From the sequence record PV159336: DNA of 64,000 bases; one strand, 5' to 3'. Below are positions 1-64,000 of this stretch, one piece after another. This stretch comes from Escherichia phage W22. A program made the position numbers and the translations under genes. Below the pieces are notes generated by a model. That model worked only from the letters and a program-made list of their open reading frames with translations. It made no database searches and had not been told where the DNA came from. Numbering within the stretch: position 1 is the stretch's first letter; each line of letters begins with the position of its first letter.

Positions 1-253
1 GAAGTAACCGACCTGCCATATCACTATATGCCTGATCTTTCTTATCAATACATGCTGCTATCATAGCTTTATGTAAATCACGAGTAGGCACACCGTCGTA
101 ACAACGTTTAACAGCTTCAAGTTCAATTTCAGACCAATTTAATTTACCAGCAGCAAACTCTGACCATTTACGAAGTTTTTCTGGATTAAATTCTTCTTTC
201 TTGCCGTTTGTTTTTGTTACATAACGGATAGATTTGCTTAGATACTGAGTCAC
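1..253 (-). CDS. nrdA: ribonucleotide reductase large subunit, N-terminal ATP-cone region (partial; rest of gene lies beyond window start)
   Basis: Manual minus-strand translation VTQYLSKSIRYVTKTNGKKEEFNPEKLRKWSEFAAGKLNWSEIELEAVKRCYDGVPTRDLHKAMIAACID matches the NrdA ATP-cone pattern (V.K.DG..E...K....AA.GL...S..EL....YDG..T.D.H..I.AA.D); GTG start at 251-253 after AGGAGAGG RBS. Confidence 0.6.
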   Translation of the reverse strand, partial: MTQYLSKSIRYVTKTNGKKEEFNPEKLRKWSEFAAGKLNWSEIELEAVKRCYDGVPTRDLHKAMIAACIDKKDQAYSDMAGRLL

Positions 254-264
254 TTCCTCTCCTA

Positions 265-525
265 TTAATTGTGCATGTTTAGAACATCTACATCATAACC
301 GCCACGCATCTCATTATATAAGCCATTTGCGTATAGAAAACCTTCAAAATGATCTATACCTTCAAAACCTTTTGCCTTTGCTTTGCGGTCTGCTTCTTGT
401 CTTTTTGGTGATAATCTTTTAGATGTATCAAGGATAACTGTTACATTGCAACCTAATGTTTCATCAAAATAGACTTCAATTTCACAGCCTTCATATTTAT
501 TACTTTCTGTCATTTGGCCTCTCAA
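265..525 (-). CDS. hypothetical protein (86 aa)
   Basis: ORF track; compact same-strand packing with neighbours. Confidence 0.4.
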   Translation of the reverse strand: MRGQMTESNKYEGCEIEVYFDETLGCNVTVILDTSKRLSPKRQEADRKAKAKGFEGIDHFEGFLYANGLYNEMRGGYDVDVLNMHN

Positions 526-936
526 TTAGAATTCAGAATCATCATCTCGTGATGGATCATGTTCATTTCCGAAGTCTTCCATTTTGATATGAGAGCTACC
601 CCAACCTGTAAAATCTTCTTCTCCAAAGTGCAAAATATCTACACCTTGATAGATTCGCTTATATTTATAGTCTTGTCGAACTGGGAAAGTATACAATGTA
701 GTATTTGCAAACACCACACGTCGATTGTTGTTACTACGAATATTAACACCACGTTCTACTGTATAATGTCCATCGGTAGACATACCAAGCATTACTAATG
801 CTGCTCGCAATGTGGTGTTATGATACTCGTGAGGAATTTTTCCTCCGTGCTTTTTAGCCATTTCTTTCCAGATCGGTGTAGCCTTAATGGTAGACATACT
901 TACGGTCGCCCAAATGGTTGTATTAATTAGTGACAT
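526..936 (-). CDS. hypothetical protein (136 aa)
   Basis: ORF track; abuts previous ORF with no gap. Confidence 0.4.
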   Translation of the reverse strand: MSLINTTIWATVSMSTIKATPIWKEMAKKHGGKIPHEYHNTTLRAALVMLGMSTDGHYTVERGVNIRSNNNRRVVFANTTLYTFPVRQDYKYKRIYQGVDILHFGEEDFTGWGSSHIKMEDFGNEHDPSRDDDSEF

Positions 937-1033
937 AAATTCTCCTTCTCTCTTTTAAGGAGAGCATAGCTCTCCTAACGTTAGCCTATACTACACGAAT
1001 CTCAATTAAAAGTCAACTATAATTTTAAGTTGA

Positions 1034-2005
1034 TCACCATTTTGTATGGTTCGTCAAAAGTTGACGATGTTGAATCCAACCACAGAAGTTTCCACTCCAC
1101 AAACGATGTTTACGATCCATATGTGTAATACCTTCTTCCCAGGAGGAAGGGAACGGAGGAATATTAATACCACCTTTCTGTTGTTTTAATCCTGACAAAT
1201 CCATTTCTTTCATTGGCGTTGCCTGGTGTTCAAACGGAGATGCATGTACCTTTTGTCCAGACAGCAAACGAGAATAGATATCCAATGCTTTATCTTTAGT
1301 ATCATTCAACTTACGATAACTTACCTGAGCGCAACAAGAAGCTGAAATAGCTTTTGCTTCGTCTTCTGTCAACATTTTCTCGTTGGAGAAGGTTTCACCC
1401 AAGAAATAACGGATCATACCAGTTTCTGGATCTCGATCACGATTAACGTAAGGTGTATGCCATTCCCCTGGGAAAAGAAGATATGGTTCAGAAGATTCAT
1501 ACAGTTTTTTAATTTCTTTAGCAAGAGCCTCAATAGTTGGATCTGCATCAGCATCTACGCGCAACCACAAGAAGTTTTCTAGCTCTGTAGTGGTTACTAC
1601 AGTCTTCATACGCTGAAATGGTTCTAGTAGGCGGTTTGCAACCTGTTTATGATAACCAGCAAGGGCAAACTCTTCTGCAAAACGTGCAGCACTTAGCGCA
1701 GCCAAGTCCCACCATTCTTTTGCAGTGTAACCTGCATCAATCAGGGCATCGTGATCTGTGCCTTTATCTTGCATACCTGGTTGGTTAGCACCAAAACGAT
1801 AAGGACGTGCTGGAGATTGCCGTACCATTTCAATCAGGGTTTTAACAGGGATAGCTCGACTTGATGCGGCATTACGAGAAAACAAACGATGCGTCATCAA
1901 TTCAGAGTGAATGATTCGAGGATATTCAAGTTCAAAGGTAACAATATCCTTACCTTCGGATGTTTGAGAGTGTGCAATAATTTTTGCTGAAATAGAATTT
2001 GTCAT
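1034..2005 (-). CDS. thyX: flavin-dependent thymidylate synthase ThyX
   Basis: 323 aa; ThyX signature RHR....S present as MTHRLFSRNAASSRAIP. Confidence 0.85.
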   Translation of the reverse strand: MTNSISAKIIAHSQTSEGKDIVTFELEYPRIIHSELMTHRLFSRNAASSRAIPVKTLIEMVRQSPARPYRFGANQPGMQDKGTDHDALIDAGYTAKEWWDLAALSAARFAEEFALAGYHKQVANRLLEPFQRMKTVVTTTELENFLWLRVDADADPTIEALAKEIKKLYESSEPYLLFPGEWHTPYVNRDRDPETGMIRYFLGETFSNEKMLTEDEAKAISASCCAQVSYRKLNDTKDKALDIYSRLLSGQKVHASPFEHQATPMKEMDLSGLKQQKGGINIPPFPSSWEEGITHMDRKHRLWSGNFCGWIQHRQLLTNHTKW

Positions 2006-2014
2006 TATTTCTCC

Positions 2015-2605
2015 TTAAGGTAGTAAAATACTTTCAATTTCTTCCCACTGATTATCTAAACCAGTGATAATTACATTAGGAAGTTTCTTTAACTCTTCCA
2101 AATATGGATCTTCGTAAATAGTGTTGAAATATATTTTCAACGTTTCATCTGGAAACAGGACAAGATTTTCAGCCCTATCGTCAATAGTTACATCGCAAGG
2201 TAATAAGTATTTTTCTTTTGTTGCGAAAAAACCATTACCAGATGTTCTACTAAAATCCACTTTATCTAAAGATCGTGTTACGTGTCTATATTTAGAACTA
2301 AGGTGTCCACCCTTAGTGTGACTCGCTATAGATATATTAGCTCCATTTGCAATTATACGATGAACAACATCTGTACTATTAGGTACTACTCCCATAGTAT
2401 CATATAGATGTTGGTTATCCCAAAAAGAGTAAGGATCTACACCAAATTGCTTTTTAAAATCAGGGAAATATTTCGTAATATCATAGTGCACAGTTTTATG
2501 TGTCTTATCAAATTTGATATTAGATCTACTTACCGCATTTAACCAATTTAACCATTCTATATCCGCTGGAGCTATTACTAAATCCCAATCACATACTAGA
2601 CGCAT
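2015..2605 (-). CDS. hypothetical protein in nucleotide-metabolism neighbourhood (start trimmed to internal ATG with AGGAG RBS)
   Basis: ORF track gives 2015..2719; the Met at 2603-2605 is preceded by ATAACAGGAGAAATA and removes most of the overlap with tdk. Confidence 0.45.
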   Translation of the reverse strand: MRLVCDWDLVIAPADIEWLNWLNAVSRSNIKFDKTHKTVHYDITKYFPDFKKQFGVDPYSFWDNQHLYDTMGVVPNSTDVVHRIIANGANISIASHTKGGHLSSKYRHVTRSLDKVDFSRTSGNGFFATKEKYLLPCDVTIDDRAENLVLFPDETLKIYFNTIYEDPYLEELKKLPNVIITGLDNQWEEIESILLP

Positions 2606-3152
2606 TATTTCTCCTGTTATAACATTTTCTACACATTGTTTCGTAAATGTCTTCTCCTCCAATAACAATCTGTTCTTTAGAGTCGATAAGTCTAGCATTG
2701 AAAATAGCTTTTCTTCCACATTTACAAATGCTTTTCAATTCTGTAATTGAATCTGCTATGGCTAATAACCGTTCAGAACCTTCAAACAATTCTGTAGCAA
2801 AATCTGTTTTAAGTCCATAGCAGAATACAGGAATATCGTAATTATCTACCACATCTCCAAGAATGTCAACCATATCTTTAGTTAGGAATTGTGATTCGTC
2901 CACAAATACTGCATCTACGGGATTTTCTTTAAGTTGTGTATAAATTTCCAGCATATCTTCTTTTGTTTTAACTGGTTTTGCTTCCTCTTTAATACCTATC
3001 CTGGAAGCAATAGCACCACCAGATCTGGTATCTAAAGCTGAAGTTAAAAGAAGAACTTTCATATTTCTTTCTTTATAGTTCCAAGCTGTTTGTAGAAGAT
3101 GTGTGCTTTTACCACTGTTCATCGGACTATATCGGAAATAAAGTTTAGCCAT
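2589..3152 (-). CDS. tdk: thymidine kinase
   Basis: 187 aa; P-loop MNSGKST near N-terminus; C-terminal Cys cluster CKCG...CRKC typical of Tdk zinc ribbon. Confidence 0.85.
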   Translation of the reverse strand: MAKLYFRYSPMNSGKSTHLLQTAWNYKERNMKVLLLTSALDTRSGGAIASRIGIKEEAKPVKTKEDMLEIYTQLKENPVDAVFVDESQFLTKDMVDILGDVVDNYDIPVFCYGLKTDFATELFEGSERLLAIADSITELKSICKCGRKAIFNARLIDSKEQIVIGGEDIYETMCRKCYNRRNNASSM

Positions 3153-3197
3153 ATTTTCTCCTCTAACGCTCCCGTTTGTGGGAGCGATAATACTTTA

Positions 3198-3773
3198 TTA
3201 TTTCTCTTCGTCAAGAAGAATTTTTACTATTTGTTTTCTTCGCTTACTTACTGTACTTTCTGGTGAAATTCCGCGCTTCGTTAGCCAATTTTTATCCTTT
3301 TTAGACTGGCATAAAGCTATCGCTTCCTTCTCCGCTTTTGCTTCCCTGAATGTCATATCGTGCTTGTCAGCATAAGCCAAGATAGCGTTACACTGCTTAC
3401 AAACTACACGCAGGTCGTCTTCTGTTACATACAATAGGCGTAAAACAAAACTTGGGATATCTTCATAACAGGTTAATGTACCTGCTGCATTAATATGGTC
3501 TACTTGAAAGTCTTTCATACCTCCTGTATGTCCACACAATTCACATTGACAATTCCAAACCTGTTTCGGTTTGCCTGTTTTCTTATCTAAAACTACATTG
3601 CCATCTTTATCCAACCTATCGGCTTTAAATCGTACAGATTGGATCTTTTTTATCTTATTCGGGTGTCTCACCCATGCTTTCCTTAAGCAGCCCCTTAAAT
3701 ATGTATAAAAGGCTGCTTGAGTTTTCCAAGGTGTTCCATCTCCCCAAATAACTTTAGGTTCTTTATTTTCCAA
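3198..3773 (-). CDS. HNH endonuclease
   Basis: 191 aa; CQCELCGH...FQVDHINAAG...CKQCN matches the HNH Zn-finger / DH catalytic motif arrangement. Confidence 0.6.
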   Translation of the reverse strand: MENKEPKVIWGDGTPWKTQAAFYTYLRGCLRKAWVRHPNKIKKIQSVRFKADRLDKDGNVVLDKKTGKPKQVWNCQCELCGHTGGMKDFQVDHINAAGTLTCYEDIPSFVLRLLYVTEDDLRVVCKQCNAILAYADKHDMTFREAKAEKEAIALCQSKKDKNWLTKRGISPESTVSKRRKQIVKILLDEEK

Positions 3774-3957
3774 TAGTGCTCACCTTTTTAGCTACATAAT
3801 CTCCAGGTGGAATGTTATATTTAAAGAAAAGCATACGGTCTAAACCAGCCTTACACATGTTTTCTGGGATTGTGATTGTATATAGGAGTTTATCTCCACG
3901 TTTATTGTATATTTTATATACTTCACCCTCTCCGTATTGTTTACCATGAGAAGCCAT
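3763..3957 (-). CDS. hypothetical protein (64 aa)
   Basis: ORF track. Confidence 0.35.
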   Translation of the reverse strand: MASHGKQYGEGEVYKIYNKRGDKLLYTITIPENMCKAGLDRMLFFKYNIPPGDYVAKKVSTIGK

Positions 3958-4342
3958 CTACACTCTCCTTCAATTGTTCAATAGCATCTGCTGCTTCAAT
4001 ATACTTACCTCTATACATTGCTTTTAAAGCCTTACGAACAAGATCATCGTCCGTGTATAAATCAATTAGCTGATTAGCTAACTCAATTTTTACAGGATTT
4101 TTTAAGTTAGGGTAGGCTTCATACAACATATTGTAATATTTATCACTCAATTCTTTTTCAATATGAATAACGTGAATTGCTTTGTTTAGGTTGATCACAC
4201 GATCACCTTTGTTTCGACAAGCATACTTAGCTAACTTAGTGAAACAAGGAGTTGCACCAATTAGATATGCAAGTTCCAAAGGTTGCATACGCATACGTTT
4301 GTAGTGATCACCATCAATTTGAATATCCAGTGCTGTAGTCAT
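3941..4342 (-). CDS. hypothetical protein (133 aa)
   Basis: ORF track; preceded by hairpin terminator of upstream gene. Confidence 0.4.
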   Translation of the reverse strand: MTTALDIQIDGDHYKRMRMQPLELAYLIGATPCFTKLAKYACRNKGDRVINLNKAIHVIHIEKELSDKYYNMLYEAYPNLKNPVKIELANQLIDLYTDDDLVRKALKAMYRGKYIEAADAIEQLKESVDGFSW

Positions 4343-4351
4343 AAATCCTCC

Positions 4352-4380
4352 AAAAATAAAGGGGCTTTCGCCCCTTTTTA
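4352..4380 (-). terminator. rho-independent terminator
   Basis: AAAGGGGC-TTTCG-CCCCTTTTTATT between exonuclease gene end and next gene. Confidence 0.5.
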
Positions 4381-5343
4381 TTAAATTCCAATAACAGTGT
4401 TTACACGCTTCTCTTTGCTACGTAAATTAACACGTCCACGAGACAGGCTATTACAGGATGTGCATCTTAGCACTTGGAATGTACTAACCGCTGTTGTGTA
4501 AACCTTACCAGGAACAACTTCAAGGTGCTCTTTACCGCAACGAGGACAACGAAGTTTTTCATCGTCATAGAATGCAGATACGTTAGGATGTTGTGGAATC
4601 CACGCACGAAGTTTGATGTAAAGATCTCTAAGAGAAACAACATCACCATCGTTGTATGTTTGCATACGGAAGAAGGCGTGTCTGTCTCCTTCACAACATG
4701 CTTTCCACAAAGGAAAACCTTCATTATCAAGTTTAAAGTTTTCTGTATCAAAATACAAACACATTTCTTTAAGCGCATTAGAAGGTAGTGCAAACTGCTT
4801 CTTAGCTGCCTTGAGTGTATCAATCACAACATAGTGTGATGGTGGCTCCATACCGTGAAAAGCAAAACGTTGGTTAATATAAGCCTTATCAAACTTAATA
4901 CCGTTGTGTGCGATCACAATATCTGCATCGTCAAGCAAGTGCCACAGATCTTGACATAATTCCCAATCATCTGTATGATCTATGTCAAACAGAGGGTAAT
5001 TGCTAAGGTTCTTACCTTCTACTTCTCCTGTTTCTAAATCAGCAGATGAATAGGAAAGCAAGTAACCTCGACGAATAACTTGTTCAGGTGCAATAAAGGC
5101 TTTGAAACGTGAGAAGCTATACACAATCTCCGGTGCTGTCTCTACGTCAATAATTTTAATTACTGGCCCACCTTTATCTTGCGGAGCACCGCGATGTGGT
5201 GAATTTACACGAGCTAAGTAATCATTTACTGTGCTCTTCTTAGTAGAACTTCCCAACACCTCTTGTGCAATCTTACGCGAAGAATAACCTTGTGCTTTCA
5301 TAGATACAATCAAGGCTTTCTGTTCGTCTGTTAATTTACTCAA
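4381..5343 (-). CDS. DnaQ-like (DEDD) 3'-5' exonuclease with N-terminal helix-turn-helix
   Basis: 320 aa; exo motifs IIDVETAP, HNGIKFDKAY, YNDGDV; C-terminal CPRCG...CTSCN zinc ribbon. Confidence 0.6.
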   Translation of the reverse strand: MSKLTDEQKALIVSMKAQGYSSRKIAQEVLGSSTKKSTVNDYLARVNSPHRGAPQDKGGPVIKIIDVETAPEIVYSFSRFKAFIAPEQVIRRGYLLSYSSADLETGEVEGKNLSNYPLFDIDHTDDWELCQDLWHLLDDADIVIAHNGIKFDKAYINQRFAFHGMEPPSHYVVIDTLKAAKKQFALPSNALKEMCLYFDTENFKLDNEGFPLWKACCEGDRHAFFRMQTYNDGDVVSLRDLYIKLRAWIPQHPNVSAFYDDEKLRCPRCGKEHLEVVPGKVYTTAVSTFQVLRCTSCNSLSRGRVNLRSKEKRVNTVIGI

Positions 5344-6374
5344 TGTTCCTCCTGCTCTGAAATATATGCTTGTAGCATACTTTCAAAAGTTGTTTCATCA
5401 TTCGCCCAACGTTTCATATATACCAACTGAAAAATTGTCTCTATCCATTCGTCAGTTGTCATCTCTACTTCTTCACCATCCCAAGAAGTAAATTTAACGC
5501 CATCTGGGAACCATTCATAATACTGATCTTTAACTGTCTGAAAAAGTTCAGCCTGTGTTTTACATTTGGAAATAAGATTAAAGCAAGTAATATCTCCAAA
5601 CTTAACATCGAAATCTTGGTAAGGTCGAATACTATCTGTCTTATCGCCCATTAACATTTGATAAGCTAACCAGTAACTACCCCAACCCTTAATTTCTTTT
5701 TTCTTACCTTTTTCTACGATCCAGATATCACCGATAGATTCATCAATCAGAATAATGCAAGGATTTTTATAAACACCATCCTCTTTATAAAAGTTAAAGA
5801 GTAAACTTGGTGTGTGCAAGCTATCTTTGTCGATAGATGCTACAATATGAGAAAACTTACCAGTTTCCTTGTAGGCTTTATACCCTGCATATCCATAGAT
5901 TTCTAAAGCATCATCTGCCTCAATACCAGTAACAACGTCACCGTTATGTTTTTCAACTAGATAATCTTTAGTATCTGATAAATGGATTGGTCTTAAATCT
6001 GATCGTTCTGATTTATATTCTTTTGGCATTTTGAAAGAATGCCGGAAGGTTTTTCCTACCCCGATGACACCGCAATACTTTTGAAGTTTTAGGTGATCCA
6101 TCATCTGGGTTATTTTTGTCTTTGCAGCTTGAAACGTAAAAGAAATATTATCTGGGACTATTTGAACATCTTTTATTTCAAAATCTTCTCTAGAGAACAA
6201 CTTCTTACCAGCAGCTTCGCGTTGCGCGTTAAGTGCTCCTAACCATCCTCCAATATTTTTTGAAGATTTACCCCAAAAATCTGTTCTTGTTTCAAACTCT
6301 TTTACATTACCGGAAGCCTTATGTACAGCGTGGATTTTTCTTTGTTCTAAAGCTGAAGATGCTTGGAACGCCAC
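5340..6374 (-). CDS. hypothetical protein (344 aa), possibly nuclease-like
   Basis: ORF track; Asp/Glu-rich patches (GIEADDALEIYGY, ILIDES) but no firm motif. Confidence 0.4.
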   Translation of the reverse strand: MAFQASSALEQRKIHAVHKASGNVKEFETRTDFWGKSSKNIGGWLGALNAQREAAGKKLFSREDFEIKDVQIVPDNISFTFQAAKTKITQMMDHLKLQKYCGVIGVGKTFRHSFKMPKEYKSERSDLRPIHLSDTKDYLVEKHNGDVVTGIEADDALEIYGYAGYKAYKETGKFSHIVASIDKDSLHTPSLLFNFYKEDGVYKNPCIILIDESIGDIWIVEKGKKKEIKGWGSYWLAYQMLMGDKTDSIRPYQDFDVKFGDITCFNLISKCKTQAELFQTVKDQYYEWFPDGVKFTSWDGEEVEMTTDEWIETIFQLVYMKRWANDETTFESMLQAYISEQEEH

Positions 6375-6466
6375 TTGATCGTAGTCTATTGCAAGAATTG
6401 TGTTCTCGTCAACATATTTGTGCAGGTCTTCCGGTTGGATTAAAATGTAACCGCTAATATTACCTC

Positions 6467-6679
6467 CTATTCATCATCTGAACTCTCTGTTGAGAATGTT
6501 CGTGTGTAGGGACACTGACGACTTGCAGAAACCTCTATAACCTTGTCGTACATACCGTTAGAGTAAAAACAGTATTTTGTACTTCCAGAAACTTGTTCTC
6601 CAGAATTAATTAAAGTTATTTGACCAGCATAAGAATAAGAACTGATTACTAAAAGTAAACCGACAAGAAGTTTTTTCAT
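6467..6679 (-). CDS. small secreted protein (signal peptide, 2 Cys)
   Basis: 70 aa; MKKLLVGLLLVISSYSYA|GQ looks like a Sec signal peptide with AxA-type cleavage site. Confidence 0.45.
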   Translation of the reverse strand: MKKLLVGLLLVISSYSYAGQITLINSGEQVSGSTKYCFYSNGMYDKVIEVSASRQCPYTRTFSTESSDDE

Positions 6680-6753
6680 GGTGTGTCTCCTTAAAAGCCC
6701 ACCTAACTAAGTAGGTAGGCATATTAACACATATTAAATTAGTAAGTCAAGTA

Positions 6754-7638
6754 TTATTTTTGAATAGTTGACTTGATAAGGTCTTGCATAATACCACGGA
6801 TTTCGTTAAAGCACAGAAGGACAGATGCTTCAAAAGATCCTTCTTCATCATTAAAGTATTTAGGGAATTTAATACCACTCAACTTAAATTCTTTATCAAC
6901 AATAAAGTTAACGAAACCGTCATATTCCAGGCCAATGGCAACAACGTGCTTACCATCTTCCATAAGTTCTACTGCACGAGATTCATAAAGGGACTCTTTA
7001 CTCCATACAACCACACCTTCCGAATCTTCAAGTTTAATATAATTACCCAGGGTCAGTCGTTCAGCCTCATGTTCTTCTAAGATGGTATCAAAACCTTTAA
7101 TAATGGCTTCTTCGTGTACACTAAACGGCAGAACTGGGAAAGTACCCAACACCTCACGAAGAAATACAGCAATATCTTCACTAATTTTCTTAGTACCATT
7201 AAGAACATAGGTAATACTGTTTTCAGTGTCTACAACAACATAGTTATAGAAATCATCTGCCTCTGTTTCTGGGAGCAGAGAAAACACAATATCAGCCTCA
7301 ATTGCTTTTTTGCTTTCTTTGTCCAAGAAGAACTCTTTAGTAGGATTTGCAGCAATAAACTCTTGTTCCATCTCCTGGAGTTTTTCATTAAGAATGCGTT
7401 TAACTTTCTTCTTATTAACTTTCTTAACAGACTGCCCTACTTTAATAACCTCTAAACCAGAAAACACTTTTACATAGGAACCATCATCTTCAAAACGAAC
7501 AAGACCAATGGTATGTGCTTGTTGCCCCTGTGCCACAACAAAATCCAGCGGTTTGTCTGTTACTGTGTTCAGTGCTGAAATAGACAGACCATCACCAGAA
7601 ATCAGGGTTACGCAAGATTTGAAATTTTTAGCAAACAT
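6754..7638 (-). CDS. rdgC: RdgC-like recombination-associated protein
   Basis: About 294 aa; central block SLLPETEADDFYNYVVVDTENSITYVLNG...FLREVLGTFPVLPFS parallels E. coli RdgC SLLPRAF..WIDTVNGLIMVD...LLRKSLGSLPVVPLS; start set at ATG 7636-7638 with GAGGAG RBS. Confidence 0.55.
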   Translation of the reverse strand: MFAKNFKSCVTLISGDGLSISALNTVTDKPLDFVVAQGQQAHTIGLVRFEDDGSYVKVFSGLEVIKVGQSVKKVNKKKVKRILNEKLQEMEQEFIAANPTKEFFLDKESKKAIEADIVFSLLPETEADDFYNYVVVDTENSITYVLNGTKKISEDIAVFLREVLGTFPVLPFSVHEEAIIKGFDTILEEHEAERLTLGNYIKLEDSEGVVVWSKESLYESRAVELMEDGKHVVAIGLEYDGFVNFIVDKEFKLSGIKFPKYFNDEEGSFEASVLLCFNEIRGIMQDLIKSTIQK

Positions 7639-7648
7639 AGTTTTCTCC

Positions 7649-7927
7649 TCAAATAACAACTACAAAATATTTTACACCATCATATTCGACAATATGATCA
7701 GGATATTTAAATCCTTTATAAGATTTACCAAACAGACTAACAGCTTCATTAGCTTTGTTTTGCGGATTACTCAACCACTGTTCTTCTGTGTAAAACTTAA
7801 ATTCTGTTCTCTTACCTTCTTTTTCTAAACCAACAATTTCCTGTGTGATATCTTCAATACCTGCATTCTTCAAGGATTTGATTACCTGACGCAAACCGTG
7901 TTTAAAGATATCTTCTGCTGTTAACAT
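7649..7927 (-). CDS. hypothetical protein (92 aa)
   Basis: ORF track. Confidence 0.4.
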   Translation of the reverse strand: MLTAEDIFKHGLRQVIKSLKNAGIEDITQEIVGLEKEGKRTEFKFYTEEQWLSNPQNKANEAVSLFGKSYKGFKYPDHIVEYDGVKYFVVVI

Positions 7928-7929
7928 AA

Positions 7930-7960
7930 TACCTCCAATAAGCCCCCGAAGGGGCTTTAT
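7930..7960 (-). terminator. hairpin terminator downstream of the MazG-like gene
   Basis: AGCCCC-CGAA-GGGGCT hairpin flanked by A/T. Confidence 0.45.
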
Positions 7961-7963
7961 TTC

Positions 7964-8686
7964 TTAAGCAATGATTGCTGCGATATTAGGTTTAACAAAG
8001 GTAGATGGTTTCATAATTTTACCTTTGTCATCAAAGAATACGTACACCTTTTGAACTTCGTTATATACAGCATGTACCCCAGTATAAGAACCTTCTGCAC
8101 GATCTTTGCTTCGCATCTCGATAGCATCACATTCTTTTTCAAGAGCTTCAATAATATCCTTAGTTTCCCAAATAGCCAGGAGTTGCTTTTTGGTAGGATA
8201 CTTGGACTCATTGCTATTCAACACTTCACGCATAACCTTCTTCTCGTTATAAACAGAACGCACCAAAGTATCTCGTGCCATACGTGTAAGTGTAAGAGAC
8301 ATTAGGGCAAATTGCAAGTCATTTTCTACCATTTTATCAAATTCAATGATAACATCGTAGATGTTTTCTGCCAGAACATCTCCTGTCGGCATTTCCAGAG
8401 CTTTATCAACACCTTCTTTACCAAAGAACATAAACGCCAGGTAGGATGCTACCACAAAAATATCTGCTGCTGCATCAAGTAATTCAACGTGATCATTTTC
8501 CTGTGCTGCTGCTTGGAACTCTTTTAGTTCTTCTCGTACAAAAGAAAGTTGAGCTTCAAACATCTCTTGAGTAAATTCTGGGGTTACGCCACCACGTGCC
8601 TTAGCATTCCAAGCAACAATTTGATCGGCAGCTTTGATAAAGAAGCTATTGTCCACTTTTACTTGTTTGAAAAAATTCTCGATCAT
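7964..8686 (-). CDS. MazG-like nucleoside triphosphate pyrophosphohydrolase
   Basis: 240 aa; EELKEFQAAAQENDHVELLDAAADIF matches the MazG E..E...E..D metal-binding helix pattern. Confidence 0.5.
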   Translation of the reverse strand: MIENFFKQVKVDNSFFIKAADQIVAWNAKARGGVTPEFTQEMFEAQLSFVREELKEFQAAAQENDHVELLDAAADIFVVASYLAFMFFGKEGVDKALEMPTGDVLAENIYDVIIEFDKMVENDLQFALMSLTLTRMARDTLVRSVYNEKKVMREVLNSNESKYPTKKQLLAIWETKDIIEALEKECDAIEMRSKDRAEGSYTGVHAVYNEVQKVYVFFDDKGKIMKPSTFVKPNIAAIIA

Positions 8687-8884
8687 TGTTTCTCCTTATT
8701 TAAAATATTGTTCTAACAAAACACTAATGCGAACTACCGATTCGCCCATATACGCCCCAGCACAGAGGAAAACAACAAATCTACAAAAATTGCAGTACCA
8801 TTTGTTCACTGGAAACGAGGCTAACATTATAATTGCAATAGCAATTAACATCATAAGAACTGTTACTAATACCATATTTACCTC

Positions 8885-10000
8885 TTACTCTGCTGGTTCC
8901 CAAGTACCTGGAATCATCTTACGTACACGTACCCCAACAGGCTTGGTAGGAATACCTTCGTCTGAAAATTCTTCGTACTCAATTTCAACAAATTGACCAA
9001 TAAGTGTCAAAGCATTTTCTTCTTTACGATAGTTAATGGTTTCATCTGAATCCTTACGCATCAGGAATTCGACTACTTTACCATTTTCCATCTCGCCTGT
9101 CAATACCCCGTCACCATTTTTATCACGCTTTGCACTTACCACCTTAACTTCAAGCGTCTGCCGTGGTTTACGTTTAATAACATCATAAGAACGTTTATCA
9201 AACTCGTAAACACCTTGTGCATTACGATACACCACACCTTCCGCTTTCTCACGCAGAGCTTTTGCATAGAATTCATCAAACTGCTCTTGGTTTTCAATGT
9301 ACTCTGTATGTACTACACAAATAAGTTCGTCTAAACCTTTATCTTGAACAACTTCTTTTAGAGCAGCCAAAACTTCAACCCTCTTCTCAAATGGTACAGA
9401 TGGCACAGGAACATCATATACATAGTATTTAAGAAGCGGAGTGTTAGCATTATGCTTTTTCCACGCACTATTAATTTGTTGAAGGCTAAGAACACCCAAA
9501 CCAGCAAAAACTTCACCATCAAGAGGATGACCAACTACTTCTTTAATGAAGGTTGGAATTTCTTTCCAGTGAGGTGGAAGTTTATATACTTCCCCAGCTT
9601 TAGATAAGCATTCACCTTGCATGTTAATCATTGAACGTAGACCATTCAATTTATACTGTGCATAACCTGGGAACAAAACACGATCAGCATAATCTTTATA
9701 ATCCTGACATTTCATGGGTGTGGAAGGAACATGGTTTTCAGCTTCCTCTTTTGTTTTATAATACCCATTCTTAAGTTGCTTTGTCCATTTGGCAAGAGCT
9801 TCTATTTCAGCTTGTTCTTCTGCTGTTGTTTCATTTGAGCGACCAATATTTTTAGGTTCTGCTGTATAAGATTTGCTAGTAATCTTTCCACCTAATTGAC
9901 CATGAGCAACAGTTACAACACTACCTTCGGTATAGACTGACCACTGTTTAATTTTACCTGTAGAAGTTTTACCATACAATGTAGGATTAGTTTGTTTCAT
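8885..10000 (-). CDS. ATP-dependent DNA ligase
   Basis: Nucleotidyltransferase motifs KLNGLR (I), LDGEVF (III), EGVVYR (IV), VIKRK (V) plus C-terminal OB-like region; start trimmed to ATG 9998-10000 with GGAGG RBS. Confidence 0.65.
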   Translation of the reverse strand: MKQTNPTLYGKTSTGKIKQWSVYTEGSVVTVAHGQLGGKITSKSYTAEPKNIGRSNETTAEEQAEIEALAKWTKQLKNGYYKTKEEAENHVPSTPMKCQDYKDYADRVLFPGYAQYKLNGLRSMINMQGECLSKAGEVYKLPPHWKEIPTFIKEVVGHPLDGEVFAGLGVLSLQQINSAWKKHNANTPLLKYYVYDVPVPSVPFEKRVEVLAALKEVVQDKGLDELICVVHTEYIENQEQFDEFYAKALREKAEGVVYRNAQGVYEFDKRSYDVIKRKPRQTLEVKVVSAKRDKNGDGVLTGEMENGKVVEFLMRKDSDETINYRKEENALTLIGQFVEIEYEEFSDEGIPTKPVGVRVRKMIPGTWEPAE

Positions 10001-10190
10001 CTTTAACCTCCAGTTGCGAAAGAACCCATTTAGCCATTTCAATTTCACCGTGTAGTCTGCCTAGTTCATAGGCATCATCAATATTACCACCAGTGTAATC
10101 ATCCACCATAAAGTAAGGATCTTCACTACTGTTAGGTGCGTTTGCAATTCTCGTTAGTTCTTCAATAAATGTCATAGTTACCCTTACCAA
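9987..10190 (-). CDS. hypothetical protein (67 aa)
   Basis: ORF track. Confidence 0.35.
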   Translation of the reverse strand: MVRVTMTFIEELTRIANAPNSSEDPYFMVDDYTGGNIDDAYELGRLHGEIEMAKWVLSQLEVKDETN

Positions 10191-10408
10191 TTATACACAA
10201 GAGTTTGAATCTCTTCCATCAAGTCTTCAAGATCTGTATCAACGTATTCAGAAGATGTTGCCATAAAGTATGTAATCATTGTGAACCCTTCCGAAGAAAG
10301 GGCATCAAGGATATCATTAAACATATCTTCCATTTCAGTATTCTCACCAAATGAGAATAACATTTGTTGATCTTCGCTTACACCTTTAACATAGATAGCT
10401 GTACTCAT
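10184..10408 (-). CDS. hypothetical acidic protein (74 aa)
   Basis: ORF track. Confidence 0.35.
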   Translation of the reverse strand: MSTAIYVKGVSEDQQMLFSFGENTEMEDMFNDILDALSSEGFTMITYFMATSSEYVDTDLEDLMEEIQTLVYNW

Positions 10409-10411
10409 ATA

Positions 10412-10732
10412 TTAATCCTTAAGACGTTCATTTAAATCTGCAATAACATCACCTAAATCTTCACATTCCAGTGTTAACTCTGAAACTTGTCCACTCAAAT
10501 AACAAACTTCTTCATTTAAATCTGAAATAATGTTTTCTAATGAATCTACTTGGTCATCATATGAACGTTTTGTTTCTTCAAGTTCTTCTGTAAGATCATT
10601 AATCAAACGGAGCAAAGATAAGATATAGCCGTCTCCTGTCTCGTTCCTCCACTCACTTCCGTAGCGATAAATAATAATTTCACCATTATCGACTACTGTA
10701 AAATACTTACCTTCACCAGAATAAATTTCCAT
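10412..10732 (-). CDS. hypothetical protein (106 aa)
   Basis: ORF track; acidic C-terminal half. Confidence 0.4.
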   Translation of the reverse strand: MEIYSGEGKYFTVVDNGEIIIYRYGSEWRNETGDGYILSLLRLINDLTEELEETKRSYDDQVDSLENIISDLNEEVCYLSGQVSELTLECEDLGDVIADLNERLKD

Positions 10733-10741
10733 ACACTCTCC

Positions 10742-11146
10742 TTATTGTAGCTTAAGTGAACTGCGAAGACGTTTCTCTTGCTGATCACGAATATGTTGTG
10801 GAACCTCATGAATTGAGTCGTTACCGTGCCTATTTTCAACAACTAAAGAGATAACTTGATAACCAAACTCTTCAGCAAGAGTAAAATAAGGTTTAAGTTC
10901 TTTCTCTGTGGTTGAAGTGTTAGAGACAATAATCTTTTTAATATTAGATGCCATAGCATCACGAACAATACTCTGACACCATGCGTGTGCTTTACCTACA
11001 TTCTCTGGCTTCCAATCGTAAACACCACTTTCTGTGTAATGATATTGATCTGCCTCACAGATAGGCCAATAACCTTCAGAAATAATTTCTGCTACTGTAG
11101 ATTTACCTGCACCTGAAACACCACGTAAGATGATAAGTTGTTTCAT
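10742..11146 (-). CDS. P-loop kinase, candidate polynucleotide 5'-kinase
   Basis: 134 aa; Walker A GVSGAGKST at residues 9-17; directly abuts the ligase-like gene. Confidence 0.5.
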   Translation of the reverse strand: MKQLIILRGVSGAGKSTVAEIISEGYWPICEADQYHYTESGVYDWKPENVGKAHAWCQSIVRDAMASNIKKIIVSNTSTTEKELKPYFTLAEEFGYQVISLVVENRHGNDSIHEVPQHIRDQQEKRLRSSLKLQ

Positions 11147-12079
11147 TTAGCCTCCAAAGAAGTTTTCTATTTCTTTACGTCGCTCTTGTGGATCTAAAGC
11201 AGCCCATTGAGTCTTAGTAAAGTTGTTTCGAAGCCATTCTAGCAAAGTATAATATTCTTCGTCAACAATTTGTTTAGCATTTTTTGGGTTGTCCCAAATC
11301 ATATCCCACTTCTTATTGCCACCACGCATAAGGAATTTCTTAGCAAGATAGTATGGTGACTTAATCTTTAACAGCAAGTTAAACGGATAGTTTGTTTCAC
11401 GAACAACAAACCCTTCGTGCTTACAATGTTTAGACATTTCAACAACATCTGAAAATTTAATCATCGGATAAACTTCAGGACGTTTAAATTTTGTAATAGA
11501 TGCAATCCCATCAAGCACACCTTCGGGTAGCATGAAACTTGTCCCATCAGGATTTTGAATCCTTGCTCCAATTAAGTATGCGCCTGGTTCTTCTTCAACA
11601 ATATGTGGATCAGAAGGATCACAGATTTCAAAAAGGAAAGTTGCTTTTGCACTTTCTGTCCACTTAATGAAATATTCTATGTCATCACACTCGGAAACAA
11701 TATGGTTCTTGGCAAGAATTGCAAAATCTGACTCTAGGCTCCCTGTTGTTGATACAATAAGTTGCCCTTTGTACACACCTACAGATGCCATAAAACCGTT
11801 TACTTTACGGACAGCATCTACAAGCTGGTCTGCTGGAAGATCTGTACCATTCTCAAAACGATTAAAGATTTTAGTAAAAGGCCAAATAACAACATTGTCT
11901 TCTGAGTCAACAACCAACCCACGACAATCTAGAAGGCGTTTGTCTACGTCCCACAAGTTATCCCAGAATACATTGTTTTTGTATTTAAGTACAGCAAGAC
12001 CAGCATACTCTCCAGATTTAACTTCTTTTTTATGCACTAAACCTTTTGCAATCAGGTCATCACAATTGAACTTAGCCAC
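11147..12079 (-). CDS. putative ATP-dependent RNA ligase (nucleotidyltransferase superfamily)
   Basis: 310 aa; candidate motif I KVNG (lysine nucleotidyltransferase), EGFVVRE (IV), LKIKSP (V); flanked with 0-1 nt gaps by kinase and phosphoesterase. Confidence 0.5.
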   Translation of the reverse strand: MAKFNCDDLIAKGLVHKKEVKSGEYAGLAVLKYKNNVFWDNLWDVDKRLLDCRGLVVDSEDNVVIWPFTKIFNRFENGTDLPADQLVDAVRKVNGFMASVGVYKGQLIVSTTGSLESDFAILAKNHIVSECDDIEYFIKWTESAKATFLFEICDPSDPHIVEEEPGAYLIGARIQNPDGTSFMLPEGVLDGIASITKFKRPEVYPMIKFSDVVEMSKHCKHEGFVVRETNYPFNLLLKIKSPYYLAKKFLMRGGNKKWDMIWDNPKNAKQIVDEEYYTLLEWLRNNFTKTQWAALDPQERRKEIENFFGG

Positions 12080-12080
12080 C

Positions 12081-12632
12081 TTAATCTCCTTTGATTATCT
12101 TATGATGGTCTACAACAACAATATCACGTTTATCCATAATAGAGATGATTTCGTCAAAATGCAAGATTTTTCCGTGTGCGTCCCAACCAACATCCAACAT
12201 TTTCCCATACAAATGATCAGGGAATGATCCGTGAGAGTGCCCGTGTAGCATGATTGATCCATGCCCTTGTTTATTCCAGGCAGCCATAGGGTAATGACTT
12301 AAGACGAAGAACAGTTTCTGATATTTCACTTCGTCATAATACACAACCTCACCATATTCTGCAAGCACTTCTCGGTGTTTGCTGTAATCATGGTTCCCAA
12401 CACAGTAAGTGATATCACCTTGAAGACGTGAAGCAATTTTACGGGTATCTTCTTCAGTCCCGAAACAGAAGTCCCCAAGATGGTACATCTTTACTCCTGG
12501 TGTTGTGGCACATTTATTCCATGCCTCGATCAGTGCTTCTGTCATATGCTCCATATCTTCCCACGGGCGATATTCAGGAGCAAACTCTCGGATACGTTTG
12601 TGCATAAAATGCAAATCACTTGTAATAAACAT
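12081..12632 (-). CDS. calcineurin-like metallophosphoesterase, candidate 2',3'-phosphatase
   Basis: 183 aa; DLHF, GDF..G, GNHD, GHSH metallophosphatase signature motifs. Confidence 0.7.
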   Translation of the reverse strand: MFITSDLHFMHKRIREFAPEYRPWEDMEHMTEALIEAWNKCATTPGVKMYHLGDFCFGTEEDTRKIASRLQGDITYCVGNHDYSKHREVLAEYGEVVYYDEVKYQKLFFVLSHYPMAAWNKQGHGSIMLHGHSHGSFPDHLYGKMLDVGWDAHGKILHFDEIISIMDKRDIVVVDHHKIIKGD

Positions 12633-12994
12633 TAGTATAATCCCTCGCTGAATAGTTCACTGTCGTGACCATTTCTTTCATAGTTAATTTGTTTGGCGTT
12701 ATCTGCAATGATATAAGCATCTTTGCGACTCCACCAGTTATAATACTGATCAATAAACCCTTGATTATCAGGTAAGCAAAACAGTTTATCAATCAATCCT
12801 GCATCTTTTAAAACATTAAGTTGTGCAGATAGTACAGGATTTGCATGCCTAACACAAGGAATAATTAACTCTTCGCCATTGTTGAGAATATACTTATTCG
12901 CAGCGCAGACTATAACACGTTGAGCATAGTGATCCTCACCAATCCAAGTAAGAGGTTGGTAACAAATATCATGTTGATTAGTAGCGCACATCAA
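12632..12994 (-). CDS. hypothetical protein (120 aa)
   Basis: ORF track; overlaps phosphoesterase start by 1 nt. Confidence 0.4.
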   Translation of the reverse strand: MMCATNQHDICYQPLTWIGEDHYAQRVIVCAANKYILNNGEELIIPCVRHANPVLSAQLNVLKDAGLIDKLFCLPDNQGFIDQYYNWWSRKDAYIIADNAKQINYERNGHDSELFSEGLY

Positions 12995-13139
12995 TTTTCT
13001 CCGTACTCTTTTAATCTATCAGCGAAAAAACTGTAATCAGGAAGTAAAAGATCATTACTCGTATCGTTACAGTTTTCTTCCTCTTTATAGATAAAACGCC
13101 CTTCATCCTCTTCTTGCTCTGACCAAACTGAATAATGCA
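12990..13139 (-). CDS. small hypothetical acidic protein (49 aa)
   Basis: Manual ORF (MHYSVWSEQEEDEG...) not in track; stop overlaps the next start as ATGA. Confidence 0.3.
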
Positions 13140-13149
13140 TAATACCTAC

Positions 13150-13524
13150 TTAATAGTTAACACGTTTAATTTCAACACCATAGGATGAAATAAAATTTTC
13201 CTTAGCTAACATATATTTACCAGCAGCAGAAGGATTTGATGTATGAACATAGATAGTTTTAAGAGCATCCCATTCACCAGCGTACAACATACATTCTACG
13301 TCTAAGAACGCATGATATCCTTCTTGATCTTCCCCAAGATCATTATCGAAGTGTATCTCTGAGATATTATTGAAATTATCTTCATCTGAAACAAAAGATA
13401 ACCAATCCTCAAAAGATTTTAACCAAATGGCATCCTCATAACCATAATCTTTAGGATCTCTTAAATCGTCTAACCAAAGAATTTTAGCCACTATCAACCC
13501 CCTTCCTGTTTCTCTTCTTTCCAA
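13150..13524 (-). CDS. hypothetical protein (124 aa)
   Basis: ORF track. Confidence 0.4.
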   Translation of the reverse strand: MERRETGRGLIVAKILWLDDLRDPKDYGYEDAIWLKSFEDWLSFVSDEDNFNNISEIHFDNDLGEDQEGYHAFLDVECMLYAGEWDALKTIYVHTSNPSAAGKYMLAKENFISSYGVEIKRVNY

Positions 13525-13685
13525 GTTTTACCATTATCTACCAACTTCTTAGAAACAGCAAATCTTTCTCCATTGATATAAAACAAATAAAGAATAAAGG
13601 ATTTTCCTATAGTTACAGTATCTACTACTTCTACACGCTTCACACCTTGCATGTATTTGGCTTTACCTGAATAAATAAGGAACAT
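13494..13685 (-). CDS. hypothetical protein (63 aa)
   Basis: ORF track. Confidence 0.3.
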   Translation of the reverse strand: MFLIYSGKAKYMQGVKRVEVVDTVTIGKSFILYLFYINGERFAVSKKLVDNGKTWKEEKQEGG

Positions 13686-13963
13686 TACTTATTCCTTTTG
13701 TTGTTGATCACATCTAAAGCTGTGTAAGGTTTGTTTGTACCGCTGTATTCAAGAATAATTGATACATATTCATAGACCAACTCAAAAGTACCATACATAG
13801 AATCTGCAACTGAAATAAGCATTTCAGTGCCTTTGTCGTTCTTAATTAATGAAAATCTTGCCCCTGGTTTATTGAGCACTTCATATTTCTTACCTGCTGT
13901 CAGCAAACCTGAATACCATTCATTTTGCACAACAGACAAACACTTCAGATAAGTTTTTCTCAT
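13685..13963 (-). CDS. hypothetical protein (92 aa)
   Basis: ORF track. Confidence 0.4.
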   Translation of the reverse strand: MRKTYLKCLSVVQNEWYSGLLTAGKKYEVLNKPGARFSLIKNDKGTEMLISVADSMYGTFELVYEYVSIILEYSGTNKPYTALDVINNKRNK

Positions 13964-14301
13964 TTCTTTTTGCTCCTTCTTTTAGGTTTCTCGTATAAAC
14001 CTAACACAGCCGACTCTTTTGCGCAAATAGGAACTGACTTCATTCCTCGTTTTTTAGCTTCTGGTAGATTCAAAACCCACCAGCCAAACCAGTACAATTC
14101 ATCTTCTGTGAAAGGATCTGCCATAGGATCTGCATCACGTGCTTCAAATTTAGCAAGAGCTTCTTCTATCTTTTCTATTGGAGTATCAAAGACAAAAGCC
14201 TCTGTGTCAAATTTTTGTTTCTTAGGAGCGGCTTTTGCCGCCCCATCTTTAGATGCGCGCTTTGTTACGGATCGCTTCTTCGGTGTTTTCGCCATCAACA
14301 A
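13960..14301 (-). CDS. hypothetical lysine-rich protein, possibly nucleic-acid binding
   Basis: 113 aa; basic N- and C-termini (KKRSVTKRASK, KPKRRSKKK). Confidence 0.4.
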   Translation of the reverse strand: MLMAKTPKKRSVTKRASKDGAAKAAPKKQKFDTEAFVFDTPIEKIEEALAKFEARDADPMADPFTEDELYWFGWWVLNLPEAKKRGMKSVPICAKESAVLGLYEKPKRRSKKK

Positions 14302-14488
14302 CCTCCATGCGGTGTAAGAAATCTTGCTGGAATCGCCAATACTGTTGACCAGTCCTTACATCTTCGTAGATCACAACAGGATCAAATACTTTAGATACAC
14401 CCGCTGGTTTAGGAAAGCCAACTACACGATATAAACCGCCTTTGCTAATACAAGAATATGTTACATCAGTTAAAATTTCTTTTTTCAT
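14249..14488 (-). CDS. hypothetical protein (79 aa)
   Basis: ORF track; overlaps neighbour in another frame. Confidence 0.3.
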   Translation of the reverse strand: MKKEILTDVTYSCISKGGLYRVVGFPKPAGVSKVFDPVVIYEDVRTGQQYWRFQQDFLHRMEVVDGENTEEAIRNKARI

Positions 14489-14682
14489 TTCTTAATAAAC
14501 TCCAATACAGGTACGTGATCAGCAGTTAAAGTTACACAATTGTAACTTACCTTTTCAACTTCAGAGAATGCTTCAACCCATAGCAAGAAATTCTCTTTAG
14601 CTTCTTCATAATTCAATGTTGACTTAACAACATGGAACTCACCAAGGATTACTCTATAGATTGTTTGCATAGTTTGATTCAT
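14485..14682 (-). CDS. hypothetical protein (65 aa)
   Basis: ORF track. Confidence 0.35.
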   Translation of the reverse strand: MNQTMQTIYRVILGEFHVVKSTLNYEEAKENFLLWVEAFSEVEKVSYNCVTLTADHVPVLEFIKK

Positions 14683-14748
14683 TTATTTTTCCTTTGTTTA
14701 AAATGTGTTAAACAATCGCAAATGCTTGTGACGCACTTTGTGATCCCA

Positions 14749-15117
14749 CTAATTAACGTCAGCACTATGATTGTTGAGAGTATAGGATACTCCATCGCCC
14801 AAGTCAACATGAATCTCAACTCCTAACTGTCTTTCTAATGGTAAACGTTTTGAGAATTGATAATTACAAAGTTTACAGTCTAAGTCAAGCAACTCATGTT
14901 TGCTTAAACCTGCAACGATAACTTTGCTTCCCACTGTCCACTCAATACCTTCAAAGTTATCTCTTCTTTTCAAAATGTCAAGTAAGAAAATGATTTGTTG
15001 CCATTCCGTAGACAAGTCTTCTTCATAGAATGCAGAACAAAAAGTTTTATCATCGTAGAAAGCATACATTATGCCTCCATCTATTGTTTCACTTCTAACG
15101 TAACGTGTGACCCTCAT
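14749..15117 (-). CDS. hypothetical protein, first gene of the minus-strand early operon
   Basis: ORF track 14749..15156; ATG at 15115-15117 preceded by AGGAGGG RBS chosen as start. Confidence 0.45.
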   Translation of the reverse strand: MRVTRYVRSETIDGGIMYAFYDDKTFCSAFYEEDLSTEWQQIIFLLDILKRRDNFEGIEWTVGSKVIVAGLSKHELLDLDCKLCNYQFSKRLPLERQLGVEIHVDLGDGVSYTLNNHSADVN

Positions 15118-15248
15118 TATTCCCTCCTGTATGGCTCTGTAACGAGCTAATAGCACCTAAGATATGCAATCACCTTACCTCACAGTAAAACTCGTTACAA
15201 TCGTTTTTAGGAGGTTTAGGTTGTACTTAAAAATAATCTAAAAAGGTG

Positions 15249-15277
15249 TTGACAAACGCAAAAAAGTATGCTACCCT
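15249..15277 (+). promoter_or_regulatory. sigma70-like promoter (TTGACA, 17 nt spacer, TGn-TACCCT)
   Basis: Consensus -35 hexamer with extended -10-like element in the divergent control region. Confidence 0.35.
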
Positions 15278-15459
15278 AACCCCCGAAAAACGCCGAGCGC
15301 AGCGAGGGGGGTGTTATCTAATCTTGTGATACATGATCTAACAGACAACTGAGTAGTCTACATATAGCACTATGTTATGTCTATAATACTAACATACATG
15401 CTCTATACTAACAATAGATTATTTATTAATTTTATTATTAATTAAATAATAAATATCTA

Positions 15460-15488
15460 TTGACTTTAGATCTATCTGTATGTAGATT
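15460..15488 (+). promoter_or_regulatory. sigma70-like promoter upstream of the PRPP-synthetase-like gene
   Basis: TTGACT, 17 nt, TAGATT about 40 nt upstream of the 15528 start. Confidence 0.45.
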
Positions 15489-15527
15489 AGAGAACATAAA
15501 GTCCTAACTCAACTAAGGAGATAAAGA

Positions 15528-16421
15528 ATGAAAGTTAGTATTCTGCATGGTGTTGACTGTTATGTTACTGATGTAGACGTTAAAGTGTTTACATTCTCTG
15601 GTGGAGAACAACATGTTCAATTAGATACGAATCTATCAGGTTTCAATCATGCTACAGACAGAATCTTACTCACTTTAGAAGTAAGATCTGCTAAAGACTT
15701 GATGACTTTGGTTATGACTAAGAATGCATTGGACAATATGCTATATCATAAACCATATTGTGTTGATTTACTCATGTTGTATGTGCCGTATGCACGACAA
15801 GACAGAGTGTGTGAGCCTGGGGAAGCATTCGGAGTTAAAGCATTTGCTTCTATAATTAATTCATTAAATTTCTCACGTGTTATCGTTGCTGATCCACATA
15901 GTGATGTTACTCCAGCAGTGTTTGACAGACTCTGTGTAATACCTCAAGAAGAGATTGCTTACGAAACTTTAAAGTGGAAGTTACGTATGGAGAATTTTGC
16001 TCTTGTTAGCCCTGATGGTGGTGCTCTTAAGAAAATATTTAAATTATCTAAGAAAATGTCTTTAGATGTGTTCTGTGCAGAGAAGGTTAGAGATACCGCA
16101 ACAGGTGCTATTGTTCGTACAGACATTTCTGTACAGGATTTCAATAAGCGTAACCTGATGATCGTAGATGATATCTGTGATGGTGGTAGAACTTTTATCG
16201 AATTGGCTAAAGTGCTACGTGCTCGTAACGCAGGTAAGATTGAGCTATATGTTACACACGGTATCTTTTCTAAAGGTCTTAAAGAGTTGAGTGAGCACTT
16301 TGACTGCATTCATTCTCTTAATGTGTGGGAAGATAACATCCAAGAAGATTCCGGTGTTCTTGTTAAGAATCAGTCAGATTTGCAACAACAAATTGTATCT
16401 CCATACGTGTGGAATTTTTAA
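15528..16421 (+). CDS. prs: ribose-phosphate pyrophosphokinase (PRPP synthetase)-like; possibly ADP-ribose pyrophosphokinase of an NAD+ reconstitution pathway
   Basis: 297 aa; PRPP-binding loop LMIVDDICDGGRTF; AGGAG RBS. Confidence 0.7.
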   Translation: MKVSILHGVDCYVTDVDVKVFTFSGGEQHVQLDTNLSGFNHATDRILLTLEVRSAKDLMTLVMTKNALDNMLYHKPYCVDLLMLYVPYARQDRVCEPGEAFGVKAFASIINSLNFSRVIVADPHSDVTPAVFDRLCVIPQEEIAYETLKWKLRMENFALVSPDGGALKKIFKLSKKMSLDVFCAEKVRDTATGAIVRTDISVQDFNKRNLMIVDDICDGGRTFIELAKVLRARNAGKIELYVTHGIFSKGLKELSEHFDCIHSLNVWEDNIQEDSGVLVKNQSDLQQQIVSPYVWNF

Positions 16422-16431
16422 ATAACAAGTG

Positions 16432-16460
16432 TTGACAATAGGGAGTATGCTTAGTAAGAT
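16432..16460 (+). promoter_or_regulatory. sigma70-like promoter (TTGACA, 17 nt, TAAGAT)
   Basis: Sequence match upstream of the 16493 start. Confidence 0.45.
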
Positions 16461-16492
16461 ACTCCCACACTAACAAACAAGGAGACATAACT

Positions 16493-18226
16493 ATGAATAT
16501 TTTTGCACCTTTTGCTACTGATTGGTACAAACCTGGTCACAAGCAGATGTACAATCAAAATACAAAACTCATTTTCTCTAATTTAACTCCTCGTAATGAT
16601 AAAAACTTTGCGCACTATGCAGATCGTGAAGCACGTGGTGTGATTGTTTTAGGTATTCGTCGAGCAGTCACTGATGCTCTTGTAACTATGTGGGATAGCT
16701 TCTTTAAAATGTCTCGTAGTGCAGCAGTAAATAAATTTTATCGTATGTCTAAAAATGCATTAGGTGCTTCTGCTCCTTCTGCTGAATGTTGGGGAGAATT
16801 GCACGATTTAGGTTATCTTCCGCTGGAAGTTCGATCTCTGCCAGAAGGTGTTTTGTGTCCTATTGGTGTTCCTGTGTTTACTGTGCATAATACTTTAGAA
16901 AAATTCTTTTGGTTAACTAACTATGTGGAAACACTGTTGTCAGATGAAACTTGGAAGACAATGACTAATGCCACAGCAGCTTTTCAGTATAAGCGTATCG
17001 CTATGGCATATGCGATGGCAACGTGTGATAATATTGATCACGTTAACTTCCAGTGTCATGATTTTAGCCTACGTGGTTTAAGTAATATCGAAGATGGTTA
17101 TAAGAGTGGTATCGCTCATTTAGCATCTTTCACAGGGACAGATAATATTCTGGCTATTGAAACTGTGCATGATTATTATGGTATTGATTATGATCAGTTT
17201 GTTGCAGGTTCTATTCCGGCAACAGAACATTCAGTAGCAACGACTAACATTGGAGCTATTGTTGAAGACCTGAAGAAACATTTCCCACATCTTAAAGATG
17301 ATGTAGATGGTCTTCGTTATGTAGCAGAGAAAGAGTTTCTTCGTCGTTATATTGAAGAAATTGTTCCAGAAGGTTTTTGTTCATATGTAGCAGATTCCTA
17401 TGATTACTGGGCTGTCTTGACTCGCATTCTGGTAGAATTGAAAGAATCCATTATGTCACGAAATGGTCGTCTTGTTATTCGTCCAGATTCAGGAGATCCG
17501 GTTAAAGTTGTTGCAGGATACAATGTTGAATCTTTTGATAACTATGAAGACCTTTTAAATAATGGTATTGCGACAGCCACTGAAGTAGTTCATTTGGCTG
17601 ATGTTAATAAGTATTACAATGTTCTTCAGGATTGCAGTGTTGCTGACTGTATTGATGAAACTTATGAGATTCCTTATTGTGAAGCAGTAGGTTCTATTCA
17701 AATCCTTTGGGAAGTGTTTGGTGGTACTATCAACCGAAAAGGCTACAAGGTTCTTGATCAGCATATCGGTATGATTTATGGTGATTCTATTACTGTTGAA
17801 CGAGAACACGAGATCTTACGCCGACTGAAGAAGAAAGGTTTTGCAGCTTCCAATATCGTATTTGGTGTTGGTAGTTATACTTATCAGTTCAATACACGAG
17901 ATACTTTCGGTTTTGCTGTTAAAGCAACAGGTAGTATCATCGGTGAACACGAAATTTTGGTAAGTAAGGAGCCTAAAACTGATCCTGGTAAACGCTCTGC
18001 AAAAGGTTTTATTAAGGTTGTTAAGGATACCAATGGTAATCTGTCTCTTGTAGATAATCTTTCTTTTAAAGATATCCAGGATGAAGACAATGAGTTACAA
18101 GTTATCTTCAAGGATGGTAAGGTTATTACACCACAAGTAGAAGGCCGTGATGAAACATTCACTGATATCCGCAACCGTGTTGACGTAGAGGTTCTTCGTA
18201 CTATGGGAACCATCCAGGTTGACTAA
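16493..18226 (+). CDS. nadV: nicotinamide phosphoribosyltransferase (NadV/NAMPT)-like
   Basis: 577 aa; N-terminal FATDWYKPGHKQMY and overall length typical of the NAMPT family. Confidence 0.7.
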   Translation: MNIFAPFATDWYKPGHKQMYNQNTKLIFSNLTPRNDKNFAHYADREARGVIVLGIRRAVTDALVTMWDSFFKMSRSAAVNKFYRMSKNALGASAPSAECWGELHDLGYLPLEVRSLPEGVLCPIGVPVFTVHNTLEKFFWLTNYVETLLSDETWKTMTNATAAFQYKRIAMAYAMATCDNIDHVNFQCHDFSLRGLSNIEDGYKSGIAHLASFTGTDNILAIETVHDYYGIDYDQFVAGSIPATEHSVATTNIGAIVEDLKKHFPHLKDDVDGLRYVAEKEFLRRYIEEIVPEGFCSYVADSYDYWAVLTRILVELKESIMSRNGRLVIRPDSGDPVKVVAGYNVESFDNYEDLLNNGIATATEVVHLADVNKYYNVLQDCSVADCIDETYEIPYCEAVGSIQILWEVFGGTINRKGYKVLDQHIGMIYGDSITVEREHEILRRLKKKGFAASNIVFGVGSYTYQFNTRDTFGFAVKATGSIIGEHEILVSKEPKTDPGKRSAKGFIKVVKDTNGNLSLVDNLSFKDIQDEDNELQVIFKDGKVITPQVEGRDETFTDIRNRVDVEVLRTMGTIQVD

Positions 18227-18297
18227 ATAAAAACTTCGTGATAAGATTAAGGTAAGGAGAGCCTACAACTGCCCTGGATGGGCTTCACGAAGGATTT

Positions 18298-18519
18298 ATG
18301 AAACAACATAATTTTTATTTTCGTTGCCGAGCCTGTAACAGACACTTGACTAATCACTCCCGTAGAGACAGGAATGGTAATATTCAAGAGTCGGATCTAT
18401 GCTCGATTTGTACAAGTTTGGCATTCGACGACAGTCCCGAAAGGGTTTATCAACATCAAAGTGTAACTGATCTTCTTCTAAATTACACAACACCAGAGGA
18501 GGAATTAGATTTCACATAA
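18298..18519 (+). CDS. small zinc-ribbon protein (73 aa)
   Basis: CRACNRH...CSIC pattern. Confidence 0.4.
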   Translation: MKQHNFYFRCRACNRHLTNHSRRDRNGNIQESDLCSICTSLAFDDSPERVYQHQSVTDLLLNYTTPEEELDFT

Positions 18520-18532
18520 TTAAGGAAACAGT

Positions 18533-18643
18533 ATGTCTACAGAAATTATTTTTGGCTTATCTGTTTTTATTGCTATTGTATCTTTTGTATGCGGTTATAC
18601 ACTAGGTTACAGATCAAGAAAAAATATTGTAAAAACTAGTTGA
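18533..18643 (+). CDS. small hydrophobic protein (36 aa, one predicted TM helix)
   Basis: Manual ORF MSTEIIFGLSVFIAIVSFVCGYTLGYRSRKNIVKTS after AAGGA RBS. Confidence 0.3.
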   Translation: MSTEIIFGLSVFIAIVSFVCGYTLGYRSRKNIVKTS

Positions 18644-18669
18644 CAACATAGCTAGTTATTTGCTAAGAT
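18640..18669 (+). promoter_or_regulatory. sigma70-like promoter (TTGACA, 18 nt, TGc-TAAGAT)
   Basis: Sequence match upstream of the 18700 start. Confidence 0.4.
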
Positions 18670-18699
18670 AAGCCCAAGTTAAACAAAAAGGAGAAAACT

Positions 18700-18966
18700 A
18701 TGACAGAACGTACTTATGGTAAAGAACTGATTGAGAAGCACGTATTGATTGATAATAAAGGTGGAGCAATCTTTATTTTTGAACCTGAATCAGTTCTTAC
18801 TGAAAACGAAAATGGTAGCGTTAGCCTTAAAACAGAAAGTTTGGTAATTGACTTCCTTGCTCTTCTGGATGAAATGGGGCTTCCTCACGAAGAAGAAGCA
18901 GCTATTGCTTTGATTACAGTTCTTCTGGAGAAACGCGAAGCTGGTGAAATGACCCAGTATGCTTAA
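18700..18966 (+). CDS. hypothetical acidic protein (88 aa)
   Basis: ORF track; GGAG RBS. Confidence 0.45.
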   Translation: MTERTYGKELIEKHVLIDNKGGAIFIFEPESVLTENENGSVSLKTESLVIDFLALLDEMGLPHEEEAAIALITVLLEKREAGEMTQYA

Positions 18967-18973
18967 TATTCAA

Positions 18974-19049
18974 GGTTCCATAGCTCACTGACGAGAGCGC
19001 ACACCTCATAAGTGTCGAGGGCAGGGATTGTAACCCTGGGGAACCACCA
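18974..19049 (+). tRNA. tRNA, anticodon CAT (Met or Ile2), atypical T-loop
   Basis: Manual fold: acceptor GGTTCC/GGAACC, anticodon loop CTCATAA, CCA encoded. Confidence 0.45.
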
Positions 19050-19080
19050 TTTAAAAGGAGGTGCTATGCATCTCCTATAT

Positions 19081-19166
19081 GCAAGTGTGGTGGAATTGGT
19101 GATACACATTGTGCTTAAAACGCAACGCTTAAATGCTTGAGGGTTCGAATCCCTCCACTTGCACCA
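19081..19166 (+). tRNA. tRNA-Leu (anticodon TAA)
   Basis: Manual fold: acceptor GCAAGTG/CACTTGC, loop CTTAAAA, long variable arm, T-loop GGTTCGAATCC, CCA. Confidence 0.6.
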
Positions 19167-19168
19167 AC

Positions 19169-19273
19169 GCCTAGTAGGGTATTTGGTAATTCCGAGGCCA
19201 TCAAAGCCTGAAAAATATGTTAGACCGCTTTGTCTAACTAAATACGAAATATGGTTCGATTCCATAACTAGGC
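19169..19273 (+). ncRNA. atypical tRNA-like element (about 105 nt; possible UCA anticodon; no CCA)
   Basis: Perfect 7-bp acceptor GCCTAGT/ACTAGGC, T-arm TATGG-TTCGATT-CCATA, anticodon-like hairpin with loop CATCAAA, 7-bp extra arm GTTAGAC/GTCTAAC. Confidence 0.3.
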
Positions 19274-19306
19274 TTCAATTTAAATAATAATTTTAGTAAA
19301 AATATC

Positions 19307-19335
19307 TTGACATTCACTTAGTTTTTTGTTATAGT
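19307..19335 (+). promoter_or_regulatory. sigma70-like promoter (TTGACA, 17 nt, TGt-TATAGT)
   Basis: Near-consensus promoter inside the tRNA cluster. Confidence 0.5.
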
Positions 19336-19345
19336 TACTGTGAAA

Positions 19346-19427
19346 ACGGGGTGTATCTCACCTGACTTCTAATCAGGCGTTAACCGAGTAATTGGAGTAT
19401 GCAGGTTCGAATCCTGTCACCCCGACC
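19346..19427 (+). ncRNA. atypical tRNA-like element (anticodon-like loop CTTCTAA, no recognisable D-arm)
   Basis: Perfect acceptor CGGGGTG/CACCCCG plus ACCA, T-arm GCAGG-TTCGAAT-CCTGT, hairpin CCTGA-CTTCTAA-TCAGG only 7 nt after the acceptor. Confidence 0.35.
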
Positions 19428-19446
19428 AAAAAGTTTTTAAAAACTA

Positions 19447-19475
19447 CTTGACAAGCAAGATAGTTTTATGTTAGA
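19447..19475 (+). promoter_or_regulatory. sigma70-like promoter (TTGACA, 17 nt, TGt-TAGATT)
   Basis: Sequence match inside the tRNA cluster. Confidence 0.45.
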
Positions 19476-19491
19476 TTTAAAGTATGATAAC

Positions 19492-19581
19492 GGGAAGGTA
19501 GGGCGCAGCGGTGCGCAACCAGGTTTGAACCCTGGCCCATTGTAGCGATACGGTGATGGTTCGACTCCATTATCTTCCTCC
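19492..19581 (+). tRNA. tRNA-Ser (anticodon TGA)
   Basis: Manual fold: acceptor GGAAGGT/ATCTTCC, stem CCAGG/CCTGG with loop TTTGAAC, long variable arm, CCA. Confidence 0.55.
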
Positions 19582-19600
19582 AAATTCAACTAGGAGCTTT

Positions 19601-19753
19601 ATGAATTATAAAACTATTGGACAGGTTGTTACCGGAGTTAAGATTGTAGATAATAAAGTTGTTTATGAGTATTCTAATCTTCAACAATCTGAAGATGGTA
19701 AGAATATTCGTATGGTAAAAGCAGAACAAAAAGATTCCGGTTGTTTTGAATAA
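19601..19753 (+). CDS. small hypothetical protein (50 aa)
   Basis: ORF track 19553..19753 overlaps tRNA-Ser; internal ATG after AGGAG RBS chosen. Confidence 0.35.
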   Translation: MNYKTIGQVVTGVKIVDNKVVYEYSNLQQSEDGKNIRMVKAEQKDSGCFE

Positions 19754-19761
19754 TTAAGAAC

Positions 19762-19847
19762 GGTAGATTGGTGAAATGGTAGCCACAACAGTTTGCTAAA
19801 CTGTCGTCGGAAACGGCGTGTAGGTTCAAGTCCTACATCTACCGCCA
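19762..19847 (+). tRNA. tRNA-Ser (anticodon GCT)
   Basis: Manual fold: acceptor GGTAGAT/ATCTACC, stem ACAGT/ACTGT loop TTGCTAA, long variable arm, discriminator G, CCA. Confidence 0.6.
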
Positions 19848-19974
19848 AGTTATCTTTAATGTAGCTTGTAATCTTACTTTAATAGAGTAAACTTTCGGCA
19901 GATGGCCCCCCACCATCTTACCGATATCCCATAGTCAAGTGCCGCAAACACTGGCTATTTTAAAGATAATTTAT

Positions 19975-20050
19975 ACATCGTTAGCTTAGTTGGTAGAGCA
20001 AGGGGCTTTTAACTCCAAGGTCGAAGGTTCGAATCCTTCACGATGTACCA
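19975..20050 (+). tRNA. tRNA-Lys (anticodon TTT)
   Basis: Manual fold: acceptor ACATCGT/ACGATGT, D-arm GCTTAGTTGGTAGAGC, loop CTTTTAA, T-loop GGTTCGAATCC, CCA. Confidence 0.6.
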
Positions 20051-20055
20051 AACAC

Positions 20056-20142
20056 GTAGGTATCGCATAGCGGCAATTGCTGGAGACTGTAAATCTCTTG
20101 CCCTTCGGGGCTTCGTTGGTTCGAGTCCAACTACCTGCACCA
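20056..20142 (+). tRNA. tRNA-Tyr (anticodon GTA)
   Basis: Manual fold: acceptor GTAGGTA/TACCTGC, stem GGAGA/TCTCT loop CTGTAAA, long variable arm, CCA. Confidence 0.6.
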
Positions 20143-20149
20143 AATTAAA

Positions 20150-20234
20150 GATGGATTGGCCTAGTGGTTGGGCGACGGACTGTTAATCCGTGAACGAAAG
20201 TTCTAGCAAGGTTCAAATCCTTGATCCATCGCCA
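20150..20234 (+). tRNA. tRNA with Asn anticodon GTT on a class-II (long variable arm) scaffold
   Basis: Manual fold: acceptor GATGGAT/ATCCATC, stem ACGGA/TCCGT loop CTGTTAA, 15-nt variable arm GAAC-GAAA-GTTC, discriminator G, CCA. Confidence 0.45.
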
Positions 20235-20241
20235 GAATTAT

Positions 20242-20318
20242 GGACTTGTAGAGTTAAGGTAAACCTCCAGTCGCCAAGAGGCTTCTGGAATTGCAGGTAT
20301 CGAATCCTGCCGAGTCCA
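20242..20318 (+). ncRNA. atypical tRNA-like element (anticodon unresolved, 8-nt T-loop, no CCA)
   Basis: 7-bp acceptor GGACTTG/CGAGTCC and T-arm GCAGG-TATCGAAT-CCTGC; no clean anticodon arm found. Confidence 0.3.
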
Positions 20319-20324
20319 AGTATT

Positions 20325-20399
20325 GCTCCTATCGTATAACGGCTATTACGGTTGCCTTGTAAGCAACTTATCAGGGTTCGAGTCCTTGTGGGAGCACCA
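20325..20399 (+). tRNA. tRNA-Thr (anticodon TGT)
   Basis: Manual fold: acceptor GCTCCTA/TGGGAGC, stem GTTGC/GCAAC loop CTTGTAA, CCA. Confidence 0.6.
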
Positions 20400-20416
20400 A
20401 TTTTAACTCTAAAGGA

Positions 20417-20746
20417 GTGTATGTGACAGAAAAAGAGTTAGAGAAATATTTTAATATCAATGTTTTCGATGGTTTTGATGATATTGAAGATGTTGAAAGA
20501 TATTATGAAGTAGAGTTAGATAAGGATAACATTGTAATTCTTTCTGCCACTTATGATTGTGCATATTATGAAGGTGAATCTCACGTTTATTTTTATGATA
20601 TGAAAACATCTTTGTTTTATGAAGTACACGCATATCATTGTTCTTGTTATGGCTTAGAAGGTCAGTGGGAACCTGAAGAAATAGGTGATTTGGACTTTAC
20701 TATTGCATATCTAAACAGACGTGGTGCATCTACTATTTTAAAATAA
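20417..20746 (+). CDS. hypothetical Cys/His-containing protein inside the tRNA cluster
   Basis: ORF track (109 aa); GTG start region after AAGGAG RBS; motif HAYHCSCYG. Confidence 0.45.
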   Translation: MYVTEKELEKYFNINVFDGFDDIEDVERYYEVELDKDNIVILSATYDCAYYEGESHVYFYDMKTSLFYEVHAYHCSCYGLEGQWEPEEIGDLDFTIAYLNRRGASTILK

Positions 20747-20760
20747 ATATCAAAAGCCTC

Positions 20761-20789
20761 TTGACAAAGGGGCTAATAATATGTTAGAG
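20761..20789 (+). promoter_or_regulatory. sigma70-like promoter (TTGACA, 17 nt, TGt-TAGAGT)
   Basis: Sequence match upstream of tRNA-Gly. Confidence 0.45.
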
Positions 20790-20801
20790 TAATATTGTTA
20801 A

Positions 20802-20876
20802 GCGGGTATAGTGTTAATGGTAGCATATGAGGTTTCCACCCTCCAGGTGCAGGTTCAAGTCCTGTTACTCGCTCCA
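20802..20876 (+). tRNA. tRNA-Gly (anticodon TCC)
   Basis: Manual fold: acceptor GCGGGTA/TACTCGC, loop TTTCCAC, T-loop GGTTCAAGTCC, CCA. Confidence 0.55.
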
Positions 20877-20975
20877 AGATTATTTAAATGGAATCGCTAG
20901 AGAAAATTTCTCTTTTCGCTCATGGTTTTCTCCTTCAAACTCTAGCGGTTCTTTTTAAGTGATTTTTAGTTTTAT

Positions 20976-21050
20976 TGGAGATTAGCCTAGTGGGAAGGCA
21001 ACGGCCTTTGAAGTCGTGATGACTAGGTTCGATTCCTAGATCTCCAGCCA
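20976..21050 (+). tRNA. tRNA-Gln (anticodon TTG)
   Basis: Manual fold: acceptor TGGAGAT/ATCTCCA, stem ACGGC/GTCGT loop CTTTGAA, T-loop GGTTCGATTCC, CCA. Confidence 0.55.
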
Positions 21051-21057
21051 GTATTTA

Positions 21058-21133
21058 CAGTGCGTAGCGCAGTTGGTAGCGTGGGAGCTTTGGATGCTTC
21101 GGGTCGCAGGTTCGAGTCCTGCCGCACTGACCA
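21058..21133 (+). tRNA. tRNA-Pro (anticodon TGG)
   Basis: Manual fold: acceptor CAGTGCG/CGCACTG, D-arm GCGCAGTTGGTAGCG, loop TTTGGAT, T-loop GGTTCGAGTCC, CCA. Confidence 0.55.
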
Positions 21134-21138
21134 AATTT

Positions 21139-21213
21139 GCAGAGATAGCTGAGACGGATTAGTGCTACCCTGAAAAGGTAGAAAGGATGGATCGTTACCA
21201 TCTCTCTGCACCA
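21139..21213 (+). tRNA. tRNA-Phe (anticodon GAA), atypical T-loop
   Basis: Manual fold: acceptor GCAGAGA/TCTCTGC, stem CTACC/GGTAG loop CTGAAAA, CCA. Confidence 0.5.
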
Positions 21214-21289
21214 AATAACACCATCCAAGGAGTAGACTTGGTTAACTGTCAATAGCACATTGAGGCTTCTTACAGTGGTGTATTTTTAT

Positions 21290-21374
21290 GGCTAAGTGGT
21301 GGAATGGTATACACGATACGCTTAGAACGTATTGCCCCAAGGGATTGTGAGTTCGAGTCTCACCTTAGCTACCA
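21290..21374 (+). tRNA. tRNA-Leu (anticodon TAG)
   Basis: Manual fold: acceptor GGCTAAG/CTTAGCT, stem ATACG/CGTAT loop CTTAGAA, long variable arm, CCA. Confidence 0.6.
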
Positions 21375-21462
21375 TATCTAAGAGATATCATAGGGTTTGC
21401 AACGGATATCTACCGTCCTGTTAAGGATACCACGCCAAGACGGGTTATAAAGGGTTAGCCAT

Positions 21463-21538
21463 TGATAGTGTGAAGCTGGCGTTTCGAGTGCTTTCATAAG
21501 GCATTGCGAGAAGAGTTCGATTCTCTTACTATCAACCA
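21463..21538 (+). tRNA. tRNA, anticodon CAT (Met, fMet or Ile2)
   Basis: Manual fold, 76 nt: acceptor TGATAGT/ACTATCA, loop TTCATAA, T-arm AAGAG-TTCGATT-CTCTT, CCA. Confidence 0.55.
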
Positions 21539-21553
21539 AATTACTACAGATTG

Positions 21554-21632
21554 CGCGGGATAGAGGAGTCTGGTCGTCCTCGCCAGTTTCATATGCTGGA
21601 GATCGTAGGTTCAAATCCTACTCCCGCCTCCA
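21554..21632 (+). tRNA. tRNA, anticodon CAT (Met, fMet or Ile2)
   Basis: Manual fold: D-stem GAGG/CCTC, stem CCAGT/GCTGG loop TTCATAT, T-loop GGTTCAAATCC, CCA; one acceptor mismatch. Confidence 0.45.
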
Positions 21633-21697
21633 ATAAATACCTCCCTTCTGGTGTAATGATTAAGTTACATTGACACTTCAAGGAACTTATAGCCGGG

Positions 21698-21773
21698 TAG
21701 ATTTAAAAGAGTATGGTACTCAATATGGCTCCAAACCATAGATCAAGGGGTTCGATTCCTCACCTTGCTGCCA
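21698..21773 (+). ncRNA. tRNA-Trp-like element (anticodon-like loop CTCCAAA) with unpaired acceptor
   Basis: Perfect stem TATGG/CCATA with loop CTCCAAA, T-arm with TTCGATT loop, 3' CCA; no complementary 5' acceptor strand found. Confidence 0.3.
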
Positions 21774-21778
21774 ATTAT

Positions 21779-21854
21779 TGTGGTATCGTACAGATGGTTA
21801 GTACACTCGACCGATAATCGAGAAACAACGGTTCGACTCCGTTTACCACGACCA
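21779..21854 (+). tRNA. tRNA-Ile (anticodon GAT)
   Basis: Manual fold: acceptor TGTGGTA/TACCACG, D-arm GTACAGATGGTTAGTAC, stem CTCGA/TCGAG loop CCGATAA, T-loop GGTTCGACTCC, CCA. Confidence 0.55.
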
Positions 21855-21965
21855 AACTCCGTGCCAGCGGTGTCTTCGAAGAACAAGCCTAGTTCCTTCT
21901 GAGATGGAGGGGTGCGACTCCTTAACGCACATACCACTACTACTAAATACTTATCAGGAGATATT

Positions 21966-22235
21966 ATGTATACTTTAAAAGTAATTCGCAAGTTTCCTCA
22001 AGAAGAGGAAGTAAGAATTTATAACACTGTACCATTCGTAGTAAATGAAGAAGAATTCTTTTATTGCTTAGAAGATGAAGTAATTATTCAATATCATTGG
22101 GAAGGTTACGACAGACAAGATGGTGTTGTAGCTTCTGTGATTGCTGGTGAAAGAGTGTTATTCATTCACAAAACTGAATCAGCATATTTAATGAATGATA
22201 AAGGACAAACTGTTAAAGTAATTAACAGACCATAA
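21966..22235 (+). CDS. hypothetical protein (89 aa)
   Basis: ORF track 21912..22235 trimmed to the ATG after CAGGAG RBS; followed by an intrinsic terminator. Confidence 0.45.
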   Translation: MYTLKVIRKFPQEEEVRIYNTVPFVVNEEEFFYCLEDEVIIQYHWEGYDRQDGVVASVIAGERVLFIHKTESAYLMNDKGQTVKVINRP

Positions 22236-22246
22236 AGAATTTTATA

Positions 22247-22275
22247 AAAGCCTCCTTTTTGGAGGTTTTTTATTA
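22247..22275 (+). terminator. rho-independent terminator
   Basis: AAAGCCTCC-TTTTT-GGAGGTTTTTT hairpin with U-tract. Confidence 0.6.
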
Positions 22276-22292
22276 TCTGTAAAATAAAGATC

Positions 22293-22321
22293 TTTACAAA
22301 ACGTATAAAATATGTTATCCT
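22293..22321 (+). promoter_or_regulatory. sigma70-like promoter (TTTACA, 17 nt, TGt-TATCCT)
   Basis: Sequence match at the start of the late region. Confidence 0.35.
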
Positions 22322-22341
22322 TAAGTAAGGAGGTGCATATT

Positions 22342-22632
22342 ATGCCTAAATTGAAAAGAGGTCGAGGTAGACCTACAGCCGAAATGCAACAGATCTATGC
22401 TATGGATGCTGCACAGGCGCAAGTAAAAGAAATTTTTGCTGGTCGTTATTTAGATGCTATGCGTTACATTGCAGATCTTGTTGTAGATGAAAAGGCTTCT
22501 GCTAATATCAAGTTGACTGCTTCTAAGATCATCAAAGAACAAGTAGAAGAATGGCTGGAAGAACATTATGAATCTATGGAAGAAGAAGATATTCTTCCAG
22601 AAAATTCTCCCCCTCAAAAAATCGTTATCTAA
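22342..22632 (+). CDS. DNA-binding protein with AT-hook-like KRGRGRP; possible terminase small subunit
   Basis: ORF track trimmed to ATG after AAGGAGG RBS; position ahead of the large terminase. Confidence 0.4.
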   Translation: MPKLKRGRGRPTAEMQQIYAMDAAQAQVKEIFAGRYLDAMRYIADLVVDEKASANIKLTASKIIKEQVEEWLEEHYESMEEEDILPENSPPQKIVI

Positions 22633-22769
22633 TTCTCCTCTCTTGGGAACTTTGTTCCCCCTCTCCTTGTTAATTAACACCCCTTTCCGAAAGGTTAGGG
22701 GGTTTTTTATTTATACCTATTGCTTTTATATATGTTTTTATGATATGATTAATACAGGAGGACTATAAA

Positions 22770-22943
22770 ATGAGAAACTATGTAGCTAAACACGATTTCA
22801 ATAGGGCTTCTTATCACAGAGATAAGAAGAACAGTTATTCGCGTAAATGGGATCTGGAGGAAGAGTTAGACTATGATTACAGAAGAACAATGGAAGGAGA
22901 TTTTGGAGAATGCACAACCGATGGTAGTGAAGAAGATAGTTAA
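22770..22943 (+). CDS. small hypothetical protein (57 aa)
   Basis: Manual ORF MRNYVAKHDFNRASYHRDKK... after ACAGGAGGA RBS. Confidence 0.35.
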   Translation: MRNYVAKHDFNRASYHRDKKNSYSRKWDLEEELDYDYRRTMEGDFGECTTDGSEEDS

Positions 22944-22978
22944 TAATTCACCAAGTCTCCCTAAAGTAAAATTTAAAG

Positions 22979-33147: not shown

Positions 33148-34554
33148 ATGGCAACTTTTCGTGATAAGGTAGTTTCCGTAACCCTTACCTACGGTGCTAC
33201 TTCAATTAGTGAAACACAGTTTGATATCCCTCTAATTCTTACAGGGCATAATGTTACTGGCAATCTTGTAGATTATTTCACTTCTTCAGACGCACTTCTG
33301 CAAGCAGGTTTTGGCACTGCCGATCCAGCTTATAAAATGGCAAAACTACTATTTGACGGTCTGTTCGCACCAGAACAAGTTATCGTCGGTAAGCGTGATG
33401 TTTCTAAAACAACTCTAACTCCAGTAGTTGAATATAGTGCAACTTACGTTATCACTATTAAAGCAAATTCAAAAAGCAAGGACTTCAAGTTTGTTGCCGA
33501 TGATACTGCAACTGCTCAAGAGATTGTTGTTGGTTTAACAGAAATGATCAACGCAGACATGGTGTATAAAGAATTCTTCACTGTGTCAAACGATGGTAGT
33601 GTTATCACTGTAACCCCAGTTGCAGGTAAATACGCTACTATGGATAGTTCAGGATTCACAACTAAAGTAGAATATGCAAATGATATCTTAGAAGATATTG
33701 CTAAAATTGCAGATTATGAAAACAGTTGGTTCTGGTTACTATCTGATTCTCACGCAGAACAAGATATTATCGATCTAGCAGGTTATGTAGAAGAGCACGA
33801 TAAAGTGTATTTCTTCTCTACCTCGCAACCAGGTGTTCTAACTAAAGAAGAAGATAACATTCTAGAACGCTTAGGTGATATGGGCTACAATAACACTTGT
33901 ATGGCATTGTGGATGACTAACGCTGATACAGTGTTCCCAGAGGCTGCTGTAGTTGGTTCTATCTGCTCTGCAACACCAGGTACTACTACCCTGCATGGTA
34001 AAACCCTTGTTGGTATCGAGATTGAAAAACTTGGTCAGACAGCAGAAAACTTTATCGTTCAACAGAATGGTAATATTTACCGTAAAGAACACGGTGTTCT
34101 GTTCTACCGTGATGGTTTCATGGTTAGTGGTTTCTATGTTGACTATGTGGTACACGCTCTGTGGTTCAAAGCTCGTGTAGAAGAATCTCTGTTCGCTCTA
34201 TTTAAACAGCAATCTATGCTTGGTAGTGGTGTTAGAGCAACTTCTGCTGGTCTTGCTTTGATTCGTCAGGCTGTTACTGCAAACCCAATCCAAGTAGGTA
34301 TTAACAATGGTTCTATTGCCAATGAGGTAGTAACTTCAGAGGAAACAGGACTTCTGGTAAGCCTTAAACCTACTATCTATATCCCATCTCGTGCAGATAT
34401 GACTGATGCTCAAATCAATGCACGTTTGGTTGATGGTATGGTTATTGAATACGTATATGCTGGATTCTTCCACTATGTTAAAGTGCAGGTAAACGTTCTG
34501 ACGAACCGCACTGCAAATAGCCAGAATTCCAATAGCTCTACTGTATCTTCATAA
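33148..34554 (+). CDS. tail sheath protein
   Basis: 468 aa; precedes the tube gene, followed by a hairpin; biased codon usage. Confidence 0.45.
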   Translation: MATFRDKVVSVTLTYGATSISETQFDIPLILTGHNVTGNLVDYFTSSDALLQAGFGTADPAYKMAKLLFDGLFAPEQVIVGKRDVSKTTLTPVVEYSATYVITIKANSKSKDFKFVADDTATAQEIVVGLTEMINADMVYKEFFTVSNDGSVITVTPVAGKYATMDSSGFTTKVEYANDILEDIAKIADYENSWFWLLSDSHAEQDIIDLAGYVEEHDKVYFFSTSQPGVLTKEEDNILERLGDMGYNNTCMALWMTNADTVFPEAAVVGSICSATPGTTTLHGKTLVGIEIEKLGQTAENFIVQQNGNIYRKEHGVLFYRDGFMVSGFYVDYVVHALWFKARVEESLFALFKQQSMLGSGVRATSAGLALIRQAVTANPIQVGINNGSIANEVVTSEETGLLVSLKPTIYIPSRADMTDAQINARLVDGMVIEYVYAGFFHYVKVQVNVLTNRTANSQNSNSSTVSS

Positions 34555-34612
34555 TTAAAAGCAGCGGGGGAAACCCCGCTTATATGAAAAGTAGTATAAA
34601 AGGAGATCCACT

Positions 34613-35092
34613 TTGGATAAAATGCTTACTGGCGTAATGGCCTATGATCCTTCTCAAGTAATCCTGTCTTTGGGTGGTTGGGAACCTTGGGGTTTCGCCG
34701 CAGATACCAAAATTGTTATTAACAAAACTAACGATATCATCAACCCATATTCAGGTACTGATGGTGACGTTTCCTTGGCGCTTAGTCGTAACCGTTTAGG
34801 TACGCTAACAATGTCACTGCAACGTACTTCTCCAGCAAACGAAGTTCTTGCTGCTTATGCACAAACGATGTATTCTACTCGTCAAGTAGCATTTAGCGTA
34901 TATCTGGAAGACCCTCGCGGATATTATATCAGCACAATTGGTTGGATTCAAAGCCAACCGGACGATACTATTGGTGAAACTATTCAAGAAAACCAATGGG
35001 TAATTGGTCTTAAAGATGCAAGCCTACTTCGTTCTACTGTAGGTGTTGGTGTTAACGCACTTAACTCTATTAGTGCTCTAACTATTCAGTAA
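34613..35092 (+). CDS. tail tube protein
   Basis: 159 aa directly after the sheath gene and before the chaperone/tape measure; terminator follows. Confidence 0.45.
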   Translation: MDKMLTGVMAYDPSQVILSLGGWEPWGFAADTKIVINKTNDIINPYSGTDGDVSLALSRNRLGTLTMSLQRTSPANEVLAAYAQTMYSTRQVAFSVYLEDPRGYYISTIGWIQSQPDDTIGETIQENQWVIGLKDASLLRSTVGVGVNALNSISALTIQ

Positions 35093-35093
35093 T

Positions 35094-35121
35094 AAAAAGG
35101 GCAGAAATGCCCTTTATTTTT
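35094..35121 (+). terminator. rho-independent terminator
   Basis: AAAAAGGGCAGAAATGCCCTTTATTTTT. Confidence 0.55.
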
Positions 35122-35135
35122 AAAGAGAGGAAATA

Positions 35136-35618
35136 ATGGAACAACAAAAAGATAATACTATTGCAAAATTTGCTCGTCCAGAAGTAATGGTTGAAATTGA
35201 TCTGGATGAAGGACGCAGTGTAAAATTTAGAGTTCTCAAGTGGAGTCCAACTAAAGTTTTTGAAAGGATTCCAGAACTAGGTAGTGTACTGGCTGTTCCT
35301 ATGACAATGTATAATACTGCTCTTATGTCAGCAGACGAAGATCTAGAAGCTCGTATTGCTATGGCACTGATCCAATTATTCAGTGGTCTGGAAGAAAAAA
35401 ACTTAGCCGCATTCTTACGTAAAATTTTAGATGAAGTTTACACAGAAGCAGGACACAGTGTTTCCGATAATTTTGATGAATTGTTTTTTGCTCACCCAGA
35501 ATTAGTTGTTGACTTAGCTGCAAAAGTTCTTGAGGTGAACTATGCCCCTTTTTTCAAACGAGGTTTCGGAAAACTGTTGACCCAATTTCAAGGAATAGAG
35601 ACTCTAGCGAAGAGTTAA
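35136..35618 (+). CDS. tail assembly chaperone (zero-frame product)
   Basis: 160 aa; position directly upstream of the tape measure gene. Confidence 0.5.
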   Translation: MEQQKDNTIAKFARPEVMVEIDLDEGRSVKFRVLKWSPTKVFERIPELGSVLAVPMTMYNTALMSADEDLEARIAMALIQLFSGLEEKNLAAFLRKILDEVYTEAGHSVSDNFDELFFAHPELVVDLAAKVLEVNYAPFFKRGFGKLLTQFQGIETLAKS

Positions 35619-35893
35619 GTCCGGCAATTAAATCAGCAATTGAAATTGCCTCACAAACCCTTAGCTTGACATGGTATGAAGTAATTCTTTGTAAGGTAAT
35701 TAAGAATACCTCCGAAACCTTGTCCTCGTTAGATAATTATGGTGTAGATTATCTACTTAAAATTTATGAATATTTAACATTTGAAGACTATGTACAAGAT
35801 CTTCACGTTAAAGATGCGGATATTAAACGTGGTCAACAGAGAACAATAAGAGAACTGGATACGGCTATGAAAAAATTAATTCCAGATTCATAA
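35136..35893 (+). CDS. tail assembly chaperone, predicted -1 frameshift fusion product
   Basis: Slippery heptamer T_TTT_TTC at 35549-35555; the -1 frame is open from 35534 to 35893 and contains the 75-aa ORF 35666..35893. Confidence 0.4.
35549..35555 (+). other. candidate -1 programmed ribosomal frameshift slippery site (TTTTTTC)
   Basis: X_XXY_YYZ heptamer in the chaperone reading frame, 61 nt before its stop. Confidence 0.4.
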
Positions 35894-35912
35894 GTAATAC
35901 GGAGGATTACCC

Positions 35913-37892
35913 TTGTTAGAAATTAACACTTCCAAGATTAAGAATACAGTAACGTTTACTGTAGATAAAGACAGTTTAAAAAATACTAAAGACGCAATTA
36001 AAAACCTTAAAACTTTTACAGAATCTATTGAACCATCTTTAAATATGACTAAAATGCGTCGTCAATTTAAAAGTATGGAAGAGTATGCTAAAAGAATAAG
36101 GCAGCAAATGTCAGGTCTTGGCGGCGGTAATCCTCCACCAATCCCACCAACCGGAGGTTCAAGAGGTGGTGGAAAAGGAGGAAGTGGTAGAGGTGGTTCT
36201 GGATCTTCTGGAGGACGTAAAACACCAGAGGAAAGAGCCGCAGAAGCCGCCGCTAAACGTGCAGCACTTGCTAATATGAAGCAAGACGATTTTAGTTTTA
36301 AAGCTATGCCTTTTACAAAAGCAGACAGCAGAATTCTAGAAAAATCTAAAAAGATTGTAGAAGAAACTGTTGAACTTTATCGTAAAGGTGTAATCACTAG
36401 CCAACAAATGAATAATACTTTGGCTAGACAGTTAGAAGAACTACGAAGATCTCATAGAGAGAAGAATGCACAACTTCTTGATGAAGAGAGAGCTAGACGT
36501 AGAATTGCCCGTCTGCAAGAAGCAGAAGATAAAAGAAGACAGCGTATCCGAGAAAGAGAAAGAAAGGATTTCGAACGTCAGCAAAGAAGAGAGAAAGAAG
36601 CAAGACAACGAGATAGACAACGTAAGCTATCTGGTGTAGGTAATGCTGCTATTGCTCTTAACCCTGCTATGTTTGGTGCTGCTCTTTTAGGTGCTGGTTT
36701 ATATCAAGGTATAAGCAAAATAGCTGAAAATATTACAGCGGCGGCAGAACGTATTAATATGGTTAGTAAAGGTGGTCAGAACGTACAGGTAAACCCTAAC
36801 GCAATTTTAACAATGCGTACTTGGGGTGAAATGAACGGTGTAGACTCTGCCAGCATTATTAAAGCCATTGACAATATTAAAGACGTTCGTGAACGTTTAG
36901 GTAATACTGTACTCCACTCTGAATTTGATGAAAAATCAGGTAAATGGAAAGGTGGAGACAGTGGTATTAATGAAATCATGAACCAATTTGGTTGGTCGAA
37001 AGAAGATGTTGCTAAATTCCAGAACAGACCTCTAGACTTTGTTCAAGCACTTGTTAATGAAGGTCAAAAAAGAGGAATGAACTCCGCGCAAATTGGTCGT
37101 TTGATGGAAAACCTTGGTGATGACTTAATGCACTACCAACGTATGTTTTTGGATAACGGTAAAGAGTATATGAAAGTCTTGGATATGTTAAAAAATTCAG
37201 GAGCAACTCTTAACGATGAAAACATCAAAGCAGCACAAGATTTTGTTAAACTAAGAGCAGAAATTAGTGCAGCAGGAGAAGGTTTTACCAATAACTTACT
37301 TGTAGGTTTTATGGATGGTTTAAAATCTGCACCAGATTTTGCAGAAAATATGAAAACTTTCCAAGAAGCTGCTCGTGGTCTTGGTGAAATGTCTGGTAGT
37401 ATTGTAAGTAGCCTTGCAAAAATTGCAAAATATTTCCTTGATTTTTCCAATAAGGTTGGGCCAAAAAACAATACTAAAGAAGCTGTAAGAGATTATTATA
37501 ATGGTACGCAGTATGGGTACGATGCACAGGTTGGTGGTAATCCTTGGGCTTATTGGCCTATTGGAAGAGATCAACATAAACCTGAAAATCAACCTTTAGG
37601 TGACTTTGATAGTAGTTTCTTAACTAGCGCCTTAAATCCAAGTGCTTCTAGTATTGGTTACAACAGACCTGATTTAACAGCATCTATGCTAACACCACGC
37701 CAAGGTGTTCCAGTACCGTTAAGTCTAGAGAATACGGTTGTTATCCCAGACAACGCATTCCAGATTAATGTTATTCCAGATGGTTATGGTTTTAGTAATT
37801 ATCTAGATGCGACAATGAATACCAGTTTTAGTAACTTCTCACAAGGTTTAACTCTTCAGTTAAGCAGTGGACAATCTTCTACTGGTGGTTAA
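35913..37892 (+). CDS. tail tape measure protein
   Basis: 659 aa; Gly-rich low-complexity stretch, Arg/Glu-rich coiled-coil region; TTG start after GGAGG. Confidence 0.55.
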   Translation: MLEINTSKIKNTVTFTVDKDSLKNTKDAIKNLKTFTESIEPSLNMTKMRRQFKSMEEYAKRIRQQMSGLGGGNPPPIPPTGGSRGGGKGGSGRGGSGSSGGRKTPEERAAEAAAKRAALANMKQDDFSFKAMPFTKADSRILEKSKKIVEETVELYRKGVITSQQMNNTLARQLEELRRSHREKNAQLLDEERARRRIARLQEAEDKRRQRIRERERKDFERQQRREKEARQRDRQRKLSGVGNAAIALNPAMFGAALLGAGLYQGISKIAENITAAAERINMVSKGGQNVQVNPNAILTMRTWGEMNGVDSASIIKAIDNIKDVRERLGNTVLHSEFDEKSGKWKGGDSGINEIMNQFGWSKEDVAKFQNRPLDFVQALVNEGQKRGMNSAQIGRLMENLGDDLMHYQRMFLDNGKEYMKVLDMLKNSGATLNDENIKAAQDFVKLRAEISAAGEGFTNNLLVGFMDGLKSAPDFAENMKTFQEAARGLGEMSGSIVSSLAKIAKYFLDFSNKVGPKNNTKEAVRDYYNGTQYGYDAQVGGNPWAYWPIGRDQHKPENQPLGDFDSSFLTSALNPSASSIGYNRPDLTASMLTPRQGVPVPLSLENTVVIPDNAFQINVIPDGYGFSNYLDATMNTSFSNFSQGLTLQLSSGQSSTGG

Positions 37893-37897
37893 TGCAT

Positions 37898-37928
37898 AAA
37901 GCCTCGCTTCGGCGGGGCTTTTTATTTG
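37898..37928 (+). terminator. rho-independent terminator
   Basis: AAAGCCTCGC-TTCG-GCGGGGCTTTTTATTT. Confidence 0.6.
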
Positions 37929-37930
37929 TC

Positions 37931-37959
37931 TTGACAAAGAGTTGTTTTTCGTGATAAAA
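37931..37959 (+). promoter_or_regulatory. sigma70-like promoter (TTGACA, 17 nt, TGa-TAAAAT)
   Basis: Near-consensus promoter right after the terminator. Confidence 0.5.
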
Positions 37960-38007
37960 TGAGTGATAAGGGAGAATGTTTCTTATCACATTAAGAGGTA
38001 AAATTAT

Positions 38008-38718
38008 ATGGCAGCAAACACTCCAGAACAACACGTTCAAGCGGTTTATAAAGCGGAACAAGATATAAATTCTACAAAAAACACAAATAACTCTGCCTCT
38101 ACTGTGAAAGGGGAGAATGGTTTTTGTATTTTAGCAAGTGTTTACAATAGTGCAAGTGATCAATATATTCAAAACTACCAGGCTATAGTTTTTGATGCTG
38201 TGCCAAATATCGGTGTAAAACGCCAAGCAGATGTTACTAGCTATCCTGTAGAAAATGGTGCTAATGTATCGGATCACGTTCAAGTTAAAAATAATACTTT
38301 CTCTTTATCAGGAATGATTACAGAGACACCTGTAAGATTGATGCGAGATATGCTATATAGTGCTGGTGTTAACGGTACTCGTATCAGTCAAGCAATTACT
38401 TATTTAGATAAAATATTTGATGAAAGACAGCCTATCATTTTAATAACAGAACATAAGGTGTATGAGAATGTTATTTTGAAAGGCATATCATATGAATATC
38501 AAACAGAATATGCAATGCAATTTGACTTGGAATTTGAACAAGTAAGATTAGTTTCCTACGGGGAAACAAATGCTATTGCACTTAAGACAAAACCAAATAA
38601 GAATACAGGTGTTAAAAACAAGAAAGGTACTAGTCCAGATGCTGATTTGGATGCAAGAACAGGGAAAGCAACTGGTACAGAACATCTTAGTGATCACAGT
38701 GCAGATGGTAAAAAATAA
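38008..38718 (+). CDS. baseplate / tail structural protein
   Basis: ORF track 236 aa; position after the tape measure. Confidence 0.4.
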   Translation: MAANTPEQHVQAVYKAEQDINSTKNTNNSASTVKGENGFCILASVYNSASDQYIQNYQAIVFDAVPNIGVKRQADVTSYPVENGANVSDHVQVKNNTFSLSGMITETPVRLMRDMLYSAGVNGTRISQAITYLDKIFDERQPIILITEHKVYENVILKGISYEYQTEYAMQFDLEFEQVRLVSYGETNAIALKTKPNKNTGVKNKKGTSPDADLDARTGKATGTEHLSDHSADGKK

Positions 38719-38729
38719 GGAGAAAATTT

Positions 38730-39149
38730 TTGGCTATTTCATCTTATTCAAAGATCAGTAGAAGCACATCTAATAGTGGCTACAATGCAGTATTTATTGA
38801 TCGAAATTTAGGTTATTATTCTTGGTACTTACCTACAGAACAGTACCCAGACCAAACATATACGGTAACTCTCGATGGAGTAGATTATGATATACGTTTG
38901 AGATGGAATACAAGAGATCAAGCGTGGCAAATGCAATTAGGATTATCAGGAGACAATCCTAGTGTAACTTTTAAAGTAACTAATGGTTTAGATCTTCTAG
39001 AACCATATAAGTATATAGAATCTGTACCGGATGGTCAACTCTATTTGGTAGATACTGTTAAAATAAACGGTAGACCTAATTACTATGACACAGGTGTAGA
39101 TAAAAGATTTGCTTTGGTTTATATCGACGCTCTTCCATATCAAGCATGA
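38730..39149 (+). CDS. baseplate / tail structural protein
   Basis: ORF track 139 aa (TTG start). Confidence 0.35.
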   Translation: MAISSYSKISRSTSNSGYNAVFIDRNLGYYSWYLPTEQYPDQTYTVTLDGVDYDIRLRWNTRDQAWQMQLGLSGDNPSVTFKVTNGLDLLEPYKYIESVPDGQLYLVDTVKINGRPNYYDTGVDKRFALVYIDALPYQA

Positions 39150-39165
39150 TAAAAGGAGTTTTTAA

Positions 39166-40176
39166 ATGGCAGAAGAAAGAAATTACACAAAAGCTCCTGC
39201 ACCAAATCTAAACAGAGCATACAAACTGTTAATAGGTACAGCTACTAATACTAAAGAAAAAAGGACAAAAAATTCCTCTTTCAAATCTACAGTAGACTTA
39301 GATACTAAACTAGGGGATGCTAAAAAATCAACCCCTAATTTGTATGTTATTACGGAGCACCAAATATCTTTCACAATAAGAAAAGATAATAATAAAGATC
39401 CTAATCAAGCCGAGATAACTATTTATAACCTAAGTGATGATACTGTTAATTATATTAACAAAGGTATTCGTAACAACTTGGCTGTTGCTTTGGCAGTAGG
39501 TTATGAAGGTCAAGAGTTAATTATGATCTTTAAGGGAACGGTGCAGTGGGTGAGTGATACCTTTAACAATACAGACAGACGTACAGTGTTACATTGTCTG
39601 GATGGTGGTATTAACATCTCCGAAGCAAGGACAAGCAGAAGTTATCCGAAAGGTACAAAAGTAAGTAAGGTTGTTAAAGATTTAGTTAAAGATTTAGGTA
39701 CTACAGAAGGTAATATTCACGTAGATACAGAGAAAACTTTATCATCTGCAACAGCTATGTGTGGGAACACATCACATTACTTAGAAAGTATCTGTAAAGG
39801 TATTGATCATAATGTGTCAATACAAGACGGATCTGTTTACGTGACACCAAGATCACAAATGTCTAGTGCAAGATGTGCATATATTAGCGCAGAAACAGGT
39901 TTAATTGGTAGTCCAGAACCTTTCCACAATGATATTAAACCGACACAAAAAGTAACCAAATCTTCTAAGAAAGCTAAAAAGCCTACAGATGGTGTTAAGT
40001 TCAGATGTGAGATGAACGGTGCTATTTTACCAGAAAAAACTGTTTGGCTCAAGAGCCATAACTACGATGGTGGTTTTAAGGTGGTGTCTGTTGTTCATAC
40101 AGGCGATAGGGAAGGTAAAGACTGGACAACTGAAGTAGAGTCTGTATCTGTATCTGCAATTATTAAGAAGGGCTAG
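39166..40176 (+). CDS. baseplate / tail structural protein (possibly late-control gpD-like)
   Basis: ORF track 336 aa; position. Confidence 0.4.
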   Translation: MAEERNYTKAPAPNLNRAYKLLIGTATNTKEKRTKNSSFKSTVDLDTKLGDAKKSTPNLYVITEHQISFTIRKDNNKDPNQAEITIYNLSDDTVNYINKGIRNNLAVALAVGYEGQELIMIFKGTVQWVSDTFNNTDRRTVLHCLDGGINISEARTSRSYPKGTKVSKVVKDLVKDLGTTEGNIHVDTEKTLSSATAMCGNTSHYLESICKGIDHNVSIQDGSVYVTPRSQMSSARCAYISAETGLIGSPEPFHNDIKPTQKVTKSSKKAKKPTDGVKFRCEMNGAILPEKTVWLKSHNYDGGFKVVSVVHTGDREGKDWTTEVESVSVSAIIKKG

Positions 40177-40178
40177 AA

Positions 40179-40916
40179 ATGGATGCTTTAAATTTTGTAA
40201 CAGCAATCCGTGGATTAATCAACGAGCAAGTTGCGGAAGTACATACATCTTTACCTGTAAGGGTAATTGGTGTAGATTATGGATCTAAGACAGTAACTTT
40301 AGAATCTATCGTAAAGAATACCAGATCTACTGAAGATGAAATAGATTACCCAACATTCCACGATGTTCCTTTTATGGTAAATGGTGGTGGTACAGGTAGA
40401 ATTTCATTTCCAATTAAAGCAGGAGATATTGGTGTTGTTGTCTTTTCAGAAAGAGATCCGTCGAATGCTTTCCAGACAGACGGAGATACAGCCAGTAGCG
40501 GAACATTAATTCAACCTTGTGGTTTGTATCCAGCCTGTTTTATTCCTAAGATAGCAACAGCTACGGATTCTTCTGAAGAAGTAGATTCTGAAAAAGTTGT
40601 TATCTCAAATAATAAGCAAACTTACGCTTCGTTTGATCCTAACGGTAATATATCTGTGTACAACACACAAGGTATGAAAATAGATATGACACCAGACAGT
40701 ATCGTTCTTACTGATGCAGGAGGAGGAAAACTTACACTGCAAGGTGGGACTATGACATATAAAGGTGGTACTGTAAATTTAAACGGTTTAACAATCACAC
40801 CTGACGGTCGTATGAAAGATAGTGGTGGCATTGGTTTACACACACATACACACCCTGTACGCGGTGTTGAAACTGGTGGTAGCACTGTTACTTCCGACAA
40901 ACCAAATGGAGGTTAA
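40179..40916 (+). CDS. baseplate central spike protein (gpV-like)
   Basis: 245 aa; size and position; Gly-rich C-terminus (TGGSTVTSDKPNGG). Confidence 0.4.
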   Translation: MDALNFVTAIRGLINEQVAEVHTSLPVRVIGVDYGSKTVTLESIVKNTRSTEDEIDYPTFHDVPFMVNGGGTGRISFPIKAGDIGVVVFSERDPSNAFQTDGDTASSGTLIQPCGLYPACFIPKIATATDSSEEVDSEKVVISNNKQTYASFDPNGNISVYNTQGMKIDMTPDSIVLTDAGGGKLTLQGGTMTYKGGTVNLNGLTITPDGRMKDSGGIGLHTHTHPVRGVETGGSTVTSDKPNGG

Positions 40917-40919
40917 CAG

Positions 40920-41555
40920 ATGGGAATACCATTTGATTTAAAACTTGATGGTTCTAACGATTTAGTAATGGTGGATGGTGATTTAACACTAACCACAACT
41001 AAAAGTGAAATTGCAGCACAGACGCTTGGAATAACACTTAGAACTTTCCGTGGAGAATGGTTCCTCAATTCTAATTTTGGGGTTCCATATCTGCAAGAGA
41101 TTATTGGTGTTGCCAAGAAGAAAGAGATTGTTGATCGCATTTTCTTATCAACTATCGCAAGTAATGTTTATATAGATAATATTAATTCCTACACATCCTC
41201 TTATGATAGAGATGATAGGTATTACTCAATGAACGTTACTGTTACAGTTGGTGAACAAGTTGTTAGTGCGCTGTTCAGTACACAGCCGTCTGAAGAATAT
41301 ATCTATCCAGAAGCTGGTGATGATAATGCAGCAATCACTTGTGAAGCATTTGAAATTGTTGAATCTGCAAATAGACTCTATCGCTTTATTAACATTGTTG
41401 GTCTTCCTAGAAATACTTATTCTACTTGGTGGAATGAGTGGTCTAACGAGGCATTGATTGAAAAATACCTTGTTAACGAAGCCAATAAAGGTCTTGCAAC
41501 CAATTACAACTATGCTATAACAGCAACAATGGGAGCTACAAACAATAATGGCTGA
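40920..41555 (+). CDS. baseplate wedge protein (gpW/gp25-like)
   Basis: 211 aa; position immediately after the spike gene. Confidence 0.35.
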   Translation: MGIPFDLKLDGSNDLVMVDGDLTLTTTKSEIAAQTLGITLRTFRGEWFLNSNFGVPYLQEIIGVAKKKEIVDRIFLSTIASNVYIDNINSYTSSYDRDDRYYSMNVTVTVGEQVVSALFSTQPSEEYIYPEAGDDNAAITCEAFEIVESANRLYRFINIVGLPRNTYSTWWNEWSNEALIEKYLVNEANKGLATNYNYAITATMGATNNNG

Positions 41556-42021
41556 TTTAACTACAATCAAGGTGTCTGATCTACCTGTAACAACATCTGT
41601 TTCAGACACAGATTATTTTGTAACAGATCAATCGGGCATCACTAAGAAAACATCATTACGTGTTCTTCTTGCGGGTGCTGGTGTTACACGAAATCGTCTT
41701 TCTGCAAGGGGTACTGTTACAAACACCCTAGCTTTAGATATTAGTACGGCAGAGTATTTCTCTGCCACTTTATCTAGTCCAACTTGCAGTATTTCATTTA
41801 GTAATGTTCCAGTTACAACTAACATTGTTCAAAACTTTACTCTATCCCTACGTCAAGGAAGTGGAGCAAATAAAGTAACGTGGCCTCAATCTGTTAAATG
41901 GAGTTTTGGTCGCGCTCCTGTTTTGAGTTATAAACAGGGAGCTACAGATATTTTTGAATTTGTTAGTTATGATAATGGAGCTACCTGGATAGGTAGTTTA
42001 GTGATGGCAGGAGTGATTTAA
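41548..42021 (+). CDS. tail protein with fibre-type N-terminal anchor motif
   Basis: 157 aa; N-terminus IKVSDLPVTTSVSDTDYFVTDQSGITKKTS resembles that of ORF 47074. Confidence 0.4.
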   Translation: MADLTTIKVSDLPVTTSVSDTDYFVTDQSGITKKTSLRVLLAGAGVTRNRLSARGTVTNTLALDISTAEYFSATLSSPTCSISFSNVPVTTNIVQNFTLSLRQGSGANKVTWPQSVKWSFGRAPVLSYKQGATDIFEFVSYDNGATWIGSLVMAGVI

Positions 42022-44897
42022 TGTCAAGAATTAAGCACAGAATTGACAATGTTTTTCAACTGATCGATGGACATATTCAGTTCTTAGATCGTAATACAGG
42101 TTTAACTGTAGATCCTACAGTGCAACACTATGTATTAAACCCACAAAACGTTCTAGCTAATAACAGACACTTTATAAACTGGACTGCTCAAGAAGGGCAA
42201 CCAAACGGGGATGCTACAACAGAAGGTCAATCCGTGCTTATTCTTGGTTGCGCTTATGCATACCTAGCTTCCGGCGATACAAAGTATTTAGACTCTGCTA
42301 AAAAATATTGGCAAGCCTATATAGATTACTTCTTTGGTGGTCAGCCTATTCCAGATCCGCCAGCAAAATATCGCCCTAACTGGATTATTAACGGTAAAGA
42401 ACCACGTCTTGCGCACTATCCTCTTACAGATGATGGCTACCCTACACACGGAGGTTTTAAGGGTAGCTTAATGACGTGGACTAACGGTAGAACAGTTATT
42501 CCTCATGGTGCTCCACATTGGGGAGAATACCTTGACAAAGCATGGTTTGCTTTTAATGGTAATCTAGGATGGAACTCTGTAAACGCTACAGTATATGCTG
42601 TTAATGCAGATGGAACAACAGATTGGTCTAAGAATGGAGATCAATGGGATGTTGATTGGATCATTGATCGTCTAGGACGTAAAGTTGATTGGGATGGAAA
42701 TATCTTAGAAGAAGGTTTTCCAACATCTCAATACGGAACAGTTCAACTAAAAAATACTTCTGTAAACGGTACATATAAATTTAACTACGCGACTTGTAAC
42801 CCTGTTGAACACGGTGGTTATTTAATGGAGCGTAACACTATGTGGCATAACAGACCAGTTAACGTTCCGGTAGAAATGGGCTTTCAGGATAATGCGTCAG
42901 ATGCCGAAACTTGGTGGTGTGATGCTAATTACCTGATGTACCAAATTACAGGAGAAAGAAAATATTGGCTATGCTGGCAGTCTTCACTGTTAGTGTGTCA
43001 AGATTACTCAAACATTGATATGTTTGATAAATTCTTCCGTAAATCTACATATGCAACTATTCCGTTTACAGATGGCATCTCTTACGATTATTCGTATCCA
43101 TCTACAGCAATACCTAAATATTCAAGAGATACTTTAGGTTATATTGTTATTAGACAAGATGTTGCTGCTCAAACAACATTAGAACAGCAAGCCATTTGGT
43201 TTAAAGTGGATCAGAACTCTAAGTTACGAGTTCAGTTTCAAGGTGTAGATGACGCAGGACATGGTATTCTTTTCCGTCCAGAGTTGGAACTAAGTAAGAC
43301 CAAAGATGAAAATAACACAGTAACTTACCGTTGTGGCTTACCACTGGGTACAGCTAGTATGACAAGCATGGATATTCCATTATCCAGCTTTATGAGAAGC
43401 ACCCCTCCGAATGGTGGAACATATATTATCGCAGATCCGCGAATTATTGTTGACTGGGGTGGCAATACTGTGGTACAATTTAAGTATGTAACAGGTATTG
43501 CTGGAACTAATAATGACCAGATTGTTACTGCATCAATGGATACGGATGGTGGTATTACTGTTGGTTTTTGGTTAACTCCTACATCAAAAGCTAATGTTAA
43601 GTCTATTACATATAGAACATATGAAGATGACTTTAACATGACTATCACGGATGCTCAAGGTTGGAGATGGTGGGCTATGCTTCCTAAAACGCAAGGGGCA
43701 TGGAGTACGAAGACTTTATCAGCTTCTGATTTTAAGTTAAGTGCTTACCAGCCTAATCATCCAGAAACAGATCCTAAACCTTCAGCAATAAATCTTACTG
43801 CGGTAGACCAGGTAAATTTAGTTCTCGATACGGCTCCTGTCAATGGTTTAACAGGAACAATAGATTTCTATTGTATTAACGATGTACCTGAAAGATATTC
43901 GTCATCTTCTGGTGATGATTATACCATGTACTTCCGTATCACTGTACAGGCTTCAAGTCCTCATACTGCTAAATTAGGTGATTGTACTATTATTGACTAT
44001 AAGTTAAATAGTCTTAATTACACACCAGGAATAATTCCATTCTCTAATATCAGTGACCCAAACACTGCATTGTATGATGGCTGGCGTGGTATTCCATACC
44101 CAGGATACCAATACCCTTCCTTATACTGTTTTGCAGGTAGAGATATTGATTGGACGCGTTTAAATAACAGTATCAATTTCTTGTATGATGCTCAAATGTG
44201 GTTTTATAACACGTTTGATCCTGTGATGCCTGGGCCTATGGCACAAGCATATGTGTGGGATCGTTGGGATGCAAGAAAATACGGTGAACCTAATACGTTT
44301 ACAATGAAACACTGGAATGAAAAAGCGTGGGATGGTTATGAAGCTCGTGCATTCTACTGTGCTTGTCATGCTGTATACGAACTTGTACAAAGAGGAGAAA
44401 CACCTCCTGAAAAACTAGTAACTGTTTGTAAAAATTGGATCAACTACCTTAAATGGTTCCAAGACAATAATGATGGAAGAACACCAACTATCTTTAACCC
44501 AGATGGTACAGTTCTTGCACCTATAGATGACTTTACTAGTCATATGTCTGCACTGTTTATGGCGGGTTGTTCAATCATGGGCTTGGCAGGTTATGATTCA
44601 CAAATTCCAAACATTGGTATTGTAGCAGACAGATGTTTTGATCTGATTCAGCAAAACTATATTGTGCTTTCCCCTAACCATCCGATGAATGGTTCCTGGA
44701 GTGTTGCACCACGCCCAGATTCAGATAACGGAATGTTCTTTGGTTTCCATGCTGGAGAACTATTACGTGGTTTTGGTTTATATGCCTTGTATCGTAAACT
44801 AAACCCTCAAAACGCTTTACCAATTTTGGATAATAGTAACATACCAACACTAACTGTTCTAACTATGAATGATATTAGTGTTGATGTAACCAAATAA
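42021..44897 (+). CDS. large tail / baseplate-associated structural protein
   Basis: 958 aa ORF; Trp/aromatic-rich. Confidence 0.4.
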   Translation: MSRIKHRIDNVFQLIDGHIQFLDRNTGLTVDPTVQHYVLNPQNVLANNRHFINWTAQEGQPNGDATTEGQSVLILGCAYAYLASGDTKYLDSAKKYWQAYIDYFFGGQPIPDPPAKYRPNWIINGKEPRLAHYPLTDDGYPTHGGFKGSLMTWTNGRTVIPHGAPHWGEYLDKAWFAFNGNLGWNSVNATVYAVNADGTTDWSKNGDQWDVDWIIDRLGRKVDWDGNILEEGFPTSQYGTVQLKNTSVNGTYKFNYATCNPVEHGGYLMERNTMWHNRPVNVPVEMGFQDNASDAETWWCDANYLMYQITGERKYWLCWQSSLLVCQDYSNIDMFDKFFRKSTYATIPFTDGISYDYSYPSTAIPKYSRDTLGYIVIRQDVAAQTTLEQQAIWFKVDQNSKLRVQFQGVDDAGHGILFRPELELSKTKDENNTVTYRCGLPLGTASMTSMDIPLSSFMRSTPPNGGTYIIADPRIIVDWGGNTVVQFKYVTGIAGTNNDQIVTASMDTDGGITVGFWLTPTSKANVKSITYRTYEDDFNMTITDAQGWRWWAMLPKTQGAWSTKTLSASDFKLSAYQPNHPETDPKPSAINLTAVDQVNLVLDTAPVNGLTGTIDFYCINDVPERYSSSSGDDYTMYFRITVQASSPHTAKLGDCTIIDYKLNSLNYTPGIIPFSNISDPNTALYDGWRGIPYPGYQYPSLYCFAGRDIDWTRLNNSINFLYDAQMWFYNTFDPVMPGPMAQAYVWDRWDARKYGEPNTFTMKHWNEKAWDGYEARAFYCACHAVYELVQRGETPPEKLVTVCKNWINYLKWFQDNNDGRTPTIFNPDGTVLAPIDDFTSHMSALFMAGCSIMGLAGYDSQIPNIGIVADRCFDLIQQNYIVLSPNHPMNGSWSVAPRPDSDNGMFFGFHAGELLRGFGLYALYRKLNPQNALPILDNSNIPTLTVLTMNDISVDVTK

Positions 44898-44905
44898 GGA
44901 AAATA

Positions 44906-47065
44906 ATGAAACAGGCTATTTTTACTGTAACTCGAAATACGAGAGTAAATGCCAGTTCATTCAGCTATAAGACCGTCGATGGAACGGCGGTCGCTGGTAG
45001 AGATTATGTAGCTAAACAGGGAACAGTAACGTTCCCTTCTGATGCAGATTCTGCTACTGTAGTGGTTGATGTATATGAACGTCCGGCAAACTCTTTAGAT
45101 CTTTATTTTACTCTTGAGATTACTAGCATAAGTCAAAATAACATGATGATCAACGAAGAAATTCGTTGTGTTATTACGACTGATCAATCGAATACAACCC
45201 CGCTAACTTGGCCTGTTGTGAAGTCTAGAATGTTTGATCCTAAGTTTTGGACAATAGATTCTCAAGCAACAGAAAGTTGTTCTATTATCTCTAATGGTGA
45301 TTCTTTCACAGCAAGAATGGTTAATAGGACAGTGGCTGGTCTTGCTGGGATTATTTGGTCAACTTACGATAAATATGATCACAAAGGATTAGGCTACCAA
45401 GAACATTCTGACTTAAGTAAAGAGAAACTTTGGTTTAAAATGGAACTTAGTCAAGGTGTTCCTGGATTAAAAGAAGAAAAATTAATACCATCCTTAACAG
45501 TGACACTGAAGGATGAAACAGTTCATTATGTATCTCTAAACTTTTATGCAGAAGAAGTTTCAGAGGATGGTAAAACAGCAACAATCAAACTAGATTTCTC
45601 AAATTTAAAATCTGGGCCAGAAAATGATATTGTTGTTGACACTACACAGATAGATAATATGTTCTTCTCCTTGATCTCAACGAGGTATCAAGAAATTGAA
45701 GATATTATTCCTGTAGACAATGAGGATCTTTCCTTTAAGTTTACCATACTGGAGCCTGATACTGGTTACAGTATGATGAATATGGGTAATTTAAATGTTC
45801 CAGCACACACCATAAGAATGTGTACATCTTATGATGATATGTATAACCTGACCCCAGAGCGAGTTATTTCTAACACCTACAGATTAGGTTATAGGGATAT
45901 GATTAACCACTATAATGGTATGTCACACTATTATCAGTTTAGTTGGGATGCTGGTTCTAATAAATGGGCTTTGAATAGAACAGAATATTTAAACCCAGCA
46001 ACAGAAGCATGGTTTGATAATTTCCACGCTAATGCAAAAGCTATGGGCTACACAGTAATGAATTCCTTAAGTTTTGAACTTATGAGTACAGTGTGTCCTG
46101 TAGAATGGGTACAACATACTTGGAATGATAATCTTGCTGCTACAGGTTATGAGCCACCAAGTTATGTTTTATCTCCTTCAATTGATGAAGGGATGAATTA
46201 TTTACAAGGTGTAATAAATAAGATAGCTTCTATATCCGCTGCTAATGATCTTCCGGTTATTATTCAGGTTGGTGAACCGTGGTGGTGGTATAACACAGCT
46301 ACCAATCTACCGTGTATTTATGATTATACAACCAAAGTTGCATTTAATAATGAAACTGGATTGTATGCACAAGATGTTGGTACAGTTAAAAATTATAAAA
46401 CTGGTACACCATATGATGAATATTATGCATTCCTATCTAAAACATTAGGACTGCGTGTTGCTAAATTTGCAACAGATACCAGATTAGCATATCCTGGAGC
46501 TAAAGTTACATTGTTACCATTTGTGCCATCCATTTTGGGTAACGGTATGATGGAATTTGTTAACTTCCCTAAAGATTATTATATCCCAGAAAACTTTGAC
46601 TTTTATTGTTCAGAATGTTATGATTGGTTGTTGGAAGGTAAGATGGAAAGATCTTTCGACGCTATCACAATACCTAATGAGCAACTAGGTTTTAGTTATG
46701 ATAAGATACATTATCTTGCAGGGTTTGTTCCAGATGCAACTCTAGCACCATTATATGGCTTTGATCCTGAATCAGACTACAGAACATATTTGTGGAAAAT
46801 GATTATAGGTAATATTGTATTGAATGACCAGAAGTTTGTTGGTTTATATCAATACATATGGGCTTATCCACAAATAATGCATGATTCAATAACTGTTCTT
46901 AATTCAAAATCCCAAGTTTTTTATATGGGTAATGTGCCTTTGAATTGCTATTTGCAAGATATCACTCTTAAACAGGTAAATGTTACGATTGCTACTATAA
47001 GCGGAATTACATTAGCCACTAAATCTGGAGAAGATTTAGTAACAACACAAAAATTTTATATATAG
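44906..47065 (+). CDS. tail-associated structural protein
   Basis: 719 aa ORF. Confidence 0.4.
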   Translation: MKQAIFTVTRNTRVNASSFSYKTVDGTAVAGRDYVAKQGTVTFPSDADSATVVVDVYERPANSLDLYFTLEITSISQNNMMINEEIRCVITTDQSNTTPLTWPVVKSRMFDPKFWTIDSQATESCSIISNGDSFTARMVNRTVAGLAGIIWSTYDKYDHKGLGYQEHSDLSKEKLWFKMELSQGVPGLKEEKLIPSLTVTLKDETVHYVSLNFYAEEVSEDGKTATIKLDFSNLKSGPENDIVVDTTQIDNMFFSLISTRYQEIEDIIPVDNEDLSFKFTILEPDTGYSMMNMGNLNVPAHTIRMCTSYDDMYNLTPERVISNTYRLGYRDMINHYNGMSHYYQFSWDAGSNKWALNRTEYLNPATEAWFDNFHANAKAMGYTVMNSLSFELMSTVCPVEWVQHTWNDNLAATGYEPPSYVLSPSIDEGMNYLQGVINKIASISAANDLPVIIQVGEPWWWYNTATNLPCIYDYTTKVAFNNETGLYAQDVGTVKNYKTGTPYDEYYAFLSKTLGLRVAKFATDTRLAYPGAKVTLLPFVPSILGNGMMEFVNFPKDYYIPENFDFYCSECYDWLLEGKMERSFDAITIPNEQLGFSYDKIHYLAGFVPDATLAPLYGFDPESDYRTYLWKMIIGNIVLNDQKFVGLYQYIWAYPQIMHDSITVLNSKSQVFYMGNVPLNCYLQDITLKQVNVTIATISGITLATKSGEDLVTTQKFYI

Positions 47066-47073
47066 GAGTAAAA

Positions 47074-47988
47074 ATGTCAACTACAATTACTAATTTACCC
47101 GAAACATCAAAAGTTAATGGTTCAGATTACCTGGTTTTAGATCAATCTGATAAAACTGTTAAAAGCACAGTTTCCAACTTTCTTACTGACACTGGGGTGG
47201 TTAAAGATTACACTCGTCCTAATATCCGTCAGTTGATCCGCGACCGTGAGGAAGCATTGATCGGAAACAAGGTTCGCTTTGTAACATGGAACACTCAAGG
47301 ATATAACAGTGTGTACAAGTATTATGGAAAAGACTTCGCTAACCAACAACGTGTAACAGACTTGACAGAGTGGTTCCTTCGCATAGGGGCTGATTTTGTG
47401 GGATCACAAGAAGTCTGGTCTGTGCCAGATCAACCGGATAGATTCTTCGCACAATATCCGTATATTTCTGCTTTCCAGTCTATCTCTCTTTGGGAATCAT
47501 CGCTAGGACGCCGCTACGGAAACCTGGCAGTAGCTACACGCGCTTTGAACAACAGTACGTTTAAGATTTATGACTCTCAGCCTATCCCTGGTGACACCGA
47601 TAAGGAACTCCGTTCATATATCCGAACGGAAATGACGGTAGCAGGAACGACCATCGCAATCTACGTCACACACTTGTCTCTTAATCAGACACGCATAAAT
47701 GAAGAGATTGCCGAGTTGGGGCTGGCAATGCAGAACGACACAGCGACGCACATCGTTGTCATGGGGGACTGGAACACTAACACTGATACTGACTTCGCGC
47801 CGTTCACCGATCATGGATTCACTATGGTGAACAGGTTCGGTGAATTTAACACCAACAACGTTGGCAATACCTGGTATCTCGACCGAATTTTCTACAAAGG
47901 TTTCTCGGCTGAAGATGATCGCGGGGTCTTTGATACTCCTGTGTCACTTGGCGACCACAAGGCTCTCTATGTAGATCTGGTAATTTAA
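47074..47988 (+). CDS. tail-anchored endonuclease/exonuclease/phosphatase (EEP) family hydrolase
   Basis: 304 aa; fibre-type N-terminus then EEP-like motifs WNTQGY, SQEVW, GDWNTN, SLGDHKALY; GC content visibly higher than flanks. Confidence 0.5.
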   Translation: MSTTITNLPETSKVNGSDYLVLDQSDKTVKSTVSNFLTDTGVVKDYTRPNIRQLIRDREEALIGNKVRFVTWNTQGYNSVYKYYGKDFANQQRVTDLTEWFLRIGADFVGSQEVWSVPDQPDRFFAQYPYISAFQSISLWESSLGRRYGNLAVATRALNNSTFKIYDSQPIPGDTDKELRSYIRTEMTVAGTTIAIYVTHLSLNQTRINEEIAELGLAMQNDTATHIVVMGDWNTNTDTDFAPFTDHGFTMVNRFGEFNTNNVGNTWYLDRIFYKGFSAEDDRGVFDTPVSLGDHKALYVDLVI

Positions 47989-48000
47989 GGGGAAAGGAAA

Positions 48001-49308
48001 ATGAATTTACATACAATTGACGCAAACATACTTGACATGCAGGGGCTGCCTTTGGATCTCCGCATCAACAAGATGCTGTCAGACATCAACCGCCTGTATC
48101 AACGAGGGCAGGTTATACTGCTTACTAAGTTTGCTGATTTAGGTCTTGCTGACACCGAAGCTACAATGGCAAATGTGTTCGCTCGTATGCCTAATAACAC
48201 CATCTTTATGACTGAAGTTTACCGTGGTGTTCACACCAATTTCGACATGCCGACACTAATCAACGGTGCGAGATTATCTGGACGGTTGATTGTCTATGGT
48301 TCGTCCGAGTCAAGTAACAAATTGACTGCATACTTTCAGCAAGAAACAGGTTTGTGGACACGCCACCTGAACAAAGGTGCTGCCACAAATTATACCGATA
48401 CGGGATGGCATAAGATTGAAGTTCATGGTTTGCAAGAGGATCTAACCACAAGCTCTGTGACTAATCTTGAAAACAAGCTGTCAAACCTAAAAACGCCAGG
48501 CATCTATTACATAGCTGGTAGCATAATGTCACAATTCACAGACGTGCCCACAACAGGTTCAGGAGCATCACTGTGTGAAGTGACCTATATTCACCATCTG
48601 GCTGACACAATACAGACTTTGCGTACCAACGGGGTTGCTCAGACCGGGTGGCGTAGACAAATTTCTAACAATGGAACTGTTGGGGAATGGAAACAGGAGT
48701 TTGTTAGTGGCTCTCCTATGAATAGTTCGTCTACTATAAGTTTCGCCGGGGGAACTGTTTCTGGGACATTAACTACAAGGACGCTCCAACCTGAAAAAAC
48801 AGCAACCCACAACATCGGTTATGCTTCTGCTGCATACAATCAAGCGTATTTTCAGAATGCGCCCACAGTTGTTTCTGATGTGAATTATAAACTATTCATA
48901 GACGATATTCCTGACGATGTTTTGGATGCGTGGAGCACGGTTAACTACTATCAGTGGAAAATGAAAACTGCTGTTGCGGAGAAAGGTGAGGAAAAAGCGC
49001 GCCTTCATGTAGGTGTCCTTGCACAAGAAATCAAAGAGAAGTTTGAAGCTGCTGGTTTGGATGCAACCAAGTATGGCATTCTTATCTATGATTGTTGGGA
49101 AGCTGTTGAGGCTGTTGAATATAAACCTGCTGTATACGATCCAGATACTAACGAATTAATCTCTGAAGAAGTTCAGGCTGTTGAAGGACGTGAAGCAGGT
49201 GAGATCTGGATGGTGCGAATGGAAGAGTGTCTTGCTTTAGAAGCGGCACTGATGCGCCGGACTACAAAACGACTGGAAGATCGCATGGCTGCTCTGGAAG
49301 GCAAGTAA
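48001..49308 (+). CDS. tail fibre protein with C-terminal chaperone-like domain
   Basis: 435 aa; C-terminal region rich in LE..R..ALE repeats; shares the GC shift of 47074. Confidence 0.4.
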   Translation: MNLHTIDANILDMQGLPLDLRINKMLSDINRLYQRGQVILLTKFADLGLADTEATMANVFARMPNNTIFMTEVYRGVHTNFDMPTLINGARLSGRLIVYGSSESSNKLTAYFQQETGLWTRHLNKGAATNYTDTGWHKIEVHGLQEDLTTSSVTNLENKLSNLKTPGIYYIAGSIMSQFTDVPTTGSGASLCEVTYIHHLADTIQTLRTNGVAQTGWRRQISNNGTVGEWKQEFVSGSPMNSSSTISFAGGTVSGTLTTRTLQPEKTATHNIGYASAAYNQAYFQNAPTVVSDVNYKLFIDDIPDDVLDAWSTVNYYQWKMKTAVAEKGEEKARLHVGVLAQEIKEKFEAAGLDATKYGILIYDCWEAVEAVEYKPAVYDPDTNELISEEVQAVEGREAGEIWMVRMEECLALEAALMRRTTKRLEDRMAALEGK

Positions 49309-49310
49309 AT

Positions 49311-49335
49311 AAAGCCCCGCTTCGGCGGGGAATTA
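49311..49335 (+). terminator. hairpin terminator
   Basis: AAAGCCCCGC-TTCG-GCGGGG hairpin with weak U-tract. Confidence 0.45.
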
Positions 49336-49539
49336 TAAAGGTACTATCATGGTCTTCATTACGATTCACACAAACTATGTCCTGCAAGCGCATGTCATCG
49401 CCATGTGATAAAATGATGAAAACATATCGTAGCAGGGTTAATCTTGTCTTTAGTTACTATCGTACTAACTCAAAATGTTGTCACTACCACTGCAAACCCC
49501 TCCAAAGAGGGGCTTACTTAGAAAAACAAAGAGGTTGTT

Positions 49540-49689
49540 ATGAACGAAATGTTCTCCCAAGGCGGTATTGCCCCAGGTACTACTGCCATTAGTCTTAGTG
49601 CTGCTGTACTTGTGCATTCAGCGGGTTCTGTAGACCTTGGGGAATTAGCTGTATATCGTGATTTAAAAAGTAATGAGAACGCACTATGA
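49540..49689 (+). CDS. small hypothetical protein (49 aa)
   Basis: Manual ORF MNEMFSQGGIAPGTTAISLSAAVLVHSAG... after AAAGAGG RBS; stop overlaps the next start as ATGA. Confidence 0.3.
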   Translation: MNEMFSQGGIAPGTTAISLSAAVLVHSAGSVDLGELAVYRDLKSNENAL

Positions 49690-49931
49690 GAAAATTTTTA
49701 ATAGGTATGTTCTGTACATATCCTGATAATAAAGTCAGTTCTACTAAAGTTTGGAATGCTATTGGTATGATTGTTATGTCCAGTATGTTTATTTATTTGG
49801 GAATTGATAAAGAAATTCCTGAATGGATGGGCTGGGCTTTTGTTTTTATGATCACACCATCTAGACTAATGAAGAATTTAATAGATTTACGTTGGGGCAG
49901 ATCACCTGCCCCTGATAAGGAGGATAACTAA
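49686..49931 (+). CDS. small membrane protein (two predicted TM helices), holin-like candidate
   Basis: 81 aa; hydrophobic segments AIGMIVMSSMFIYLGI and WMGWAFVFMI. Confidence 0.35.
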   Translation: MRKFLIGMFCTYPDNKVSSTKVWNAIGMIVMSSMFIYLGIDKEIPEWMGWAFVFMITPSRLMKNLIDLRWGRSPAPDKEDN

Positions 49932-51418
49932 TGGCAGATTATGGTTTAACAGATGCTGGTTTTGTCATTCCAACATTTGATGATATTCTAAATAATTATA
50001 TGACAGCATTGAAAAACACTTTCGGTGCAGATACAGCTACATCTGAAGATACTGTCTTTGGTCAACTGTTTCGTATTATTGCATATACAGATTACACCCT
50101 TTGGGAAGGTATGCAAGGTGTTTACAATACCCAAACCTTAGATGGTGCAGAAGGTATTTACCTTGATGAAATCTTCTCTAAAAGAGGTTTTTATCGTAAA
50201 GCTGCTTCTGCTGGTAGTGGTTATGCTTATGTTAAATCTAACAATAAGGCAGCTTGGACTTATGAACTAAGCACAGATGTTTATTTTAATGCCGATAACG
50301 ATTTGACATATTATGTCAGTGCACCAACAATGTTGAATGCTAAGATTGGAGCATATACCATTTCTAAAGCAAACGCAACAGCTTCTGGTGAAACTTCTAT
50401 TACTTTCTACATTCAAAGTGCTATTGATGGTGGTCTTAACAGTAAAACACTAAGTCCTAGCAATACAAACTTTATTGTAGATCTCACGAATTTCATTAAA
50501 GCTAACGTATCAACAACAGATCGTGCTTTAGTATGGAATGATGCTAGTAATGTTTACATGGGTTATAATCCAGAAGATAATGTTAACCCAATAGGTCTAG
50601 TAACACCAGTGAAATTTTATGCATCCATTGCAATTGGTACAAAATGGAGTGAAATTCCAGTTACGTGTTCAGACGTTGGTTATAATCCAGTAGGTACAGA
50701 AAGTATTACAGGTATTTCTTCAACGTTTACAGGCTTTTTAGATACAGGTAACTTCTATCCGTTCTCTCCAGGTACAGATGTTGAAACAGATGCAGAATTC
50801 CGTTCTCGTTTCAATGATAATATGGATGAAGCTAATGCTGCTACTCGTGCTGCTATTGTTAAAGCTCTATTACTGACAGATGGTGTGACAAAGGTTAAGA
50901 TTTATGATAACCCTACACTACACGATCAGGAACATGCTCCAGCTATGACATTCCAGACTATTGTGTATGGTGGTACAGCAGAAGAAGTTGCACAGGTTAT
51001 TTATAATACTAAGCCTATTAACACCTTAACTTATGGTACGACAGCAATTACTATCATAACAGAAGATGGTGGTCAAGAAGTAATTCGTTTTTCTCCTGGT
51101 GATAATGCGGAATACTCACTTAAACTGGTATATCAAACTGGCAATGGTAGTGTGTTAAGTACAACAGAAAGGGAAAATATTGTTTCTGCTCTTGCAAACT
51201 TACAGGCTTACTTTGAATTAGGCTCAACAGTAACTAACGATCAGATAAAAGGTGTAATTTATTCTGCACTTGCGTTCGGACGCTTGACTTCTCTCCGTGT
51301 TTATGTTAAACTTAATACTGAGGATGACAGTAAATATAATGAGGGAGATATTACTCCAGCGTACAATGTTGTACCATCCTTTGACCTTGATAATATTTCC
51401 TACGAGTACGGAGTCTAA
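49931..51418 (+). CDS. baseplate protein J-like
   Basis: 495 aa; size and position before gpI-like and fibre genes. Confidence 0.4.
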   Translation: MADYGLTDAGFVIPTFDDILNNYMTALKNTFGADTATSEDTVFGQLFRIIAYTDYTLWEGMQGVYNTQTLDGAEGIYLDEIFSKRGFYRKAASAGSGYAYVKSNNKAAWTYELSTDVYFNADNDLTYYVSAPTMLNAKIGAYTISKANATASGETSITFYIQSAIDGGLNSKTLSPSNTNFIVDLTNFIKANVSTTDRALVWNDASNVYMGYNPEDNVNPIGLVTPVKFYASIAIGTKWSEIPVTCSDVGYNPVGTESITGISSTFTGFLDTGNFYPFSPGTDVETDAEFRSRFNDNMDEANAATRAAIVKALLLTDGVTKVKIYDNPTLHDQEHAPAMTFQTIVYGGTAEEVAQVIYNTKPINTLTYGTTAITIITEDGGQEVIRFSPGDNAEYSLKLVYQTGNGSVLSTTERENIVSALANLQAYFELGSTVTNDQIKGVIYSALAFGRLTSLRVYVKLNTEDDSKYNEGDITPAYNVVPSFDLDNISYEYGV

Positions 51419-51420
51419 AA

Positions 51421-52050
51421 ATGGCAGTGAGTGTTGACCATGTGACAACGTGGGATAGTATCAATGAAGATGTTAAAGACCTACTGATTGAAGATTTTAA
51501 ATCTTCTCCGAACATTGTCAAACTACTCTATATCATTTCTAGCGAAAAACAAAAGATAGATCAGGCAATGATCTATCTTGCCAAACACCGCTTAATCTCT
51601 ACTGCAACTGGTAAGTATTTAGATCTTATTGGTGAAGAGATGGGGATGGAAAGAAATGGTGCTACGGATGAAGAGTATCGTACAATATTAAAAATCAGGG
51701 CTTATCGTGTTGCGTCTTCTGGTACGCGAGATGATATCATTGATATGTTCGCTCGTTTTACAGGAACAGAAAAAGAAACGATTAATACATACGTTGGATT
51801 AAATAAAACATTCGACGTATTCTTTTATAATTTGTGTCTACAATCCGATCAGGCAGTAGCACAGTTACTTAACGTTTTCCCGATCCTAAGTAGTTATCGC
51901 TTAGGTGCGAAAGCGGGTGCAGCCTTTGGTTTCACTTCCTACTATGCCACAAAGCCACCTCATGGTATAGGTGGTTTAGGTTCTCTTTACACAGAGGCTG
52001 AAGGAGATGATACAGGGCGAATGACTATGCTGATAGCTCAAATAGAATAA
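51421..52050 (+). CDS. tail protein I-like (baseplate)
   Basis: 209 aa; position after the J-like gene. Confidence 0.35.
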   Translation: MAVSVDHVTTWDSINEDVKDLLIEDFKSSPNIVKLLYIISSEKQKIDQAMIYLAKHRLISTATGKYLDLIGEEMGMERNGATDEEYRTILKIRAYRVASSGTRDDIIDMFARFTGTEKETINTYVGLNKTFDVFFYNLCLQSDQAVAQLLNVFPILSSYRLGAKAGAAFGFTSYYATKPPHGIGGLGSLYTEAEGDDTGRMTMLIAQIE

Positions 52051-52063
52051 GGAGTTACCCTTA

Positions 52064-53044
52064 ATGGCAAAGCCACAATACTACCCTGACTGGGCGACAC
52101 AAACAGTAACCCTCCCAGGAACGGGAAACACAAACAAGATTAGACCAAAAGAAACCATCCGTAATGTTGGTATGGACTTTGGTCAGATTATGACTTGTGA
52201 AGAAATGAACTGGATCTTAAACAATATTGGGTCTTGGATTCGCTATATGCAAGATGAATTCTTCCCAACATTGCCTACTACATATCTTCCTATAGTCGGT
52301 ACTAAAATTACAATGGCAGGTGATGCTACAGGTGAAGTTACATGGAATGGTAATGCTGCTGTAACATTATCTATTCAAGTCGTAGATAACAGCCATAATC
52401 ACTTATCAGCTAACATTACAGACGCAACATCAAACCAAGTTGTAGGGAATGTCCTTGTTAAACGTGATAATGGTGGTGCTATCTATGCAGGTGATATTTA
52501 CACTTGTGGTACAGGTGCTACAGATCCTGCAACATTATTTTTTAGAAACTATAATGGACAAACAGTAGGCAATATGTCTTCTGAACCAGGTGCAGGTGGT
52601 CAACTCTATATTTATAGAATAAATCCATCTACTGGAGGAACATCTTGTGGAGTTCGTTTGTATGATGCAGGTTATGTTTTAATAGACAACCCTCGCTCTA
52701 ATTCTGGTCAAGATACTGGCAATGGTAATGCTCTTGTAAGATTAGATTATCTTAACTCAAGACTAAACTCATTGCAAAGCACACTGCAAAATAACATTAA
52801 CAACGTTAATAGTAACTTGCAAGGCCAAATTAATAACATTAACAATAGAGTTTCTTCTGTTGTGTCTTCTATCCGTCTAGGTACACGTATTAAAGCTGGT
52901 GTATCTGAATCTCCTTTCTATGCTGGTCACGTGATCACAGGCTGGGGTTTTGGTGATAAGAAAGAACTTCGTGGTGCTTGGTATTGGTCTGCTCCGCTAC
53001 AATATTACATTAATGGTAGGTGGATAACAGTAACCAACGTTTAG
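52064..53044 (+). CDS. tail fibre protein
   Basis: 326 aa; Gly/Asn/Thr-rich with repeat NNINNVNSNLQGQINNINN. Confidence 0.45.
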   Translation: MAKPQYYPDWATQTVTLPGTGNTNKIRPKETIRNVGMDFGQIMTCEEMNWILNNIGSWIRYMQDEFFPTLPTTYLPIVGTKITMAGDATGEVTWNGNAAVTLSIQVVDNSHNHLSANITDATSNQVVGNVLVKRDNGGAIYAGDIYTCGTGATDPATLFFRNYNGQTVGNMSSEPGAGGQLYIYRINPSTGGTSCGVRLYDAGYVLIDNPRSNSGQDTGNGNALVRLDYLNSRLNSLQSTLQNNINNVNSNLQGQINNINNRVSSVVSSIRLGTRIKAGVSESPFYAGHVITGWGFGDKKELRGAWYWSAPLQYYINGRWITVTNV

Positions 53045-53056
53045 TAAGGAGAACAC

Positions 53057-53608
53057 ATGAAAAAAGATGTTATTTACACTGGCTTTGAACTATATCAACC
53101 AGAATTGACAGAAGAAAATGTCATGTATCTTTCAATAGGTGCTGGTTTTCTTAAAGATAAAGATGGTAATGATTGGTACGAAATTCAGAAATATTTATCC
53201 AAAAATTACCCTGATGCCTATTTCTTAACTCTAGATCACAACAATGTAGTTGTTGCAGTTACGAAAGATGTTTCTACATATTTTCCTGCTGGTCTTACTG
53301 TTCTTGTAACGTATAATGTTCCAGATAAAATAGAAGAAGAAAGCAATCTAGGATCGTGGAAATATGATAATGGTAAGTTTATTTCTTATAATGGGTTTGC
53401 AATAGAAGATGCCAACCTTAAAATGGAAAAAGAATTAACTTGGGCCACAAATCAAATATCTGCAATGCAAGATTTAGAGGAATTACAAGGTTTATCTGAA
53501 GAACAAAAAGATTGGTTAGGAAAAGTTAAACTATATCGTGCAACACTGATTCAAATTAACGTTGAAGATGCACCTAATATAACTTGGCCTACAAGACCTA
53601 AGAAATAG
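53057..53608 (+). CDS. tail fibre assembly protein (chaperone)
   Basis: 183 aa directly downstream of the fibre gene. Confidence 0.4.
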   Translation: MKKDVIYTGFELYQPELTEENVMYLSIGAGFLKDKDGNDWYEIQKYLSKNYPDAYFLTLDHNNVVVAVTKDVSTYFPAGLTVLVTYNVPDKIEEESNLGSWKYDNGKFISYNGFAIEDANLKMEKELTWATNQISAMQDLEELQGLSEEQKDWLGKVKLYRATLIQINVEDAPNITWPTRPKK

Positions 53609-53617
53609 GGGTAATGT

Positions 53618-53959
53618 ATGGAGCTAACAGAAGTATGGGATATCGCTAAAGAGGCGATTATCCCTCTTATTGGTGTAATCTGGGTGGTCTTCAAACAGAA
53701 GATAGATGATATGGCAAGTGATTTGGATAAAATGGAAGACAAATACCGTGAACTAGAAAAGAAGTTGGTGTTTGTTGAATCCACTTATGCTACCAAAGCA
53801 GAACTTGCTCAAATGCTTAACCAGATCAACTCTACATTAATGGCAAATAATACTGCCTTAGAACAGAAGATTGAAAAAATAATGGATTTAAAAAATGCTC
53901 CTGTTCAATTAATGCTAGAGGAGATTACGAAGCGCACACAAAGTAAGGACAAAAATTAA
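53618..53959 (+). CDS. small protein with N-terminal TM helix and coiled coil
   Basis: 113 aa; AIIPLIGVIWVVF then a helical Lys/Glu-rich region. Confidence 0.35.
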   Translation: MELTEVWDIAKEAIIPLIGVIWVVFKQKIDDMASDLDKMEDKYRELEKKLVFVESTYATKAELAQMLNQINSTLMANNTALEQKIEKIMDLKNAPVQLMLEEITKRTQSKDKN

Positions 53960-56373
53960 TGGCGAATTTTCCAACATATCCTGCTACGACACTAGAACAA
54001 GGTGTTGATCTGGTTATATTCTCGTCTAACCAGATGCATGATGTTATTAACGGGGATGCTACAGCAACTGTAGAAACCGAAACAGGTTTAATACCTACAC
54101 TGCGTAAAGCACTTGTTGATAACTTCTTCTTTAAGAGTCCTGTTGCTTGGTCAGCAGGATCAACTGAAACTGTATTTAACCAGTTACGTTATTTTGAAAA
54201 CGGTATCTTGAGTGGGTACTACTATGCCCCATCTGCCACTACTGCGAACCCTGTACCTATGCAGGGTACACCTGTAGGAGACAGTAACTGGACTCTGTAC
54301 GCTCTTAAAACTGAACAGTTAGCTTCAGATGTGTATCCTTGGTATTTTAAAGGTGCTACAGGATATGAAACAGAAATCAGTCCTCCTTATATCTTTGATA
54401 ATGCTATTGTCACCATTAACGGTGTAATTCAGATTCAAGGTGAAGCATTTACTATCAAAGATAGTAAAATTATTCTGGCAGAACCATTAGGTTTAGATCC
54501 GTCTACTGGGCTACCTAACAAATTGTTTGCTTTTATTGGTAAAACAACAGCCTCTACTTCTTACGTAGAGAAAAACCTTTTGTCATCTACCACTGGTGCA
54601 GCAATGGTTGGTCTTCCATCTGGAGGCAACCTGTTACAAGCTCAATACTTTGTAACGCCTGAACAGTTTGGTGCAATTGGTGATGGAGTTACCGATGATA
54701 CTCAAGCAATTTTAAAAACCATTACTTTCGCTAACACGAATAACATTCAAGTACGTGCAGATAAGAATTATAGATTCACAAGCTCAATTGCTATGTCTGG
54801 TATTCGTTGGTATGGTGGTACATTCACTGGTAACGGTGGAACAATGATTTCTACTGTGTCCTGTTGGATTGAAAACGTTCGCTTTGAAAAATGTTATGTT
54901 AAGATGTTAGGTGGGGATTGCCGATTCTATCGTAATATCTTCTCCAACGCAACATCTACAGCAGCATTCTTAATGCAAGCGATGACAAGTGAAGGTACGT
55001 TGGACTTCAGTTACAACGAAATGTATGGTTGTAAATATGCGATCCTGCAACAAGGTACTGGAGAAGTAATGACCTATGGGCGTTACTCTAACAACTACAT
55101 TCACGATATCAAAGGTGATGCTATTGAACTTAACGTAGTTCAAAAACACTACACTGAAGGTTTGATCATCGAGAATAACCACATTGCTAACGTAGATGCT
55201 TCTGGACAAGGGGCAAACTGGGGTATTGGTATTGGTGTAGCAGGTAGTGGCCCATATGGTGTTGATGCTCCTGATTCACAATATGTACGTAACTTCAGTA
55301 TCGTTGGGAATAGGGTTTACAATTGCCGTCAATGTTTACACGTTGAAATGGGTAAAAACTTTACGATACGTGATAATGAAGTTTATCCTAACACAGCAGT
55401 TTCAACAGGTACAGGTTTAACTACTTGTGGTGTTGCATTATACGGATGCCAAGACTTTGAAGTTGATGGTTTAACTGGTTATCTGCTTAATGATCCGTCT
55501 GTTTCAACACGCATGGTCTTTATTGACTGGGGTGTTAACAGTGGAAGATATGCGGGGCCACCAATTAACTTTACAATTAAGAATTTGGATATTCCAGAAT
55601 CTTCAATTGAAATTGCAACGGCTGGATCAGATGCCTGGGAAAACTCTACAATTGTTAGTAACATCAATTGTAATGTTTTTAAATGGCGTGGACTACCATC
55701 TAGCTCTACCTTTAATAATATTCGTTGCCGTAGTATTGACTTTATTGGTCAACACGGAAGCGGAGAAGGAAGTGGTGGCGGTTTCTATACTCGCAGCCAA
55801 TTCACTTATATGAAGTGGGTAGGATGTACAGCACTTAGCGGAGATGAAACAACAGTTTCTTTTGCTAAAATCTACACGGATCGTTGCGATCAGGTTGGAA
55901 ATAACTTTGGTGTTCCAACTGCTGTTGATGGTACAGGTCATCGTGGGCCAGTCTTAACCACTATTTCTGAACAATATTTTACAGATTATGATGAATTCCC
56001 AGGTGGGCGTGACTTCCCTACTGGAACAGTTATTCATTGTGCAAGCGGTAAAAAACACGTTGTTACAGTAGGTGGTGCTTTCTTTAGTAATAATGAGAAA
56101 ATAAAAGCAACTGTTACAGGTCAAACCTATCTACAGTCTAATGCTTTAAACTGGGCTAGTAATGGCTACGCTAAAGCGGCAGGTACTAAGATTGTTATTC
56201 CAGGTGCAGGAGCAAATGGTGGCGATCTTGTGACAACTATAGCACGTGCTACGTATGTGACAAATAGTTTGTACACAATAGATATTGCAGATCCAATTGT
56301 AACACCTACAGCAGAGAATACACAAATTAAAGCTCTGAACCCTGTTACTTTTGTTACTGTCAATAATGCTTAA
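53959..56373 (+). CDS. tailspike protein with right-handed beta-helix (pectate-lyase-like) domain
   Basis: 804 aa; repeated NN.I.N / G.G.G motifs (NNYIHDIKGDAIELN, NNHIANVDASGQGANWGIGIG) typical of parallel beta-helix depolymerases. Confidence 0.5.
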   Translation: MANFPTYPATTLEQGVDLVIFSSNQMHDVINGDATATVETETGLIPTLRKALVDNFFFKSPVAWSAGSTETVFNQLRYFENGILSGYYYAPSATTANPVPMQGTPVGDSNWTLYALKTEQLASDVYPWYFKGATGYETEISPPYIFDNAIVTINGVIQIQGEAFTIKDSKIILAEPLGLDPSTGLPNKLFAFIGKTTASTSYVEKNLLSSTTGAAMVGLPSGGNLLQAQYFVTPEQFGAIGDGVTDDTQAILKTITFANTNNIQVRADKNYRFTSSIAMSGIRWYGGTFTGNGGTMISTVSCWIENVRFEKCYVKMLGGDCRFYRNIFSNATSTAAFLMQAMTSEGTLDFSYNEMYGCKYAILQQGTGEVMTYGRYSNNYIHDIKGDAIELNVVQKHYTEGLIIENNHIANVDASGQGANWGIGIGVAGSGPYGVDAPDSQYVRNFSIVGNRVYNCRQCLHVEMGKNFTIRDNEVYPNTAVSTGTGLTTCGVALYGCQDFEVDGLTGYLLNDPSVSTRMVFIDWGVNSGRYAGPPINFTIKNLDIPESSIEIATAGSDAWENSTIVSNINCNVFKWRGLPSSSTFNNIRCRSIDFIGQHGSGEGSGGGFYTRSQFTYMKWVGCTALSGDETTVSFAKIYTDRCDQVGNNFGVPTAVDGTGHRGPVLTTISEQYFTDYDEFPGGRDFPTGTVIHCASGKKHVVTVGGAFFSNNEKIKATVTGQTYLQSNALNWASNGYAKAAGTKIVIPGAGANGGDLVTTIARATYVTNSLYTIDIADPIVTPTAENTQIKALNPVTFVTVNNA

Positions 56374-56400
56374 TTAAAAGGGGCGAAAGCCCCTTTATAA
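56374..56400 (+). terminator. hairpin terminator
   Basis: AAAAGGGGCGAAAGCCCCTTT. Confidence 0.5.
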
Positions 56401-56413
56401 AAGGAGTAGTAAA

Positions 56414-58375
56414 GTGATTTTAACACGTCCAAATAGTGCCATTGCAGACATGGTAGAGTCTCGCTATAGAAAGCGTAGAAGTTTTGCAAGTGGTTTTACC
56501 TTAAGAGATGCTCGTGAAGCATTGCTCTTTGAAGCTGACGGTAACTACTATCAGTGGAAAGGCTCTCTACCTAAAGTTGTACCTGCTAACTCTACTCCTA
56601 CATCTACTGGAGGGATTTCAGATACAGCTTGGAAAAATGTGGGTAATGCAGATGACATTGCTCAAATAGAATCAGAATTAGATGCTATTGAAGCTGAAAT
56701 TGAAGATCTTAGAGAATCCATCCCAGAAGCTGGTAAATCAGCTTACCAGATTGCCGTAGACAATGGTTTCCAAGGTACTGAGACACAGTGGTTGGCTTCT
56801 TTAAAAGGTGATCCAGGTGCTCCATTAAAGCTATTAGGGACACTATCTAATACCAACCAATTACCTACAAGTGGAAACAATGCAGGGGATGCATGGATTG
56901 TAGGCGAGAATATGTATGCTTGGGATGGTACTGCTTGGAGAAAAGTAAACTCACAGGGGCCAGAAGGTAAATCTGCTTATGAAGTATGGCTTGCAGCAGG
57001 AAATGAAGGTACAGAACTAGATTATCTTGCTTCAATTAAAGGTGATAAAGGGGAGCCTGGCCCAGAGGGGCCACAAGGTGTGCCAGGTAATAATGCTAAT
57101 GGTTTTGATTACCAAGGCGCAGCTAATTCCGTTTCAGATCTTCCTTCTGCATCTCATGGAAACACATCTCAAGCATGGAGTGTTGGTACATATCTATACG
57201 TGTCAAACGGTGTAGAATGGATCAATATGGGTGCTATAGTGGGGCCAAAAGGAGATAAAGGCGACAAAGGTGATAAGGGTAACACTGGTGATTCAGCTTA
57301 TCAAGTCTGGTTAAATGCTGGTAACGTTGGTACTATTGATGAATATATTGCCTCTCTGAAAGGAGAAAAAGGTGATAAGGGAGACAAGGGTGATCAAGGT
57401 GCACAGGGTATACAAGGCTTGACGGGGCCAACTGGTGCAGGGTTGACCATTATTGACATTCTTACTAGCACTTCTGAACTACCACAAACTGGAGAAGAGG
57501 GTGATGGTTATCTAATCAATAATGAACTTTGGGTCTGGTTGCAAGGAGCCACAGAGTGGACAAATGTTGGTCGTTTAGCTGGTACTCCAATCACTGCAAA
57601 AGGACACGTTGCGTCTGCAAGTGCACTTCCTCCTACAGCTAATTACGGTGATGCTTATCTGACGGAAGATACAGGTCATCTTTACATTTACACCTATGAT
57701 GAACAAACTCAAACTGCTGAATATGTAGATATGGGTAGTTTGAAAGGTGATAAGGGTGAAAAAGGTGACGCTGGTACTAACGGTACAGACGGTGCAACTT
57801 GGATTGTTAAAACAACAGATCCAATCTCTAGTGATGGTAAACAAGGTGATTATGCCTTTAATATCTCCACTGGCGAGGTGTTCTTAAAAACATCTGCAAC
57901 TGTCTGGACTTCTCAAGGTACACTACCTAGTATCACAGATGCACCTAGTGATGGTAAGACTTATGCTCGTAAAGATGGGGCATGGGAAGAACTCACTAAT
58001 TCTGTAGATGGTCAAGATATAGTTCCAACAAAAGTAACAACTAATTTTATAGAGGTTACAGCATATACCAACAATTCTGTTACAGGCGACTGGACACCTC
58101 CAGGAACACATAACATGAATGTGTTGAATCTTACTGGTAACTCTACTATAAAAGCATGGCCTGGTGTCGAAGATAGCACAAAACCTAAACCATTCTCTGC
58201 AATAGTTTATCTTATCCAAGATGCCACTGGAGGTCATACTGTTACTTTAGATCCATCTTACAAAGTAATTGGTTCTAGTGATATTAATACAGATCCTAAC
58301 GGAGTAACAATACTACAACTAACATATTGTGGTGTTGGCGATTACGTGGATGCTATTGTTGCTAAACGCACATAA
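56414..58375 (+). CDS. tail fibre protein with collagen-like Gly-X-Y repeats
   Basis: 653 aa; GDKGEPGPEGPQGVPG, GPKGDKGDKGDKGNTGDS, GEKGDKGDKGDQGAQGIQGLTGPTGAG. Confidence 0.55.
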   Translation: MILTRPNSAIADMVESRYRKRRSFASGFTLRDAREALLFEADGNYYQWKGSLPKVVPANSTPTSTGGISDTAWKNVGNADDIAQIESELDAIEAEIEDLRESIPEAGKSAYQIAVDNGFQGTETQWLASLKGDPGAPLKLLGTLSNTNQLPTSGNNAGDAWIVGENMYAWDGTAWRKVNSQGPEGKSAYEVWLAAGNEGTELDYLASIKGDKGEPGPEGPQGVPGNNANGFDYQGAANSVSDLPSASHGNTSQAWSVGTYLYVSNGVEWINMGAIVGPKGDKGDKGDKGNTGDSAYQVWLNAGNVGTIDEYIASLKGEKGDKGDKGDQGAQGIQGLTGPTGAGLTIIDILTSTSELPQTGEEGDGYLINNELWVWLQGATEWTNVGRLAGTPITAKGHVASASALPPTANYGDAYLTEDTGHLYIYTYDEQTQTAEYVDMGSLKGDKGEKGDAGTNGTDGATWIVKTTDPISSDGKQGDYAFNISTGEVFLKTSATVWTSQGTLPSITDAPSDGKTYARKDGAWEELTNSVDGQDIVPTKVTTNFIEVTAYTNNSVTGDWTPPGTHNMNVLNLTGNSTIKAWPGVEDSTKPKPFSAIVYLIQDATGGHTVTLDPSYKVIGSSDINTDPNGVTILQLTYCGVGDYVDAIVAKRT

Positions 58376-58400
58376 TCAAAGCCCCTTCGGGGGCTTATTA
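58376..58400 (+). terminator. hairpin terminator
   Basis: AAAGCCCC-TTCG-GGGGCTT. Confidence 0.5.
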
Positions 58401-58414
58401 TTTAAGGAGATTAA

Positions 58415-61234
58415 ATGTATCCTATTCCTTTATTTATGTCAACAACATCAGCTTCAGTAGTAACAGCTACATCTATAACCACTTCCTCTATTGGTATTGC
58501 AATAGTTGGTAGTAAAAAGCAACTGACATACACAGTTTCACCGGAAGATGGTGCGTTATTTGATATAGCTTTTTCATCTTCAGATAATACCAAAATGGTT
58601 ATAGATAATAACGGTATGATGGAGTTTGTTGCTGAAGGCGGTTTTGATGCAATAATGACAGCTAAAAATAATTTAGGTGCTGTCTTAACTGATCAGTCTG
58701 GTGGCTATGCTTCAGAATTAAGTGTGTACACTGAAAGTCTGTCTGCTATGGATGCAGGAACTACTCAACAATTGGTTGCTACAATCAGTCCAGAAGGTGC
58801 TAAAGACCTTCCAGACATGGTAATTACGTACACCACAACAGATCCAGAAGTAGCTACTGTAAGCCCTACAGGATTAATAACTGCTCTTAAAGATGGCAGT
58901 TGCCGTATAGGTTGCACTGCAACTTATCAAGGAACAGTGGTGGCCTCTGATAGTTCTTATTTAGGTGTTAATGCTGTTCCTGTTATTTCTAATGTAACAG
59001 CCGTGGCAAACAGCTATGGAGACATTCGTGTTGCTTGGGATGTAGCTGATCCGCTAGATGGTGATACTTATACTGTAGAAGTATTAGATTTAAGTAATAA
59101 CAGTGTCCAGTGGACTACAACAACCACGAATACTTACGCCTACTTTGATATCTCTGACTCTATTCCTCTTTATGGGTTTGCTCCAACATACCTTAAAATT
59201 AGCGTTAAGAGCACCAAAGCAGCAGCCGTTATCTTTAATAACTCAATAGCTACAGATGATTCATTCATTAAAGAAGTTATTGTCTTTGCTGGACAAGATA
59301 ACGTAAATGCACACTTTACAGAACTATCTGGTGCAAATAAAGCAGCAATGAGTAGCACAACAGCCCGTAATGCATATGCTACGCAACGTGGTTTAGCAAA
59401 TGCTGAAGTTCTCCCGTTAAATACAGCTTCTGGATCATCAGCAGCAGATAAATATGCAGATGATAAAGCCGGAACAGGTACACCAGACAACTACTGGTAT
59501 GATCTGGATAACACAGCAGATGGGCCATGCTTAACTAACTTTATCACTAAAGTCACACCTTATGCAAGTAAGGTTAAAGCAATTATTTGGGGACAAGGTG
59601 AAAATGATGCTGTATCAGCATCTTCGACTGTTGCAGGAAGATACAGTAACACTACACGTTACCATGATGCTACGATAGCTATCTTTGATAAGATGCGTAC
59701 AATAGTTCCTGCTTCTCAAGCAAAAATTGTTTGGCAGATCCTAGGACGTTCTTATCTGTATGGTGTAGAAGTTAATGGTGTGGATTGGCAGAAATACAGA
59801 AATGTACAAAGAACCATCTCTACAGCACGTGACGATGTTATCATTGGTTCTTGGGTAGATGGTGCTGAACGTTACAGTGGTTATGTTTATGAAGAAGGTA
59901 TTGATGGTCGTATCCATTATATTTCTTCTGTATACCAGACAGCAGCTACAAAACTTGCTAAATCAGCAGCAGACGGTACAGACCTAACATCAACGTCACC
60001 TGTTTGGGTTGATATGGCTGTTCCAACTGGAGCAACAGCTACTTCCCAACCTAATCAAGATACAATCTTAGCATGGGATGCTCAAGGTTATAGTAAACAC
60101 TACTTCCGTAATATTAACGTCTTAACAGCATCTGTATTAACTGAACAAACGCTTAATACGAACAGTTATACGTTTACCTATGCAGATCAAGTAGAACAAT
60201 ATGGTTTTGCAGCAGGTACTACGATATTTGATGTTGCATATTATGACGAAGCAAATGATGTGTTATCTCCTTTAGTACGTTTTAATGTTAGCGTTACAGC
60301 AGGAAAAGTAGAAGATAAACCTGTCGTGATGGACTATGATTTGACGCAAGAAACTCTCCCATCAGATGTTAAGGTTAATGGTGGAAACTCTTTTGCTCGT
60401 GCTTCTGGAGATACACTTGTAGCCACTAACACCTTGGTTGCTCCGTTGGAGTATGTTGGCACTACCCCTGTAGGTAGACGTGTAACAGCTAACACAGCTA
60501 CACAAATTTTTGTCAACAACGCCTTAACAAGCGCAAGCCCGTGGGTAAAGACCAACTTAACTGTTGCAGCTTCATCTGATAAATCTCCGGCTGGAACTAC
60601 TGCTAATGTATTCAAATTAACTCCGACTACAACCTCTGGTAGTCATATCTTAACTGCAACATATACTAACGCGTACAACATATCTGCCGGACGTAACTGG
60701 TCTGCCTCTGTTTTCTTGAAAGCGAACGGGATTACTAAGGCCAAACTAAGATTAAAAGCAGGGACTGAAGTTAATGAAGGTACTTTTGATTTAGCAGCAG
60801 GTACATTCACAGGAAGTGAAGCTAATATTATATCTATGGGCAACGGTTGGTATCGTGCTATTCTGCATAAAACAGGGATAGCCAAACAGTCCTCCATAAG
60901 TTTTGAAATAATTGCCTTGGATGCTACTGGTGCGGAGATTTTCGCTGGGGATGGTACTAGTAACCTTGCAGTTTGGTTGCCACAGCTTGAAGGTGCTTCT
61001 ACAGGAGAAACATCAAAAGCTGGATCGCCTTATGTCTGCACATATCCTGGAAATTTAGGAGGAGTATCCTTCACTATACCAAGGAACGGACATACTGGTG
61101 TGGATGTTTACTATTCCAACGGAGACGTTGTTCGTGACGTATTCTCTGGTACGGCATCTACTTGGACAATAAACTACTCCAGCTTGTACGATTGGGGATC
61201 AGTCTTTATTACAGGTTTGAAATATTACGACTAA
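58415..61234 (+). CDS. large tail fibre / side-tail protein with Ig-like region and putative SGNH-type esterase domain
   Basis: 939 aa; Ser/Thr-rich beta-rich N-terminal region; central VIVFAGQDN...IIWGQGENDA resembles SGNH/carbohydrate-esterase catalytic blocks. Confidence 0.45.
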   Translation: MYPIPLFMSTTSASVVTATSITTSSIGIAIVGSKKQLTYTVSPEDGALFDIAFSSSDNTKMVIDNNGMMEFVAEGGFDAIMTAKNNLGAVLTDQSGGYASELSVYTESLSAMDAGTTQQLVATISPEGAKDLPDMVITYTTTDPEVATVSPTGLITALKDGSCRIGCTATYQGTVVASDSSYLGVNAVPVISNVTAVANSYGDIRVAWDVADPLDGDTYTVEVLDLSNNSVQWTTTTTNTYAYFDISDSIPLYGFAPTYLKISVKSTKAAAVIFNNSIATDDSFIKEVIVFAGQDNVNAHFTELSGANKAAMSSTTARNAYATQRGLANAEVLPLNTASGSSAADKYADDKAGTGTPDNYWYDLDNTADGPCLTNFITKVTPYASKVKAIIWGQGENDAVSASSTVAGRYSNTTRYHDATIAIFDKMRTIVPASQAKIVWQILGRSYLYGVEVNGVDWQKYRNVQRTISTARDDVIIGSWVDGAERYSGYVYEEGIDGRIHYISSVYQTAATKLAKSAADGTDLTSTSPVWVDMAVPTGATATSQPNQDTILAWDAQGYSKHYFRNINVLTASVLTEQTLNTNSYTFTYADQVEQYGFAAGTTIFDVAYYDEANDVLSPLVRFNVSVTAGKVEDKPVVMDYDLTQETLPSDVKVNGGNSFARASGDTLVATNTLVAPLEYVGTTPVGRRVTANTATQIFVNNALTSASPWVKTNLTVAASSDKSPAGTTANVFKLTPTTTSGSHILTATYTNAYNISAGRNWSASVFLKANGITKAKLRLKAGTEVNEGTFDLAAGTFTGSEANIISMGNGWYRAILHKTGIAKQSSISFEIIALDATGAEIFAGDGTSNLAVWLPQLEGASTGETSKAGSPYVCTYPGNLGGVSFTIPRNGHTGVDVYYSNGDVVRDVFSGTASTWTINYSSLYDWGSVFITGLKYYD

Positions 61235-61235
61235 T

Positions 61236-61266
61236 AAAAAAGGAGCCATTAGGCTCCTTTTCTTTT
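61236..61266. terminator. bidirectional hairpin terminator at the convergence of plus and minus gene blocks
   Basis: AAAAAGGAGCC-ATTA-GGCTCCTTTTCTTTT with A/T tracts on both sides. Confidence 0.6.
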
Positions 61267-61269
61267 ATC

Positions 61270-61701
61270 TTAATCAGTGAAAATTACGCTCACATCTTCT
61301 TTAGAGAAGAGTTTATGATCTTCGCCTTTTGTCTCAAGAGTTTCATACAGGTTAAGAAGTTCTGAAACATCTTTCTCTACCAGTTTCTTCAATGTTGCAA
61401 TTTTCTGTTTGCGACTCTTAATACGTTCAGCTACAACCTTACGTTGGTATCCAGCAGTACGATAACCTGAGAAAGTTACACCAGTAAGACTTGCAGTTAC
61501 AGGATCGTAGTGACGTTCAATCTGAAATTTATTAAAAGGTACAGCGTCATCACGAATAATCTTACCGCCATTACTTACTTGACGAAGACCAGTAACTTGT
61601 TCCAGTCGTGCCATAGAAATCTTTGGAGACAGACCAGAGTCCAAATTCATACCGTTGTTAATCAGTGCTTTCAGGGTGATTTTGCTGTTCATTGTACTCA
61701 T
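61270..61701 (-). CDS. hypothetical protein (143 aa)
   Basis: ORF track; overlaps the methyltransferase 3' end. Confidence 0.4.
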   Translation of the reverse strand: MSTMNSKITLKALINNGMNLDSGLSPKISMARLEQVTGLRQVSNGGKIIRDDAVPFNKFQIERHYDPVTASLTGVTFSGYRTAGYQRKVVAERIKSRKQKIATLKKLVEKDVSELLNLYETLETKGEDHKLFSKEDVSVIFTD

Positions 61702-62389
61702 TTAGTCGTTCCTCCGCTTGCTTAAAAATATTTACATCGGCTTCACAGCCTAAGTATTCTCTACCTGTTAAAAGTGCCGCAACTTGTGTTGTTGCACTTC
61801 CAGAGAAGAAGTCTAAGACTACATCTCCTTCGTTGGTATGTATATTAATAAGGTCACAAAACAAAGTCAAGTGTTTTTGTGTTGGATGAAAACGATCTGC
61901 TCCTTGATAGATAGGATACTCAAACACACCCTTATGGTAGGAAGCATTGAAGGTTGGCTTCGAACCTTTAACACAAACAATAGCCATCTCTTTAGCGTTA
62001 CTAAGGTAGTTAACACCACTGTTGATGGGTACAGGGTTTGTTTTAATCCATTCAATAGTACGGAACATACGAAAACCAAGCGGTTCAAGGATTTCACGTA
62101 GCTCCTGGATCTTCCAGATATCATACCAAACTATGCAAGTACCACCTTTTCTAAGCACCCTATAGGCTTCTTTGAATACTTCTTTAAAGTAAGGAATATC
62201 TACAACGTCCCAGTCACCAAAGTTGTAAGATACACGGAATCTATCCGTATCTTTTCCAGTAGGCTCTCCAGATTGAAAATTTGTGTCACGAGAAATAGCA
62301 TATGGTGGGTCAGTAAGAATCAAATCTACACTATTGCTTTCGAGGGTTTGCAGGTAGTTTAATGCAGTGTTGTTTACAAATTCGCTCAT
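61658..62389 (-). CDS. DNA N6-adenine methyltransferase (amino-MTase, DPPY motif)
   Basis: 243 aa; motif IV DLILTDPPYAIS near N-terminus and AdoMet motif VLDFFSGSATT near C-terminus (beta-class order). Confidence 0.7.
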   Translation of the reverse strand: MSEFVNNTALNYLQTLESNSVDLILTDPPYAISRDTNFQSGEPTGKDTDRFRVSYNFGDWDVVDIPYFKEVFKEAYRVLRKGGTCIVWYDIWKIQELREILEPLGFRMFRTIEWIKTNPVPINSGVNYLSNAKEMAIVCVKGSKPTFNASYHKGVFEYPIYQGADRFHPTQKHLTLFCDLINIHTNEGDVVLDFFSGSATTQVAALLTGREYLGCEADVNIFKQAEERLNEYNEQQNHPESTD

Positions 62390-62394
62390 TATAT

Positions 62395-62430
62395 CTCCTT
62401 CAAAGAAAAGGAGCCGTTAGGCTCCTTATA
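62395..62430 (-). terminator. hairpin terminator downstream of the SSB-like gene
   Basis: AAAGGAGCC-GTTA-GGCTCCTT hairpin. Confidence 0.45.
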
Positions 62431-62449
62431 TTCACACAATATTTAACTA

Positions 62450-63397
62450 TTAGAAACAGTGCAGGAAGTTTCGACCATATTGCAAACCAATAGGAGCAAA
62501 CGGGATATCATCATCGAAATCTTGAACAACAGGTTCTGGTTCTTTCGGTGCTGGCTCTTTCTTCTCTACTTTTTTAGTTTCTTTCTTAACATCTTGTACT
62601 GGAGTAGACATTCCACGGATAGCAGCAGCTACTTTATCAGACAAAGCAAGAACTTCACGAGCAGCTTCAATAATCTCTTCTGCCGTTACAGTTTTACCTG
62701 TATGATCACGACAAGCGTTAAGAATTGCGTGTCCAACTGAAGCACCAAGATCATAGTCAGTCACATCAACACCACGATCTTTAGCAATTTCAGCTTTCAG
62801 AGTAACAGTTGCAGATTGTACCACACCAGCCAAATCGAAAGCATCACCTTTCACACCAGCACGTAGAAGCTCCAGAGCGCCGTTTACAGCGTGTCCTGTT
62901 TCAATCCCTACGGTATCACGTTTTTTGTAGTTAGGCTTGTTACCGTCATTATTAGATGGCTTATTTCCACCTTTTGAAGAGGATTGCGCTTGCTGAACAC
63001 CTTCTGTTGAAAGAATAGTGATTTTACCTTTAGAGGAGTTGTAGTATGTTTTACCATTCCATTCGGAAGGTTTAACATCCATAGTTAGTTCTACGCCTTT
63101 TTCGATAGTAACCCACTTATCACCATCTTTAACTTGCAGGTTTTCATGTTCTGGGTGCAGTTTAACTTCACCTAGGCTAACCCAAACACCTTTATCATCA
63201 GCACCAGCACCTTTCTCTTTAATAAGCAGAGATGCTTTGTGAGTTGATTCAATTTTCTTATCTGGCTGACCTGCAACCTTAATATAAGAGACTTTCATTT
63301 CATCAAACTTATCTAGCTTGACATATTCGACAATACCTTCAGCCCAGAATGCTTCTTTTTTAGTACGACGGTCGATTTCAGAATTAATTACTGGCAT
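62450..63397 (-). CDS. ssb: single-stranded DNA-binding protein-like
   Basis: 315 aa; C-terminus ...VQDFDDDIPF matches the acidic DDDIPF tip of bacterial SSB; Gly/Asn/Lys-rich linker. Confidence 0.55.
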   Translation of the reverse strand: MPVINSEIDRRTKKEAFWAEGIVEYVKLDKFDEMKVSYIKVAGQPDKKIESTHKASLLIKEKGAGADDKGVWVSLGEVKLHPEHENLQVKDGDKWVTIEKGVELTMDVKPSEWNGKTYYNSSKGKITILSTEGVQQAQSSSKGGNKPSNNDGNKPNYKKRDTVGIETGHAVNGALELLRAGVKGDAFDLAGVVQSATVTLKAEIAKDRGVDVTDYDLGASVGHAILNACRDHTGKTVTAEEIIEAAREVLALSDKVAAAIRGMSTPVQDVKKETKKVEKKEPAPKEPEPVVQDFDDDIPFAPIGLQYGRNFLHCF

Positions 63398-63413
63398 AAA
63401 TTCTCCTCTATAA

Positions 63414-63812
63414 TTACATTACTTTAACACAAAACTCTCGTAAAAGAGTAGCGTCAGTTTCTTCCAACAGGTATTTACCAAGACCAATACCAAATCCTAT
63501 TTCACCACTTTCAAAATGGAGAATTTGTATCTTTTCTCCACCAAGGTTAATTACTTTTGCTTTTCCAGGATTGTCCAAAACATCTCGTATTGTGTCCTGT
63601 AGTAGCATTAGTTCACGTTTTGTGATAGTGGTTTCAGATATCTCTTTGTCTTCTACCCGCACTGTTAAACGGTTGTATCCACCAAAGAGACATAGTATTT
63701 GAATAAAAAAGGTATTATCTTGAGGTTCAACATCTTTTTTAGTTAGTTCAAGACGATTAGTTTCTCTACTGTAGAACGTCTCGACTAAGATTTTAGAACG
63801 ATTGTCTGTCAT
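63414..63812 (-). CDS. hypothetical protein (132 aa)
   Basis: ORF track. Confidence 0.4.
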   Translation of the reverse strand: MTDNRSKILVETFYSRETNRLELTKKDVEPQDNTFFIQILCLFGGYNRLTVRVEDKEISETTITKRELMLLQDTIRDVLDNPGKAKVINLGGEKIQILHFESGEIGFGIGLGKYLLEETDATLLREFCVKVM

Positions 63813-63855
63813 TCAAGTCCTCATAATAACACATAATTGTAAGGTTTGTCAACAC

Positions 63856-64000
63856 TTAAATCTTAAATTCTTCGTTGTTAAATGAATCCAGTGTACGTAC
63901 TTCTGGTTCTTTGGGAATGAAAACGTCTTTTACAAAGCGGAACATAGGGAAACGTTCTGCCATTTTACGGACGTGTGCTTCTTTACCTGTGTATCGGTGA
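63856..64000 (-). CDS. hypothetical protein, C-terminal fragment (gene starts beyond window end)
   Basis: Manual minus-strand translation ...AHVRKMAERFPMFRFVKDVFIPKEPEVRTLDSFNNEEFKI ending at TAA 63856-63858. Confidence 0.3.
   Translation of the reverse strand, partial: HRYTGKEAHVRKMAERFPMFRFVKDVFIPKEPEVRTLDSFNNEEFKI

What the first reader, a model, noticed from the sequence alone, without database searches (positions are those of the whole stretch)
10742..12632. Three-gene RNA end-healing and sealing operon (P-loop kinase, RNA-ligase-like enzyme, metallophosphoesterase)
Three tightly packed same-strand genes with 0-1 nt gaps encode a Walker-A kinase (GVSGAGKST), a lysine nucleotidyltransferase with candidate ligase motifs (KVNG, EGFVVRE, LKIKSP) and a calcineurin-like phosphoesterase (GDF, GNHD, GHSH). 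This is the enzymatic toolkit of T4 Pnk plus Rnl and bacterial Pnkp, but split into separate polypeptides. With a separate DNA ligase nearby and a large tRNA cluster, it suggests dedicated repair of tRNAs cut by host anticodon nucleases.
Basis: partly seen in the sequence, partly recalled or inferred. Interest (0 to 1): 0.7.

Follow-up and report, generated by a model that had tools for sequence, protein, structure and literature searches.

The report
Phage RNA-repair gene cassette, already annotated
Three adjacent genes of this E. coli phage encode a phosphoesterase, a T4-like RNA ligase and a small polynucleotide-kinase-like enzyme that most likely mend cut RNA such as tRNA, but the cassette is already annotated in public phage genomes and described in a 2022 comparative-genomics paper.

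Summary
Three minus-strand genes sit head to tail: a metallophosphoesterase (12632..12081), a 310-aa ligase (12079..11147) and a 134-aa P-loop kinase (11146..10742), with gaps of 1 and 0 nt.

- **Kinase:** its family profile matches RNA 5'-OH kinases best (Pnkp1, Mucorales RNA kinase, T4 Pnk, CthPnkp). Natural fusions of this kinase to this ligase, to HD phosphoesterases and to a CNPase exist.
- **Phosphoesterase:** it has a complete metal site, but its closest structure (aq_1665) has no known function, so its RNA role is inferred from context.
- **Linkage:** in 70 related viral loci (51 ligase clusters), the phosphoesterase lies within 7 kb in 67 and the kinase in 64, in permuted orders.

The window is a Justusliebigvirus-type phage. 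GenBank relatives already carry "RNA ligase/RNA repair", "phosphoesterase" and "ATPase" labels. Iyer et al. 2022 described this neighbourhood in rV5-like phages. No biochemical test was found. Whether sealing needs a 2'-OH or a 2'-PO4 end is open.

The parts
12081..12632 (-). Metallophosphoesterase (183 aa), the first gene of the trio and the putative 2',3'-cyclic / 3'(2')-phosphate end-healing enzyme
   Evidence: ORF. It matches phrog_547 'phosphoesterase' at 4e-55 and Pfam Metallophos_2 at only 2.6e-4, below the cut-off. The family profile hits aq_1665 (1XM7) at 1e-22. The AF2 model has pLDDT 95.7. Foldseek gives 1XM7 at 3e-8, then Mre11/LpxH/MPE nuclease near 1e-4, and lambda phosphatase at only 0.017. 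The metal ligands D6, H8, D54, N80, H81, H113, H132 and H134 are invariant in 62 sequences.
11147..12079 (-). ATP-dependent RNA ligase of the T4 Rnl1 / Trl1 clade (310 aa) with a short C-terminal helical domain (about residues 242-307)
10742..11146 (-). Minimal P-loop kinase (134 aa), the putative RNA 5'-OH polynucleotide kinase
   Evidence: It matches AAA_33 at 1e-9, phrog_2071 at 1e-57 and phrog_505 'polynucleotide kinase' at 6e-9. The profile's best solved-structure hits are Pnkp1 4XRP (1.2e-6), the Mucorales RNA kinase 9D8A (1.4e-5), T4 Pnk (6e-5) and the CthPnkp kinase domain (1e-4). The Walker A motif G9-T17 and D33 are conserved (G12, G14, K15 and D33 invariant; G9 and T17 at >=90%). 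Fusion relatives exist: ligase-kinase P0480, kinase-ligase P0431, HD-kinase, and kinase-CNPase.
13150..13524 (-). cREC (cyclic-phosphate-processing receiver-like) protein, a probable accessory end-healing enzyme in the same array. Its start is ambiguous, because relatives annotate a 113-aa product.
   Evidence: It matches Pfam PF20274 cREC_REC at 3e-14 and phrog_1479 at 2e-31. A cREC gene lies next to the ligase in 10 of 70 related loci. It was predicted to be a 2',3'-cyclic phosphodiesterase linked to RNA ligases in PMC7824862 and PMC9503650.
12632..12994 (-). 120-aa protein of unknown function (phrog_839) whose stop overlaps the MPE start by 1 nt. It is co-transcribed but is not a conserved part of the module.
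   Evidence: No Pfam or solved-structure match was found. It is present in only 3 of 70 related loci.
12991..13140 (-). 49-aa ORF between cREC and phrog_839, of unknown function
   Evidence: It is annotated as a hypothetical protein in relatives.
7964..8686 (-). MazG-like nucleotide pyrophosphohydrolase, a member of the published neighbourhood type
   Evidence: It matches PRA-PH at 3e-7 and phrog_671 at 6e-28. It is present in 13 of 70 loci and is listed by Iyer et al. 2022.
8885..10048 (-). ATP-dependent DNA ligase (context, separate from the RNA ligase). Relatives annotate a start equivalent to about 10000.
   Evidence: It matches PF01068 at 5e-11, phrog_114 at 8.5e-76 and the NCBIfam DNA ligase model at 4e-19. 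A DNA ligase lies within 7 kb of the RNA ligase in 28 of 70 loci.
15528..18226 (+). NAD+ salvage pair (context): ribose-phosphate pyrophosphokinase 15528-16421 and nicotinamide phosphoribosyltransferase 16493-18226
   Evidence: The products are annotated in relatives. NAMPT lies within 7 kb of the ligase in 38 of 70 loci and Prs in 28 of 70.
18974..21854 (+). tRNA gene cluster: candidate substrates, or a parallel 'replace rather than repair' strategy
   Evidence: ARAGORN finds 16 genes, including Lys-UUU, Tyr, Asn, Gln and Thr. Rfam finds 14. tRNA genes lie within 7 kb of the ligase in 22 of 39 sampled related loci.

Best explanation
The trio is a phage RNA end-healing and sealing cassette that works like T4 Pnkp plus Rnl1, but is built from different, separate parts.

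Proposed route:
1. A host ribonuclease, most plausibly an anticodon nuclease or another metal-independent RNase, cuts an RNA. It leaves 2',3'-cyclic-phosphate and 5'-OH ends. This step is inferred.
2. The binuclear-metal phosphoesterase removes the phosphate to give a 3'-OH. The upstream cREC protein may open the cyclic phosphate first. Both roles are inferred from context. The intact active site is shown.
3. The 134-aa P-loop kinase transfers the gamma-phosphate of an NTP to the 5'-OH. D33 would act as general base and K15/S16 would bind the nucleotide. The fold family and residues are shown. The substrate is inferred from its best matches and from fusion proteins.
4. The Rnl1/Trl1-clade ligase is adenylylated on Lys92, activates the 5'-phosphate as AppRNA, and seals the break. 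The catalytic residues and fold are shown. The activity is inferred.

The genes are translated from one long leftward transcript, together with nucleotide-metabolism and DNA-replication genes. This is inferred from the tiny intergenic gaps and the absence of terminator-like sites.
For: - **Kinase:** the four significant solved-structure matches covering at least three-quarters of the profile are RNA/polynucleotide 5'-OH kinases. In a library of 1.84 billion proteins, the same kinase family is fused to this ligase family in both orders (P0480, P0431). It is also fused to HD phosphoesterases (P0403, P0449, P0479) and to a 2',3'-cyclic-nucleotide phosphodiesterase (P0448).
- **MPE:** all metal-binding motifs are invariant and the model is confident.
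- **Linkage:** among 70 IMG/VR loci with a ligase relative (30-99% identity, 51 clusters at 80%), the MPE lies within 7 kb in 67 and the kinase in 64. At least five gene orders occur: kinase-ligase-MPE in 23 clusters, MPE-ligase-kinase in 15, and others. The 148-kb genome of the 99%-identical phage EC.P2 has one copy of each gene.
- **tRNA association:** tRNA genes are nearby in the window and in 22 of 39 sampled loci.
- **Prior prediction:** a published contextual analysis reached the same prediction for rV5-like phages.
Against: - No enzymatic or genetic data were found for any of the three proteins.
- The MPE's nearest structure (aq_1665) has no known function. The MPE is not close to the Pnkp/lambda-phosphatase clade, and its Pfam score is below the cut-off.
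- The kinase lacks the equivalents of T4 Pnk Arg38 (it has His36) and Arg126 at the aligned positions. Its P-loop fold is shared with small-molecule kinases.
- The ligase has Thr112 where T4 Rnl1 has Lys119. Its C-terminal domain is only about 66 aa, against about 120 aa for the T4 tRNA-specificity domain, so tRNA specificity cannot be carried over.
- The loci used for the linkage count were found through the ligase and are phylogenetically related. No formal null model was computed.
Confidence: 0.65

Rival explanations
1. The cassette still repairs RNA, but by a fungal Trl1/Tpt1-like, NAD+-dependent route. cREC or the MPE opens the cyclic phosphate to a 2'-phosphate. The ligase requires that 2'-PO4 to seal. 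A phage sirtuin, acting like KptA/Tpt1, then removes the junction 2'-phosphate using NAD+ supplied by the phage NAMPT/Prs pair. This is the model of Iyer et al. 2022 for rV5-like phages.
Against: At the sequence level the family profile finds T4 Rnl1 but no Trl1 chain at E<=1. The sirtuin is not in the window and sits about 30 kb away in EC.P2. It is absent within 7 kb in 59 of 70 loci, whereas a phosphomonoesterase-capable MPE is nearly always present. The His-Arg-Arg triad could not be tested. NAMPT/Prs may simply counter NAD+-depleting defences.
Confidence: 0.2
2. The kinase and the MPE heal DNA ends (5'-OH, 3'-phosphate) for the neighbouring ATP-dependent DNA ligase during replication or repair. 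On this view the RNA-ligase-like protein is incidental, or acts on DNA/RNA hybrids.
For: A DNA ligase lies 0.7 kb downstream in the window and within 7 kb in 28 of 70 loci. The array also holds exonucleases and DNA-polymerase-associated genes. T4 Pnkp and the HD-Pnk enzymes also act on DNA ends (general knowledge).
Against: The kinase is fused to the RNA ligase family, not to DNA ligases, in natural proteins. Linkage to the RNA ligase (64-67 of 70) is much tighter than to the DNA ligase (28 of 70). That comparison is biased, however, because the loci were selected through the RNA ligase.
Confidence: 0.07
3. The ligase-like protein serves mainly as a tail-fibre attachment factor, like the second activity of T4 gp63/Rnl1. 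The kinase and MPE would then be unrelated nucleotide or NAD-metabolism enzymes, for example a nicotinamide-riboside or nucleotide kinase working with NAMPT/Prs.
For: PHROG 562 is named 'RNA ligase and tail fiber protein attachment catalyst'. Transposon data show that the T4 rnlA N-terminal domain is needed under laboratory conditions. These phages carry many tail fibres. Some records annotate the kinase as 'nucleoside/nucleotide kinase'. NRK1 gives weak hits (E about 0.03).
Against: The adenylyltransferase residues are invariant across the family, which implies selection on ligase chemistry. The gene sits among early nucleotide-metabolism genes, far from the structural genes that start near 23.6 kb on the other strand. 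The kinase's small-molecule-kinase hits cover only the P-loop. The fusion partners are RNA-end enzymes.
Confidence: 0.05

Closest known systems
Phage T4 tRNA repair pathway (Pnkp + Rnl1) against the PrrC anticodon nuclease
   Different: T4 fuses the kinase to a HAD-type phosphatase. Here the kinase stands alone at 134 aa and the phosphatase is a separate metallophosphoesterase. The equivalents of T4 Pnk Arg38 and Arg126 are not conserved in place. The ligase C-terminal domain is about half the size of the T4 tRNA-specificity domain. An extra cREC gene is present.
Predicted sirtuin-centred phage RNA-repair neighbourhood, type 2, of Iyer, Burroughs, Anantharaman & Aravind 2022 (Viruses 14:1977; prototypes Escherichia phage V5 and Proteus phage Mydo)
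   Same: The gene set matches: a T4-like tRNA ligase, cREC, a nucleotide kinase, MazG and a calcineurin-like phosphoesterase.
   Different: In the window the sirtuin slot between the kinase and the DNA ligase holds three small ORFs. The sirtuin homologue lies about 30 kb away in the 99%-identical genome EC.P2. The MPE is directly adjacent to the ligase, and cREC is moved upstream. The published description is itself a prediction without biochemistry.
Bacterial Pnkp/Hen1 and Pnkp1-Rnl-Hen1 RNA repair systems (Clostridium thermocellum; Capnocytophaga gingivalis)
   Same: The enzyme classes are the same: a P-loop kinase, a metallophosphoesterase and an adenylyltransferase ligase. Pnkp1 is the kinase profile's best solved-structure hit (1.2e-6), and the CthPnkp kinase domain also hits (1e-4). 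Pnkp1-Rnl-Hen1 shows that a split arrangement has precedent.
Fungal/plant tRNA ligase Trl1 (ligase-kinase-CPD), including the split Mucorales enzymes
   Different: No 2H cyclic phosphodiesterase is present here. No Trl1 chain was found at the sequence level. The 2'-PO4 requirement and the His-Arg-Arg triad were not established.

Membership tests
Rnl1-type ATP-dependent RNA ligase (T4 Rnl1; Pfam PF09511) | Covalent nucleotidyltransferase motifs I (KxxG with the lysine nucleophile), III, IV and V | tested here: met
   K92-V-N-G95, E151, E222-G223 and K238/K240 align with T4 K99/G102, E159, E227/G228 and K240/K242. They are invariant in 56 homologues. The PF09511 score is 53.3 bits against a cut-off of 28.3. 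PDB entry 5TT6 is titled 'T4 RNA Ligase 1 (K99M)'.
Rnl1-type ATP-dependent RNA ligase (T4 Rnl1; Pfam PF09511) | Additional T4 Rnl1 essential residues Arg54, Lys75, Phe77 and Lys119 (this list is recalled from Wang, Ho & Shuman 2003 and was not re-read here) | tested here: inconclusive
   R53, K70 and F72 are conserved and are invariant or nearly so. Lys119 aligns with an invariant Thr112.
Rnl1-type ATP-dependent RNA ligase (T4 Rnl1; Pfam PF09511) | The Rnl1-specific C-terminal tRNA-recognition domain, which defines the family according to PMC11404444 | tested here: not met
Rnl1-type ATP-dependent RNA ligase (T4 Rnl1; Pfam PF09511) | Fold closer to RNA ligases than to DNA ligases or capping enzymes | tested here: met
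Trl1/Rnl6-type 2'-PO4-dependent tRNA ligase | The His-Arg-Arg triad that binds the terminal 2'-phosphate (CthLIG H227, R334, R337; PMC11404444) | not tested
   No residue-level alignment to a Trl1 structure could be obtained with the tools. A conserved basic patch (K247 >=90%; K248, R252, K257 invariant) follows motif V, but its equivalence to the triad is unproven.
5'-OH polynucleotide kinase (T4 Pnk / Pnkp / Trl1-KIN type P-loop kinases) | A Walker A P-loop plus an Asp general base about 20 residues downstream | tested here: met
   G9-VSGAGKS-T17 is present, and an invariant D33 aligns with T4 Asp35.
5'-OH polynucleotide kinase (T4 Pnk / Pnkp / Trl1-KIN type P-loop kinases) | T4 Pnk Arg38 and Arg126 (phosphate contacts; this list is recalled from Wang, Lima & Shuman 2002) | tested here: not met
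   The aligned positions hold His36 (nearly invariant) and a non-basic residue. The nearest conserved arginine, R106, aligns with T4 Arg122.
5'-OH polynucleotide kinase (T4 Pnk / Pnkp / Trl1-KIN type P-loop kinases) | Closest characterised relatives are polynucleotide kinases rather than nucleotide or small-molecule kinases | tested here: met
   The profile hits Pnkp1 (1.2e-6), Rhizopus RNA kinase (1.4e-5), T4 Pnk (6e-5) and the CthPnkp kinase domain (1e-4). Gluconate kinases match the P-loop only, and adenylate, thymidylate and NR kinases score E >= 0.02. Fusions to an RNA ligase, HD domains and a CNPase exist.
5'-OH polynucleotide kinase (T4 Pnk / Pnkp / Trl1-KIN type P-loop kinases) | Phosphorylation of 5'-OH RNA ends | not testable with these tools
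   This needs an enzyme assay.
Calcineurin-like metallophosphoesterase superfamily | Binuclear metal-site motifs DxH, GD, GNH(D/E), H and GHxH on the MPE fold | tested here: met
   D6/H8, G53-D54, G79-N80-H81-D82, H113 and G131-H132-x-H134 are invariant, except D82 at >=90%, in 62 sequences. The model has pLDDT 95.7, and all Foldseek matches with E<=1e-3 are MPE-superfamily members. The single-sequence Pfam score is 21.5 against a cut-off of 27, but precomputed PF12850/PF00149 hits occur on homologues.
Bacterial Pnkp (kinase-phosphatase-ligase) / Hen1 RNA repair system | One polypeptide carrying a kinase, a lambda-phosphatase-like MPE and an Rnl4-type ligase, with a Hen1 methyltransferase as partner | tested here: not met
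Type-2 sirtuin-linked phage RNA-repair neighbourhood (Iyer et al. 2022) | Co-located T4-like ligase, cREC, nucleotide kinase and MazG, with or without a calcineurin-like phosphoesterase | tested here: met
   All five lie within 7964-13524 on one strand.
Type-2 sirtuin-linked phage RNA-repair neighbourhood (Iyer et al. 2022) | A sirtuin gene coupled to the cluster | tested here: not met
   The window has no SIR2 homologue at E<=10. A homologue (E=6e-100) lies at 24748-25557 of the 99%-identical phage EC.P2, about 30 kb from the cluster. In the probable rV5-like loci it lies between the kinase and the DNA ligase.

The most novel reading that the evidence does not exclude
The cassette could be an NAD+-coupled, Trl1/Tpt1-like repair pathway operating in bacteriophages. 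It would need a new short-C-domain subfamily of the Rnl1/Trl1 ligase clade that requires a 2'-phosphate end. It would also need cREC and/or an aq_1665-type metallophosphoesterase acting as previously uncharacterised RNA cyclic-phosphate-processing enzymes, and a phage sirtuin acting as the RNA 2'-phosphotransferase, fed by phage NAD+ salvage. That would give bacterial viruses the eukaryotic style of tRNA ligation and assign first functions to three orphan enzyme families.
Probability: 0.2. Interest if true: 0.7.

Novelty: already known. Interest (0 to 1): 0.3.

Why it matters
If the prediction holds, this cassette is a widespread alternative to the textbook T4 Pnkp/Rnl1 tRNA-repair pathway. 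I found it in at least 51 distinct ligase clusters of viral contigs and in more than 100 sequenced enterobacterial phages.

It would matter for three reasons:
- It would help explain how large therapeutic-candidate coliphages (rV5-, phi92- and phAPEC8-like) escape RNA-cleaving defences.
- It would supply a very small (134-aa) RNA 5'-kinase and a compact RNA ligase as possible reagents.
- It would give a first function to the aq_1665 metallophosphoesterase clade and to cREC.

None of this is new as a hypothesis. The value left is experimental validation and settling whether sealing uses 2'-OH or 2'-PO4 ends.

Tried and rejected
**Searches that gave nothing useful**
- Single-sequence search of the ligase against solved structures gave only noise. 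A family profile was needed.
- NCBIfam has no model for the ligase or the MPE.
- The promoter scan was no better than shuffled sequence (31 sites against 27.9 +/- 5.6). Operon boundaries therefore rest on gene spacing and the lack of terminator-like sites.
- Six literature searches found no biochemical or genetic study of these proteins. The Bas54 (V5-like) transposon study does not discuss them in the text I searched.
- Burroughs & Aravind 2016 is not held in the library.
- Nothing functional is published on aq_1665/1XM7.
- The 120-aa phrog_839 protein and ten small neighbouring ORFs match no family.

**Identities considered and rejected**
- dNMP, adenylate or thymidylate kinase for the 134-aa protein: only the P-loop matches.
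- Membership of the bacterial Pnkp family: both the ligase and the MPE belong to other clades.
- A sirtuin hidden among the window's ORFs: none was found.

**Left unresolved**
- I could not obtain residue-level superpositions, so the Trl1 2'-phosphate triad was not tested.
Full report
**Observation.**
- The transcription order is a 183-aa metallophosphoesterase (MPE, 12632..12081), a 310-aa ligase-like protein (12079..11147, GTG start) and a 134-aa P-loop kinase (11146..10742).
- One nucleotide separates the MPE stop from the ligase start.
- No nucleotide separates the ligase stop from the kinase ATG, and the two ORFs share a reading frame.
- All three starts have Shine-Dalgarno-like sequences upstream, and every quoted motif is present.
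- The tight packing does not end there. Upstream, the cREC gene (13524..13150), a 49-aa ORF and a 120-aa ORF are joined by gaps of 9, -4 and -1 nt.
- Downstream, three small ORFs and the ATP-dependent DNA ligase follow with gaps of 9 nt or less, or with overlaps.
- No terminator-like hairpin lies on the minus strand between about 15290 and 8745. The promoter scan is uninformative.
- The trio is therefore a block inside a long leftward array, not a self-contained operon.

**Origin of the window.** The 1.9-kb segment is 99.2% identical to Escherichia phage EC.P2 (Stephanstirmvirinae, Justusliebigvirus). At least 80% of it matches in 112 phage records. Many of those records already label the genes "putative RNA ligase/RNA repair", "phosphoesterase" and "ATPase". 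A 73%-identical kinase in Klebsiella phage KP12 is named "3'-phosphatase, 5'-polynucleotide kinase".

**Ligase.**
- *Family.* The protein matches Pfam RNA_lig_T4_1 above its cut-off and PHROG 562, the T4 Rnl1 family.
- *Sequence.* A 56-sequence family profile finds T4 Rnl1 (2C5U, 9DO4) at E about 5e-10. R53, K70, F72, K92, G95, E151, E222, G223, K238 and K240 align with T4 R54, K75, F77, K99, G102, E159, E227, G228, K240 and K242. T4 K119 aligns with an invariant Thr112.
- *Structure.* The AlphaFold model is confident, with pLDDT 91.6.
- *C-terminal region.* The part after motif V is about 66 aa of short helices, roughly half the size of the T4 Rnl1 tRNA-specificity domain.
- *Conclusion.* The protein is a member of the Rnl1/Trl1 clade with its own C-terminal domain. 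It is neither a DNA ligase nor a capping enzyme. Structure alone cannot say whether it needs a 2'-OH end, as T4 does, or a 2'-PO4 end, as Trl1 does.

**Kinase.**
- *Family.* The single sequence gives AAA_33 and PHROG "ATPase", with a weaker "polynucleotide kinase" hit.
- *Solved relatives.* A 55-sequence profile hits RNA/polynucleotide 5'-OH kinases first: Capnocytophaga Pnkp1 (1.2e-6), the Mucorales tRNA-splicing RNA kinase (1.4e-5), T4 Pnk (6e-5) and the Clostridium thermocellum Pnkp kinase domain (1e-4). Nucleotide and nicotinamide-riboside kinases match only the P-loop, at E >= 0.02.
- *Residues.* The Walker A motif and D33 (equivalent to T4 Asp35) are conserved (G12, G14, K15 and D33 invariant). 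T4 Arg38 and Arg126 have no equivalents at the aligned positions, which hold His36 and a non-basic residue, with R106 nearby.
- *Fusions.* An exhaustive profile search of 1.84 billion representative proteins found 9,582 relatives at E<=1e-10, mostly stand-alone proteins of about 135 aa. It also found fusions that speak to function:
  - ligase-kinase (P0480, 444 aa) and kinase-ligase (P0431, 420 aa), both carrying this same ligase family;
  - HD-phosphoesterase-kinase (P0403, P0449, P0479);
  - a protein with two kinase-family domains and a CNPase domain (P0448).

**Phosphoesterase.**
- *Active site.* All the binuclear-metal motifs are invariant in 62 homologues: D6/H8, D54, N80/H81, H113 and H132/H134. 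The model is excellent, with pLDDT 95.7.
- *Relatives.* Its only close solved relative is Aquifex aq_1665 (1XM7; profile E=1e-22, Foldseek 3e-8). That is a structural-genomics protein with no known function and no literature.
- *More distant matches.* Mre11, LpxH and MPE nucleases follow near 1e-4. Lambda phosphatase, the relative of the Pnkp phosphatase domain, scores only E=0.017.
- *Conclusion.* A role in removing 2',3'-cyclic or monoester phosphates from RNA is inferred from context, not from homology.

**Conserved linkage.**
- *Co-occurrence.* A pattern scan of IMG/VR with the ligase alignment returned 70 loci, with 30-99% ligase identity and 51 clusters at 80%. Homologues of the MPE lie within 7 kb of the ligase in 67 loci and homologues of the kinase in 64. 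They lie within 150 nt in 32 and 38 loci respectively.
- *Gene orders.* The orders vary: kinase-ligase-MPE (27 loci, 23 clusters), MPE-ligase-kinase (24 loci, 15 clusters), MPE-ligase-cREC-kinase (6 loci, 3 clusters), cREC-MPE-ligase-kinase (3 loci), one locus with the MPE and kinase inverted, and others.
- *Copy number.* The 148-kb EC.P2 genome has a single copy of each gene.
- *Reading.* Linkage kept through repeated rearrangement, together with the fusion proteins, is the strongest argument that the three act together.
- *Caveat.* The loci were selected through the ligase and are related by descent. I computed no formal null model.
- *Other neighbours.* NAMPT appears in 38 loci, Prs in 28, a DNA ligase in 28, MazG in 13, SIR2 in 11 and cREC in 10. 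tRNA genes lie within 7 kb in 22 of 39 sampled loci.

**Relation to published work.**
- *Earlier proposals.* Iyer et al. 2021 (PMC7824862) defined cREC as a predicted cyclic-phosphate-processing enzyme that is linked in operons to RNA ligases.
- *The matching neighbourhood.* Iyer et al. [quoted passage not shown] They proposed that the sirtuin removes 2'-phosphates, as KptA does.
- *What the window holds.* It contains all of these except the sirtuin.
- *Where the sirtuin is.* In loci that I take to be rV5-like from contig size and gene content, SIR2 (Pfam 3e-22) lies between the kinase and the DNA ligase. In the window that slot holds ORFs of 106, 74 and 67 aa. A SIR2 homologue (E=6e-100) lies about 30 kb away in EC.P2, outside the window.
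- *Assessment.* The finding is a lineage-specific rearrangement of an already described predicted system.
- *Experimental status.* I found no experimental work on it.

**Mechanism.**
- *Best-supported reading (confidence about 0.65).* The cassette repairs RNA in a T4-like way using non-T4 parts:
  1. The MPE clears the 2',3'-phosphate, possibly after cREC opens the cyclic phosphate.
  2. The kinase phosphorylates the 5'-OH.
  3. The ligase, adenylylated on K92, seals the break.
- *Shown versus inferred.* The folds, catalytic residues, linkage and fusions are shown. Every substrate and activity is inferred. So is tRNA as the target, because the T4-type tRNA-recognition domain is absent.
- *Main rival (about 0.2).* The published NAD+-dependent Trl1/Tpt1-like route. 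It is favoured by the near-equal structural similarity to Trl1, the short C-domain with a conserved basic patch, and the frequent company of sirtuin and NAD+ salvage genes. It is disfavoured by the sequence-level preference for T4 Rnl1 and by the near-universal presence of a phosphatase-capable MPE where the sirtuin is usually absent.
- *Minor rivals.* DNA end healing for the adjacent DNA ligase (0.07), and a tail-fibre attachment or NAD-metabolism reading (0.05).

**Verdict.** The novelty is low, because the genes are annotated and the neighbourhood is published as a prediction. The remaining interest lies in biochemical validation and in the 2'-OH versus 2'-PO4 question.

Noticed in passing
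window 15528-18226 (+): An NAD+ salvage pair (ribose-phosphate pyrophosphokinase and nicotinamide phosphoribosyltransferase) is transcribed divergently from the repair array. NAMPT lies within 7 kb of the RNA ligase in 38 of 70 related viral loci and Prs in 28 of 70. This may reflect a functional NAD+ link or only shared 'counter-defence' placement.
   Followed up: partly
window 9987-10732 (-); L005 8724-9500; EC.P2 (PQ631072.1) 24748-25557: The slot between the kinase and the DNA ligase holds a SIR2 gene in what appear to be rV5-like loci. In the window it holds three small ORFs instead (106-aa coiled-coil 'hol-like', 74 aa, 67 aa). The sirtuin homologue of the 99%-identical phage EC.P2 sits about 30 kb away, outside the window.
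   Followed up: yes
window 11144-11149 (ligase stop / kinase start): The ligase stop codon and the kinase ATG abut in the same reading frame. Natural single-polypeptide ligase-kinase (P0480) and kinase-ligase (P0431) proteins exist in metagenomes.
   Followed up: yes
window 12632-12994 (-): A 120-aa protein (phrog_839, unknown function) overlaps the MPE start by 1 nt. Some GenBank records call it an 'anti-restriction nuclease'. It has no Pfam or solved-structure match and is present in only 3 of 70 related loci.
   Followed up: partly
window 18974-21854 (+): The tRNA callers disagree. ARAGORN finds 16 genes and Rfam finds 14. Rfam alone calls 19347-19425, which corresponds by position to a 'tRNA-OTHER' annotated in phage Antha. 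ARAGORN alone calls 18974-19049 (Met), 19493-19582 (Ser-UGA) and 21463-21538 (Met). The set includes Lys-UUU, Tyr, Asn, Gln and Thr, which are typical anticodon-nuclease targets.
   Followed up: partly
window ~15200-15530: The coding strand switches here and the GC skew changes sign from negative to positive. This marks a divergent junction between the leftward replication/nucleotide-metabolism array and the rightward NAD-salvage, tRNA, lysis, terminase and structural genes.
   Followed up: no
window 8687-8884 and 7932-7957: A 198-nt gap between the DNA ligase and MazG holds a terminator-like hairpin (8745-8729, minus strand). A G+C-rich hairpin that scores as terminator-like on both strands follows MazG at 7932-7957. 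These are the only candidate ends of the leftward transcription unit.
   Followed up: no
EC.P2 (PQ631072.1) 30043-30786, outside the window: The closest relative also carries a gene annotated 'serine/threonine-protein phosphatase'. From that name it may be a lambda-type second metallophosphoesterase, the clade used by bacterial Pnkp, but I did not test this. It is not linked to the repair cluster.
   Followed up: no
one search hit list (MG065639, MG065645, MG065656, MG065689): Four records labelled 'Campylobacter phage' with host C. jejuni are 98.7% identical to this E. coli-type phage segment. The host labels look doubtful.
   Followed up: no

What the first reader, a model, noticed from the sequence alone, without database searches (positions are those of the whole stretch)
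12990..15117. Promoter-proximal block of small overlapping early ORFs, candidate host-takeover or anti-defence island
Downstream of the early promoter region are nine short ORFs (49-124 aa) with no recognisable catalytic motifs, several overlapping or coupled. They include a lysine-rich putative nucleic-acid-binding protein (13960-14301) and a 124-aa protein with an ILWLDD..RDP / FDNDLGE pattern. The first-transcribed small genes of virulent phages are a frequent home of defence inhibitors.
Basis: inference. Interest (0 to 1): 0.45.

Follow-up and report, generated by a model that had tools for sequence, protein, structure and literature searches.

The report
Conserved small-gene block with cRec enzyme
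The flagged stretch is a real, conserved run of nine tightly coupled small genes at the head of a long operon in a phi92-like coliphage. Eight have unknown function, and one is a predicted but never tested "cRec" phosphoesterase that sits next to RNA-repair and NAD-rebuilding counter-defence genes.

Summary
The window is a phi92-like E. coli myophage (Justusliebigvirus), 99.2% identical to PD114 and ECGD1. The finding covers phi92 gp099–gp106 on the minus strand, plus one 43-aa membrane ORF that phi92 does not annotate.

The ORFs are real:
- ~99% coding density.
- Shine-Dalgarno sites and ATGA/TAATG/TGATG coupling.
- Correct-frame codon usage.
- Pooled pN/pS of 0.12–0.16.
- 40–75% amino-acid conservation in the sister genus Phapecoctavirus.

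The genes just downstream are a metallophosphoesterase, an Rnl1 RNA ligase and a P-loop kinase. Transcribed divergently are homologues of the NARP1 NAD+ pathway and 16 tRNA genes.

The lysine-rich protein is a core gene of rV5-like phages with basic disordered tails and no known fold. The other ORFs match nothing known.

"Early" timing and anti-defence roles remain untested. The block is stable, not hypervariable. Overall: ordinary, modest interest.

The parts
15157..15527 (.). Divergent AT-rich intergenic region, presumed to hold the promoters for both arms. It contains a GC-rich block at 15269-15310 that is also conserved in a divergent relative.
   Evidence: There is no strong sigma-70 consensus. 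The GC-skew minimum lies here.
14749..15117 (-). gp106A homologue, 122 aa, acidic, and the first gene of the leftward operon. Function unknown.
   Evidence: phrog_14390. Found in 132 phage records, Stephanstirmvirinae only. The N-terminus is conserved in L005 and L011, which supports the 15117 start. No PDB or Pfam hit.
14679..14810 (-). 43-aa single-pass membrane peptide ORF that phi92 does not annotate. It overlaps the 3' end of gp106 and is ATGA-coupled to gp105.
   Evidence: SD AGGAG. A positional homologue is annotated in phAPEC8 as G377_gp126. Pairwise E = 1e-5. Three synonymous and no nonsynonymous differences against phi92. The codon-usage score is ambiguous at -0.33.
14485..14682 (-). 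gp105 homologue, 65 aa. Function unknown.
   Evidence: phrog_15683. Found in 131 phage records.
14249..14488 (-). gp104 homologue, 79 aa. Weak, sub-threshold resemblance to DUF1653.
   Evidence: PF07866 E = 0.077, 13.8 bits against a cutoff of 23.5. Found in 139 phage records.
13960..14295 (-). gp103 homologue, 111 aa, pI 9.7. It has Lys/Ala/Pro-rich disordered N- and C-terminal tails around a small conserved beta-alpha-alpha-beta-alpha core. It is a core gene of rV5-like phages. The public label 'transposase-like' is unsupported.
13685..13963 (-). gp102 homologue, 92 aa. Function unknown.
   Evidence: phrog_10169. Found in 121 records. No PDB hit.
13494..13685 (-). gp101 homologue, 63 aa. Function unknown.
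   Evidence: phrog_15376. Found in 124 records.
13150..13491 (-). gp100 homologue, 113 aa, GTG start. It is a cRec domain (cyclic-phosphate-processing receiver domain) and a predicted phosphoesterase.
12991..13140 (-). gp099 homologue, 49 aa, very acidic (pI 4.1). It is positionally conserved directly downstream of cRec in Stephanstirmvirinae.
   Evidence: phrog_18323.
12632..12991 (-). gp098 homologue, 119 aa, just outside the finding. Function unknown. The public label 'anti-restriction nuclease' is unsupported.
   Evidence: phrog_839. No significant Pfam, NCBIfam or PDB match.
12081..12632 (-). Calcineurin-like metallophosphoesterase (gp097). Candidate 2',3'-phosphate end-healing enzyme.
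   Evidence: Metallophos_2 E = 2.6e-4, below the cutoff. The DxH, GD, GNHD and GHxH motifs are readable in the translation.
11147..12079 (-). T4 Rnl1-type RNA ligase (gp096).
   Evidence: PF09511 E = 4.5e-14, 53.3 bits against a cutoff of 28.3.
10742..11146 (-). P-loop kinase (gp095, AAA_33). Candidate polynucleotide 5'-kinase without a phosphatase domain.
   Evidence: PF13671 E = 1.1e-9, 39.2 bits against a cutoff of 27. Walker A motif GVSGAGKST.
15528..16421 (+). PRPP-synthetase-like protein, a homologue of Bas63 Adps (NARP1 step 1).
   Evidence: 36% identity, E = 3e-43, to bas63_0079. TIGR01251 118 bits.
16493..18226 (+). NAMPT-like protein, a homologue of Bas63 Namat (NARP1 step 2).
   Evidence: 39% identity over the full length, E = 2e-136, to bas63_0080. 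PF04095.
18974..21854 (+). Array of 16 tRNA genes, including Lys-UUU, Tyr, Asn and Gln.
   Evidence: ARAGORN.

Best explanation
The block is the promoter-proximal part of a long leftward polycistronic operon in a phi92-like phage. It holds nine translationally coupled small genes that are real, conserved and under purifying selection.

Eight of them have no assignable function: gp106, the 43-aa membrane peptide, gp105, gp104, gp103, gp102, gp101 and gp099. They are stable, lineage-specific genes of Stephanstirmvirinae. gp103 is the exception in range: it is a basic-tailed protein conserved across all rV5-like phages.

The ninth, gp100, is a cRec domain. This is a receiver-fold protein that keeps the acidic phospho-chemistry pocket (DD after beta1, DxD after beta3, H-[ST]-x-N after beta4) but is never linked to histidine kinases.

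Most likely mechanism (inferred, not shown): gp100 is a small phosphoesterase. It opens or removes a cyclic or terminal phosphate, probably through an aspartyl-phosphate-type mechanism like HAD and receiver domains. It would work with the metallophosphoesterase, Rnl1 ligase and P-loop kinase encoded just downstream to heal and reseal tRNAs cut by host anticodon nucleases.

Together with the divergently transcribed NARP1-like NAD+ reconstitution genes and the tRNA array, the locus is a hub against translation- and NAD-directed immunity. The small ORFs have not been shown to take part in that.

Confidence by layer: about 0.95 that the genes are real and operonic; about 0.95 that gp100 is a cRec family member; about 0.4-0.45 that its job is RNA-end healing in this module. 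The overall figure reflects the weakest, mechanistic layer.
For: Identity of the phage and genes.

Coding status. Conservation and order in Phapecoctavirus.

cRec membership and fold.

Synteny of cRec with RNA-repair genes survives rearrangement:
- phi92-like: cRec-gp099-gp098-MPE-Rnl1-kinase.
- rV5-like loci L006-L010 and L012: gp103-MPE-Rnl1-cRec-kinase.
- L013: Rnl1-cRec next to a divergent kinase-MPE pair.

Independent links elsewhere:
- RtcB ligase lies 100 bp upstream of cRec in Treponema parvum.
- RlaP lies 10 bp downstream of cRec, with an ART nearby, in L045.
- Metallophosphoesterases lie near cRec in L047.

Published predictions for the same neighbourhood in phage rV5: PMC7824862 and PMC9503650.

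The kinase here is 134 aa with no phosphatase domain. By inference, an end-healing phosphatase must therefore be supplied in trans.

NARP1 homology. tRNA array.
Against: - No cRec protein has been assayed. Iyer et al. 2022 state that it is experimentally uncharacterised.
- phAPEC8 keeps cRec but has no Rnl1, kinase, Adps or Namat anywhere in its genome, and only a 62-aa MPE stump. cRec can therefore persist without these partners.
- In ten distant cRec contexts sampled with Pfam-annotated neighbours, none had an RNA ligase or NARP1 within 5 kb. Most sat in arrays of anonymous small ORFs.
- The MPE alone could in principle do both cyclic phosphodiesterase and monoesterase steps, as the CthPnkp and lambda phosphatases do (PMC2190708 abstract). 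That would leave no obligatory role for cRec.
- The classical receiver Lys after beta5 is not conserved family-wide.
- Profile comparison with CheY gives no sequence signal. The residue equivalences therefore rest on topology only.
Confidence: 0.45

Rival explanations
1. gp100/cRec acts on small ADP-ribose-derived molecules rather than RNA ends. It would serve the adjacent NARP1 pathway by opening ADPR-1'',2''-cyclic phosphate or a cyclic-ADPR-type product. ADPR cyclic phosphate is the spontaneous decay product of the NARP1 intermediate ADPR-PP. The metallophosphoesterase would then trim the product to ADPR, and Adps/Namat would rebuild NAD+. This would parallel the Macro-domain Adpp in NARP1-AP.
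For: - NARP1 homologues are divergently adjacent here and in rV5-like loci.
- In the unrelated viral contig L028, cRec, Adps-like and Namat-like genes are directly tandem on one strand.
- ADPR-PP decays to ADPR-cyclic phosphate in infected cells (10.1101/2024.02.11.579819).
- There is precedent for accessory enzymes that widen NARP1 substrate range (10.64898/2026.01.28.702374).
- Iyer et al. predict 1''-2'' cyclic ADPr phosphate as a cRec substrate and report Nudix fusions.
- L005 keeps cRec, MPE and NARP1 but shows no Rnl1 or kinase within the 7-kb flanks.
Against: - phAPEC8 has cRec without NARP1.
- L011 shows no NARP1 within its flanks.
- Ten distant contexts lacked NARP1.
- In rV5-like phages cRec is wedged between Rnl1 and the kinase, 4-5 kb from NARP1.
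- No biochemical data exist.
Confidence: 0.2
2. One reading: one or more of the anonymous small proteins (gp106, TM43, gp105, gp104, gp102, gp101, gp099) are stoichiometric inhibitors of host defence systems or host-takeover factors, made first after infection.
For: - They have the first position after the divergent intergenic region.
- They are small. gp099 (pI 4.1) and gp106 are acidic.
- None has a housekeeping domain.
- They sit within a counter-defence-rich locus.
- Distant cRec genes typically sit in similar small-ORF arrays.
Against: - No similarity to any known anti-defence protein in Pfam, PHROGs or PDB sequences.
- Gene content is invariant, with 95-100% identity across ~55 genomes and synteny across two genera. 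Variability between close relatives is a common feature of anti-defence islands (my own knowledge).
- pN/pS of 0.12-0.16 shows no sign of diversifying selection.
- Early timing is unproven.
- The related phage phAPEC8 has a much larger small-ORF array with predicted host-type promoters at its left genome end.
Confidence: 0.3
3. gp103 and some neighbouring genes are housekeeping factors for the replication and nucleotide-metabolism arm they precede. For example, gp103 could be a histone-like or nucleic-acid chaperone protein. On this reading they are not conflict genes.
For: - gp103 is conserved in 341 rV5-like phages across many host genera.
- It has variable Lys/Ala/Pro-rich tails around a conserved core.
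- The operon continues into DNA ligase, a MazG-like protein, RdgC, an exonuclease, TK and ThyX.
Against: - Its core has no fold or sequence match.
- In rV5-like phages it sits directly upstream of the RNA-repair genes, which fits a role in that module equally well.
- Nucleic-acid binding is untested.
Confidence: 0.3
4. The small ORFs are chance reading frames or annotation artefacts.
For: - All are short.
- TM43 has a negative codon-usage score and is not annotated in phi92.
Against: - ~99% coding density, Shine-Dalgarno sites and start/stop coupling.
- Frame-specific codon usage.
- pN/pS of 0.12-0.16.
- Protein-level conservation at 40-75% in a sister genus.
- Even TM43 has an annotated homologue in phAPEC8.
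Confidence: 0.02

Closest known systems
cRec (cREC_REC, PF20274) genes in the rV5/Mydo-type phage RNA-repair neighbourhood (Iyer et al., Viruses 2021 PMC7824862 and 2022 PMC9503650)
   Same: - Same Pfam family above threshold, with the receiver fold and the invariant DD/DxD residues.
- Same partners: T4-like RNA ligase, nucleotide kinase, calcineurin-like phosphoesterase, and a MazG-like gene further down the operon.
- Same standalone ~110-aa architecture.
   Different: - Gene order differs. Here cRec is separated from the ligase by gp099, gp098 and the MPE. In rV5-like phages it lies between the ligase and the kinase.
- No sirtuin was found in this window.
- The family's activity is a prediction only.
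T4 Pnkp + Rnl1 tRNA repair pathway against the PrrC anticodon nuclease
   Same: - An Rnl1-family ligase and a P-loop 5'-kinase are encoded together in a lytic coliphage.
- An Asp-based phosphatase chemistry is plausible for the end-healing step.
   Different: - T4 Pnkp fuses the kinase to a HAD (DxDxT) phosphatase.
- Here the kinase is standalone (134 aa). The candidate end-healing enzymes are a separate metallophosphoesterase and the receiver-fold cRec.
- No anticodon-nuclease target is known for phi92-like phages.
NARP1 and NARP1-AP (Adps, Namat and the Macro-domain phosphatase Adpp; Osterman et al. 2024 and 2026 preprints)
   Same: - Adps-like and Namat-like genes are adjacent to the block (36% and 39% identity to the Bas63 enzymes).
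- The idea of an accessory phosphoesterase feeding ADPR into NARP1 would fit a cRec+MPE pair.
   Different: - The characterised accessory enzyme is a Macro domain, not cRec.
- Here cRec is on the opposite strand in a different operon.
- cRec also occurs in phages that lack NARP1.
Classical two-component receiver domains (CheY-like)
   Same: - Acidic residues at the C-terminal ends of beta1 and beta3, and Ser/Thr after beta4.
   Different: - No detectable sequence similarity (hhalign probability 0.6%).
- Extra invariant residues: W6, R11, P13, D51, H83, N86.
- The beta5 lysine is not conserved.
- No histidine kinase or output domain. The protein is phage-encoded.
Leading-edge small early genes of model phages (for example T7 Ocr, T4 Arn)
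   Same: Small, often acidic proteins encoded at the start of a transcription unit.
   Different: - No sequence similarity was detected.
- Early timing is unproven here.
- The block is stably conserved, not variable.
- The 'anti-restriction nuclease' label on gp098 in some records has no support.

Membership tests
cRec domain (Pfam PF20274 cREC_REC) | Profile match above the curated gathering score | tested here: met
   54.3 bits against a cutoff of 27, E = 2.3e-14, covering residues 4-92. All homologues carry precomputed PF20274.
cRec domain (Pfam PF20274 cREC_REC) | Receiver (CheY-like) alpha/beta fold | tested here: met
   [not shown]
cRec domain (Pfam PF20274 cREC_REC) | Conserved aspartates of the receiver-type active site | tested here: met
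   D8, D9 and D49 are invariant and D51 is >=90% conserved across 41 members at 25-45% identity. The window protein has all of them. Their placement at strand ends comes from the model's secondary structure, not from a superposition.
cRec domain (Pfam PF20274 cREC_REC) | Genomic context of RNA-repair or NAD/ADP-ribose enzymes, never a histidine kinase | tested here: met
   In this window the MPE, Rnl1 and kinase lie 0.5-2.4 kb downstream in the same operon, with Adps/Namat-like genes divergent. For the family at large my sample was mixed. Links were seen in rV5-like loci, Treponema (RtcB), L028 (NARP1-like) and L045 (RlaP). They were absent in phAPEC8 and in most of ten distant contigs.
cRec domain (Pfam PF20274 cREC_REC) | Cyclic-phosphate or phosphoester hydrolysis activity | not testable with these tools
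   The activity is a published prediction only. The family is stated to be experimentally uncharacterised (PMC9503650).
Phage heal-and-seal RNA repair (T4 Pnkp/Rnl1 type) | ATP-dependent Rnl1-family RNA ligase | tested here: met
   PF09511, 53.3 bits against a cutoff of 28.3, at 11147-12079.
Phage heal-and-seal RNA repair (T4 Pnkp/Rnl1 type) | Polynucleotide 5'-kinase | tested here: inconclusive
   A P-loop AAA_33 kinase fold with a Walker A motif is present. Substrate specificity is not established.
Phage heal-and-seal RNA repair (T4 Pnkp/Rnl1 type) | 2',3'-phosphate end-healing phosphoesterase | tested here: inconclusive
   The MPE has the canonical DxH/GD/GNHD/GHxH motifs, but its Pfam score is below the cutoff (21.5 against 27). 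cRec is a second candidate. No activity is known for either.
NARP1 (Adps + Namat) | Adjacent PRPS-like and NAMPT-like genes homologous to the characterised Bas63 pair | tested here: met
   36% identity (E = 3e-43) and 39% identity (E = 2e-136) to bas63_0079 and bas63_0080. Discrimination from genuine Prs/Nampt by specificity residues was not tested.
Known anti-defence proteins (Ocr, Arn, Tad, Acb, Apyc and others) | Detectable sequence homology to a characterised inhibitor | tested here: not met
   - No Pfam hit for any small ORF except cRec, plus a sub-threshold DUF1653 hit.
- All PHROGs matches are families of unknown function.
- No NCBIfam hit.
- No PDB sequence or profile hit for gp106, gp103, gp102 or gp098.
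- Structure-level comparison was possible only for gp100 and gp103. No dedicated anti-defence HMM library was available.
DUF1653 (PF07866), for gp104 | Profile match above the gathering score | tested here: not met
   13.8 bits against a cutoff of 23.5, E = 0.077. This is a resemblance only.

The most novel reading that the evidence does not exclude
cRec (gp100), possibly with the neighbouring metallophosphoesterase, is a new class of counter-defence enzyme acting on ADP-ribose-derived molecules. It would open ADPR-1'',2''-cyclic phosphate or a cyclic-ADPR immune signal so that the adjacent NARP1 enzymes can rebuild NAD+. That would give the first biochemical function to a very large family of receiver-fold proteins that have left two-component signalling: more than 7,000 sequence clusters at 90% identity, nearly all in phage-like contigs.
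Probability: 0.15. Interest if true: 0.65.

Novelty: new member of a known kind. Interest (0 to 1): 0.3.

Why it matters
On its own the block is an ordinary set of conserved hypothetical genes in a heavily sequenced phage genus.

Its value is practical. It places an untested, very widespread predicted enzyme family (cRec) in a tractable E. coli phage, with close relatives in the BASEL collection. The gene sits beside a split RNA-repair module and an NAD+ reconstitution pathway.

Nearly all public records call this gene 'hypothetical protein'. Testing gp100 here could settle whether receiver-fold proteins have been recruited as phosphoesterases in phage–host conflicts, and on which substrate.

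The analysis also corrects two misleading public labels ('transposase-like' and 'anti-restriction nuclease'). It adds one small membrane-peptide gene that is missing from the phi92 annotation.

Tried and rejected
- PADLOC scan of all ten small proteins: no hits. This library covers defence systems, not anti-defence proteins.
- NCBIfam: nothing meaningful.
- Rfam on 12500-15700: no hits.
- Sigma-70 promoter and terminator scan: not above chance.
- Pfam scan of ten longer cRec-containing proteins: no second domain recognised.
- hhalign of the cRec alignment against CheY: uninformative.
- Pfam census of 103 neighbours of distant viral cRec loci: no family recurred in more than 2 members. There were single cases of SIR2, RNA ligase and NAPRTase.
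- The genome-contig scan returned only 7 loci because the peptide patterns were narrow.
- Searches for transcriptomes or functional studies of phi92, rV5, Bas60 or Bas61 genes in this block found none.
- No Sir2 homologue in the window.
- I rejected the 124-aa TTG start for gp100. Homologues begin 2-3 residues before the WLDD motif, and a GTG with a strong SD follows the gp101 stop.
- I rejected the gp106B internal start as the main product. The N-terminus of the longer form is conserved in L005 and L011.


Full report
**Identity of the sequence.** A 3-kb query spanning the finding matches 55 phage genomes over at least 80% of its length. It is 99.2% identical to Escherichia phages PD114, ECGD1 and SD2, and 98.6% to phi92. 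The window is therefore a Justusliebigvirus (Stephanstirmvirinae). The finding corresponds to phi92 genes gp099-gp106. All genes from window position 1 to 15117 are on the minus strand. Transcription diverges at a 370-bp AT-rich intergenic region (15157-15527), where cumulative GC skew also reaches its minimum.

**Check of the observation.** The minus strand between 12991 and 15117 carries eight ORFs that phi92 also annotates. A ninth, a 43-aa hydrophobic ORF at 14679-14810, is not annotated in phi92.
- Start and stop codons are coupled: ATGA at three junctions, TAATG and TGATG at two, and a 47-nt overlap at gp104/gp103. Nearly every start has a Shine-Dalgarno motif.
- Codon-usage log-odds are positive in the annotated frame and negative in the other frames for all eight annotated genes. 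One reverse frame of gp103 is the exception, at +0.10.
- Pooled pN/pS is 0.16 against a 96%-identical relative and 0.12 against phi92.
- In the sister genus Phapecoctavirus (phAPEC8, loci L005 and L011) the same genes occur in the same order at 40-75% amino-acid identity.
- The small membrane ORF has an annotated 38-aa counterpart in phAPEC8 (G377_gp126). It shows three synonymous and no nonsynonymous differences against phi92.
gp100 starts at the GTG at 13491 (113 aa), not the TTG at 13524 (124 aa). gp103 starts at the ATG at 14295 (111 aa).

The ORFs are real and coupled.

**The 'early promoter'.** This part is not verifiable. The consensus scan found 12 promoter-like sites in 12500-15700 against 11.7 expected from shuffles. 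The intergenic candidates match only 9 of 12 positions. I found no transcriptome or TSS data for phi92-like, phAPEC8-like or rV5-like phages in the paper library. In the related phage phAPEC8 the annotators placed host-type promoters in a 24-kb array of roughly 75 small ORFs at the left genome end, and none at the equivalent of this intergenic region. The block is promoter-proximal by position. Its temporal class is unknown.

**What the proteins are.** Pfam, PHROGs, NCBIfam and PADLOC scans of all ten small proteins gave one solid result. The 'ILWLDD..RDP / FDNDLGE' protein (gp100) matches PF20274, the cyclic-phosphate-processing receiver domain (cRec), at 54.3 bits against a gathering score of 27.
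- An AlphaFold model built on 22 homologues has pLDDT 93.7 and a five-stranded alpha/beta layout.
- Across 41 family members at 25-45% identity the invariant residues are D8, D9, D49, L52, G58 and H83. R11, D51, E66 and N86 are at least 90% conserved.
- In the model these fall after beta1 (DD), after beta3 (DxD) and after beta4 (H-T-S-N-P). Those are the positions of the receiver phospho-acceptor pocket. This mapping is by topology, because profile comparison with CheY shows no sequence signal.
- The family is large: 2,040 representatives at 50% clustering with E <= 1e-3, and at least 7,489 clusters at 90% identity with E <= 1e-5.
- It occurs in 357 phage genomes in GenBank, almost always labelled 'hypothetical protein'.

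**What is known about cRec.** Iyer et al. (Viruses 2021, PMC7824862) defined the domain. They noted that it is never found with histidine kinases, and found operonic links to NAD/ADP-ribose enzymes and to several RNA ligase families. They proposed that it processes cADPr or 2',3'-cyclic phosphates. Their 2022 survey (PMC9503650) explicitly describes a neighbourhood 'prototyped by Escherichia phage V5' containing a sirtuin, a T4-like tRNA ligase, cRec, a nucleotide kinase, MazG and sometimes a calcineurin-like phosphoesterase. It states that cRec remains experimentally uncharacterised. I found no later paper that tests it.

**Context in this window.** Downstream in the same coupled gene string lie, in order:
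- gp098 (unknown function);
- a calcineurin-like metallophosphoesterase, whose DxH, GD, GNHD and GHxH motifs are readable although the Pfam score is below the cutoff;
- a T4 Rnl1-type RNA ligase (PF09511, 53 bits);
- a 134-aa P-loop kinase (AAA_33, 39 bits);
- then DNA ligase, a MazG-like protein, RdgC, an exonuclease, TK and ThyX.

On the other side of the intergenic region are a PRPS-like and a NAMPT-like gene. They are 36% (E = 3e-43) and 39% (E = 2e-136) identical to Bas63 Adps and Namat, the characterised NARP1 NAD+ reconstitution enzymes (10.1101/2024.02.11.579819). Sixteen tRNA genes follow.

**Comparative evidence for cRec's partners.**
- In rV5-like loci the order is gp103-MPE-Rnl1-cRec-kinase. 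In L013, Rnl1-cRec faces a divergent kinase-MPE pair. The linkage therefore survives rearrangement at ~50% protein identity.
- Independent cases: RtcB, an unrelated RNA ligase, lies directly upstream of cRec in Treponema parvum.
- An RlaP nucleotidyltransferase abuts cRec in a 304-kb phage contig, with an ART nearby.
- In viral contig L028, cRec, an Adps-like gene and a Namat-like gene are tandem.

**Against a strict dependency.**
- The complete phAPEC8 genome retains cRec and the whole small-gene block. It has no Rnl1, kinase, Adps or Namat, and only a 62-residue MPE stump fused to another ORF.
- In ten distant cRec contigs with Pfam-annotated neighbours, none had an RNA ligase or NARP1 within 5 kb. 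Most cRec genes sat in arrays of anonymous small ORFs.
- A Pfam census of 103 neighbours of distant viral loci showed no recurrent partner.

**Mechanism.** The best-supported reading is that gp100 is a small phosphoesterase serving the split heal-and-seal RNA-repair module. The kinase here lacks the HAD phosphatase domain that T4 Pnkp carries. The 2',3'-phosphate end-healing step must therefore be supplied by the metallophosphoesterase, by cRec, or by both.

Receiver and HAD domains share Asp-phosphate chemistry (established knowledge). The invariant DxD after beta3 resembles the HAD nucleophile and general-acid pair (my inference). Every catalytic step is inferred and none is shown.

The main rival is that cRec, perhaps with the MPE, feeds NARP1 by opening ADPR cyclic phosphate. 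The NARP1 study observed this compound as the decay product of ADPR-PP. Accessory phosphatases are now known to extend NARP1, as with the Macro-domain Adpp.

**The other small proteins.**
- gp106, gp105, gp104, gp102 and gp101 occur in 121-139 genomes, essentially only Stephanstirmvirinae. They are always labelled hypothetical.
- gp104 resembles DUF1653 only below threshold.
- gp099 is a 49-aa acidic peptide that always follows cRec in this subfamily.
- None resembles a known anti-defence protein at the sequence level.
- The block's gene content is invariant among ~55 close relatives and syntenic across two genera, with low pN/pS. This is not the hypervariable pattern common in anti-defence islands, although it does not exclude such a role.

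**Verdict.**
The locus is rich in counter-defence functions. One flagged ORF belongs to a predicted conflict-related enzyme family. The catalytic-motif claim was wrong, early timing is unproven, and no small ORF is shown to inhibit a defence.
- The cRec gene and its neighbourhood are already described computationally for rV5-like phages, so this is a new member of a known kind. Interest is modest.
- The most novel reading still open is a NARP1-accessory or immune-signal-degrading role for cRec.

Noticed in passing
window 14679-14810 (-): A 43-aa single-pass membrane ORF that phi92 and most relatives do not annotate. It overlaps the last 62 nt of gp106 and is ATGA-coupled to gp105. phAPEC8 annotates a 38-aa homologue (G377_gp126). 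The C-terminal 22 residues of gp106 that overlap it are not conserved in the sister genus.
   Followed up: yes
window 15269-15310 (-): A GC-rich block (CCCCCTCGCTGCGCTCGGCG...TTAGGGTAGCA) sits inside the AT-rich divergent intergenic region. It is conserved in the much more divergent locus L005 and is unique in the window. It has no Rfam match, is not a convincing terminator, and shows no clear conserved hairpin. It may be a regulatory protein site or a non-sigma-70 promoter element.
   Followed up: partly
window ~15420-15460: An AT-rich TAAT/TTAT tract in the intergenic region varies in copy number between near-identical relatives, with 11-12-nt insertions in L003 and L004.
   Followed up: no
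window 15528-18226 (+): The genes annotated as ribose-phosphate pyrophosphokinase and nicotinamide phosphoribosyltransferase are homologues of the Bas63 NARP1 enzymes Adps and Namat (36% and 39% identity). The public functional names are therefore probably wrong.
   Followed up: partly
window 18974-21854 (+): An array of 16 tRNA genes lies directly downstream of the NARP1-like pair, including Lys-UUU, Tyr, Asn and Gln. The phi92 record also annotates a 'hypothetical tRNA' inside the NAMPT-like gene. ARAGORN finds no tRNA in the corresponding part of the window.
   Followed up: partly
phAPEC8 NC_020079.1 54206-55398 (loci L039-L042): phAPEC8 carries a deletion relative to phi92. The metallophosphoesterase is cut to its first 62 residues and fused to a gp093-like tail. 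Rnl1, the kinase, Adps and Namat are absent from the whole genome, yet cRec, gp099 and gp098 remain.
   Followed up: yes
L011 6995-7339 and phAPEC8 55057-55392: The cRec allele of Phapecoctavirus is only 46% identical to the window's, while flanking genes are 75-95% identical. This suggests allelic replacement by recombination at this one gene.
   Followed up: partly
GenBank MG065639, MG065645, MG065656, MG065689 ('Campylobacter phage' A150, A145, C3, A110a): Records labelled as Campylobacter jejuni phages are 98.7% identical to this coliphage region over 3 kb. The host labels are probably wrong, or the records come from contaminating coliphages.
   Followed up: no
window 12632-12991 (-) and 13960-14295 (-): The public labels 'anti-restriction nuclease' (gp098) and 'transposase-like protein' (gp103) have no support from Pfam, NCBIfam or PDB searches. 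They appear to have spread between records by annotation transfer.
   Followed up: yes
window 10187-10732 (-): Two strongly acidic small proteins sit just downstream of the kinase: gp094 (pI 4.05, predicted coiled coil) and gp093 (pI 4.05, net charge -15.5). They look at least as much like DNA-mimic-type candidates as anything inside the flagged block.
   Followed up: no
window 13925-14317 (+): A 130-aa ORF lies antisense to gp103. It is probably a by-product of the Lys-rich codons on the other strand, which read as Leu/Phe-rich in antisense. Conservation was not examined.
   Followed up: no

What the first reader, a model, noticed from the sequence alone, without database searches (positions are those of the whole stretch)
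15528..18226. PRPP-synthetase-like plus NAMPT-like gene pair: candidate NAD+ reconstitution counter-defence
Adjacent genes encode a PRPP-synthetase-family enzyme (PRPP loop VDDICDGGRTF) and a nicotinamide phosphoribosyltransferase-family enzyme, each with its own TTGACA promoter. This pairing is the signature of the phage NAD+ reconstitution pathway 1 (an ADP-ribose pyrophosphokinase plus a nicotinamide ADPR transferase) that counters NAD+-depleting immunity such as Thoeris, DSR and SIR2-type systems. It is also compatible with a classical PRPP plus NadV salvage route; sequence alone does not discriminate.
Basis: partly seen in the sequence, partly recalled or inferred. Interest (0 to 1): 0.65.

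Follow-up and report, generated by a model that had tools for sequence, protein, structure and literature searches.

The report
Known phage NAD+ rebuilding operon (NARP1)
These two adjacent phage genes are a standard copy of NARP1, a published two-enzyme pathway that rebuilds NAD+ from the fragments left by bacterial NAD+-destroying immune systems; this phage lineage is already listed in the discoverers' own tables, so the finding is correct but not new.

Summary
ORFs at 15528-16421 (297 aa, PRPP-synthetase family) and 16493-18226 (577 aa, NAMPT/NadV family) lie 71 bp apart on the + strand of a phi92-like coliphage (Justusliebigvirus; 99.1% nt identity to phage SD2). (1) In my tree the first protein falls in the phage Adps clade with five experimentally supported Adps; the split from bona fide Prs has 99.5-100% bootstrap support, it shows the Adps state at 24 of 26 discriminating columns, and it fails every NCBIfam Prs equivalog cut-off. 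(2) The second protein has the published Namat-specific clamp motif (GSYTYQFNTRD) and matches the crystallised SPbetaL1 Namat at 20 of its 20 NAD+-contact positions (16 identical, 4 conservative); it scores 399 bits against that protein and 174 against human NAMPT. (3) Osterman et al. 2024 already list phi92 and BASEL phages Bas60-62 as carrying Adps with an Adps-associated Namat; those proteins differ from the window's by 0-2 and 3-4 residues. No Macro-domain or RyR-domain accessory gene is present, so this is the plain two-gene form. No experiment on this lineage was found. Already known; low interest.

The parts
15460..15488 (+). Promoter-like site upstream of gene 1: TTGACT-17 nt-TAGATT
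   Evidence: 9 of 12 consensus matches. TTGACT is invariant in PHB05, Bas62 and phi92; the relatives have TAGAGT as the second hexamer. Function inferred, not shown.
15515..15520 (+). Ribosome-binding site AAGGAG of gene 1
   Evidence: Read directly from the sequence, 7 nt before the ATG. phi92 annotates AGGAG at the same place.
15528..16421 (+). adps: ADP-ribose pyrophosphokinase (Prs-family), 297 aa
   Evidence: Domain hits. 36% identity and 137 bits to Bas63 Adps, against 28% and 72 bits to E. coli Prs. Inside the Adps clade; split from Prs supported at 99.5-100% bootstrap. phi92 orthologue listed in Supplementary Table 1 of Osterman et al..
15891..15911 (+). DPHSDVT, the Adps-type version of the Prs DLHAxQIQGFF segment
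   Evidence: Clade-discriminating columns P123, S125 and V127 show the Adps state.
16083..16085 (+). Codon of catalytic Lys186 of Adps
   Evidence: Aligns with E. coli Prs K194. This is the equivalent of B. subtilis Prs K197 and SPbetaL1 Adps K162, whose mutation abolishes NARP1 activity.
16164..16196 (+). Phosphoribosyl-binding loop VDDICDGGRTF of Adps
   Evidence: Translation verified. DDICDGGRTF is shared with the Bas63, FelixO1, PVP-SE1 and RP12 Adps; Prs has DDMIDTxGT.
16432..16460 (+). Promoter-like site upstream of gene 2: TTGACA-17 nt-TAAGAT
   Evidence: 10 of 12 matches. One of three TTGACW-N16-18-TAAGAT sites in the window, against 0.15 expected. Identical in Bas62 and PHB05.
16441..16466 (+). 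Inverted repeat GGGAGTAT-N10-ATACTCCC in the 71-nt gap, overlapping the -10 hexamer
   Evidence: As RNA the 71-nt gap folds at -15.3 kcal/mol, z = -2.97. The stem is identical in Bas62 and PHB05. No U-tract follows, so it is not an intrinsic terminator. Role unknown.
16479..16484 (+). Ribosome-binding site AAGGAG of gene 2
   Evidence: Read directly from the sequence.
16493..18226 (+). namat: nicotinamide ADP-ribose transferase (NAMPT family), 577 aa
   Evidence: Domain hits. 399 bits to the SPbetaL1 Namat crystal-structure sequence 9w5x, against 174 bits to human NAMPT. 42-44% identity to five validated Namat proteins. Bas60-62 and phi92 orthologues are labelled 'Adps-associated' in Supplementary Table 2.
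16586..16609 (+). Selectivity-clamp loop (SCL) TPRNDKNF of Namat
   Evidence: K37 aligns with SPbetaL1 R40 and with the Lys of Bas63 and FADO. The next residue is Asn rather than Trp/Tyr, followed by Phe39, and the loop is 5 aa longer than in SPbetaL1.
17219..17236 (+). ATEHSV motif containing His246 of Namat
   Evidence: Identical in all six aligned Namat proteins. That His246 is the catalytic, phosphorylatable histidine (human NAMPT His247) is my assignment from prior knowledge; the Namat paper says only that the catalytic histidine is conserved.
17480..17482 (+). Codon of Arg330 of Namat
   Evidence: Aligns with SPbetaL1 R306 (human R311). R306G and R306A abolish NAD+ reconstitution.
17870..17902 (+). 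Selectivity-clamp helix (SCH) motif GSYTYQFNTRD of Namat
   Evidence: Fits the published Namat consensus GS-X-phi-X-phi-X-phi-TRD, with aromatic residues at positions 3 (Y462) and 7 (F466). Xanthomonas Nampt has GGALLQKVDRD and 9ke8 has GAQTYQRNTRD.

Best explanation
The locus is a plain two-gene NARP1 operon (NAD+ reconstitution pathway 1) of a virulent phi92-like coliphage. When a host defence system with a SIR2, TIR or SEFIR NADase cleaves NAD+ into ADP-ribose and nicotinamide, the first enzyme (Adps, a diverged PRPP-synthetase homologue) transfers pyrophosphate from ATP onto the terminal ribose of ADP-ribose to make ADPR-pyrophosphate. The second enzyme (Namat, a NAMPT homologue with an adenine-binding clamp) then replaces that pyrophosphate with nicotinamide, regenerating NAD+ directly so the phage can keep replicating. 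Shown here: gene integrity, family and clade membership, conservation of catalytic and clamp residues, purifying selection, and near-identity to genes the discoverers catalogued as NARP1. Inferred by homology (36-44% identity to the tested enzymes): the substrates, the products and the counter-defence phenotype. The genes open the rightward transcription block at the divergent switch. They are probably expressed early from host-type promoters, each gene having its own candidate site; this expression model is inferred.
For: ORFs and families.

The window is a Justusliebigvirus: 99.1% nt identity to SD2, 97.8% to phi92 and 97.4-97.9% to BASEL phages PaulScherrer, EmilieFrey and JohannJBalmer. 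The NARP1 paper found the operon in four BASEL phages and characterised it in Bas63 and SPbetaL1. Its Supplementary Tables list phi92, JohannJBalmer, PaulScherrer and EmilieFrey, with the Adps homologue marked 'Namat within 10 genes: Yes' and the Namat marked 'Adps-associated'. The window proteins differ from those of PHB05, Bas62 and phi92 by 0-2 of 297 and 3-4 of 577 residues, with dN/dS 0.00-0.03.

Adps. NJ tree of 26 sequences over 271 columns with 200 bootstraps: the window protein lies inside the clade holding the Bas63, SPbetaL1, FADO, DyoEdafos and ICP1 enzymes, and the split between bona fide Prs and the rest is recovered in 99.5-100% of replicates. Adps state at 24 of 26 columns invariant in Prs but rare in Adps. 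137 bits to Bas63 Adps against 72 bits to E. coli Prs and at most 59 bits to any solved Prs. Far below all Prs equivalog cut-offs, for example 98 against 297. Catalytic Lys conserved.

Namat. SCH motif GSYTYQFNTRD matches the Namat-specific consensus. All 20 NAD+-contact positions of the SPbetaL1 crystal structure are conserved: 16 identical and 4 conservative replacements (R40K, A362S, F392Y, Y396F). 399 bits to SPbetaL1 Namat against 174 bits to human NAMPT; 9w5x confirmed as SPbetaL1.
Against: No biochemical or genetic test of this lineage's enzymes was found in the searchable library. Identity to the assayed enzymes is only 36-44%. The SCL loop departs from the described pattern: after Lys37 comes Asn38 rather than the aromatic residue that stacks on adenine in Bas63 and FADO, and the loop is 5 residues longer. 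Namat enzymes keep PRPP-dependent NMN synthesis in vitro, so some classical salvage activity is not excluded. The discriminating-column analysis rests on only 7 Prs and 17 Adps sequences. The Adps sequences taken from Supplementary Table 1 were chosen by me from the first page of the table, not sampled systematically.
Confidence: 0.9

Rival explanations
1. Classical salvage: the first enzyme is a true PRPP synthetase and the second a true NadV/Nampt. Together they make NMN from ribose-5-phosphate and nicotinamide, host NadR or PncC finishes NAD+ synthesis, and the phage gains a general metabolic boost rather than a response to immune NAD+ cleavage.
For: Database names and Pfam/NCBIfam hits read that way. 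TIGR01251 is just passed (118 bits against a cut-off of 113). The pair sits next to a nucleotide-metabolism block with NrdA, thymidylate synthase and thymidine kinase. Namat retains about half of human Nampt's PRPP-to-NMN activity in vitro.
Against: The protein lies in the Adps clade, not the Prs clade, and carries 24 of 26 Adps-type columns. SPbetaL1 Adps gave no measurable product in the PRPP-synthetase assay (Fig. 2D legend: ribose-5-phosphate plus ATP). Bas63 still overcame defence in a pncC nadR double-deletion host. The second protein carries the adenine clamp that Nampt lacks.
Confidence: 0.05
2. NARP2-type pathway: a PRPP-preferring phage Nampt working with a phage NMN adenylyltransferase encoded elsewhere in the genome.
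For: The NAMPT-family gene is common to both pathways. I did not scan the whole genome for an Nmnat.
Against: The discoverers label the phi92-group protein 'Adps-associated', place NARP2 Nampt in a separate clade, and report no phage carrying both pathways. An Adps gene lies directly upstream. No Nmnat-like annotation appears in the 30 kb around the pair in PHB05 or in the first 50 kb of phi92. The clamp motif is Namat-type.
Confidence: 0.01
3. Extended NARP1: either NARP1-AP, with a Macro-domain ADPR-1''-phosphate phosphatase, or RyDEP-coupled NARP1, which would also counter aRES or cyclic-ADPR Thoeris signalling.
For: 15% of NARP1 operons carry a Macro-domain gene. A RyR-domain gene sits inside the DyoEdafos operon.
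Against: Only 71 bp separate the two genes and there is no ORF between them. None of the eight flanking ORFs (six upstream, two downstream) hits a Macro or RyR Pfam family even at E up to 1.
Confidence: 0.02

Closest known systems
NARP1 of the phi92-like BASEL phages Bas60-62 and phage phi92, as catalogued in Osterman et al. 2024, Supplementary Tables 1-2
   Same: Same lineage, same gene order, same 71-bp gap. Proteins differ by 0-2 of 297 and 3-4 of 577 residues.
   Different: Essentially nothing. The window is another isolate of the same genus; its closest record is phage SD2 at 99.1% nt identity.
Bas63 (JohannRWettstein, Felixounavirus) genes 79-80, the operon in which NARP1 was discovered and deletion-tested
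   Same: Adps followed by Namat on one strand with a short gap. DDICDGGRTF loop, KxR(D/N)xxTG catalytic loop, Lys-type SCL, GSYTYQ.. SCH motif, and a large insertion in Namat relative to the Bacillus-phage enzymes.
   Different: Only 36% (Adps) and 39-44% (Namat) identity, from a different phage family. Bas63 has Trp after the SCL lysine where the window has Asn, and the Bas63 insertion is longer.
SPbetaL1 Adps and Namat, the biochemically and structurally characterised pair (PDB 9w5w/9w5x)
   Same: All 20 NAD+-contact positions are conserved: 16 identical and 4 conservative (R40K, A362S, F392Y, Y396F). Catalytic Lys of Adps is conserved.
   Different: The window Namat is 86 aa longer, with insertions at aa 253-272 and about 343-387, a longer SCL and a C-terminal tail. 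Its SCL has Lys instead of the stacking Arg40. The Adps loop is DDICDGGRT where SPbetaL1 has DDLSSFGGT.
Bona fide ribose-phosphate diphosphokinase (Prs) and nicotinamide phosphoribosyltransferase (Nampt/NadV)
   Same: Same folds and catalytic cores. 16 of the 69 Prs-invariant columns are shared by both groups, including RxD, H131, K194, R196 and DD220-221. The NAM and ribose-phosphate pocket of NAMPT is conserved.
   Different: Prs motifs FGYARQDR, DLHAxQIQGFF and DKRR are replaced by xPYARQDR, DPHSDVT and KVRDTATG. NAMPT lacks the aromatic SCH residues. Scores fall far below the equivalog cut-offs.

Membership tests
NARP1 - Adps | Prs-family fold and domains (PF14572 / PF00156) | tested here: met
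   PF00156 at 31.3 bits, PF14572 at 28.6 bits, PHROG 619 at E 4e-91.
NARP1 - Adps | Falls in the phage-dominated Adps clade, separate from cellular Prs | tested here: met
   NJ tree with 200 bootstraps: Prs versus rest recovered in 99.5-100% of replicates, with the window protein among five validated Adps. 24 of 26 discriminating columns in the Adps state. The phi92 orthologue is in the authors' Adps table.
NARP1 - Adps | Namat homologue within 10 genes (true of 97% of the clade) | tested here: met
   The Namat gene starts 71 bp downstream on the same strand.
NARP1 - Adps | Catalytic lysine equivalent to SPbetaL1 K162 / B. subtilis Prs K197 | tested here: met
   K186 aligns with E. coli Prs K194, and the column is invariant in all 26 sequences.
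NARP1 - Adps | Converts ADP-ribose plus ATP to ADPR-PP and does not make PRPP from ribose-5-phosphate | not testable with these tools
   Needs an enzyme assay. Shown only for SPbetaL1, and by reconstitution for DyoEdafos and P. foliorum.
NARP1 - Namat | Conserved NAMPT-like catalytic core (NAM and ribose-phosphate pocket, catalytic His, essential Arg) | tested here: met
   D10, Y12, F191, S192, R194, D217, A243, H246 (ATEHSV), R330, D332, G430, D431 and R469 are all present.
NARP1 - Namat | [quoted passage not shown] | tested here: met
   GSYTYQFNTRD at aa 460-470 has Y462 and F466, with phi = T, Q, N exactly as the consensus describes. Xanthomonas Nampt and 9ke8 lack the aromatics.
NARP1 - Namat | SCL loop with Arg/Lys/Tyr at its third position and an adenine-stacking residue (the Arg itself, or the following residue) | tested here: inconclusive
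   K37 occupies the third position, as in Bas63 and FADO. The next residue is N38, not aromatic, followed by F39, and the loop is 5 aa longer. Whether F39 stacks on adenine needs a ligand-bound model.
NARP1 - Namat | Prefers ADPR-PP over PRPP and yields NAD+ directly | not testable with these tools
   Needs a competition assay like the one done for SPbetaL1.
NARP1 (pathway) | Lets the phage overcome NAD+-depleting defences (SIR2-HerA, DSR1/2, type I Thoeris, SEFIR) | not testable with these tools
   Shown for Bas63, FADO and SPbetaL1. No test of a phi92-like phage was found.
NARP1-AP (with Adpp phosphatase) | Macro-domain ADPR-1''-phosphate phosphatase gene in or next to the operon | tested here: not met
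   No Macro-family Pfam hit in the eight flanking ORFs at E up to 1, and no ORF in the 71-bp gap. Remote homologues below HMMER sensitivity are not excluded.
RyDEP-coupled NARP1 | RyR-domain glycosidase gene inside the operon | tested here: not met
   No RyR-domain hit among the flanking ORFs. Compare DyoEdafos gp78, which sits between adps and namat.
NARP2 (Nampt plus Nmnat) | PRPP-preferring Nampt of the separate clade, not associated with Adps, plus an Nmnat gene in the genome | tested here: not met
   Adps is adjacent, the clamp motif is Namat-type, and the authors label the orthologue 'Adps-associated'. Whole-genome absence of Nmnat was not scanned here.
Bona fide Prs (ribose-phosphate diphosphokinase) | Reaches an NCBIfam Prs equivalog or subfamily cut-off and carries the Prs-invariant motifs | tested here: not met
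   Best equivalog-level scores are 98 against 297 and 97.5 against 296; only the broad TIGR01251 is passed, at 118 against 113. The DLHAxQIQGFF and DKRR motifs are absent.

The most novel reading that the evidence does not exclude
The phi92-lineage Namat differs from the crystallised enzyme in three ways: a longer selectivity-clamp loop without an aromatic residue directly after the lysine (K37-N38-F39), and two lineage-specific insertions of 20 aa and about 45 aa. Each gene also has its own candidate promoter, the second overlapped by a conserved hairpin. Together these could mean altered donor selectivity (for example a genuinely dual ADPR-PP/PRPP enzyme, or use of a modified ADPR) or uncoupled regulation of the two steps. 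That would make this a functional variant of NARP1 rather than a plain copy.
Probability: 0.06. Interest if true: 0.35.

Novelty: already known. Interest (0 to 1): 0.12.

Why it matters
NARP1 lets phages defeat a whole class of bacterial immune systems that work by destroying NAD+, estimated to be present in over 15% of bacterial genomes. Recognising it helps predict which therapeutic or model phages will escape SIR2, TIR and SEFIR-based defences. A plain two-gene NARP1 without the Adpp phosphatase should still be blocked by aRES, which produces ADPR-1''-phosphate, so the phi92 group is predicted to be aRES-sensitive. Beyond that practical annotation (most GenBank records still call these genes Prs and NadV), the locus adds no new biology: the pathway, its mechanism, its structure and this lineage's membership have all been published.

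Tried and rejected
1. I guessed BASEL accession numbers to find Bas63. MZ501085 was the wrong phage; MZ501086 was correct.

2. I expected Bas63 to be a close relative of the window. It is a Felixounavirus with only 36-44% protein identity, so I did not claim near-identity to the tested operon. The near-identical catalogued relatives are Bas60-62 and phi92.

3. I tried to identify PDB 9ke8, the closest structure without aromatic clamp residues, as a phage NARP2 Nampt. The best phage match was only about 65%, so it stays unidentified. No KVP40 NARP2 sequence was obtained, so the Namat/Nampt contrast rests on the Xanthomonas and human entries and on the published consensus.

4. A position-by-position comparison of the upstream region with PHB05 suggested 99 differences in 371 positions. 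Alignment showed this was a 1-bp indel artefact and the region is 96% conserved.

5. An Rfam scan of 15000-19000 found nothing.

6. The search for Macro or RyR accessory genes was negative.

7. The literature search for experiments on phi92-like NARP1 was negative.

8. I did not run the large protein-database searches or structure prediction. Literature tables, motif tests and a small tree already settled the question, and predicted folds would not separate Namat from Nampt (reported C-alpha RMSD about 1 A).

9. A terminator reading of the intergenic hairpin was rejected because no U-tract follows it.
Full report
**What is there.** The window holds two intact + strand ORFs exactly at the reported coordinates: 15528-16421 (297 aa) and 16493-18226 (577 aa), separated by 71 bp.
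- The first ORF hits the phosphoribosyltransferase and PRPP-synthetase-associated Pfam domains, PHROG 619 and TIGR01251.
- The second ORF hits the NAPRTase family, PHROG 448 and NCBIfam NF006629.
- The quoted loop VDDICDGGRTF is at aa 213-223.
- Both genes have an AAGGAG ribosome-binding site.

**Which genome.** The locus is 99.1% identical at the nucleotide level to Escherichia phage SD2 and 97.2-98.9% identical to 54 further records. These include phi92 and the BASEL phages PaulScherrer, EmilieFrey and JohannJBalmer, all Justusliebigvirus (Stephanstirmvirinae). The window is collinear with phage PHB05. A leftward block of replication and nucleotide-metabolism genes ends near 15156. The gene pair opens the rightward block, followed by small ORFs, 16 tRNA genes, and then the lysis, terminase, portal and capsid genes. 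The GC skew changes sign at the same point.

**What is known.** Osterman et al. (bioRxiv 10.1101/2024.02.11.579819) noticed a Prs-like plus Nampt-like operon in four BASEL phages.
- They deleted it in Bas63 and showed that it counters SIR2-HerA.
- It still works in a pncC nadR double-deletion host.
- Infection produces ADPR-pyrophosphate.
- The SPbetaL1 homologues convert ADP-ribose plus ATP to ADPR-PP (Adps), and ADPR-PP plus nicotinamide to NAD+ (Namat).

Bas63 turned out to be a Felixounavirus. The window proteins share only 36% (Adps) and 39% (Namat) BLASTP identity with it, the latter rising to 44% in the multiple alignment. However, the paper's Supplementary Table 1 ("Adps homologs") lists the phi92, EmilieFrey, JohannJBalmer and PaulScherrer proteins with "Namat within 10 genes: Yes". 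Supplementary Table 2 labels their Namat "Adps-associated". The window proteins differ from those of PHB05, Bas62 and phi92 by 0, 1 and 2 residues of 297, and by 3-4 of 577, with dN/dS 0.00-0.03. The discoverers had therefore already catalogued this exact lineage.

**Independent test of the first enzyme.** I aligned four groups of sequences:
- the window protein;
- five experimentally supported Adps (Bas63, SPbetaL1, FADO, DyoEdafos, ICP1 NrsA);
- twelve further entries from Supplementary Table 1;
- E. coli Prs plus six diverse annotated Prs and one Prs-like protein from plasmid or chromid records.

In a neighbour-joining tree (271 columns, 200 bootstraps) the window protein sits among the phage Adps. 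The split between the seven Prs and everything else appears in 100% of replicates, and in 99.5% when the Pontibacter Prs-like protein is counted with the Prs.

Of the 69 columns invariant in Prs, 16 are shared by both groups. These form the catalytic core and include K194, which aligns with window K186. A further 26 are essentially absent from Adps, and the window shows the Adps state at 24 of them. Examples are xPYARQDR for FGYARQDR, DPHSDVT for DLHAxQIQGFF, and KVRDTATG for DKRRP.

| Comparison for the window Adps-like protein | Bit score |
|---|---|
| Bas63 Adps | 137 |
| E. coli Prs | 72 |
| Best solved Prs structure | 59 |

All Prs equivalog cut-offs are missed by a factor of three or more.

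**Independent test of the second enzyme.** The crystal-structure paper on SPbetaL1 Namat (PMC12774641) defines a selectivity clamp. It consists of a helix motif, GS-X-phi-X-phi-X-phi-TRD, whose aromatic positions 3 and 7 stack on the adenine of ADPR-PP, and a variable loop (SCL) that contributes a further stacking residue. Double clamp mutants lose NAD+ synthesis and counter-defence but keep PRPP-dependent NMN synthesis.

The window has GSYTYQFNTRD (aa 460-470), a match at every defined position of the consensus. Xanthomonas Nampt reads GGALLQKVDRD, and the unidentified structure 9ke8 reads GAQTYQRNTRD. All 20 SPbetaL1 residues reported to contact NAD+ are conserved: 16 are identical and 4 are conservative replacements (R40K, A362S, F392Y, Y396F). 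The ATEHSV segment around His246 is identical in all six aligned Namat proteins, and the essential arginine is present as R330. The protein scores 399 bits against the SPbetaL1 Namat sequence (9w5x, identity confirmed) and about 174 bits against human NAMPT.

The one imperfect feature is the SCL. Lys37 occupies the expected position, as in Bas63 and FADO, but it is followed by Asn38 and then Phe39, rather than directly by Trp or Tyr. The loop is also five residues longer than in SPbetaL1. I score that feature as inconclusive.

**Which form of NARP1.** Two extensions have been described:
- NARP1-AP, which adds a Macro-domain ADPR-1''-phosphate phosphatase and counters aRES;
- an inserted RyR-domain glycosidase that feeds cyclic-ADPR signals into the pathway.

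The 71-bp gap holds no ORF, and none of the eight flanking ORFs hits a Macro or RyR family even at E up to 1. This is the plain two-gene form. From the published biochemistry it should not rescue the phage from aRES (inference).

**Expression signals.** Sigma-70-like sites in general are no more common here than chance. The specific pattern TTGACW-N16-18-TAAGAT, however, occurs three times in 64 kb, against 0.15 expected and with 0 of 100 shuffles reaching three. All three sites are on the + strand, just upstream of the starts at 16493, 18298 and 18700.

Gene 1 is preceded instead by TTGACT-17-TAGATT. The TTGACT hexamer is invariant in four phages.

A perfect 8-bp inverted repeat (16441-16466) overlaps the -10 element of the second site. 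As RNA the 71-nt gap folds at -15.3 kcal/mol (z = -2.97), the stem is identical in relatives, and no U-tract follows. Its role is unknown. Rfam finds nothing in 15000-19000.

**Verdict.** The remaining doubt is that no enzyme assay or deletion has been reported for this lineage in the library I could search. The classical Prs plus NadV reading (about 0.05) conflicts with clade placement, the clamp motif and the published Bas63 and SPbetaL1 experiments. NARP2 and the extended NARP1 forms fail their defining features. The pathway, mechanism, structure and lineage membership are all published, so the finding is already known and of low interest. Its practical value is to correct the routine [quoted passage not shown] annotation.

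Noticed in passing
window 13150-13524 (-), with neighbours at about 11151-12636 (-): A 124-aa ORF carries a cREC_REC 'cyclic-phosphate processing receiver' domain (E 3e-14). It lies a few genes from ORFs that relatives annotate as RNA ligase and phosphoesterase, which suggests a phage RNA-repair module.
   Followed up: partly
window 16432-16460, 18219-18247, 18640-18669 (+): The pattern TTGACW-N16-18-TAAGAT occurs three times in 64 kb, against 0.15 expected. Each copy is just upstream of a + strand gene start, which suggests a lineage-specific promoter class with an unusual TAAGAT -10 element.
   Followed up: partly
window 16441-16466 (+): A perfect 8-bp inverted repeat (GGGAGTAT-N10-ATACTCCC) lies between adps and namat and overlaps the -10 hexamer. 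The stem is conserved in Bas62 and PHB05 and no U-tract follows. It could be an operator or an RNA-stability element.
   Followed up: partly
window 17249-17308 and 17519-17653 (+): The Namat protein has two insertions relative to the crystallised SPbetaL1 enzyme: aa 253-272 and about aa 343-387. Bas63 has even longer ones at the same places. Their structure and role are unknown.
   Followed up: no
window 18974-21854 (+): An array of 16 tRNA genes starts about 750 bp downstream of namat. ARAGORN calls a tRNA-Met (CAT) at 18974-19049 that has no counterpart in the Bas62 annotation of the homologous stretch.
   Followed up: partly
L006 (phi92) 49736-49886, equivalent to window about 17085-17235: The phi92 record annotates a 151-nt 'hypothetical tRNA' inside the namat coding sequence. 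ARAGORN finds no tRNA there in the window, and Rfam finds nothing, so the annotation looks spurious.
   Followed up: yes
window 15249-15310 (+): A conserved TTGACA-17-TACCCT site is followed by a GC-rich inverted repeat (CCCCCG...CGAGGGGGG) in the divergent intergenic region. The scan flags the repeat as terminator-like on the - strand, where it would sit upstream of, not after, the leftward genes. Unexplained.
   Followed up: no
window 18298-18519 (+): A 73-aa ORF immediately downstream of namat has its own TAAGAT-type promoter and two CxxC pairs (weak RecR zinc-finger hit, E 0.004). Function unknown.
   Followed up: no
L006 (phi92) 12318-13130 (-), outside this window: phi92 is annotated with a Sir2-like 'NAD-dependent deacetylase' gene (gp038). 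It is curious that a phage encoding an NAD+-rebuilding pathway also carries an NAD+-consuming-type domain.
   Followed up: no
literature (PMC11724313), not located in the window: AntiDefenseFinder reports the anti-TIR gene Atd1 in Justusliebigvirus phages, so this lineage may combine NARP1 with a second counter-defence against NAD+/TIR-based immunity. I did not look for it in the window.
   Followed up: no

What the first reader, a model, noticed from the sequence alone, without database searches (positions are those of the whole stretch)
18970..21860. Dense tRNA cluster with three CAT-anticodon tRNAs and interleaved promoters
About 16 canonical cloverleaves can be folded by hand in under 3 kb (Leu-TAA, Leu-TAG, Ser-TGA, Ser-GCT, Tyr, Lys, Thr, Gly, Gln, Pro, Phe, Ile-GAT and three with CAT), almost all with encoded CCA. 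Three CAT tRNAs likely cover initiator Met, elongator Met and lysidine-modified Ile2. Several near-consensus promoters and small ORFs sit between them, so the cluster is made of multiple transcription units.
Basis: seen in the sequence. Interest (0 to 1): 0.5.

Follow-up and report, generated by a model that had tools for sequence, protein, structure and literature searches.

The report
Phage tRNA gene cluster, T5-like
A 3-kb stretch of a phi92-like E. coli phage carries 16 ordinary tRNA genes behind host-type promoters, a layout already annotated in near-identical phages and long known from phage T5. The same stretch also hides several oddly built tRNA-like genes that annotation misses, including an arginine tRNA without a D arm.

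Summary
ARAGORN finds 16 plus-strand tRNA genes at 18974-21854, all with an encoded CCA. Rfam confirms 13 of them at its gathering score.

The window is 99% identical to published Justusliebigvirus (phi92-like) phages, where this cluster is already annotated. Its layout matches the phage T5 tRNA region: Met, fMet and Ile2 CAU tRNAs, interleaved promoters, small ORFs, homing endonucleases and tRNA-like stable RNAs. The finding itself is therefore already known.

- **Three CAT tRNAs:** 21554 is initiator-like, with good support. 18974 is the Ile2 candidate, with weak support. 21463 is elongator Met, by elimination.
- **Promoters:** four near-consensus sigma-70 sites lie in or just before the cluster.
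- **Anticodons:** the set matches A/U-ending codons that the 38% GC phage overuses.

The interval also holds unannotated non-canonical RNAs, each conserved with compensatory changes in other phage groups:
- an Arg(UCU) tRNA without a D arm (19347-19428);
- a Sec-like UCA tRNA (19169-19274, degraded in this window);
- a Trp-like tRNA with an insertion (21691-21773);
- a homologue of T5 RNA3 (20241-20320);
- an Asn tRNA with a long variable arm;
- a conserved hairpin RNA (20877-20965).

The parts
18640..18669 (+). Sigma-70-type promoter P1 (TTGACA-18-TAAGAT, extended -10 TG), upstream of the gp110-like ORF and the first tRNAs
18700..18966 (+). Small ORF (88 aa, phi92 gp110 family, unknown function). 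Its RBS and start codon are complementary to the loop of the hairpin RNA at 20877-20965.
18974..19049 (+). tRNA with anticodon CAT no. 1, the candidate tRNA-Ile2. The T loop is AUUGUAA and the D loop has no GG.
   Evidence: no Rfam hit
19081..19166 (+). tRNA-Leu(TAA)
19169..19274 (+). Sec-like tRNA relic: loop CAUCAAA (UCA anticodon), long variable arm, TCA in place of CCA. Absent from 3 of 10 relatives.
19307..19335 (+). Promoter P2 (TTGACA-17-TATAGT, 11/12, TG), 11 nt upstream of the next gene
19347..19428 (+). Non-canonical tRNA-Arg(UCU)-like gene. The D arm is replaced by the linker UAUCUC, a 20-nt conserved insert lies between the anticodon and T arms, and CCA is encoded.
19448..19477 (+). 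Promoter P3 (TTGACA-18-TAGATT, TG)
   Evidence: conserved in Phapecoctavirus
19493..19582 (+). tRNA-Ser(TGA)
   Evidence: best Rfam match is tRNA-Sec at 35 bits, below threshold
19601..19753 (+). Small ORF (50 aa, phi92 gp111 family)
19762..19847 (+). tRNA-Ser(GCT)
19975..20050 (+). tRNA-Lys(TTT). Positions 36-41 read UAACUC, against UAAUCA in the host.
20056..20142 (+). tRNA-Tyr(GTA)
20150..20234 (+). tRNA-Asn(GTT), 85 nt, with a long variable arm (4-bp stem plus GAAA loop)
20241..20320 (+). tRNA-like RNA with no anticodon loop and no CCA; homologue of phage T5 RNA3
   Evidence: z = -4.06
20325..20399 (+). tRNA-Thr(TGT). Positions 36-41 read UAAGCA, as in T5.
20423..20746 (+). ORF (107 aa, phi92 gp112 family, unknown function)
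20761..20790 (+). Promoter P4 (TTGACA-18-TAGAGT, TG). An equivalent site lies upstream of tRNA-Gly in Phapecoctavirus and in the Klebsiella phage.
20802..20876 (+). tRNA-Gly(TCC)
20877..20965 (+). Conserved long hairpin RNA: a bipartite stem of about 23 bp with an invariant apical sequence CUCAUGGUUUUCUCCUUC, followed by a run of T
   Evidence: (z = -4.13)
20976..21050 (+). tRNA-Gln(TTG)
21058..21133 (+). tRNA-Pro(TGG)
21139..21213 (+). tRNA-Phe(GAA), with an unusual T loop AUCGUUA
21290..21374 (+). tRNA-Leu(TAG)
21463..21538 (+). tRNA with anticodon CAT no. 2, the probable elongator Met. Dispensable: replaced by an HNH endonuclease gene in some relatives.
21554..21632 (+). tRNA with anticodon CAT no. 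3, the initiator-type tRNA (1:72 mismatch)
21691..21773 (+). Non-canonical tRNA-Trp(CCA)-like gene with an A/U-rich insertion of about 10 nt between the acceptor and D stems; CCA encoded
21779..21854 (+). tRNA-Ile(GAT)
21862..21936 (+). Conserved 3'-terminal element of the cluster (..GCCAGCGGU..GGAGGGGUGCGACUCCUUAACGCACA), function unknown
22246..22270 (+). First canonical intrinsic terminator downstream of the cluster, after the ORF at 21966-22235

Best explanation
This is the tRNA gene region of a phi92-like (Justusliebigvirus) E. coli myophage. Host sigma-70 RNA polymerase most likely transcribes it from four phage promoters: 18640, 19307, 19448 and 20761. The products would be polycistronic precursors that also carry three small ORFs. 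Host tRNA-processing enzymes then release the tRNAs; because CCA is encoded, none needs to be added.

The tRNAs supplement the host pool for codons that this 38% GC phage uses much more than E. coli, mainly A-ending codons and U/A-ending four-codon boxes. They also give the phage its own initiator, an elongator Met and probably an AUA-reading Ile2.

A secondary role is likely: keeping translation running when host tRNAs are cleaved by defence nucleases (Lys, Thr, Asn, Tyr).

Shown here: the genes, their conservation, the promoters' sequence, the codon bias. Inferred: transcription units, processing, charging, the defence role.
For: Genes:
- 16 ARAGORN tRNAs, all with encoded CCA; 13 pass the Rfam gathering score.
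- Across 10 related phages, 0-4 variable sites in 14 of the 16 tRNAs. The exceptions are Lys (20) and Thr (12), where some relatives carry alternative alleles, and Met3 (11). The flanking ORFs show about 4-5% variable sites, and some spacers far more.
- Compensatory changes occur in Met3's T stem, in Met2 against the Klebsiella phage copy and in all arms of Asn.

Promoters:
- 4 of the 6 plus-strand sites in 64 kb that combine an exact TTGACA with a TG-extended -10 lie at 18640-20790. Each sits in an intergenic gap directly upstream of genes.
- Equivalent sites are present in Phapecoctavirus and in the Klebsiella phage.

Codon usage. Codons enriched in 64 phage ORFs relative to E. coli genes and read by a phage tRNA:

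| Codon | Enrichment |
|---|---|
| AGA | 4.5x |
| ACA | 2.9x |
| CTA | 2.45x |
| TAT | 2.1x |
| ATA | 1.75x |
| GGA | 1.6x |
| TTA | 1.4x |

The U34 tRNAs for Thr, Ser, Pro and Leu(UAG) could also read the over-used ACT, TCT, CCT and CTT codons if they carry cmo5U as in E. coli. That point is from established knowledge and was not tested.

Precedent:
- The T5 tRNA region has the same architecture, including Met, fMet and Ile2 CAU tRNAs and mapped promoters.
- T5 Met and fMet tRNAs were shown biochemically (Chen et al. 1975, cited in PMC4810235).

Defence:
- PARIS AriB cleaves host Lys-UUU, Thr-UGU and Asn-GUU at U36AAUC|A41, and T5 variants rescue infection (PMC12409363).
- The window's Lys (UAACUC) and Thr (UAAGCA, identical to T5's) break that motif.
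- Retron-Eco7 depletes tRNA-Tyr, and a strongly promoted phage tRNA-Tyr counters it (PMC11555353).
- Lys, Tyr, Asn and Thr are contiguous at 19975-20399.
Against: - There are no expression, processing or charging data for this phage.
- Rfam's tRNA model does not recognise the CAT tRNAs at 18974 and 21463 at all.
- The tRNA at 18974, and Phe, lack the usual G18G19/T-loop elbow sequences.
- Met2 and the Sec-like element are absent from some fully viable relatives, so not every member is needed.
- The codon-usage match is imperfect. TGG, ATG and CAA are not enriched, and ACT and TCT have no dedicated tRNA.
- The E. coli comparison set is small: 7.4k plus 5k codons from one 50-kb region that includes cryptic gsp genes.
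- Asn keeps the host-like UAAUCC motif.
- No internal terminators were found, so the number of transcription units is uncertain. The hairpin at 20877-20965 followed by T's would cut off Gln-Ile if it terminated efficiently.
Confidence: 0.85

Rival explanations
1. The cluster is kept mainly as a counter-defence device. It would supply nuclease-resistant or over-produced copies of the tRNAs that host anticodon nucleases destroy. The non-decoding tRNA-like RNAs would act as decoys or inhibitors. Codon matching would be a side effect of AT-rich composition.
For: - Lys-Tyr-Asn-Thr are adjacent. Lys and Thr differ from the host at position 39, inside the AriB recognition motif, as the resistant T5 variants do.
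- Strong promoters inside a tRNA region are what rescues T5 from retron-Eco7.
- Single tRNAs are 93-98% identical to those of unrelated phage families: Pro with T5-like phages, Thr with Felixounavirus. Alternative Lys and Thr alleles circulate within the genus. This is the pattern expected for exchangeable counter-defence cassettes.
- Several conserved members cannot decode (the RNA3 homologue) or are structurally aberrant.
Against: - Most of the 16 tRNAs (Gly, Gln, Pro, Phe, Leu, Ser, Ile, Met) are not known nuclease targets in E. coli.
- The strongest statistical signal found here is the codon-usage match.
- Asn retains the host cleavage motif.
- No resistance assay exists for this phage.
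Confidence: 0.35
2. The 'extra' elements (19169-19274, 19347-19428, 20241-20320, 21691-21773) are decaying tRNA pseudogenes, and the spacer hairpins are processing or termination signals with no function of their own.
For: - The window's Sec-like copy has a U.U in the D stem, an A.A in the T stem and TCA instead of CCA. It has no Rfam hit and is deleted in 3 of 10 relatives.
- ARAGORN rejects all four elements at default stringency.
- The Trp-like fold is no more stable than shuffled sequence (z = +0.35).
- E. coli ArgRS is recalled to need D-loop A20, which a D-armless RNA cannot present in the normal way.
Against: Pseudogenes do not keep helices by compensatory substitution across unrelated phage families:
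- Arg-like: 5/7 acceptor and 5/5 anticodon-stem pairs covary across six phage groups, with an invariant anticodon loop and insert.
- RNA3 homologue: compensatory changes in all three helices, and the same position after tRNA-Asn in T5.
- Trp-like: covariation in all four stems across three subfamilies.
- Sec-like family: 8 of 29 pairs covary.
- The Arg-like gene has the best promoter in the region (11/12). It replaces a canonical Arg(UCU) found at the corresponding place in Phapecoctavirus.
Confidence: 0.25
3. All three CAT tRNAs are methionine tRNAs (one initiator, two elongators) and the phage has no AUA-reading Ile2.
For: - The tRNA at 18974 has U4-A69, the pair found in E. coli tRNA-Met, not the C4-G69 of E. 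coli tRNA-Ile2.
- Every annotated relative labels it tRNA-Met or 'hypothetical tRNA'.
- It aligns slightly better to E. coli tRNA-Met (52) than to E. coli tRNA-Ile2 (46).
Against: - Its best match overall is T5 tRNA-Ile2 (56/78), with the same GGUUC start and the same U4-A69/C5-G68 pairs.
- ATA is 1.75x enriched in the phage and very rare in highly expressed E. coli genes.
- T4 and T5 both carry an Ile(CAU) tRNA.
- Annotation pipelines label any CAT anticodon Met by default.
Confidence: 0.35

Closest known systems
tRNA clusters annotated in Justusliebigvirus / phi92-like phages (e.g. EC.P2, ECGD1, PATM, Paula, outra, phi92)
   Same: 97-99% nucleotide identity over the whole interval. Same gene order, the same 16 tRNAs and the same small ORFs, phi92 gp110-112.
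   Different: Essentially nothing differs. Relatives vary by presence or absence of the Sec-like element, by HNH endonuclease insertions that replace Met2 or sit between Gln and Pro, and by alternative Lys, Thr and RNA3-like alleles. The public annotations omit the non-canonical genes or call one of them 'tRNA-Undet/OTHER'.
Phage T5 tRNA gene region (NC_005859, 28-38 kb)
   Same: - A dense array of tRNAs on one strand, with tRNA-Met, initiator fMet and Ile2, all CAU.
- Mapped promoters between the tRNA groups.
- Small ORFs.
- HNH homing endonucleases.
- Annotated 'tRNA-like stable RNAs'.
- The window's 20241-20320 element is a homologue of T5 RNA3 and also follows tRNA-Asn.
- The initiator shares T5's unusual anticodon stem and U73.
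   Different: - A different virus family: a siphovirus of Demerecviridae against a myovirus of Stephanstirmvirinae.
- T5 has 24 tRNAs with near-complete amino-acid coverage.
- T5's Asn is 78 nt, without the long variable arm.
- No T5 counterpart was found for the hairpin RNA, the D-armless Arg or the Sec-like RNA in the 12 kb examined.
Phage T4 tRNA cluster (8 tRNAs plus two stable RNAs, segB homing endonuclease)
   Same: Seven of the anticodons listed for T4 recur here: Leu-UAA, Ser-UGA, Gly-UCC, Pro-UGG, Thr-UGU, Gln-UUG and Ile-GAU. Ile-CAU recurs if the 18974 tRNA is Ile2, and Arg-UCU in non-canonical form (PMC4810235). A homing endonuclease sits in the cluster (PMC2330249, listed). T4 also has small stable RNAs of unknown function among its tRNAs (from memory).
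   Different: T4 tRNAs are made from two precursor clusters, and some lack an encoded CCA (from memory). Here all 16 encode CCA. No sequence similarity to the T4 stable RNAs was tested.
D-armless mitochondrial tRNA-Ser(AGY) of animals (comparison for 19347-19428)
   Same: The acceptor, anticodon and T arms are kept while the D arm is replaced by a short linker. D-armless tRNAs came up in the literature search only for metazoan mitochondria.
   Different: The phage RNA carries an extra, sequence-invariant 20-nt insert with a GG motif between the anticodon and T arms. It works, if it works, with bacterial ribosomes, EF-Tu and ArgRS. It is not homologous to the mitochondrial tRNAs.
Bacterial tRNA-Sec (Rfam RF01852) / predicted phage suppressor tRNA-sup(tca) of Erwinia phage Hena1 (comparison for 19169-19274)
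   Same: UCA anticodon, long variable arm and, in the Erwinia and Salmonella phage homologues, a 6-bp D stem with a 4-nt loop. Those homologues score 39-40 bits on the Sec model.
   Different: - Below the Rfam gathering score of 47.
- A 7-bp rather than an 8-bp acceptor stem.
- A33 instead of U33 in all copies.
- U73.
- The window copy has lost CCA and has stem mismatches.

Membership tests
Bacterial-type tRNA genes (RF00005) | Cloverleaf recognised by dedicated predictors | tested here: met
   ARAGORN finds 16 of 16. Rfam at its gathering score confirms 13 of 16 and adds 19347-19425. The tRNAs at 18974 and 21463 have no RF00005 hit, and 19493 scores higher on tRNA-Sec.
Bacterial-type tRNA genes (RF00005) | Helices maintained by selection (conservation or covariation in relatives) | tested here: met
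   0-4 variable sites in 14 of the 16 tRNAs across 10 relatives. For Asn, 100% of cells are paired and 13 of 24 pairs show compensatory changes. Compensatory changes also occur in the Met3 T stem.
Bacterial-type tRNA genes (RF00005) | Mature, aminoacylated RNA produced | not testable with these tools
   Needs tRNA-seq or acid-gel Northern blots of infected cells.
Bacterial initiator tRNA-fMet (for 21554-21632) | No Watson-Crick pair at 1:72 | tested here: met
   C1.C72 in the window; U.C, C.U and A.C in relatives; never a pair. The minimum-energy fold leaves position 1 unpaired.
Bacterial initiator tRNA-fMet (for 21554-21632) | Three consecutive G-C pairs (29-41, 30-40, 31-39) in the anticodon stem | tested here: not met
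   The stem has A29-U41, G30-C40 and U31.G39. The annotated T5 initiator has the identical deviation, so this variant is compatible with a phage initiator but departs from the E. coli rule.
Bacterial initiator tRNA-fMet (for 21554-21632) | A11:U24 and the G2-C71/C3-G70 formylation determinants (features recalled from the literature) | tested here: met
   Read directly from the sequence: GAGG/CCUC D stem and CGCGGGA/UCCCGCC acceptor stem.
tRNA-Ile2 (lysidine, CAU) (for 18974-19049) | C4-G69 and C5-G68 acceptor pairs, recalled as the E. coli TilS determinants | tested here: inconclusive
   The tRNA has U4-A69 and C5-G68. The annotated T5 tRNA-Ile2 has the same two pairs and is the best overall match (56/78). 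E. coli ileX has C4-G69/C5-G68.
tRNA-Ile2 (lysidine, CAU) (for 18974-19049) | Lysidine at position 34 and charging with Ile | not testable with these tools
   Needs mass spectrometry and a charging assay. The isotype-specific models of tRNAscan-SE 2 were not available.
T5-type phage tRNA region | tRNA groups interleaved with sigma-70 promoters and small ORFs | tested here: met
   Promoters at 18640, 19307, 19448 and 20761. The ORFs belong to PHROG families. The T5 layout is shown.
T5-type phage tRNA region | Non-decoding tRNA-like stable RNAs among the tRNAs | tested here: met
   The element at 20241-20320 shares the core GUAGAGUUAAG(G)UAAACC, the AUU linker, the YAUCGAAU loop and the position after tRNA-Asn with T5 RNA3. 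Compensatory changes occur in three helices. Stability of the RNA in vivo was not tested.
T5-type phage tRNA region | Homing endonuclease genes inside the cluster | tested here: not met
   None is present in this window. They occur at the same loci in the relatives UAB_1, PD114 and PATM.
tRNA-Sec (RF01852) (for 19169-19274) | Score at or above the gathering threshold; 8-bp acceptor stem; 6-bp D stem; UCA anticodon with U33 | tested here: not met
   The window copy has no hit. Homologues score 39-40 bits, below 47. The acceptor stem is 7 bp and all copies have A33. The 6-bp D stem and the UCA anticodon are present.
Class II (long variable arm) tRNAs (for Asn 20150-20234) | A base-paired variable arm maintained by covariation | tested here: met
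   A 4-bp stem plus GAAA loop, with 3 of 4 pairs compensatory across 7 sequences from three phage families. In bacteria the class comprises only Leu, Ser and Tyr (PMC9976931), so an Asn member is atypical.

The most novel reading that the evidence does not exclude
The gene at 19347-19428 is a working arginine tRNA, reading AGA, that has no D arm. Its D stem-loop is replaced by the 7-nt linker UAUCUCA. An invariant 20-nt insert (GUUAAYCGAGUAAUUGGAGUAU) after the anticodon arm supplies a relocated D-loop-like GG(A) motif. The insert may also pair GAG with the linker's CUC, extending the anticodon helix.

The family is conserved with compensatory changes in at least six unrelated groups of enterobacterial phages. 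It is labelled 'tRNA-OTHER/Undet' or missed by annotation. It would be the first D-armless tRNA used by a bacterial translation system.

More broadly, phage tRNA clusters would hold a hidden set of structurally rebuilt tRNAs (this one, a Trp tRNA with a connector insertion, an Asn tRNA with a long variable arm, a Sec-like UCA tRNA). They may have been shaped by escape from host tRNA-targeting nucleases.
Probability: 0.35. Interest if true: 0.75.

Novelty: already known. Interest (0 to 1): 0.42.

Why it matters
It is annotated in dozens of near-identical phage genomes and mirrors the classic T5 and T4 tRNA regions. Its value is as a well-resolved example of how a virulent phage equips itself for translation. 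It carries its own initiator, a probable AUA reader and tRNAs for its preferred A/U-ending codons. It also carries variants of exactly those tRNAs (Lys, Thr, Asn, Tyr) that recently described E. coli defence nucleases destroy.

The part that could matter more is what annotation pipelines leave in the 'spacers'. Several RNA families there keep tRNA-like helices by covariation across unrelated phages but break basic tRNA design rules.

If the D-armless Arg(UCU) or the insertion-bearing Trp tRNA are charged and used, they would widen what bacterial synthetases, EF-Tu and ribosomes are known to accept. They would also suggest that defence pressure reshapes tRNA architecture, not only anticodon loops.

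Tried and rejected
- **Minus-strand mini-ORF in the Gly-Gln spacer.** The conserved core reads GAAGGAGAAAACCATGAG on the minus strand, which looks like an RBS plus start codon. This was rejected. A 1-nt indel in Phapecoctavirus changes the frame (MSEKRNFL*, MSEKRKFSNIPV* and MSKRESFLATLY*) while the nucleotides stay invariant, so conservation is at the RNA or DNA level.
- **The hairpin RNA as a specific antisense regulator of gp110.** Its loop can pair with 16 nt of the gp110 RBS and start codon, with one G.U. This is conserved within the genus. No equivalent target was seen in the Phapecoctavirus or Klebsiella-phage loci, and an unrelated phage has the same generic RBS. No E. coli target was found. 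It is kept only as speculation.
- **The hairpin as a plain terminator.** The T run is missing in Phapecoctavirus, and termination there would silence nine downstream tRNAs that have no promoter of their own.
- **A fifth promoter at 21670 (TTGACA...TATAGC).** The spacer is only 12 nt, so it was rejected by reading the sequence.
- **ARAGORN's intron model for 19169-19274 (Asn-GTT with an 18-nt intron).** Rejected in favour of the Sec-like fold supported by homologues.
- **ARAGORN's relaxed register for the Trp-like gene (21696-21773).** Replaced by 21691-21773 after comparison with homologues.
- **The IMG/VR pattern scan for the Asn variable arm** gave only 3 contigs and added little.
- **The spacer at 19848-19974.** It is 88% conserved in Phapecoctavirus, but my three-way alignment used wrong coordinates for one sequence and was not pursued.
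- **Literature searches** found no description of long-arm phage tRNA-Asn or of D-armless phage tRNAs. Older T5 papers are not in the searchable library.

Full report
**What is there**

ARAGORN finds 16 tRNA genes in the window. All lie on the + strand between 18974 and 21854. Their anticodons are CAT (three), TAA, TAG, TGA, GCT, TTT, GTA, GTT, TGT, TCC, TTG, TGG, GAA and GAT.

All 16 carry an encoded CCA. Rfam's tRNA model passes its gathering score for 13 of them. It adds a further gene at 19347-19425 that ARAGORN misses.

Three ARAGORN calls are not confirmed by the Rfam tRNA model. The CAT tRNAs at 18974 and 21463 get no hit at all. Ser-TGA scores best on the tRNA-Sec model, below threshold.

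**Where it comes from**

The interval is 97-99% identical to about 55 published genomes of Justusliebigvirus (phi92-like, about 147 kb, E. coli myophages). Examples are EC.P2 and ECGD1. The same tRNAs are already annotated in many of them.

A multiple alignment with ten relatives gave these counts:
- 14 of the 16 tRNAs have 0-4 variable sites.
- The flanking small ORFs have about 4-5% variable sites.
- Some spacers have 30-50%.

The cluster is also mosaic:
- Met2 and its upstream spacer are replaced by an HNH homing endonuclease gene in five relatives.
- PATM has an HNH gene between Gln and Pro.
- Lys and Thr occur as alternative alleles.
- Single tRNAs are 93-98% identical to those of unrelated T5-like and Felixounavirus phages.

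**Closest described system**

The annotated tRNA region of phage T5 has the same design:
- 24 tRNAs on one strand, including tRNA-Met(CAU), initiator tRNA-fMet(CAU) and tRNA-Ile2(CAU);
- mapped promoters between groups of tRNAs;
- small ORFs;
- three HNH endonucleases;
- seven 'stable' or 'tRNA-like stable' RNAs of unknown function.

**The three CAT tRNAs**

*21554-21632 is initiator-type.*
- It is closest to E. coli tRNA-fMet and to T5 tRNA-fMet, 57 identities each, against 46-49 for the others.
- Position 1:72 is C.C here. It is U.C, C.U or A.C in relatives, and never a pair.
- It has A11:U24 and G2-C71/C3-G70/G4-C69.
- Its T stem changes by compensatory substitutions among relatives.
- It lacks the three G-C pairs of the E. 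coli anticodon stem. It shares its exact deviation (A29-U41, G30-C40, U31.G39) and U73 with the T5 initiator.

*18974-19049 is the Ile2 candidate.*
- It matches T5 tRNA-Ile2 best (56/78), with the same GGUUC acceptor start and the same U4-A69/C5-G68 pairs.
- It has only one of the two pairs recalled as E. coli TilS determinants.
- Its T loop (AUUGUAA) and D loop (no GG) are odd.
- It is confined to this genus. Relatives label it tRNA-Met, 'hypothetical tRNA', or do not annotate it.

*21463-21538 is the probable elongator.*
- It has U4-A69/A5-U68 as in E. coli tRNA-Met.
- It shows compensatory changes against the Klebsiella-phage copy.
- It is dispensable.

It is firm only for the initiator.

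**Promoters and transcription**

Four sites score 10-11 of 12 against TTGACA-N17/18-TATAAT, each with an extended -10 TG and an A-rich upstream tract: 18640, 19307, 19448 and 20761. They are four of the six such plus-strand sites in 64 kb. Each sits in a gap directly upstream of genes. Equivalents exist upstream of Ser-TGA and Gly in Phapecoctavirus, and upstream of Gly in a Klebsiella phage.

No convincing intrinsic terminator lies inside the cluster. The first is at 22246-22270. Several transcription units are therefore likely, but their 3' ends are unknown.

**Why the phage has these tRNAs**

I compared 64 phage ORFs (17.6k codons) with annotated genes from 50 kb of E. coli K-12. Codons both enriched in the phage and read by a phage tRNA:

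| Codon | Enrichment |
|---|---|
| AGA | 4.5x |
| ACA | 2.9x |
| CTA | 2.45x |
| TAT | 2.1x |
| ATA | 1.75x |
| GGA | 1.6x |
| TTA | 1.4x |

Seven of the anticodons listed for T4 recur here, and Ile-CAU and Arg-UCU recur if the 18974 tRNA and the non-canonical Arg gene count (PMC4810235). This fits the classical codon-supplement explanation.

A second role is plausible. PARIS AriB cleaves host Lys-UUU, Thr-UGU and Asn-GUU at U36AAUC|A41, and T5 variants rescue infection (PMC12409363). The window's Lys reads UAACUC. Its Thr reads UAAGCA, the same as T5's. Retron-Eco7 depletes tRNA-Tyr and is countered by a strongly promoted phage tRNA-Tyr (PMC11555353). Lys, Tyr, Asn and Thr are adjacent at 19975-20399. 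Resistance was not tested.

**What the 'spacers' contain**

Several gaps hold structured RNAs that are conserved well beyond this genus.

1. *19347-19428, behind the best promoter.* Rfam aligns it as a tRNA whose 15-position D arm is replaced by 4 nt, with a 20-nt insertion after the anticodon arm.
   - Full-length homologues occur in 202 phage records.
   - Six sequences were aligned: Justusliebigvirus, Felixounavirus, a 351-kb jumbo phage, a Klebsiella phage, a T5-like Serratia phage and phage FH3.
   - Compensatory changes occur in 5 of 7 acceptor pairs and 5 of 5 anticodon-stem pairs.
   - The linker UAUCUC, the anticodon loop CUUCUAA (UCU, Arg) and the insert GUUAAYCGAGUAAUUGGAGUAU are invariant.
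   - The linker equals positions 8-14 of E. coli argU (UAGCUCA). The insert resembles argU's D loop (AGUUGGAUA).
   - A CUC/GAG helix enclosing the anticodon arm is fully paired, with one compensatory change. A local hairpin is the alternative. The data do not decide between them.
   - In two other phages the gene sits 8-9 nt after another tRNA.
   - Phapecoctavirus has a canonical Arg(UCU) instead.
   - AGA is the most phage-enriched codon.
2. *Asn-GTT (85 nt).* It has a 4-bp variable arm capped by GAAA. Three of the four pairs covary among seven sequences from Stephanstirmvirinae, Vequintavirinae and Demerecviridae. A related query finds 752 phage records. Bacterial class II tRNAs are otherwise Leu, Ser and Tyr (PMC9976931). 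A Klebsiella relative has a Glu tRNA with the same kind of arm.
3. *20241-20320.* It has no anticodon loop and no CCA. It is a homologue of T5 RNA3, with a shared core, linker and loop, and the same position after Asn. Compensatory changes occur in three helices. Its allele occurs in 87 records and is never annotated.
4. *21691-21773.* It is a Trp(CCA)-like tRNA with an A/U-rich insertion of about 10 nt between the acceptor and D stems. It covaries in all four stems with copies in Klebsiella, Ounavirinae and Vequintavirinae phages.
5. *19169-19274.* It belongs to a family annotated 'tRNA-sup(tca)' in Erwinia phage Hena1. Homologues score 39-40 bits on Rfam tRNA-Sec and have a 6-bp D stem, the loop CAUCAAA and CCA. 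The window copy has stem mismatches, TCA in place of CCA and no Rfam hit. It is deleted in three relatives, so it is probably decaying. The phage rarely uses TGA stops: 6 of 64 ORFs.
6. *20877-20965.* It is a long bipartite hairpin (z = -4.13) present in all three Stephanstirmvirinae lineages examined. The stem varies by compensation and the apical sequence is invariant.
7. *21862-21936.* It is a sequence-conserved element that ends the cluster in all three lineages.

**Verdict**

The finding is correct and its interpretation is largely right. As stated, it describes a feature already annotated in public genomes and long known in principle from T4 and T5, so novelty is 'already known' and intrinsic interest is modest.

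I raise the score somewhat because the same interval contains covariation-supported, unannotated, non-canonical tRNA families. I could find no description of them. Older T5 literature is not searchable here, and T5's 'tRNA-like stable RNAs' are a clear precedent for at least one of them.

Noticed in passing
window 20877-20965; L016:2600-2691; L003:3450-3548: A conserved bipartite hairpin RNA of about 90 nt lies between tRNA-Gly and tRNA-Gln in three Stephanstirmvirinae lineages. The stem covaries. The invariant loop CUCAUGGUUUUCUCCUUC looks like an anti-RBS/anti-start sequence and can pair with the gp110 translation start at 18687-18704. There is no Rfam match. The long duplex could equally be an RNase III site.
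   Followed up: partly
window 21862-21936; L003:3945-4020; L016:4262-4335: A sequence-conserved element (..GCCAGCGGU..UUCCUUCU.AGAUGGAGGGGUGCGACUCCUUAACGCACA) closes the tRNA cluster in all three lineages. It follows a different last tRNA in each. There is little covariation and the function is unknown.
   Followed up: partly
window 19848-19974; L003:2604-2702: The spacer after tRNA-Ser(GCT) is 88% identical to its Phapecoctavirus counterpart and holds two hairpins (AGAUGG..CCAUCU and AUAGUC..GGCUAU). It is the most variable spacer within the genus: 68 of 127 sites.
   Followed up: no
L016:2692-2780 (Klebsiella phage phi1_175008): A tRNA-Glu(TTC) of 89 nt carries a GUAG-GAAA-CUAC variable arm, the same kind of GNRA-capped extra arm as the phage Asn tRNA. 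Such arms therefore recur on normally short-armed isoacceptors in phages.
   Followed up: no
L003:2407-2496, 2719-2805 and 3790-3860 (phage anhysbys); L016:1271-1347 and 3843-3918: Public annotations of related phages miss several plausible tRNAs that can be read by eye. In Phapecoctavirus these are Ser-TGA-like, Tyr-GTA-like and a tRNA-like minihelix. In the Klebsiella phage they are Asp-GTC-like and the Met2 orthologue.
   Followed up: no
window 19493-19582: tRNA-Ser(TGA) can be drawn with an 8-bp acceptor stem and a 4-bp T stem, and it scores higher on Rfam tRNA-Sec (35 bits) than on the general tRNA model. Its discriminator is U rather than the G of E. coli tRNA-Ser (the latter from memory).
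   Followed up: no
hits: Records named 'Campylobacter phage' (A110a, A145, A150, B15, C3), 'Acinetobacter phage ABPW7' and 'Listeria phage LPML1' carry tRNA-cluster sequence identical or nearly identical to E. coli Stephanstirmvirinae or Ounavirinae phages. Their host labels are probably wrong, or the stocks were contaminated.
   Followed up: no
window 16493-18226: A 577-aa ORF just upstream of the cluster belongs to the nicotinate/nicotinamide phosphoribosyltransferase family (Pfam PF04095, 129 bits). It is a phage NAD-salvage gene.
   Followed up: partly
window about 15000-16500: GC skew and ORF orientation switch from the minus strand (1-15 kb) to the plus strand (16-62 kb). The tRNA cluster lies about 3 kb into the plus-strand block.
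   Followed up: no
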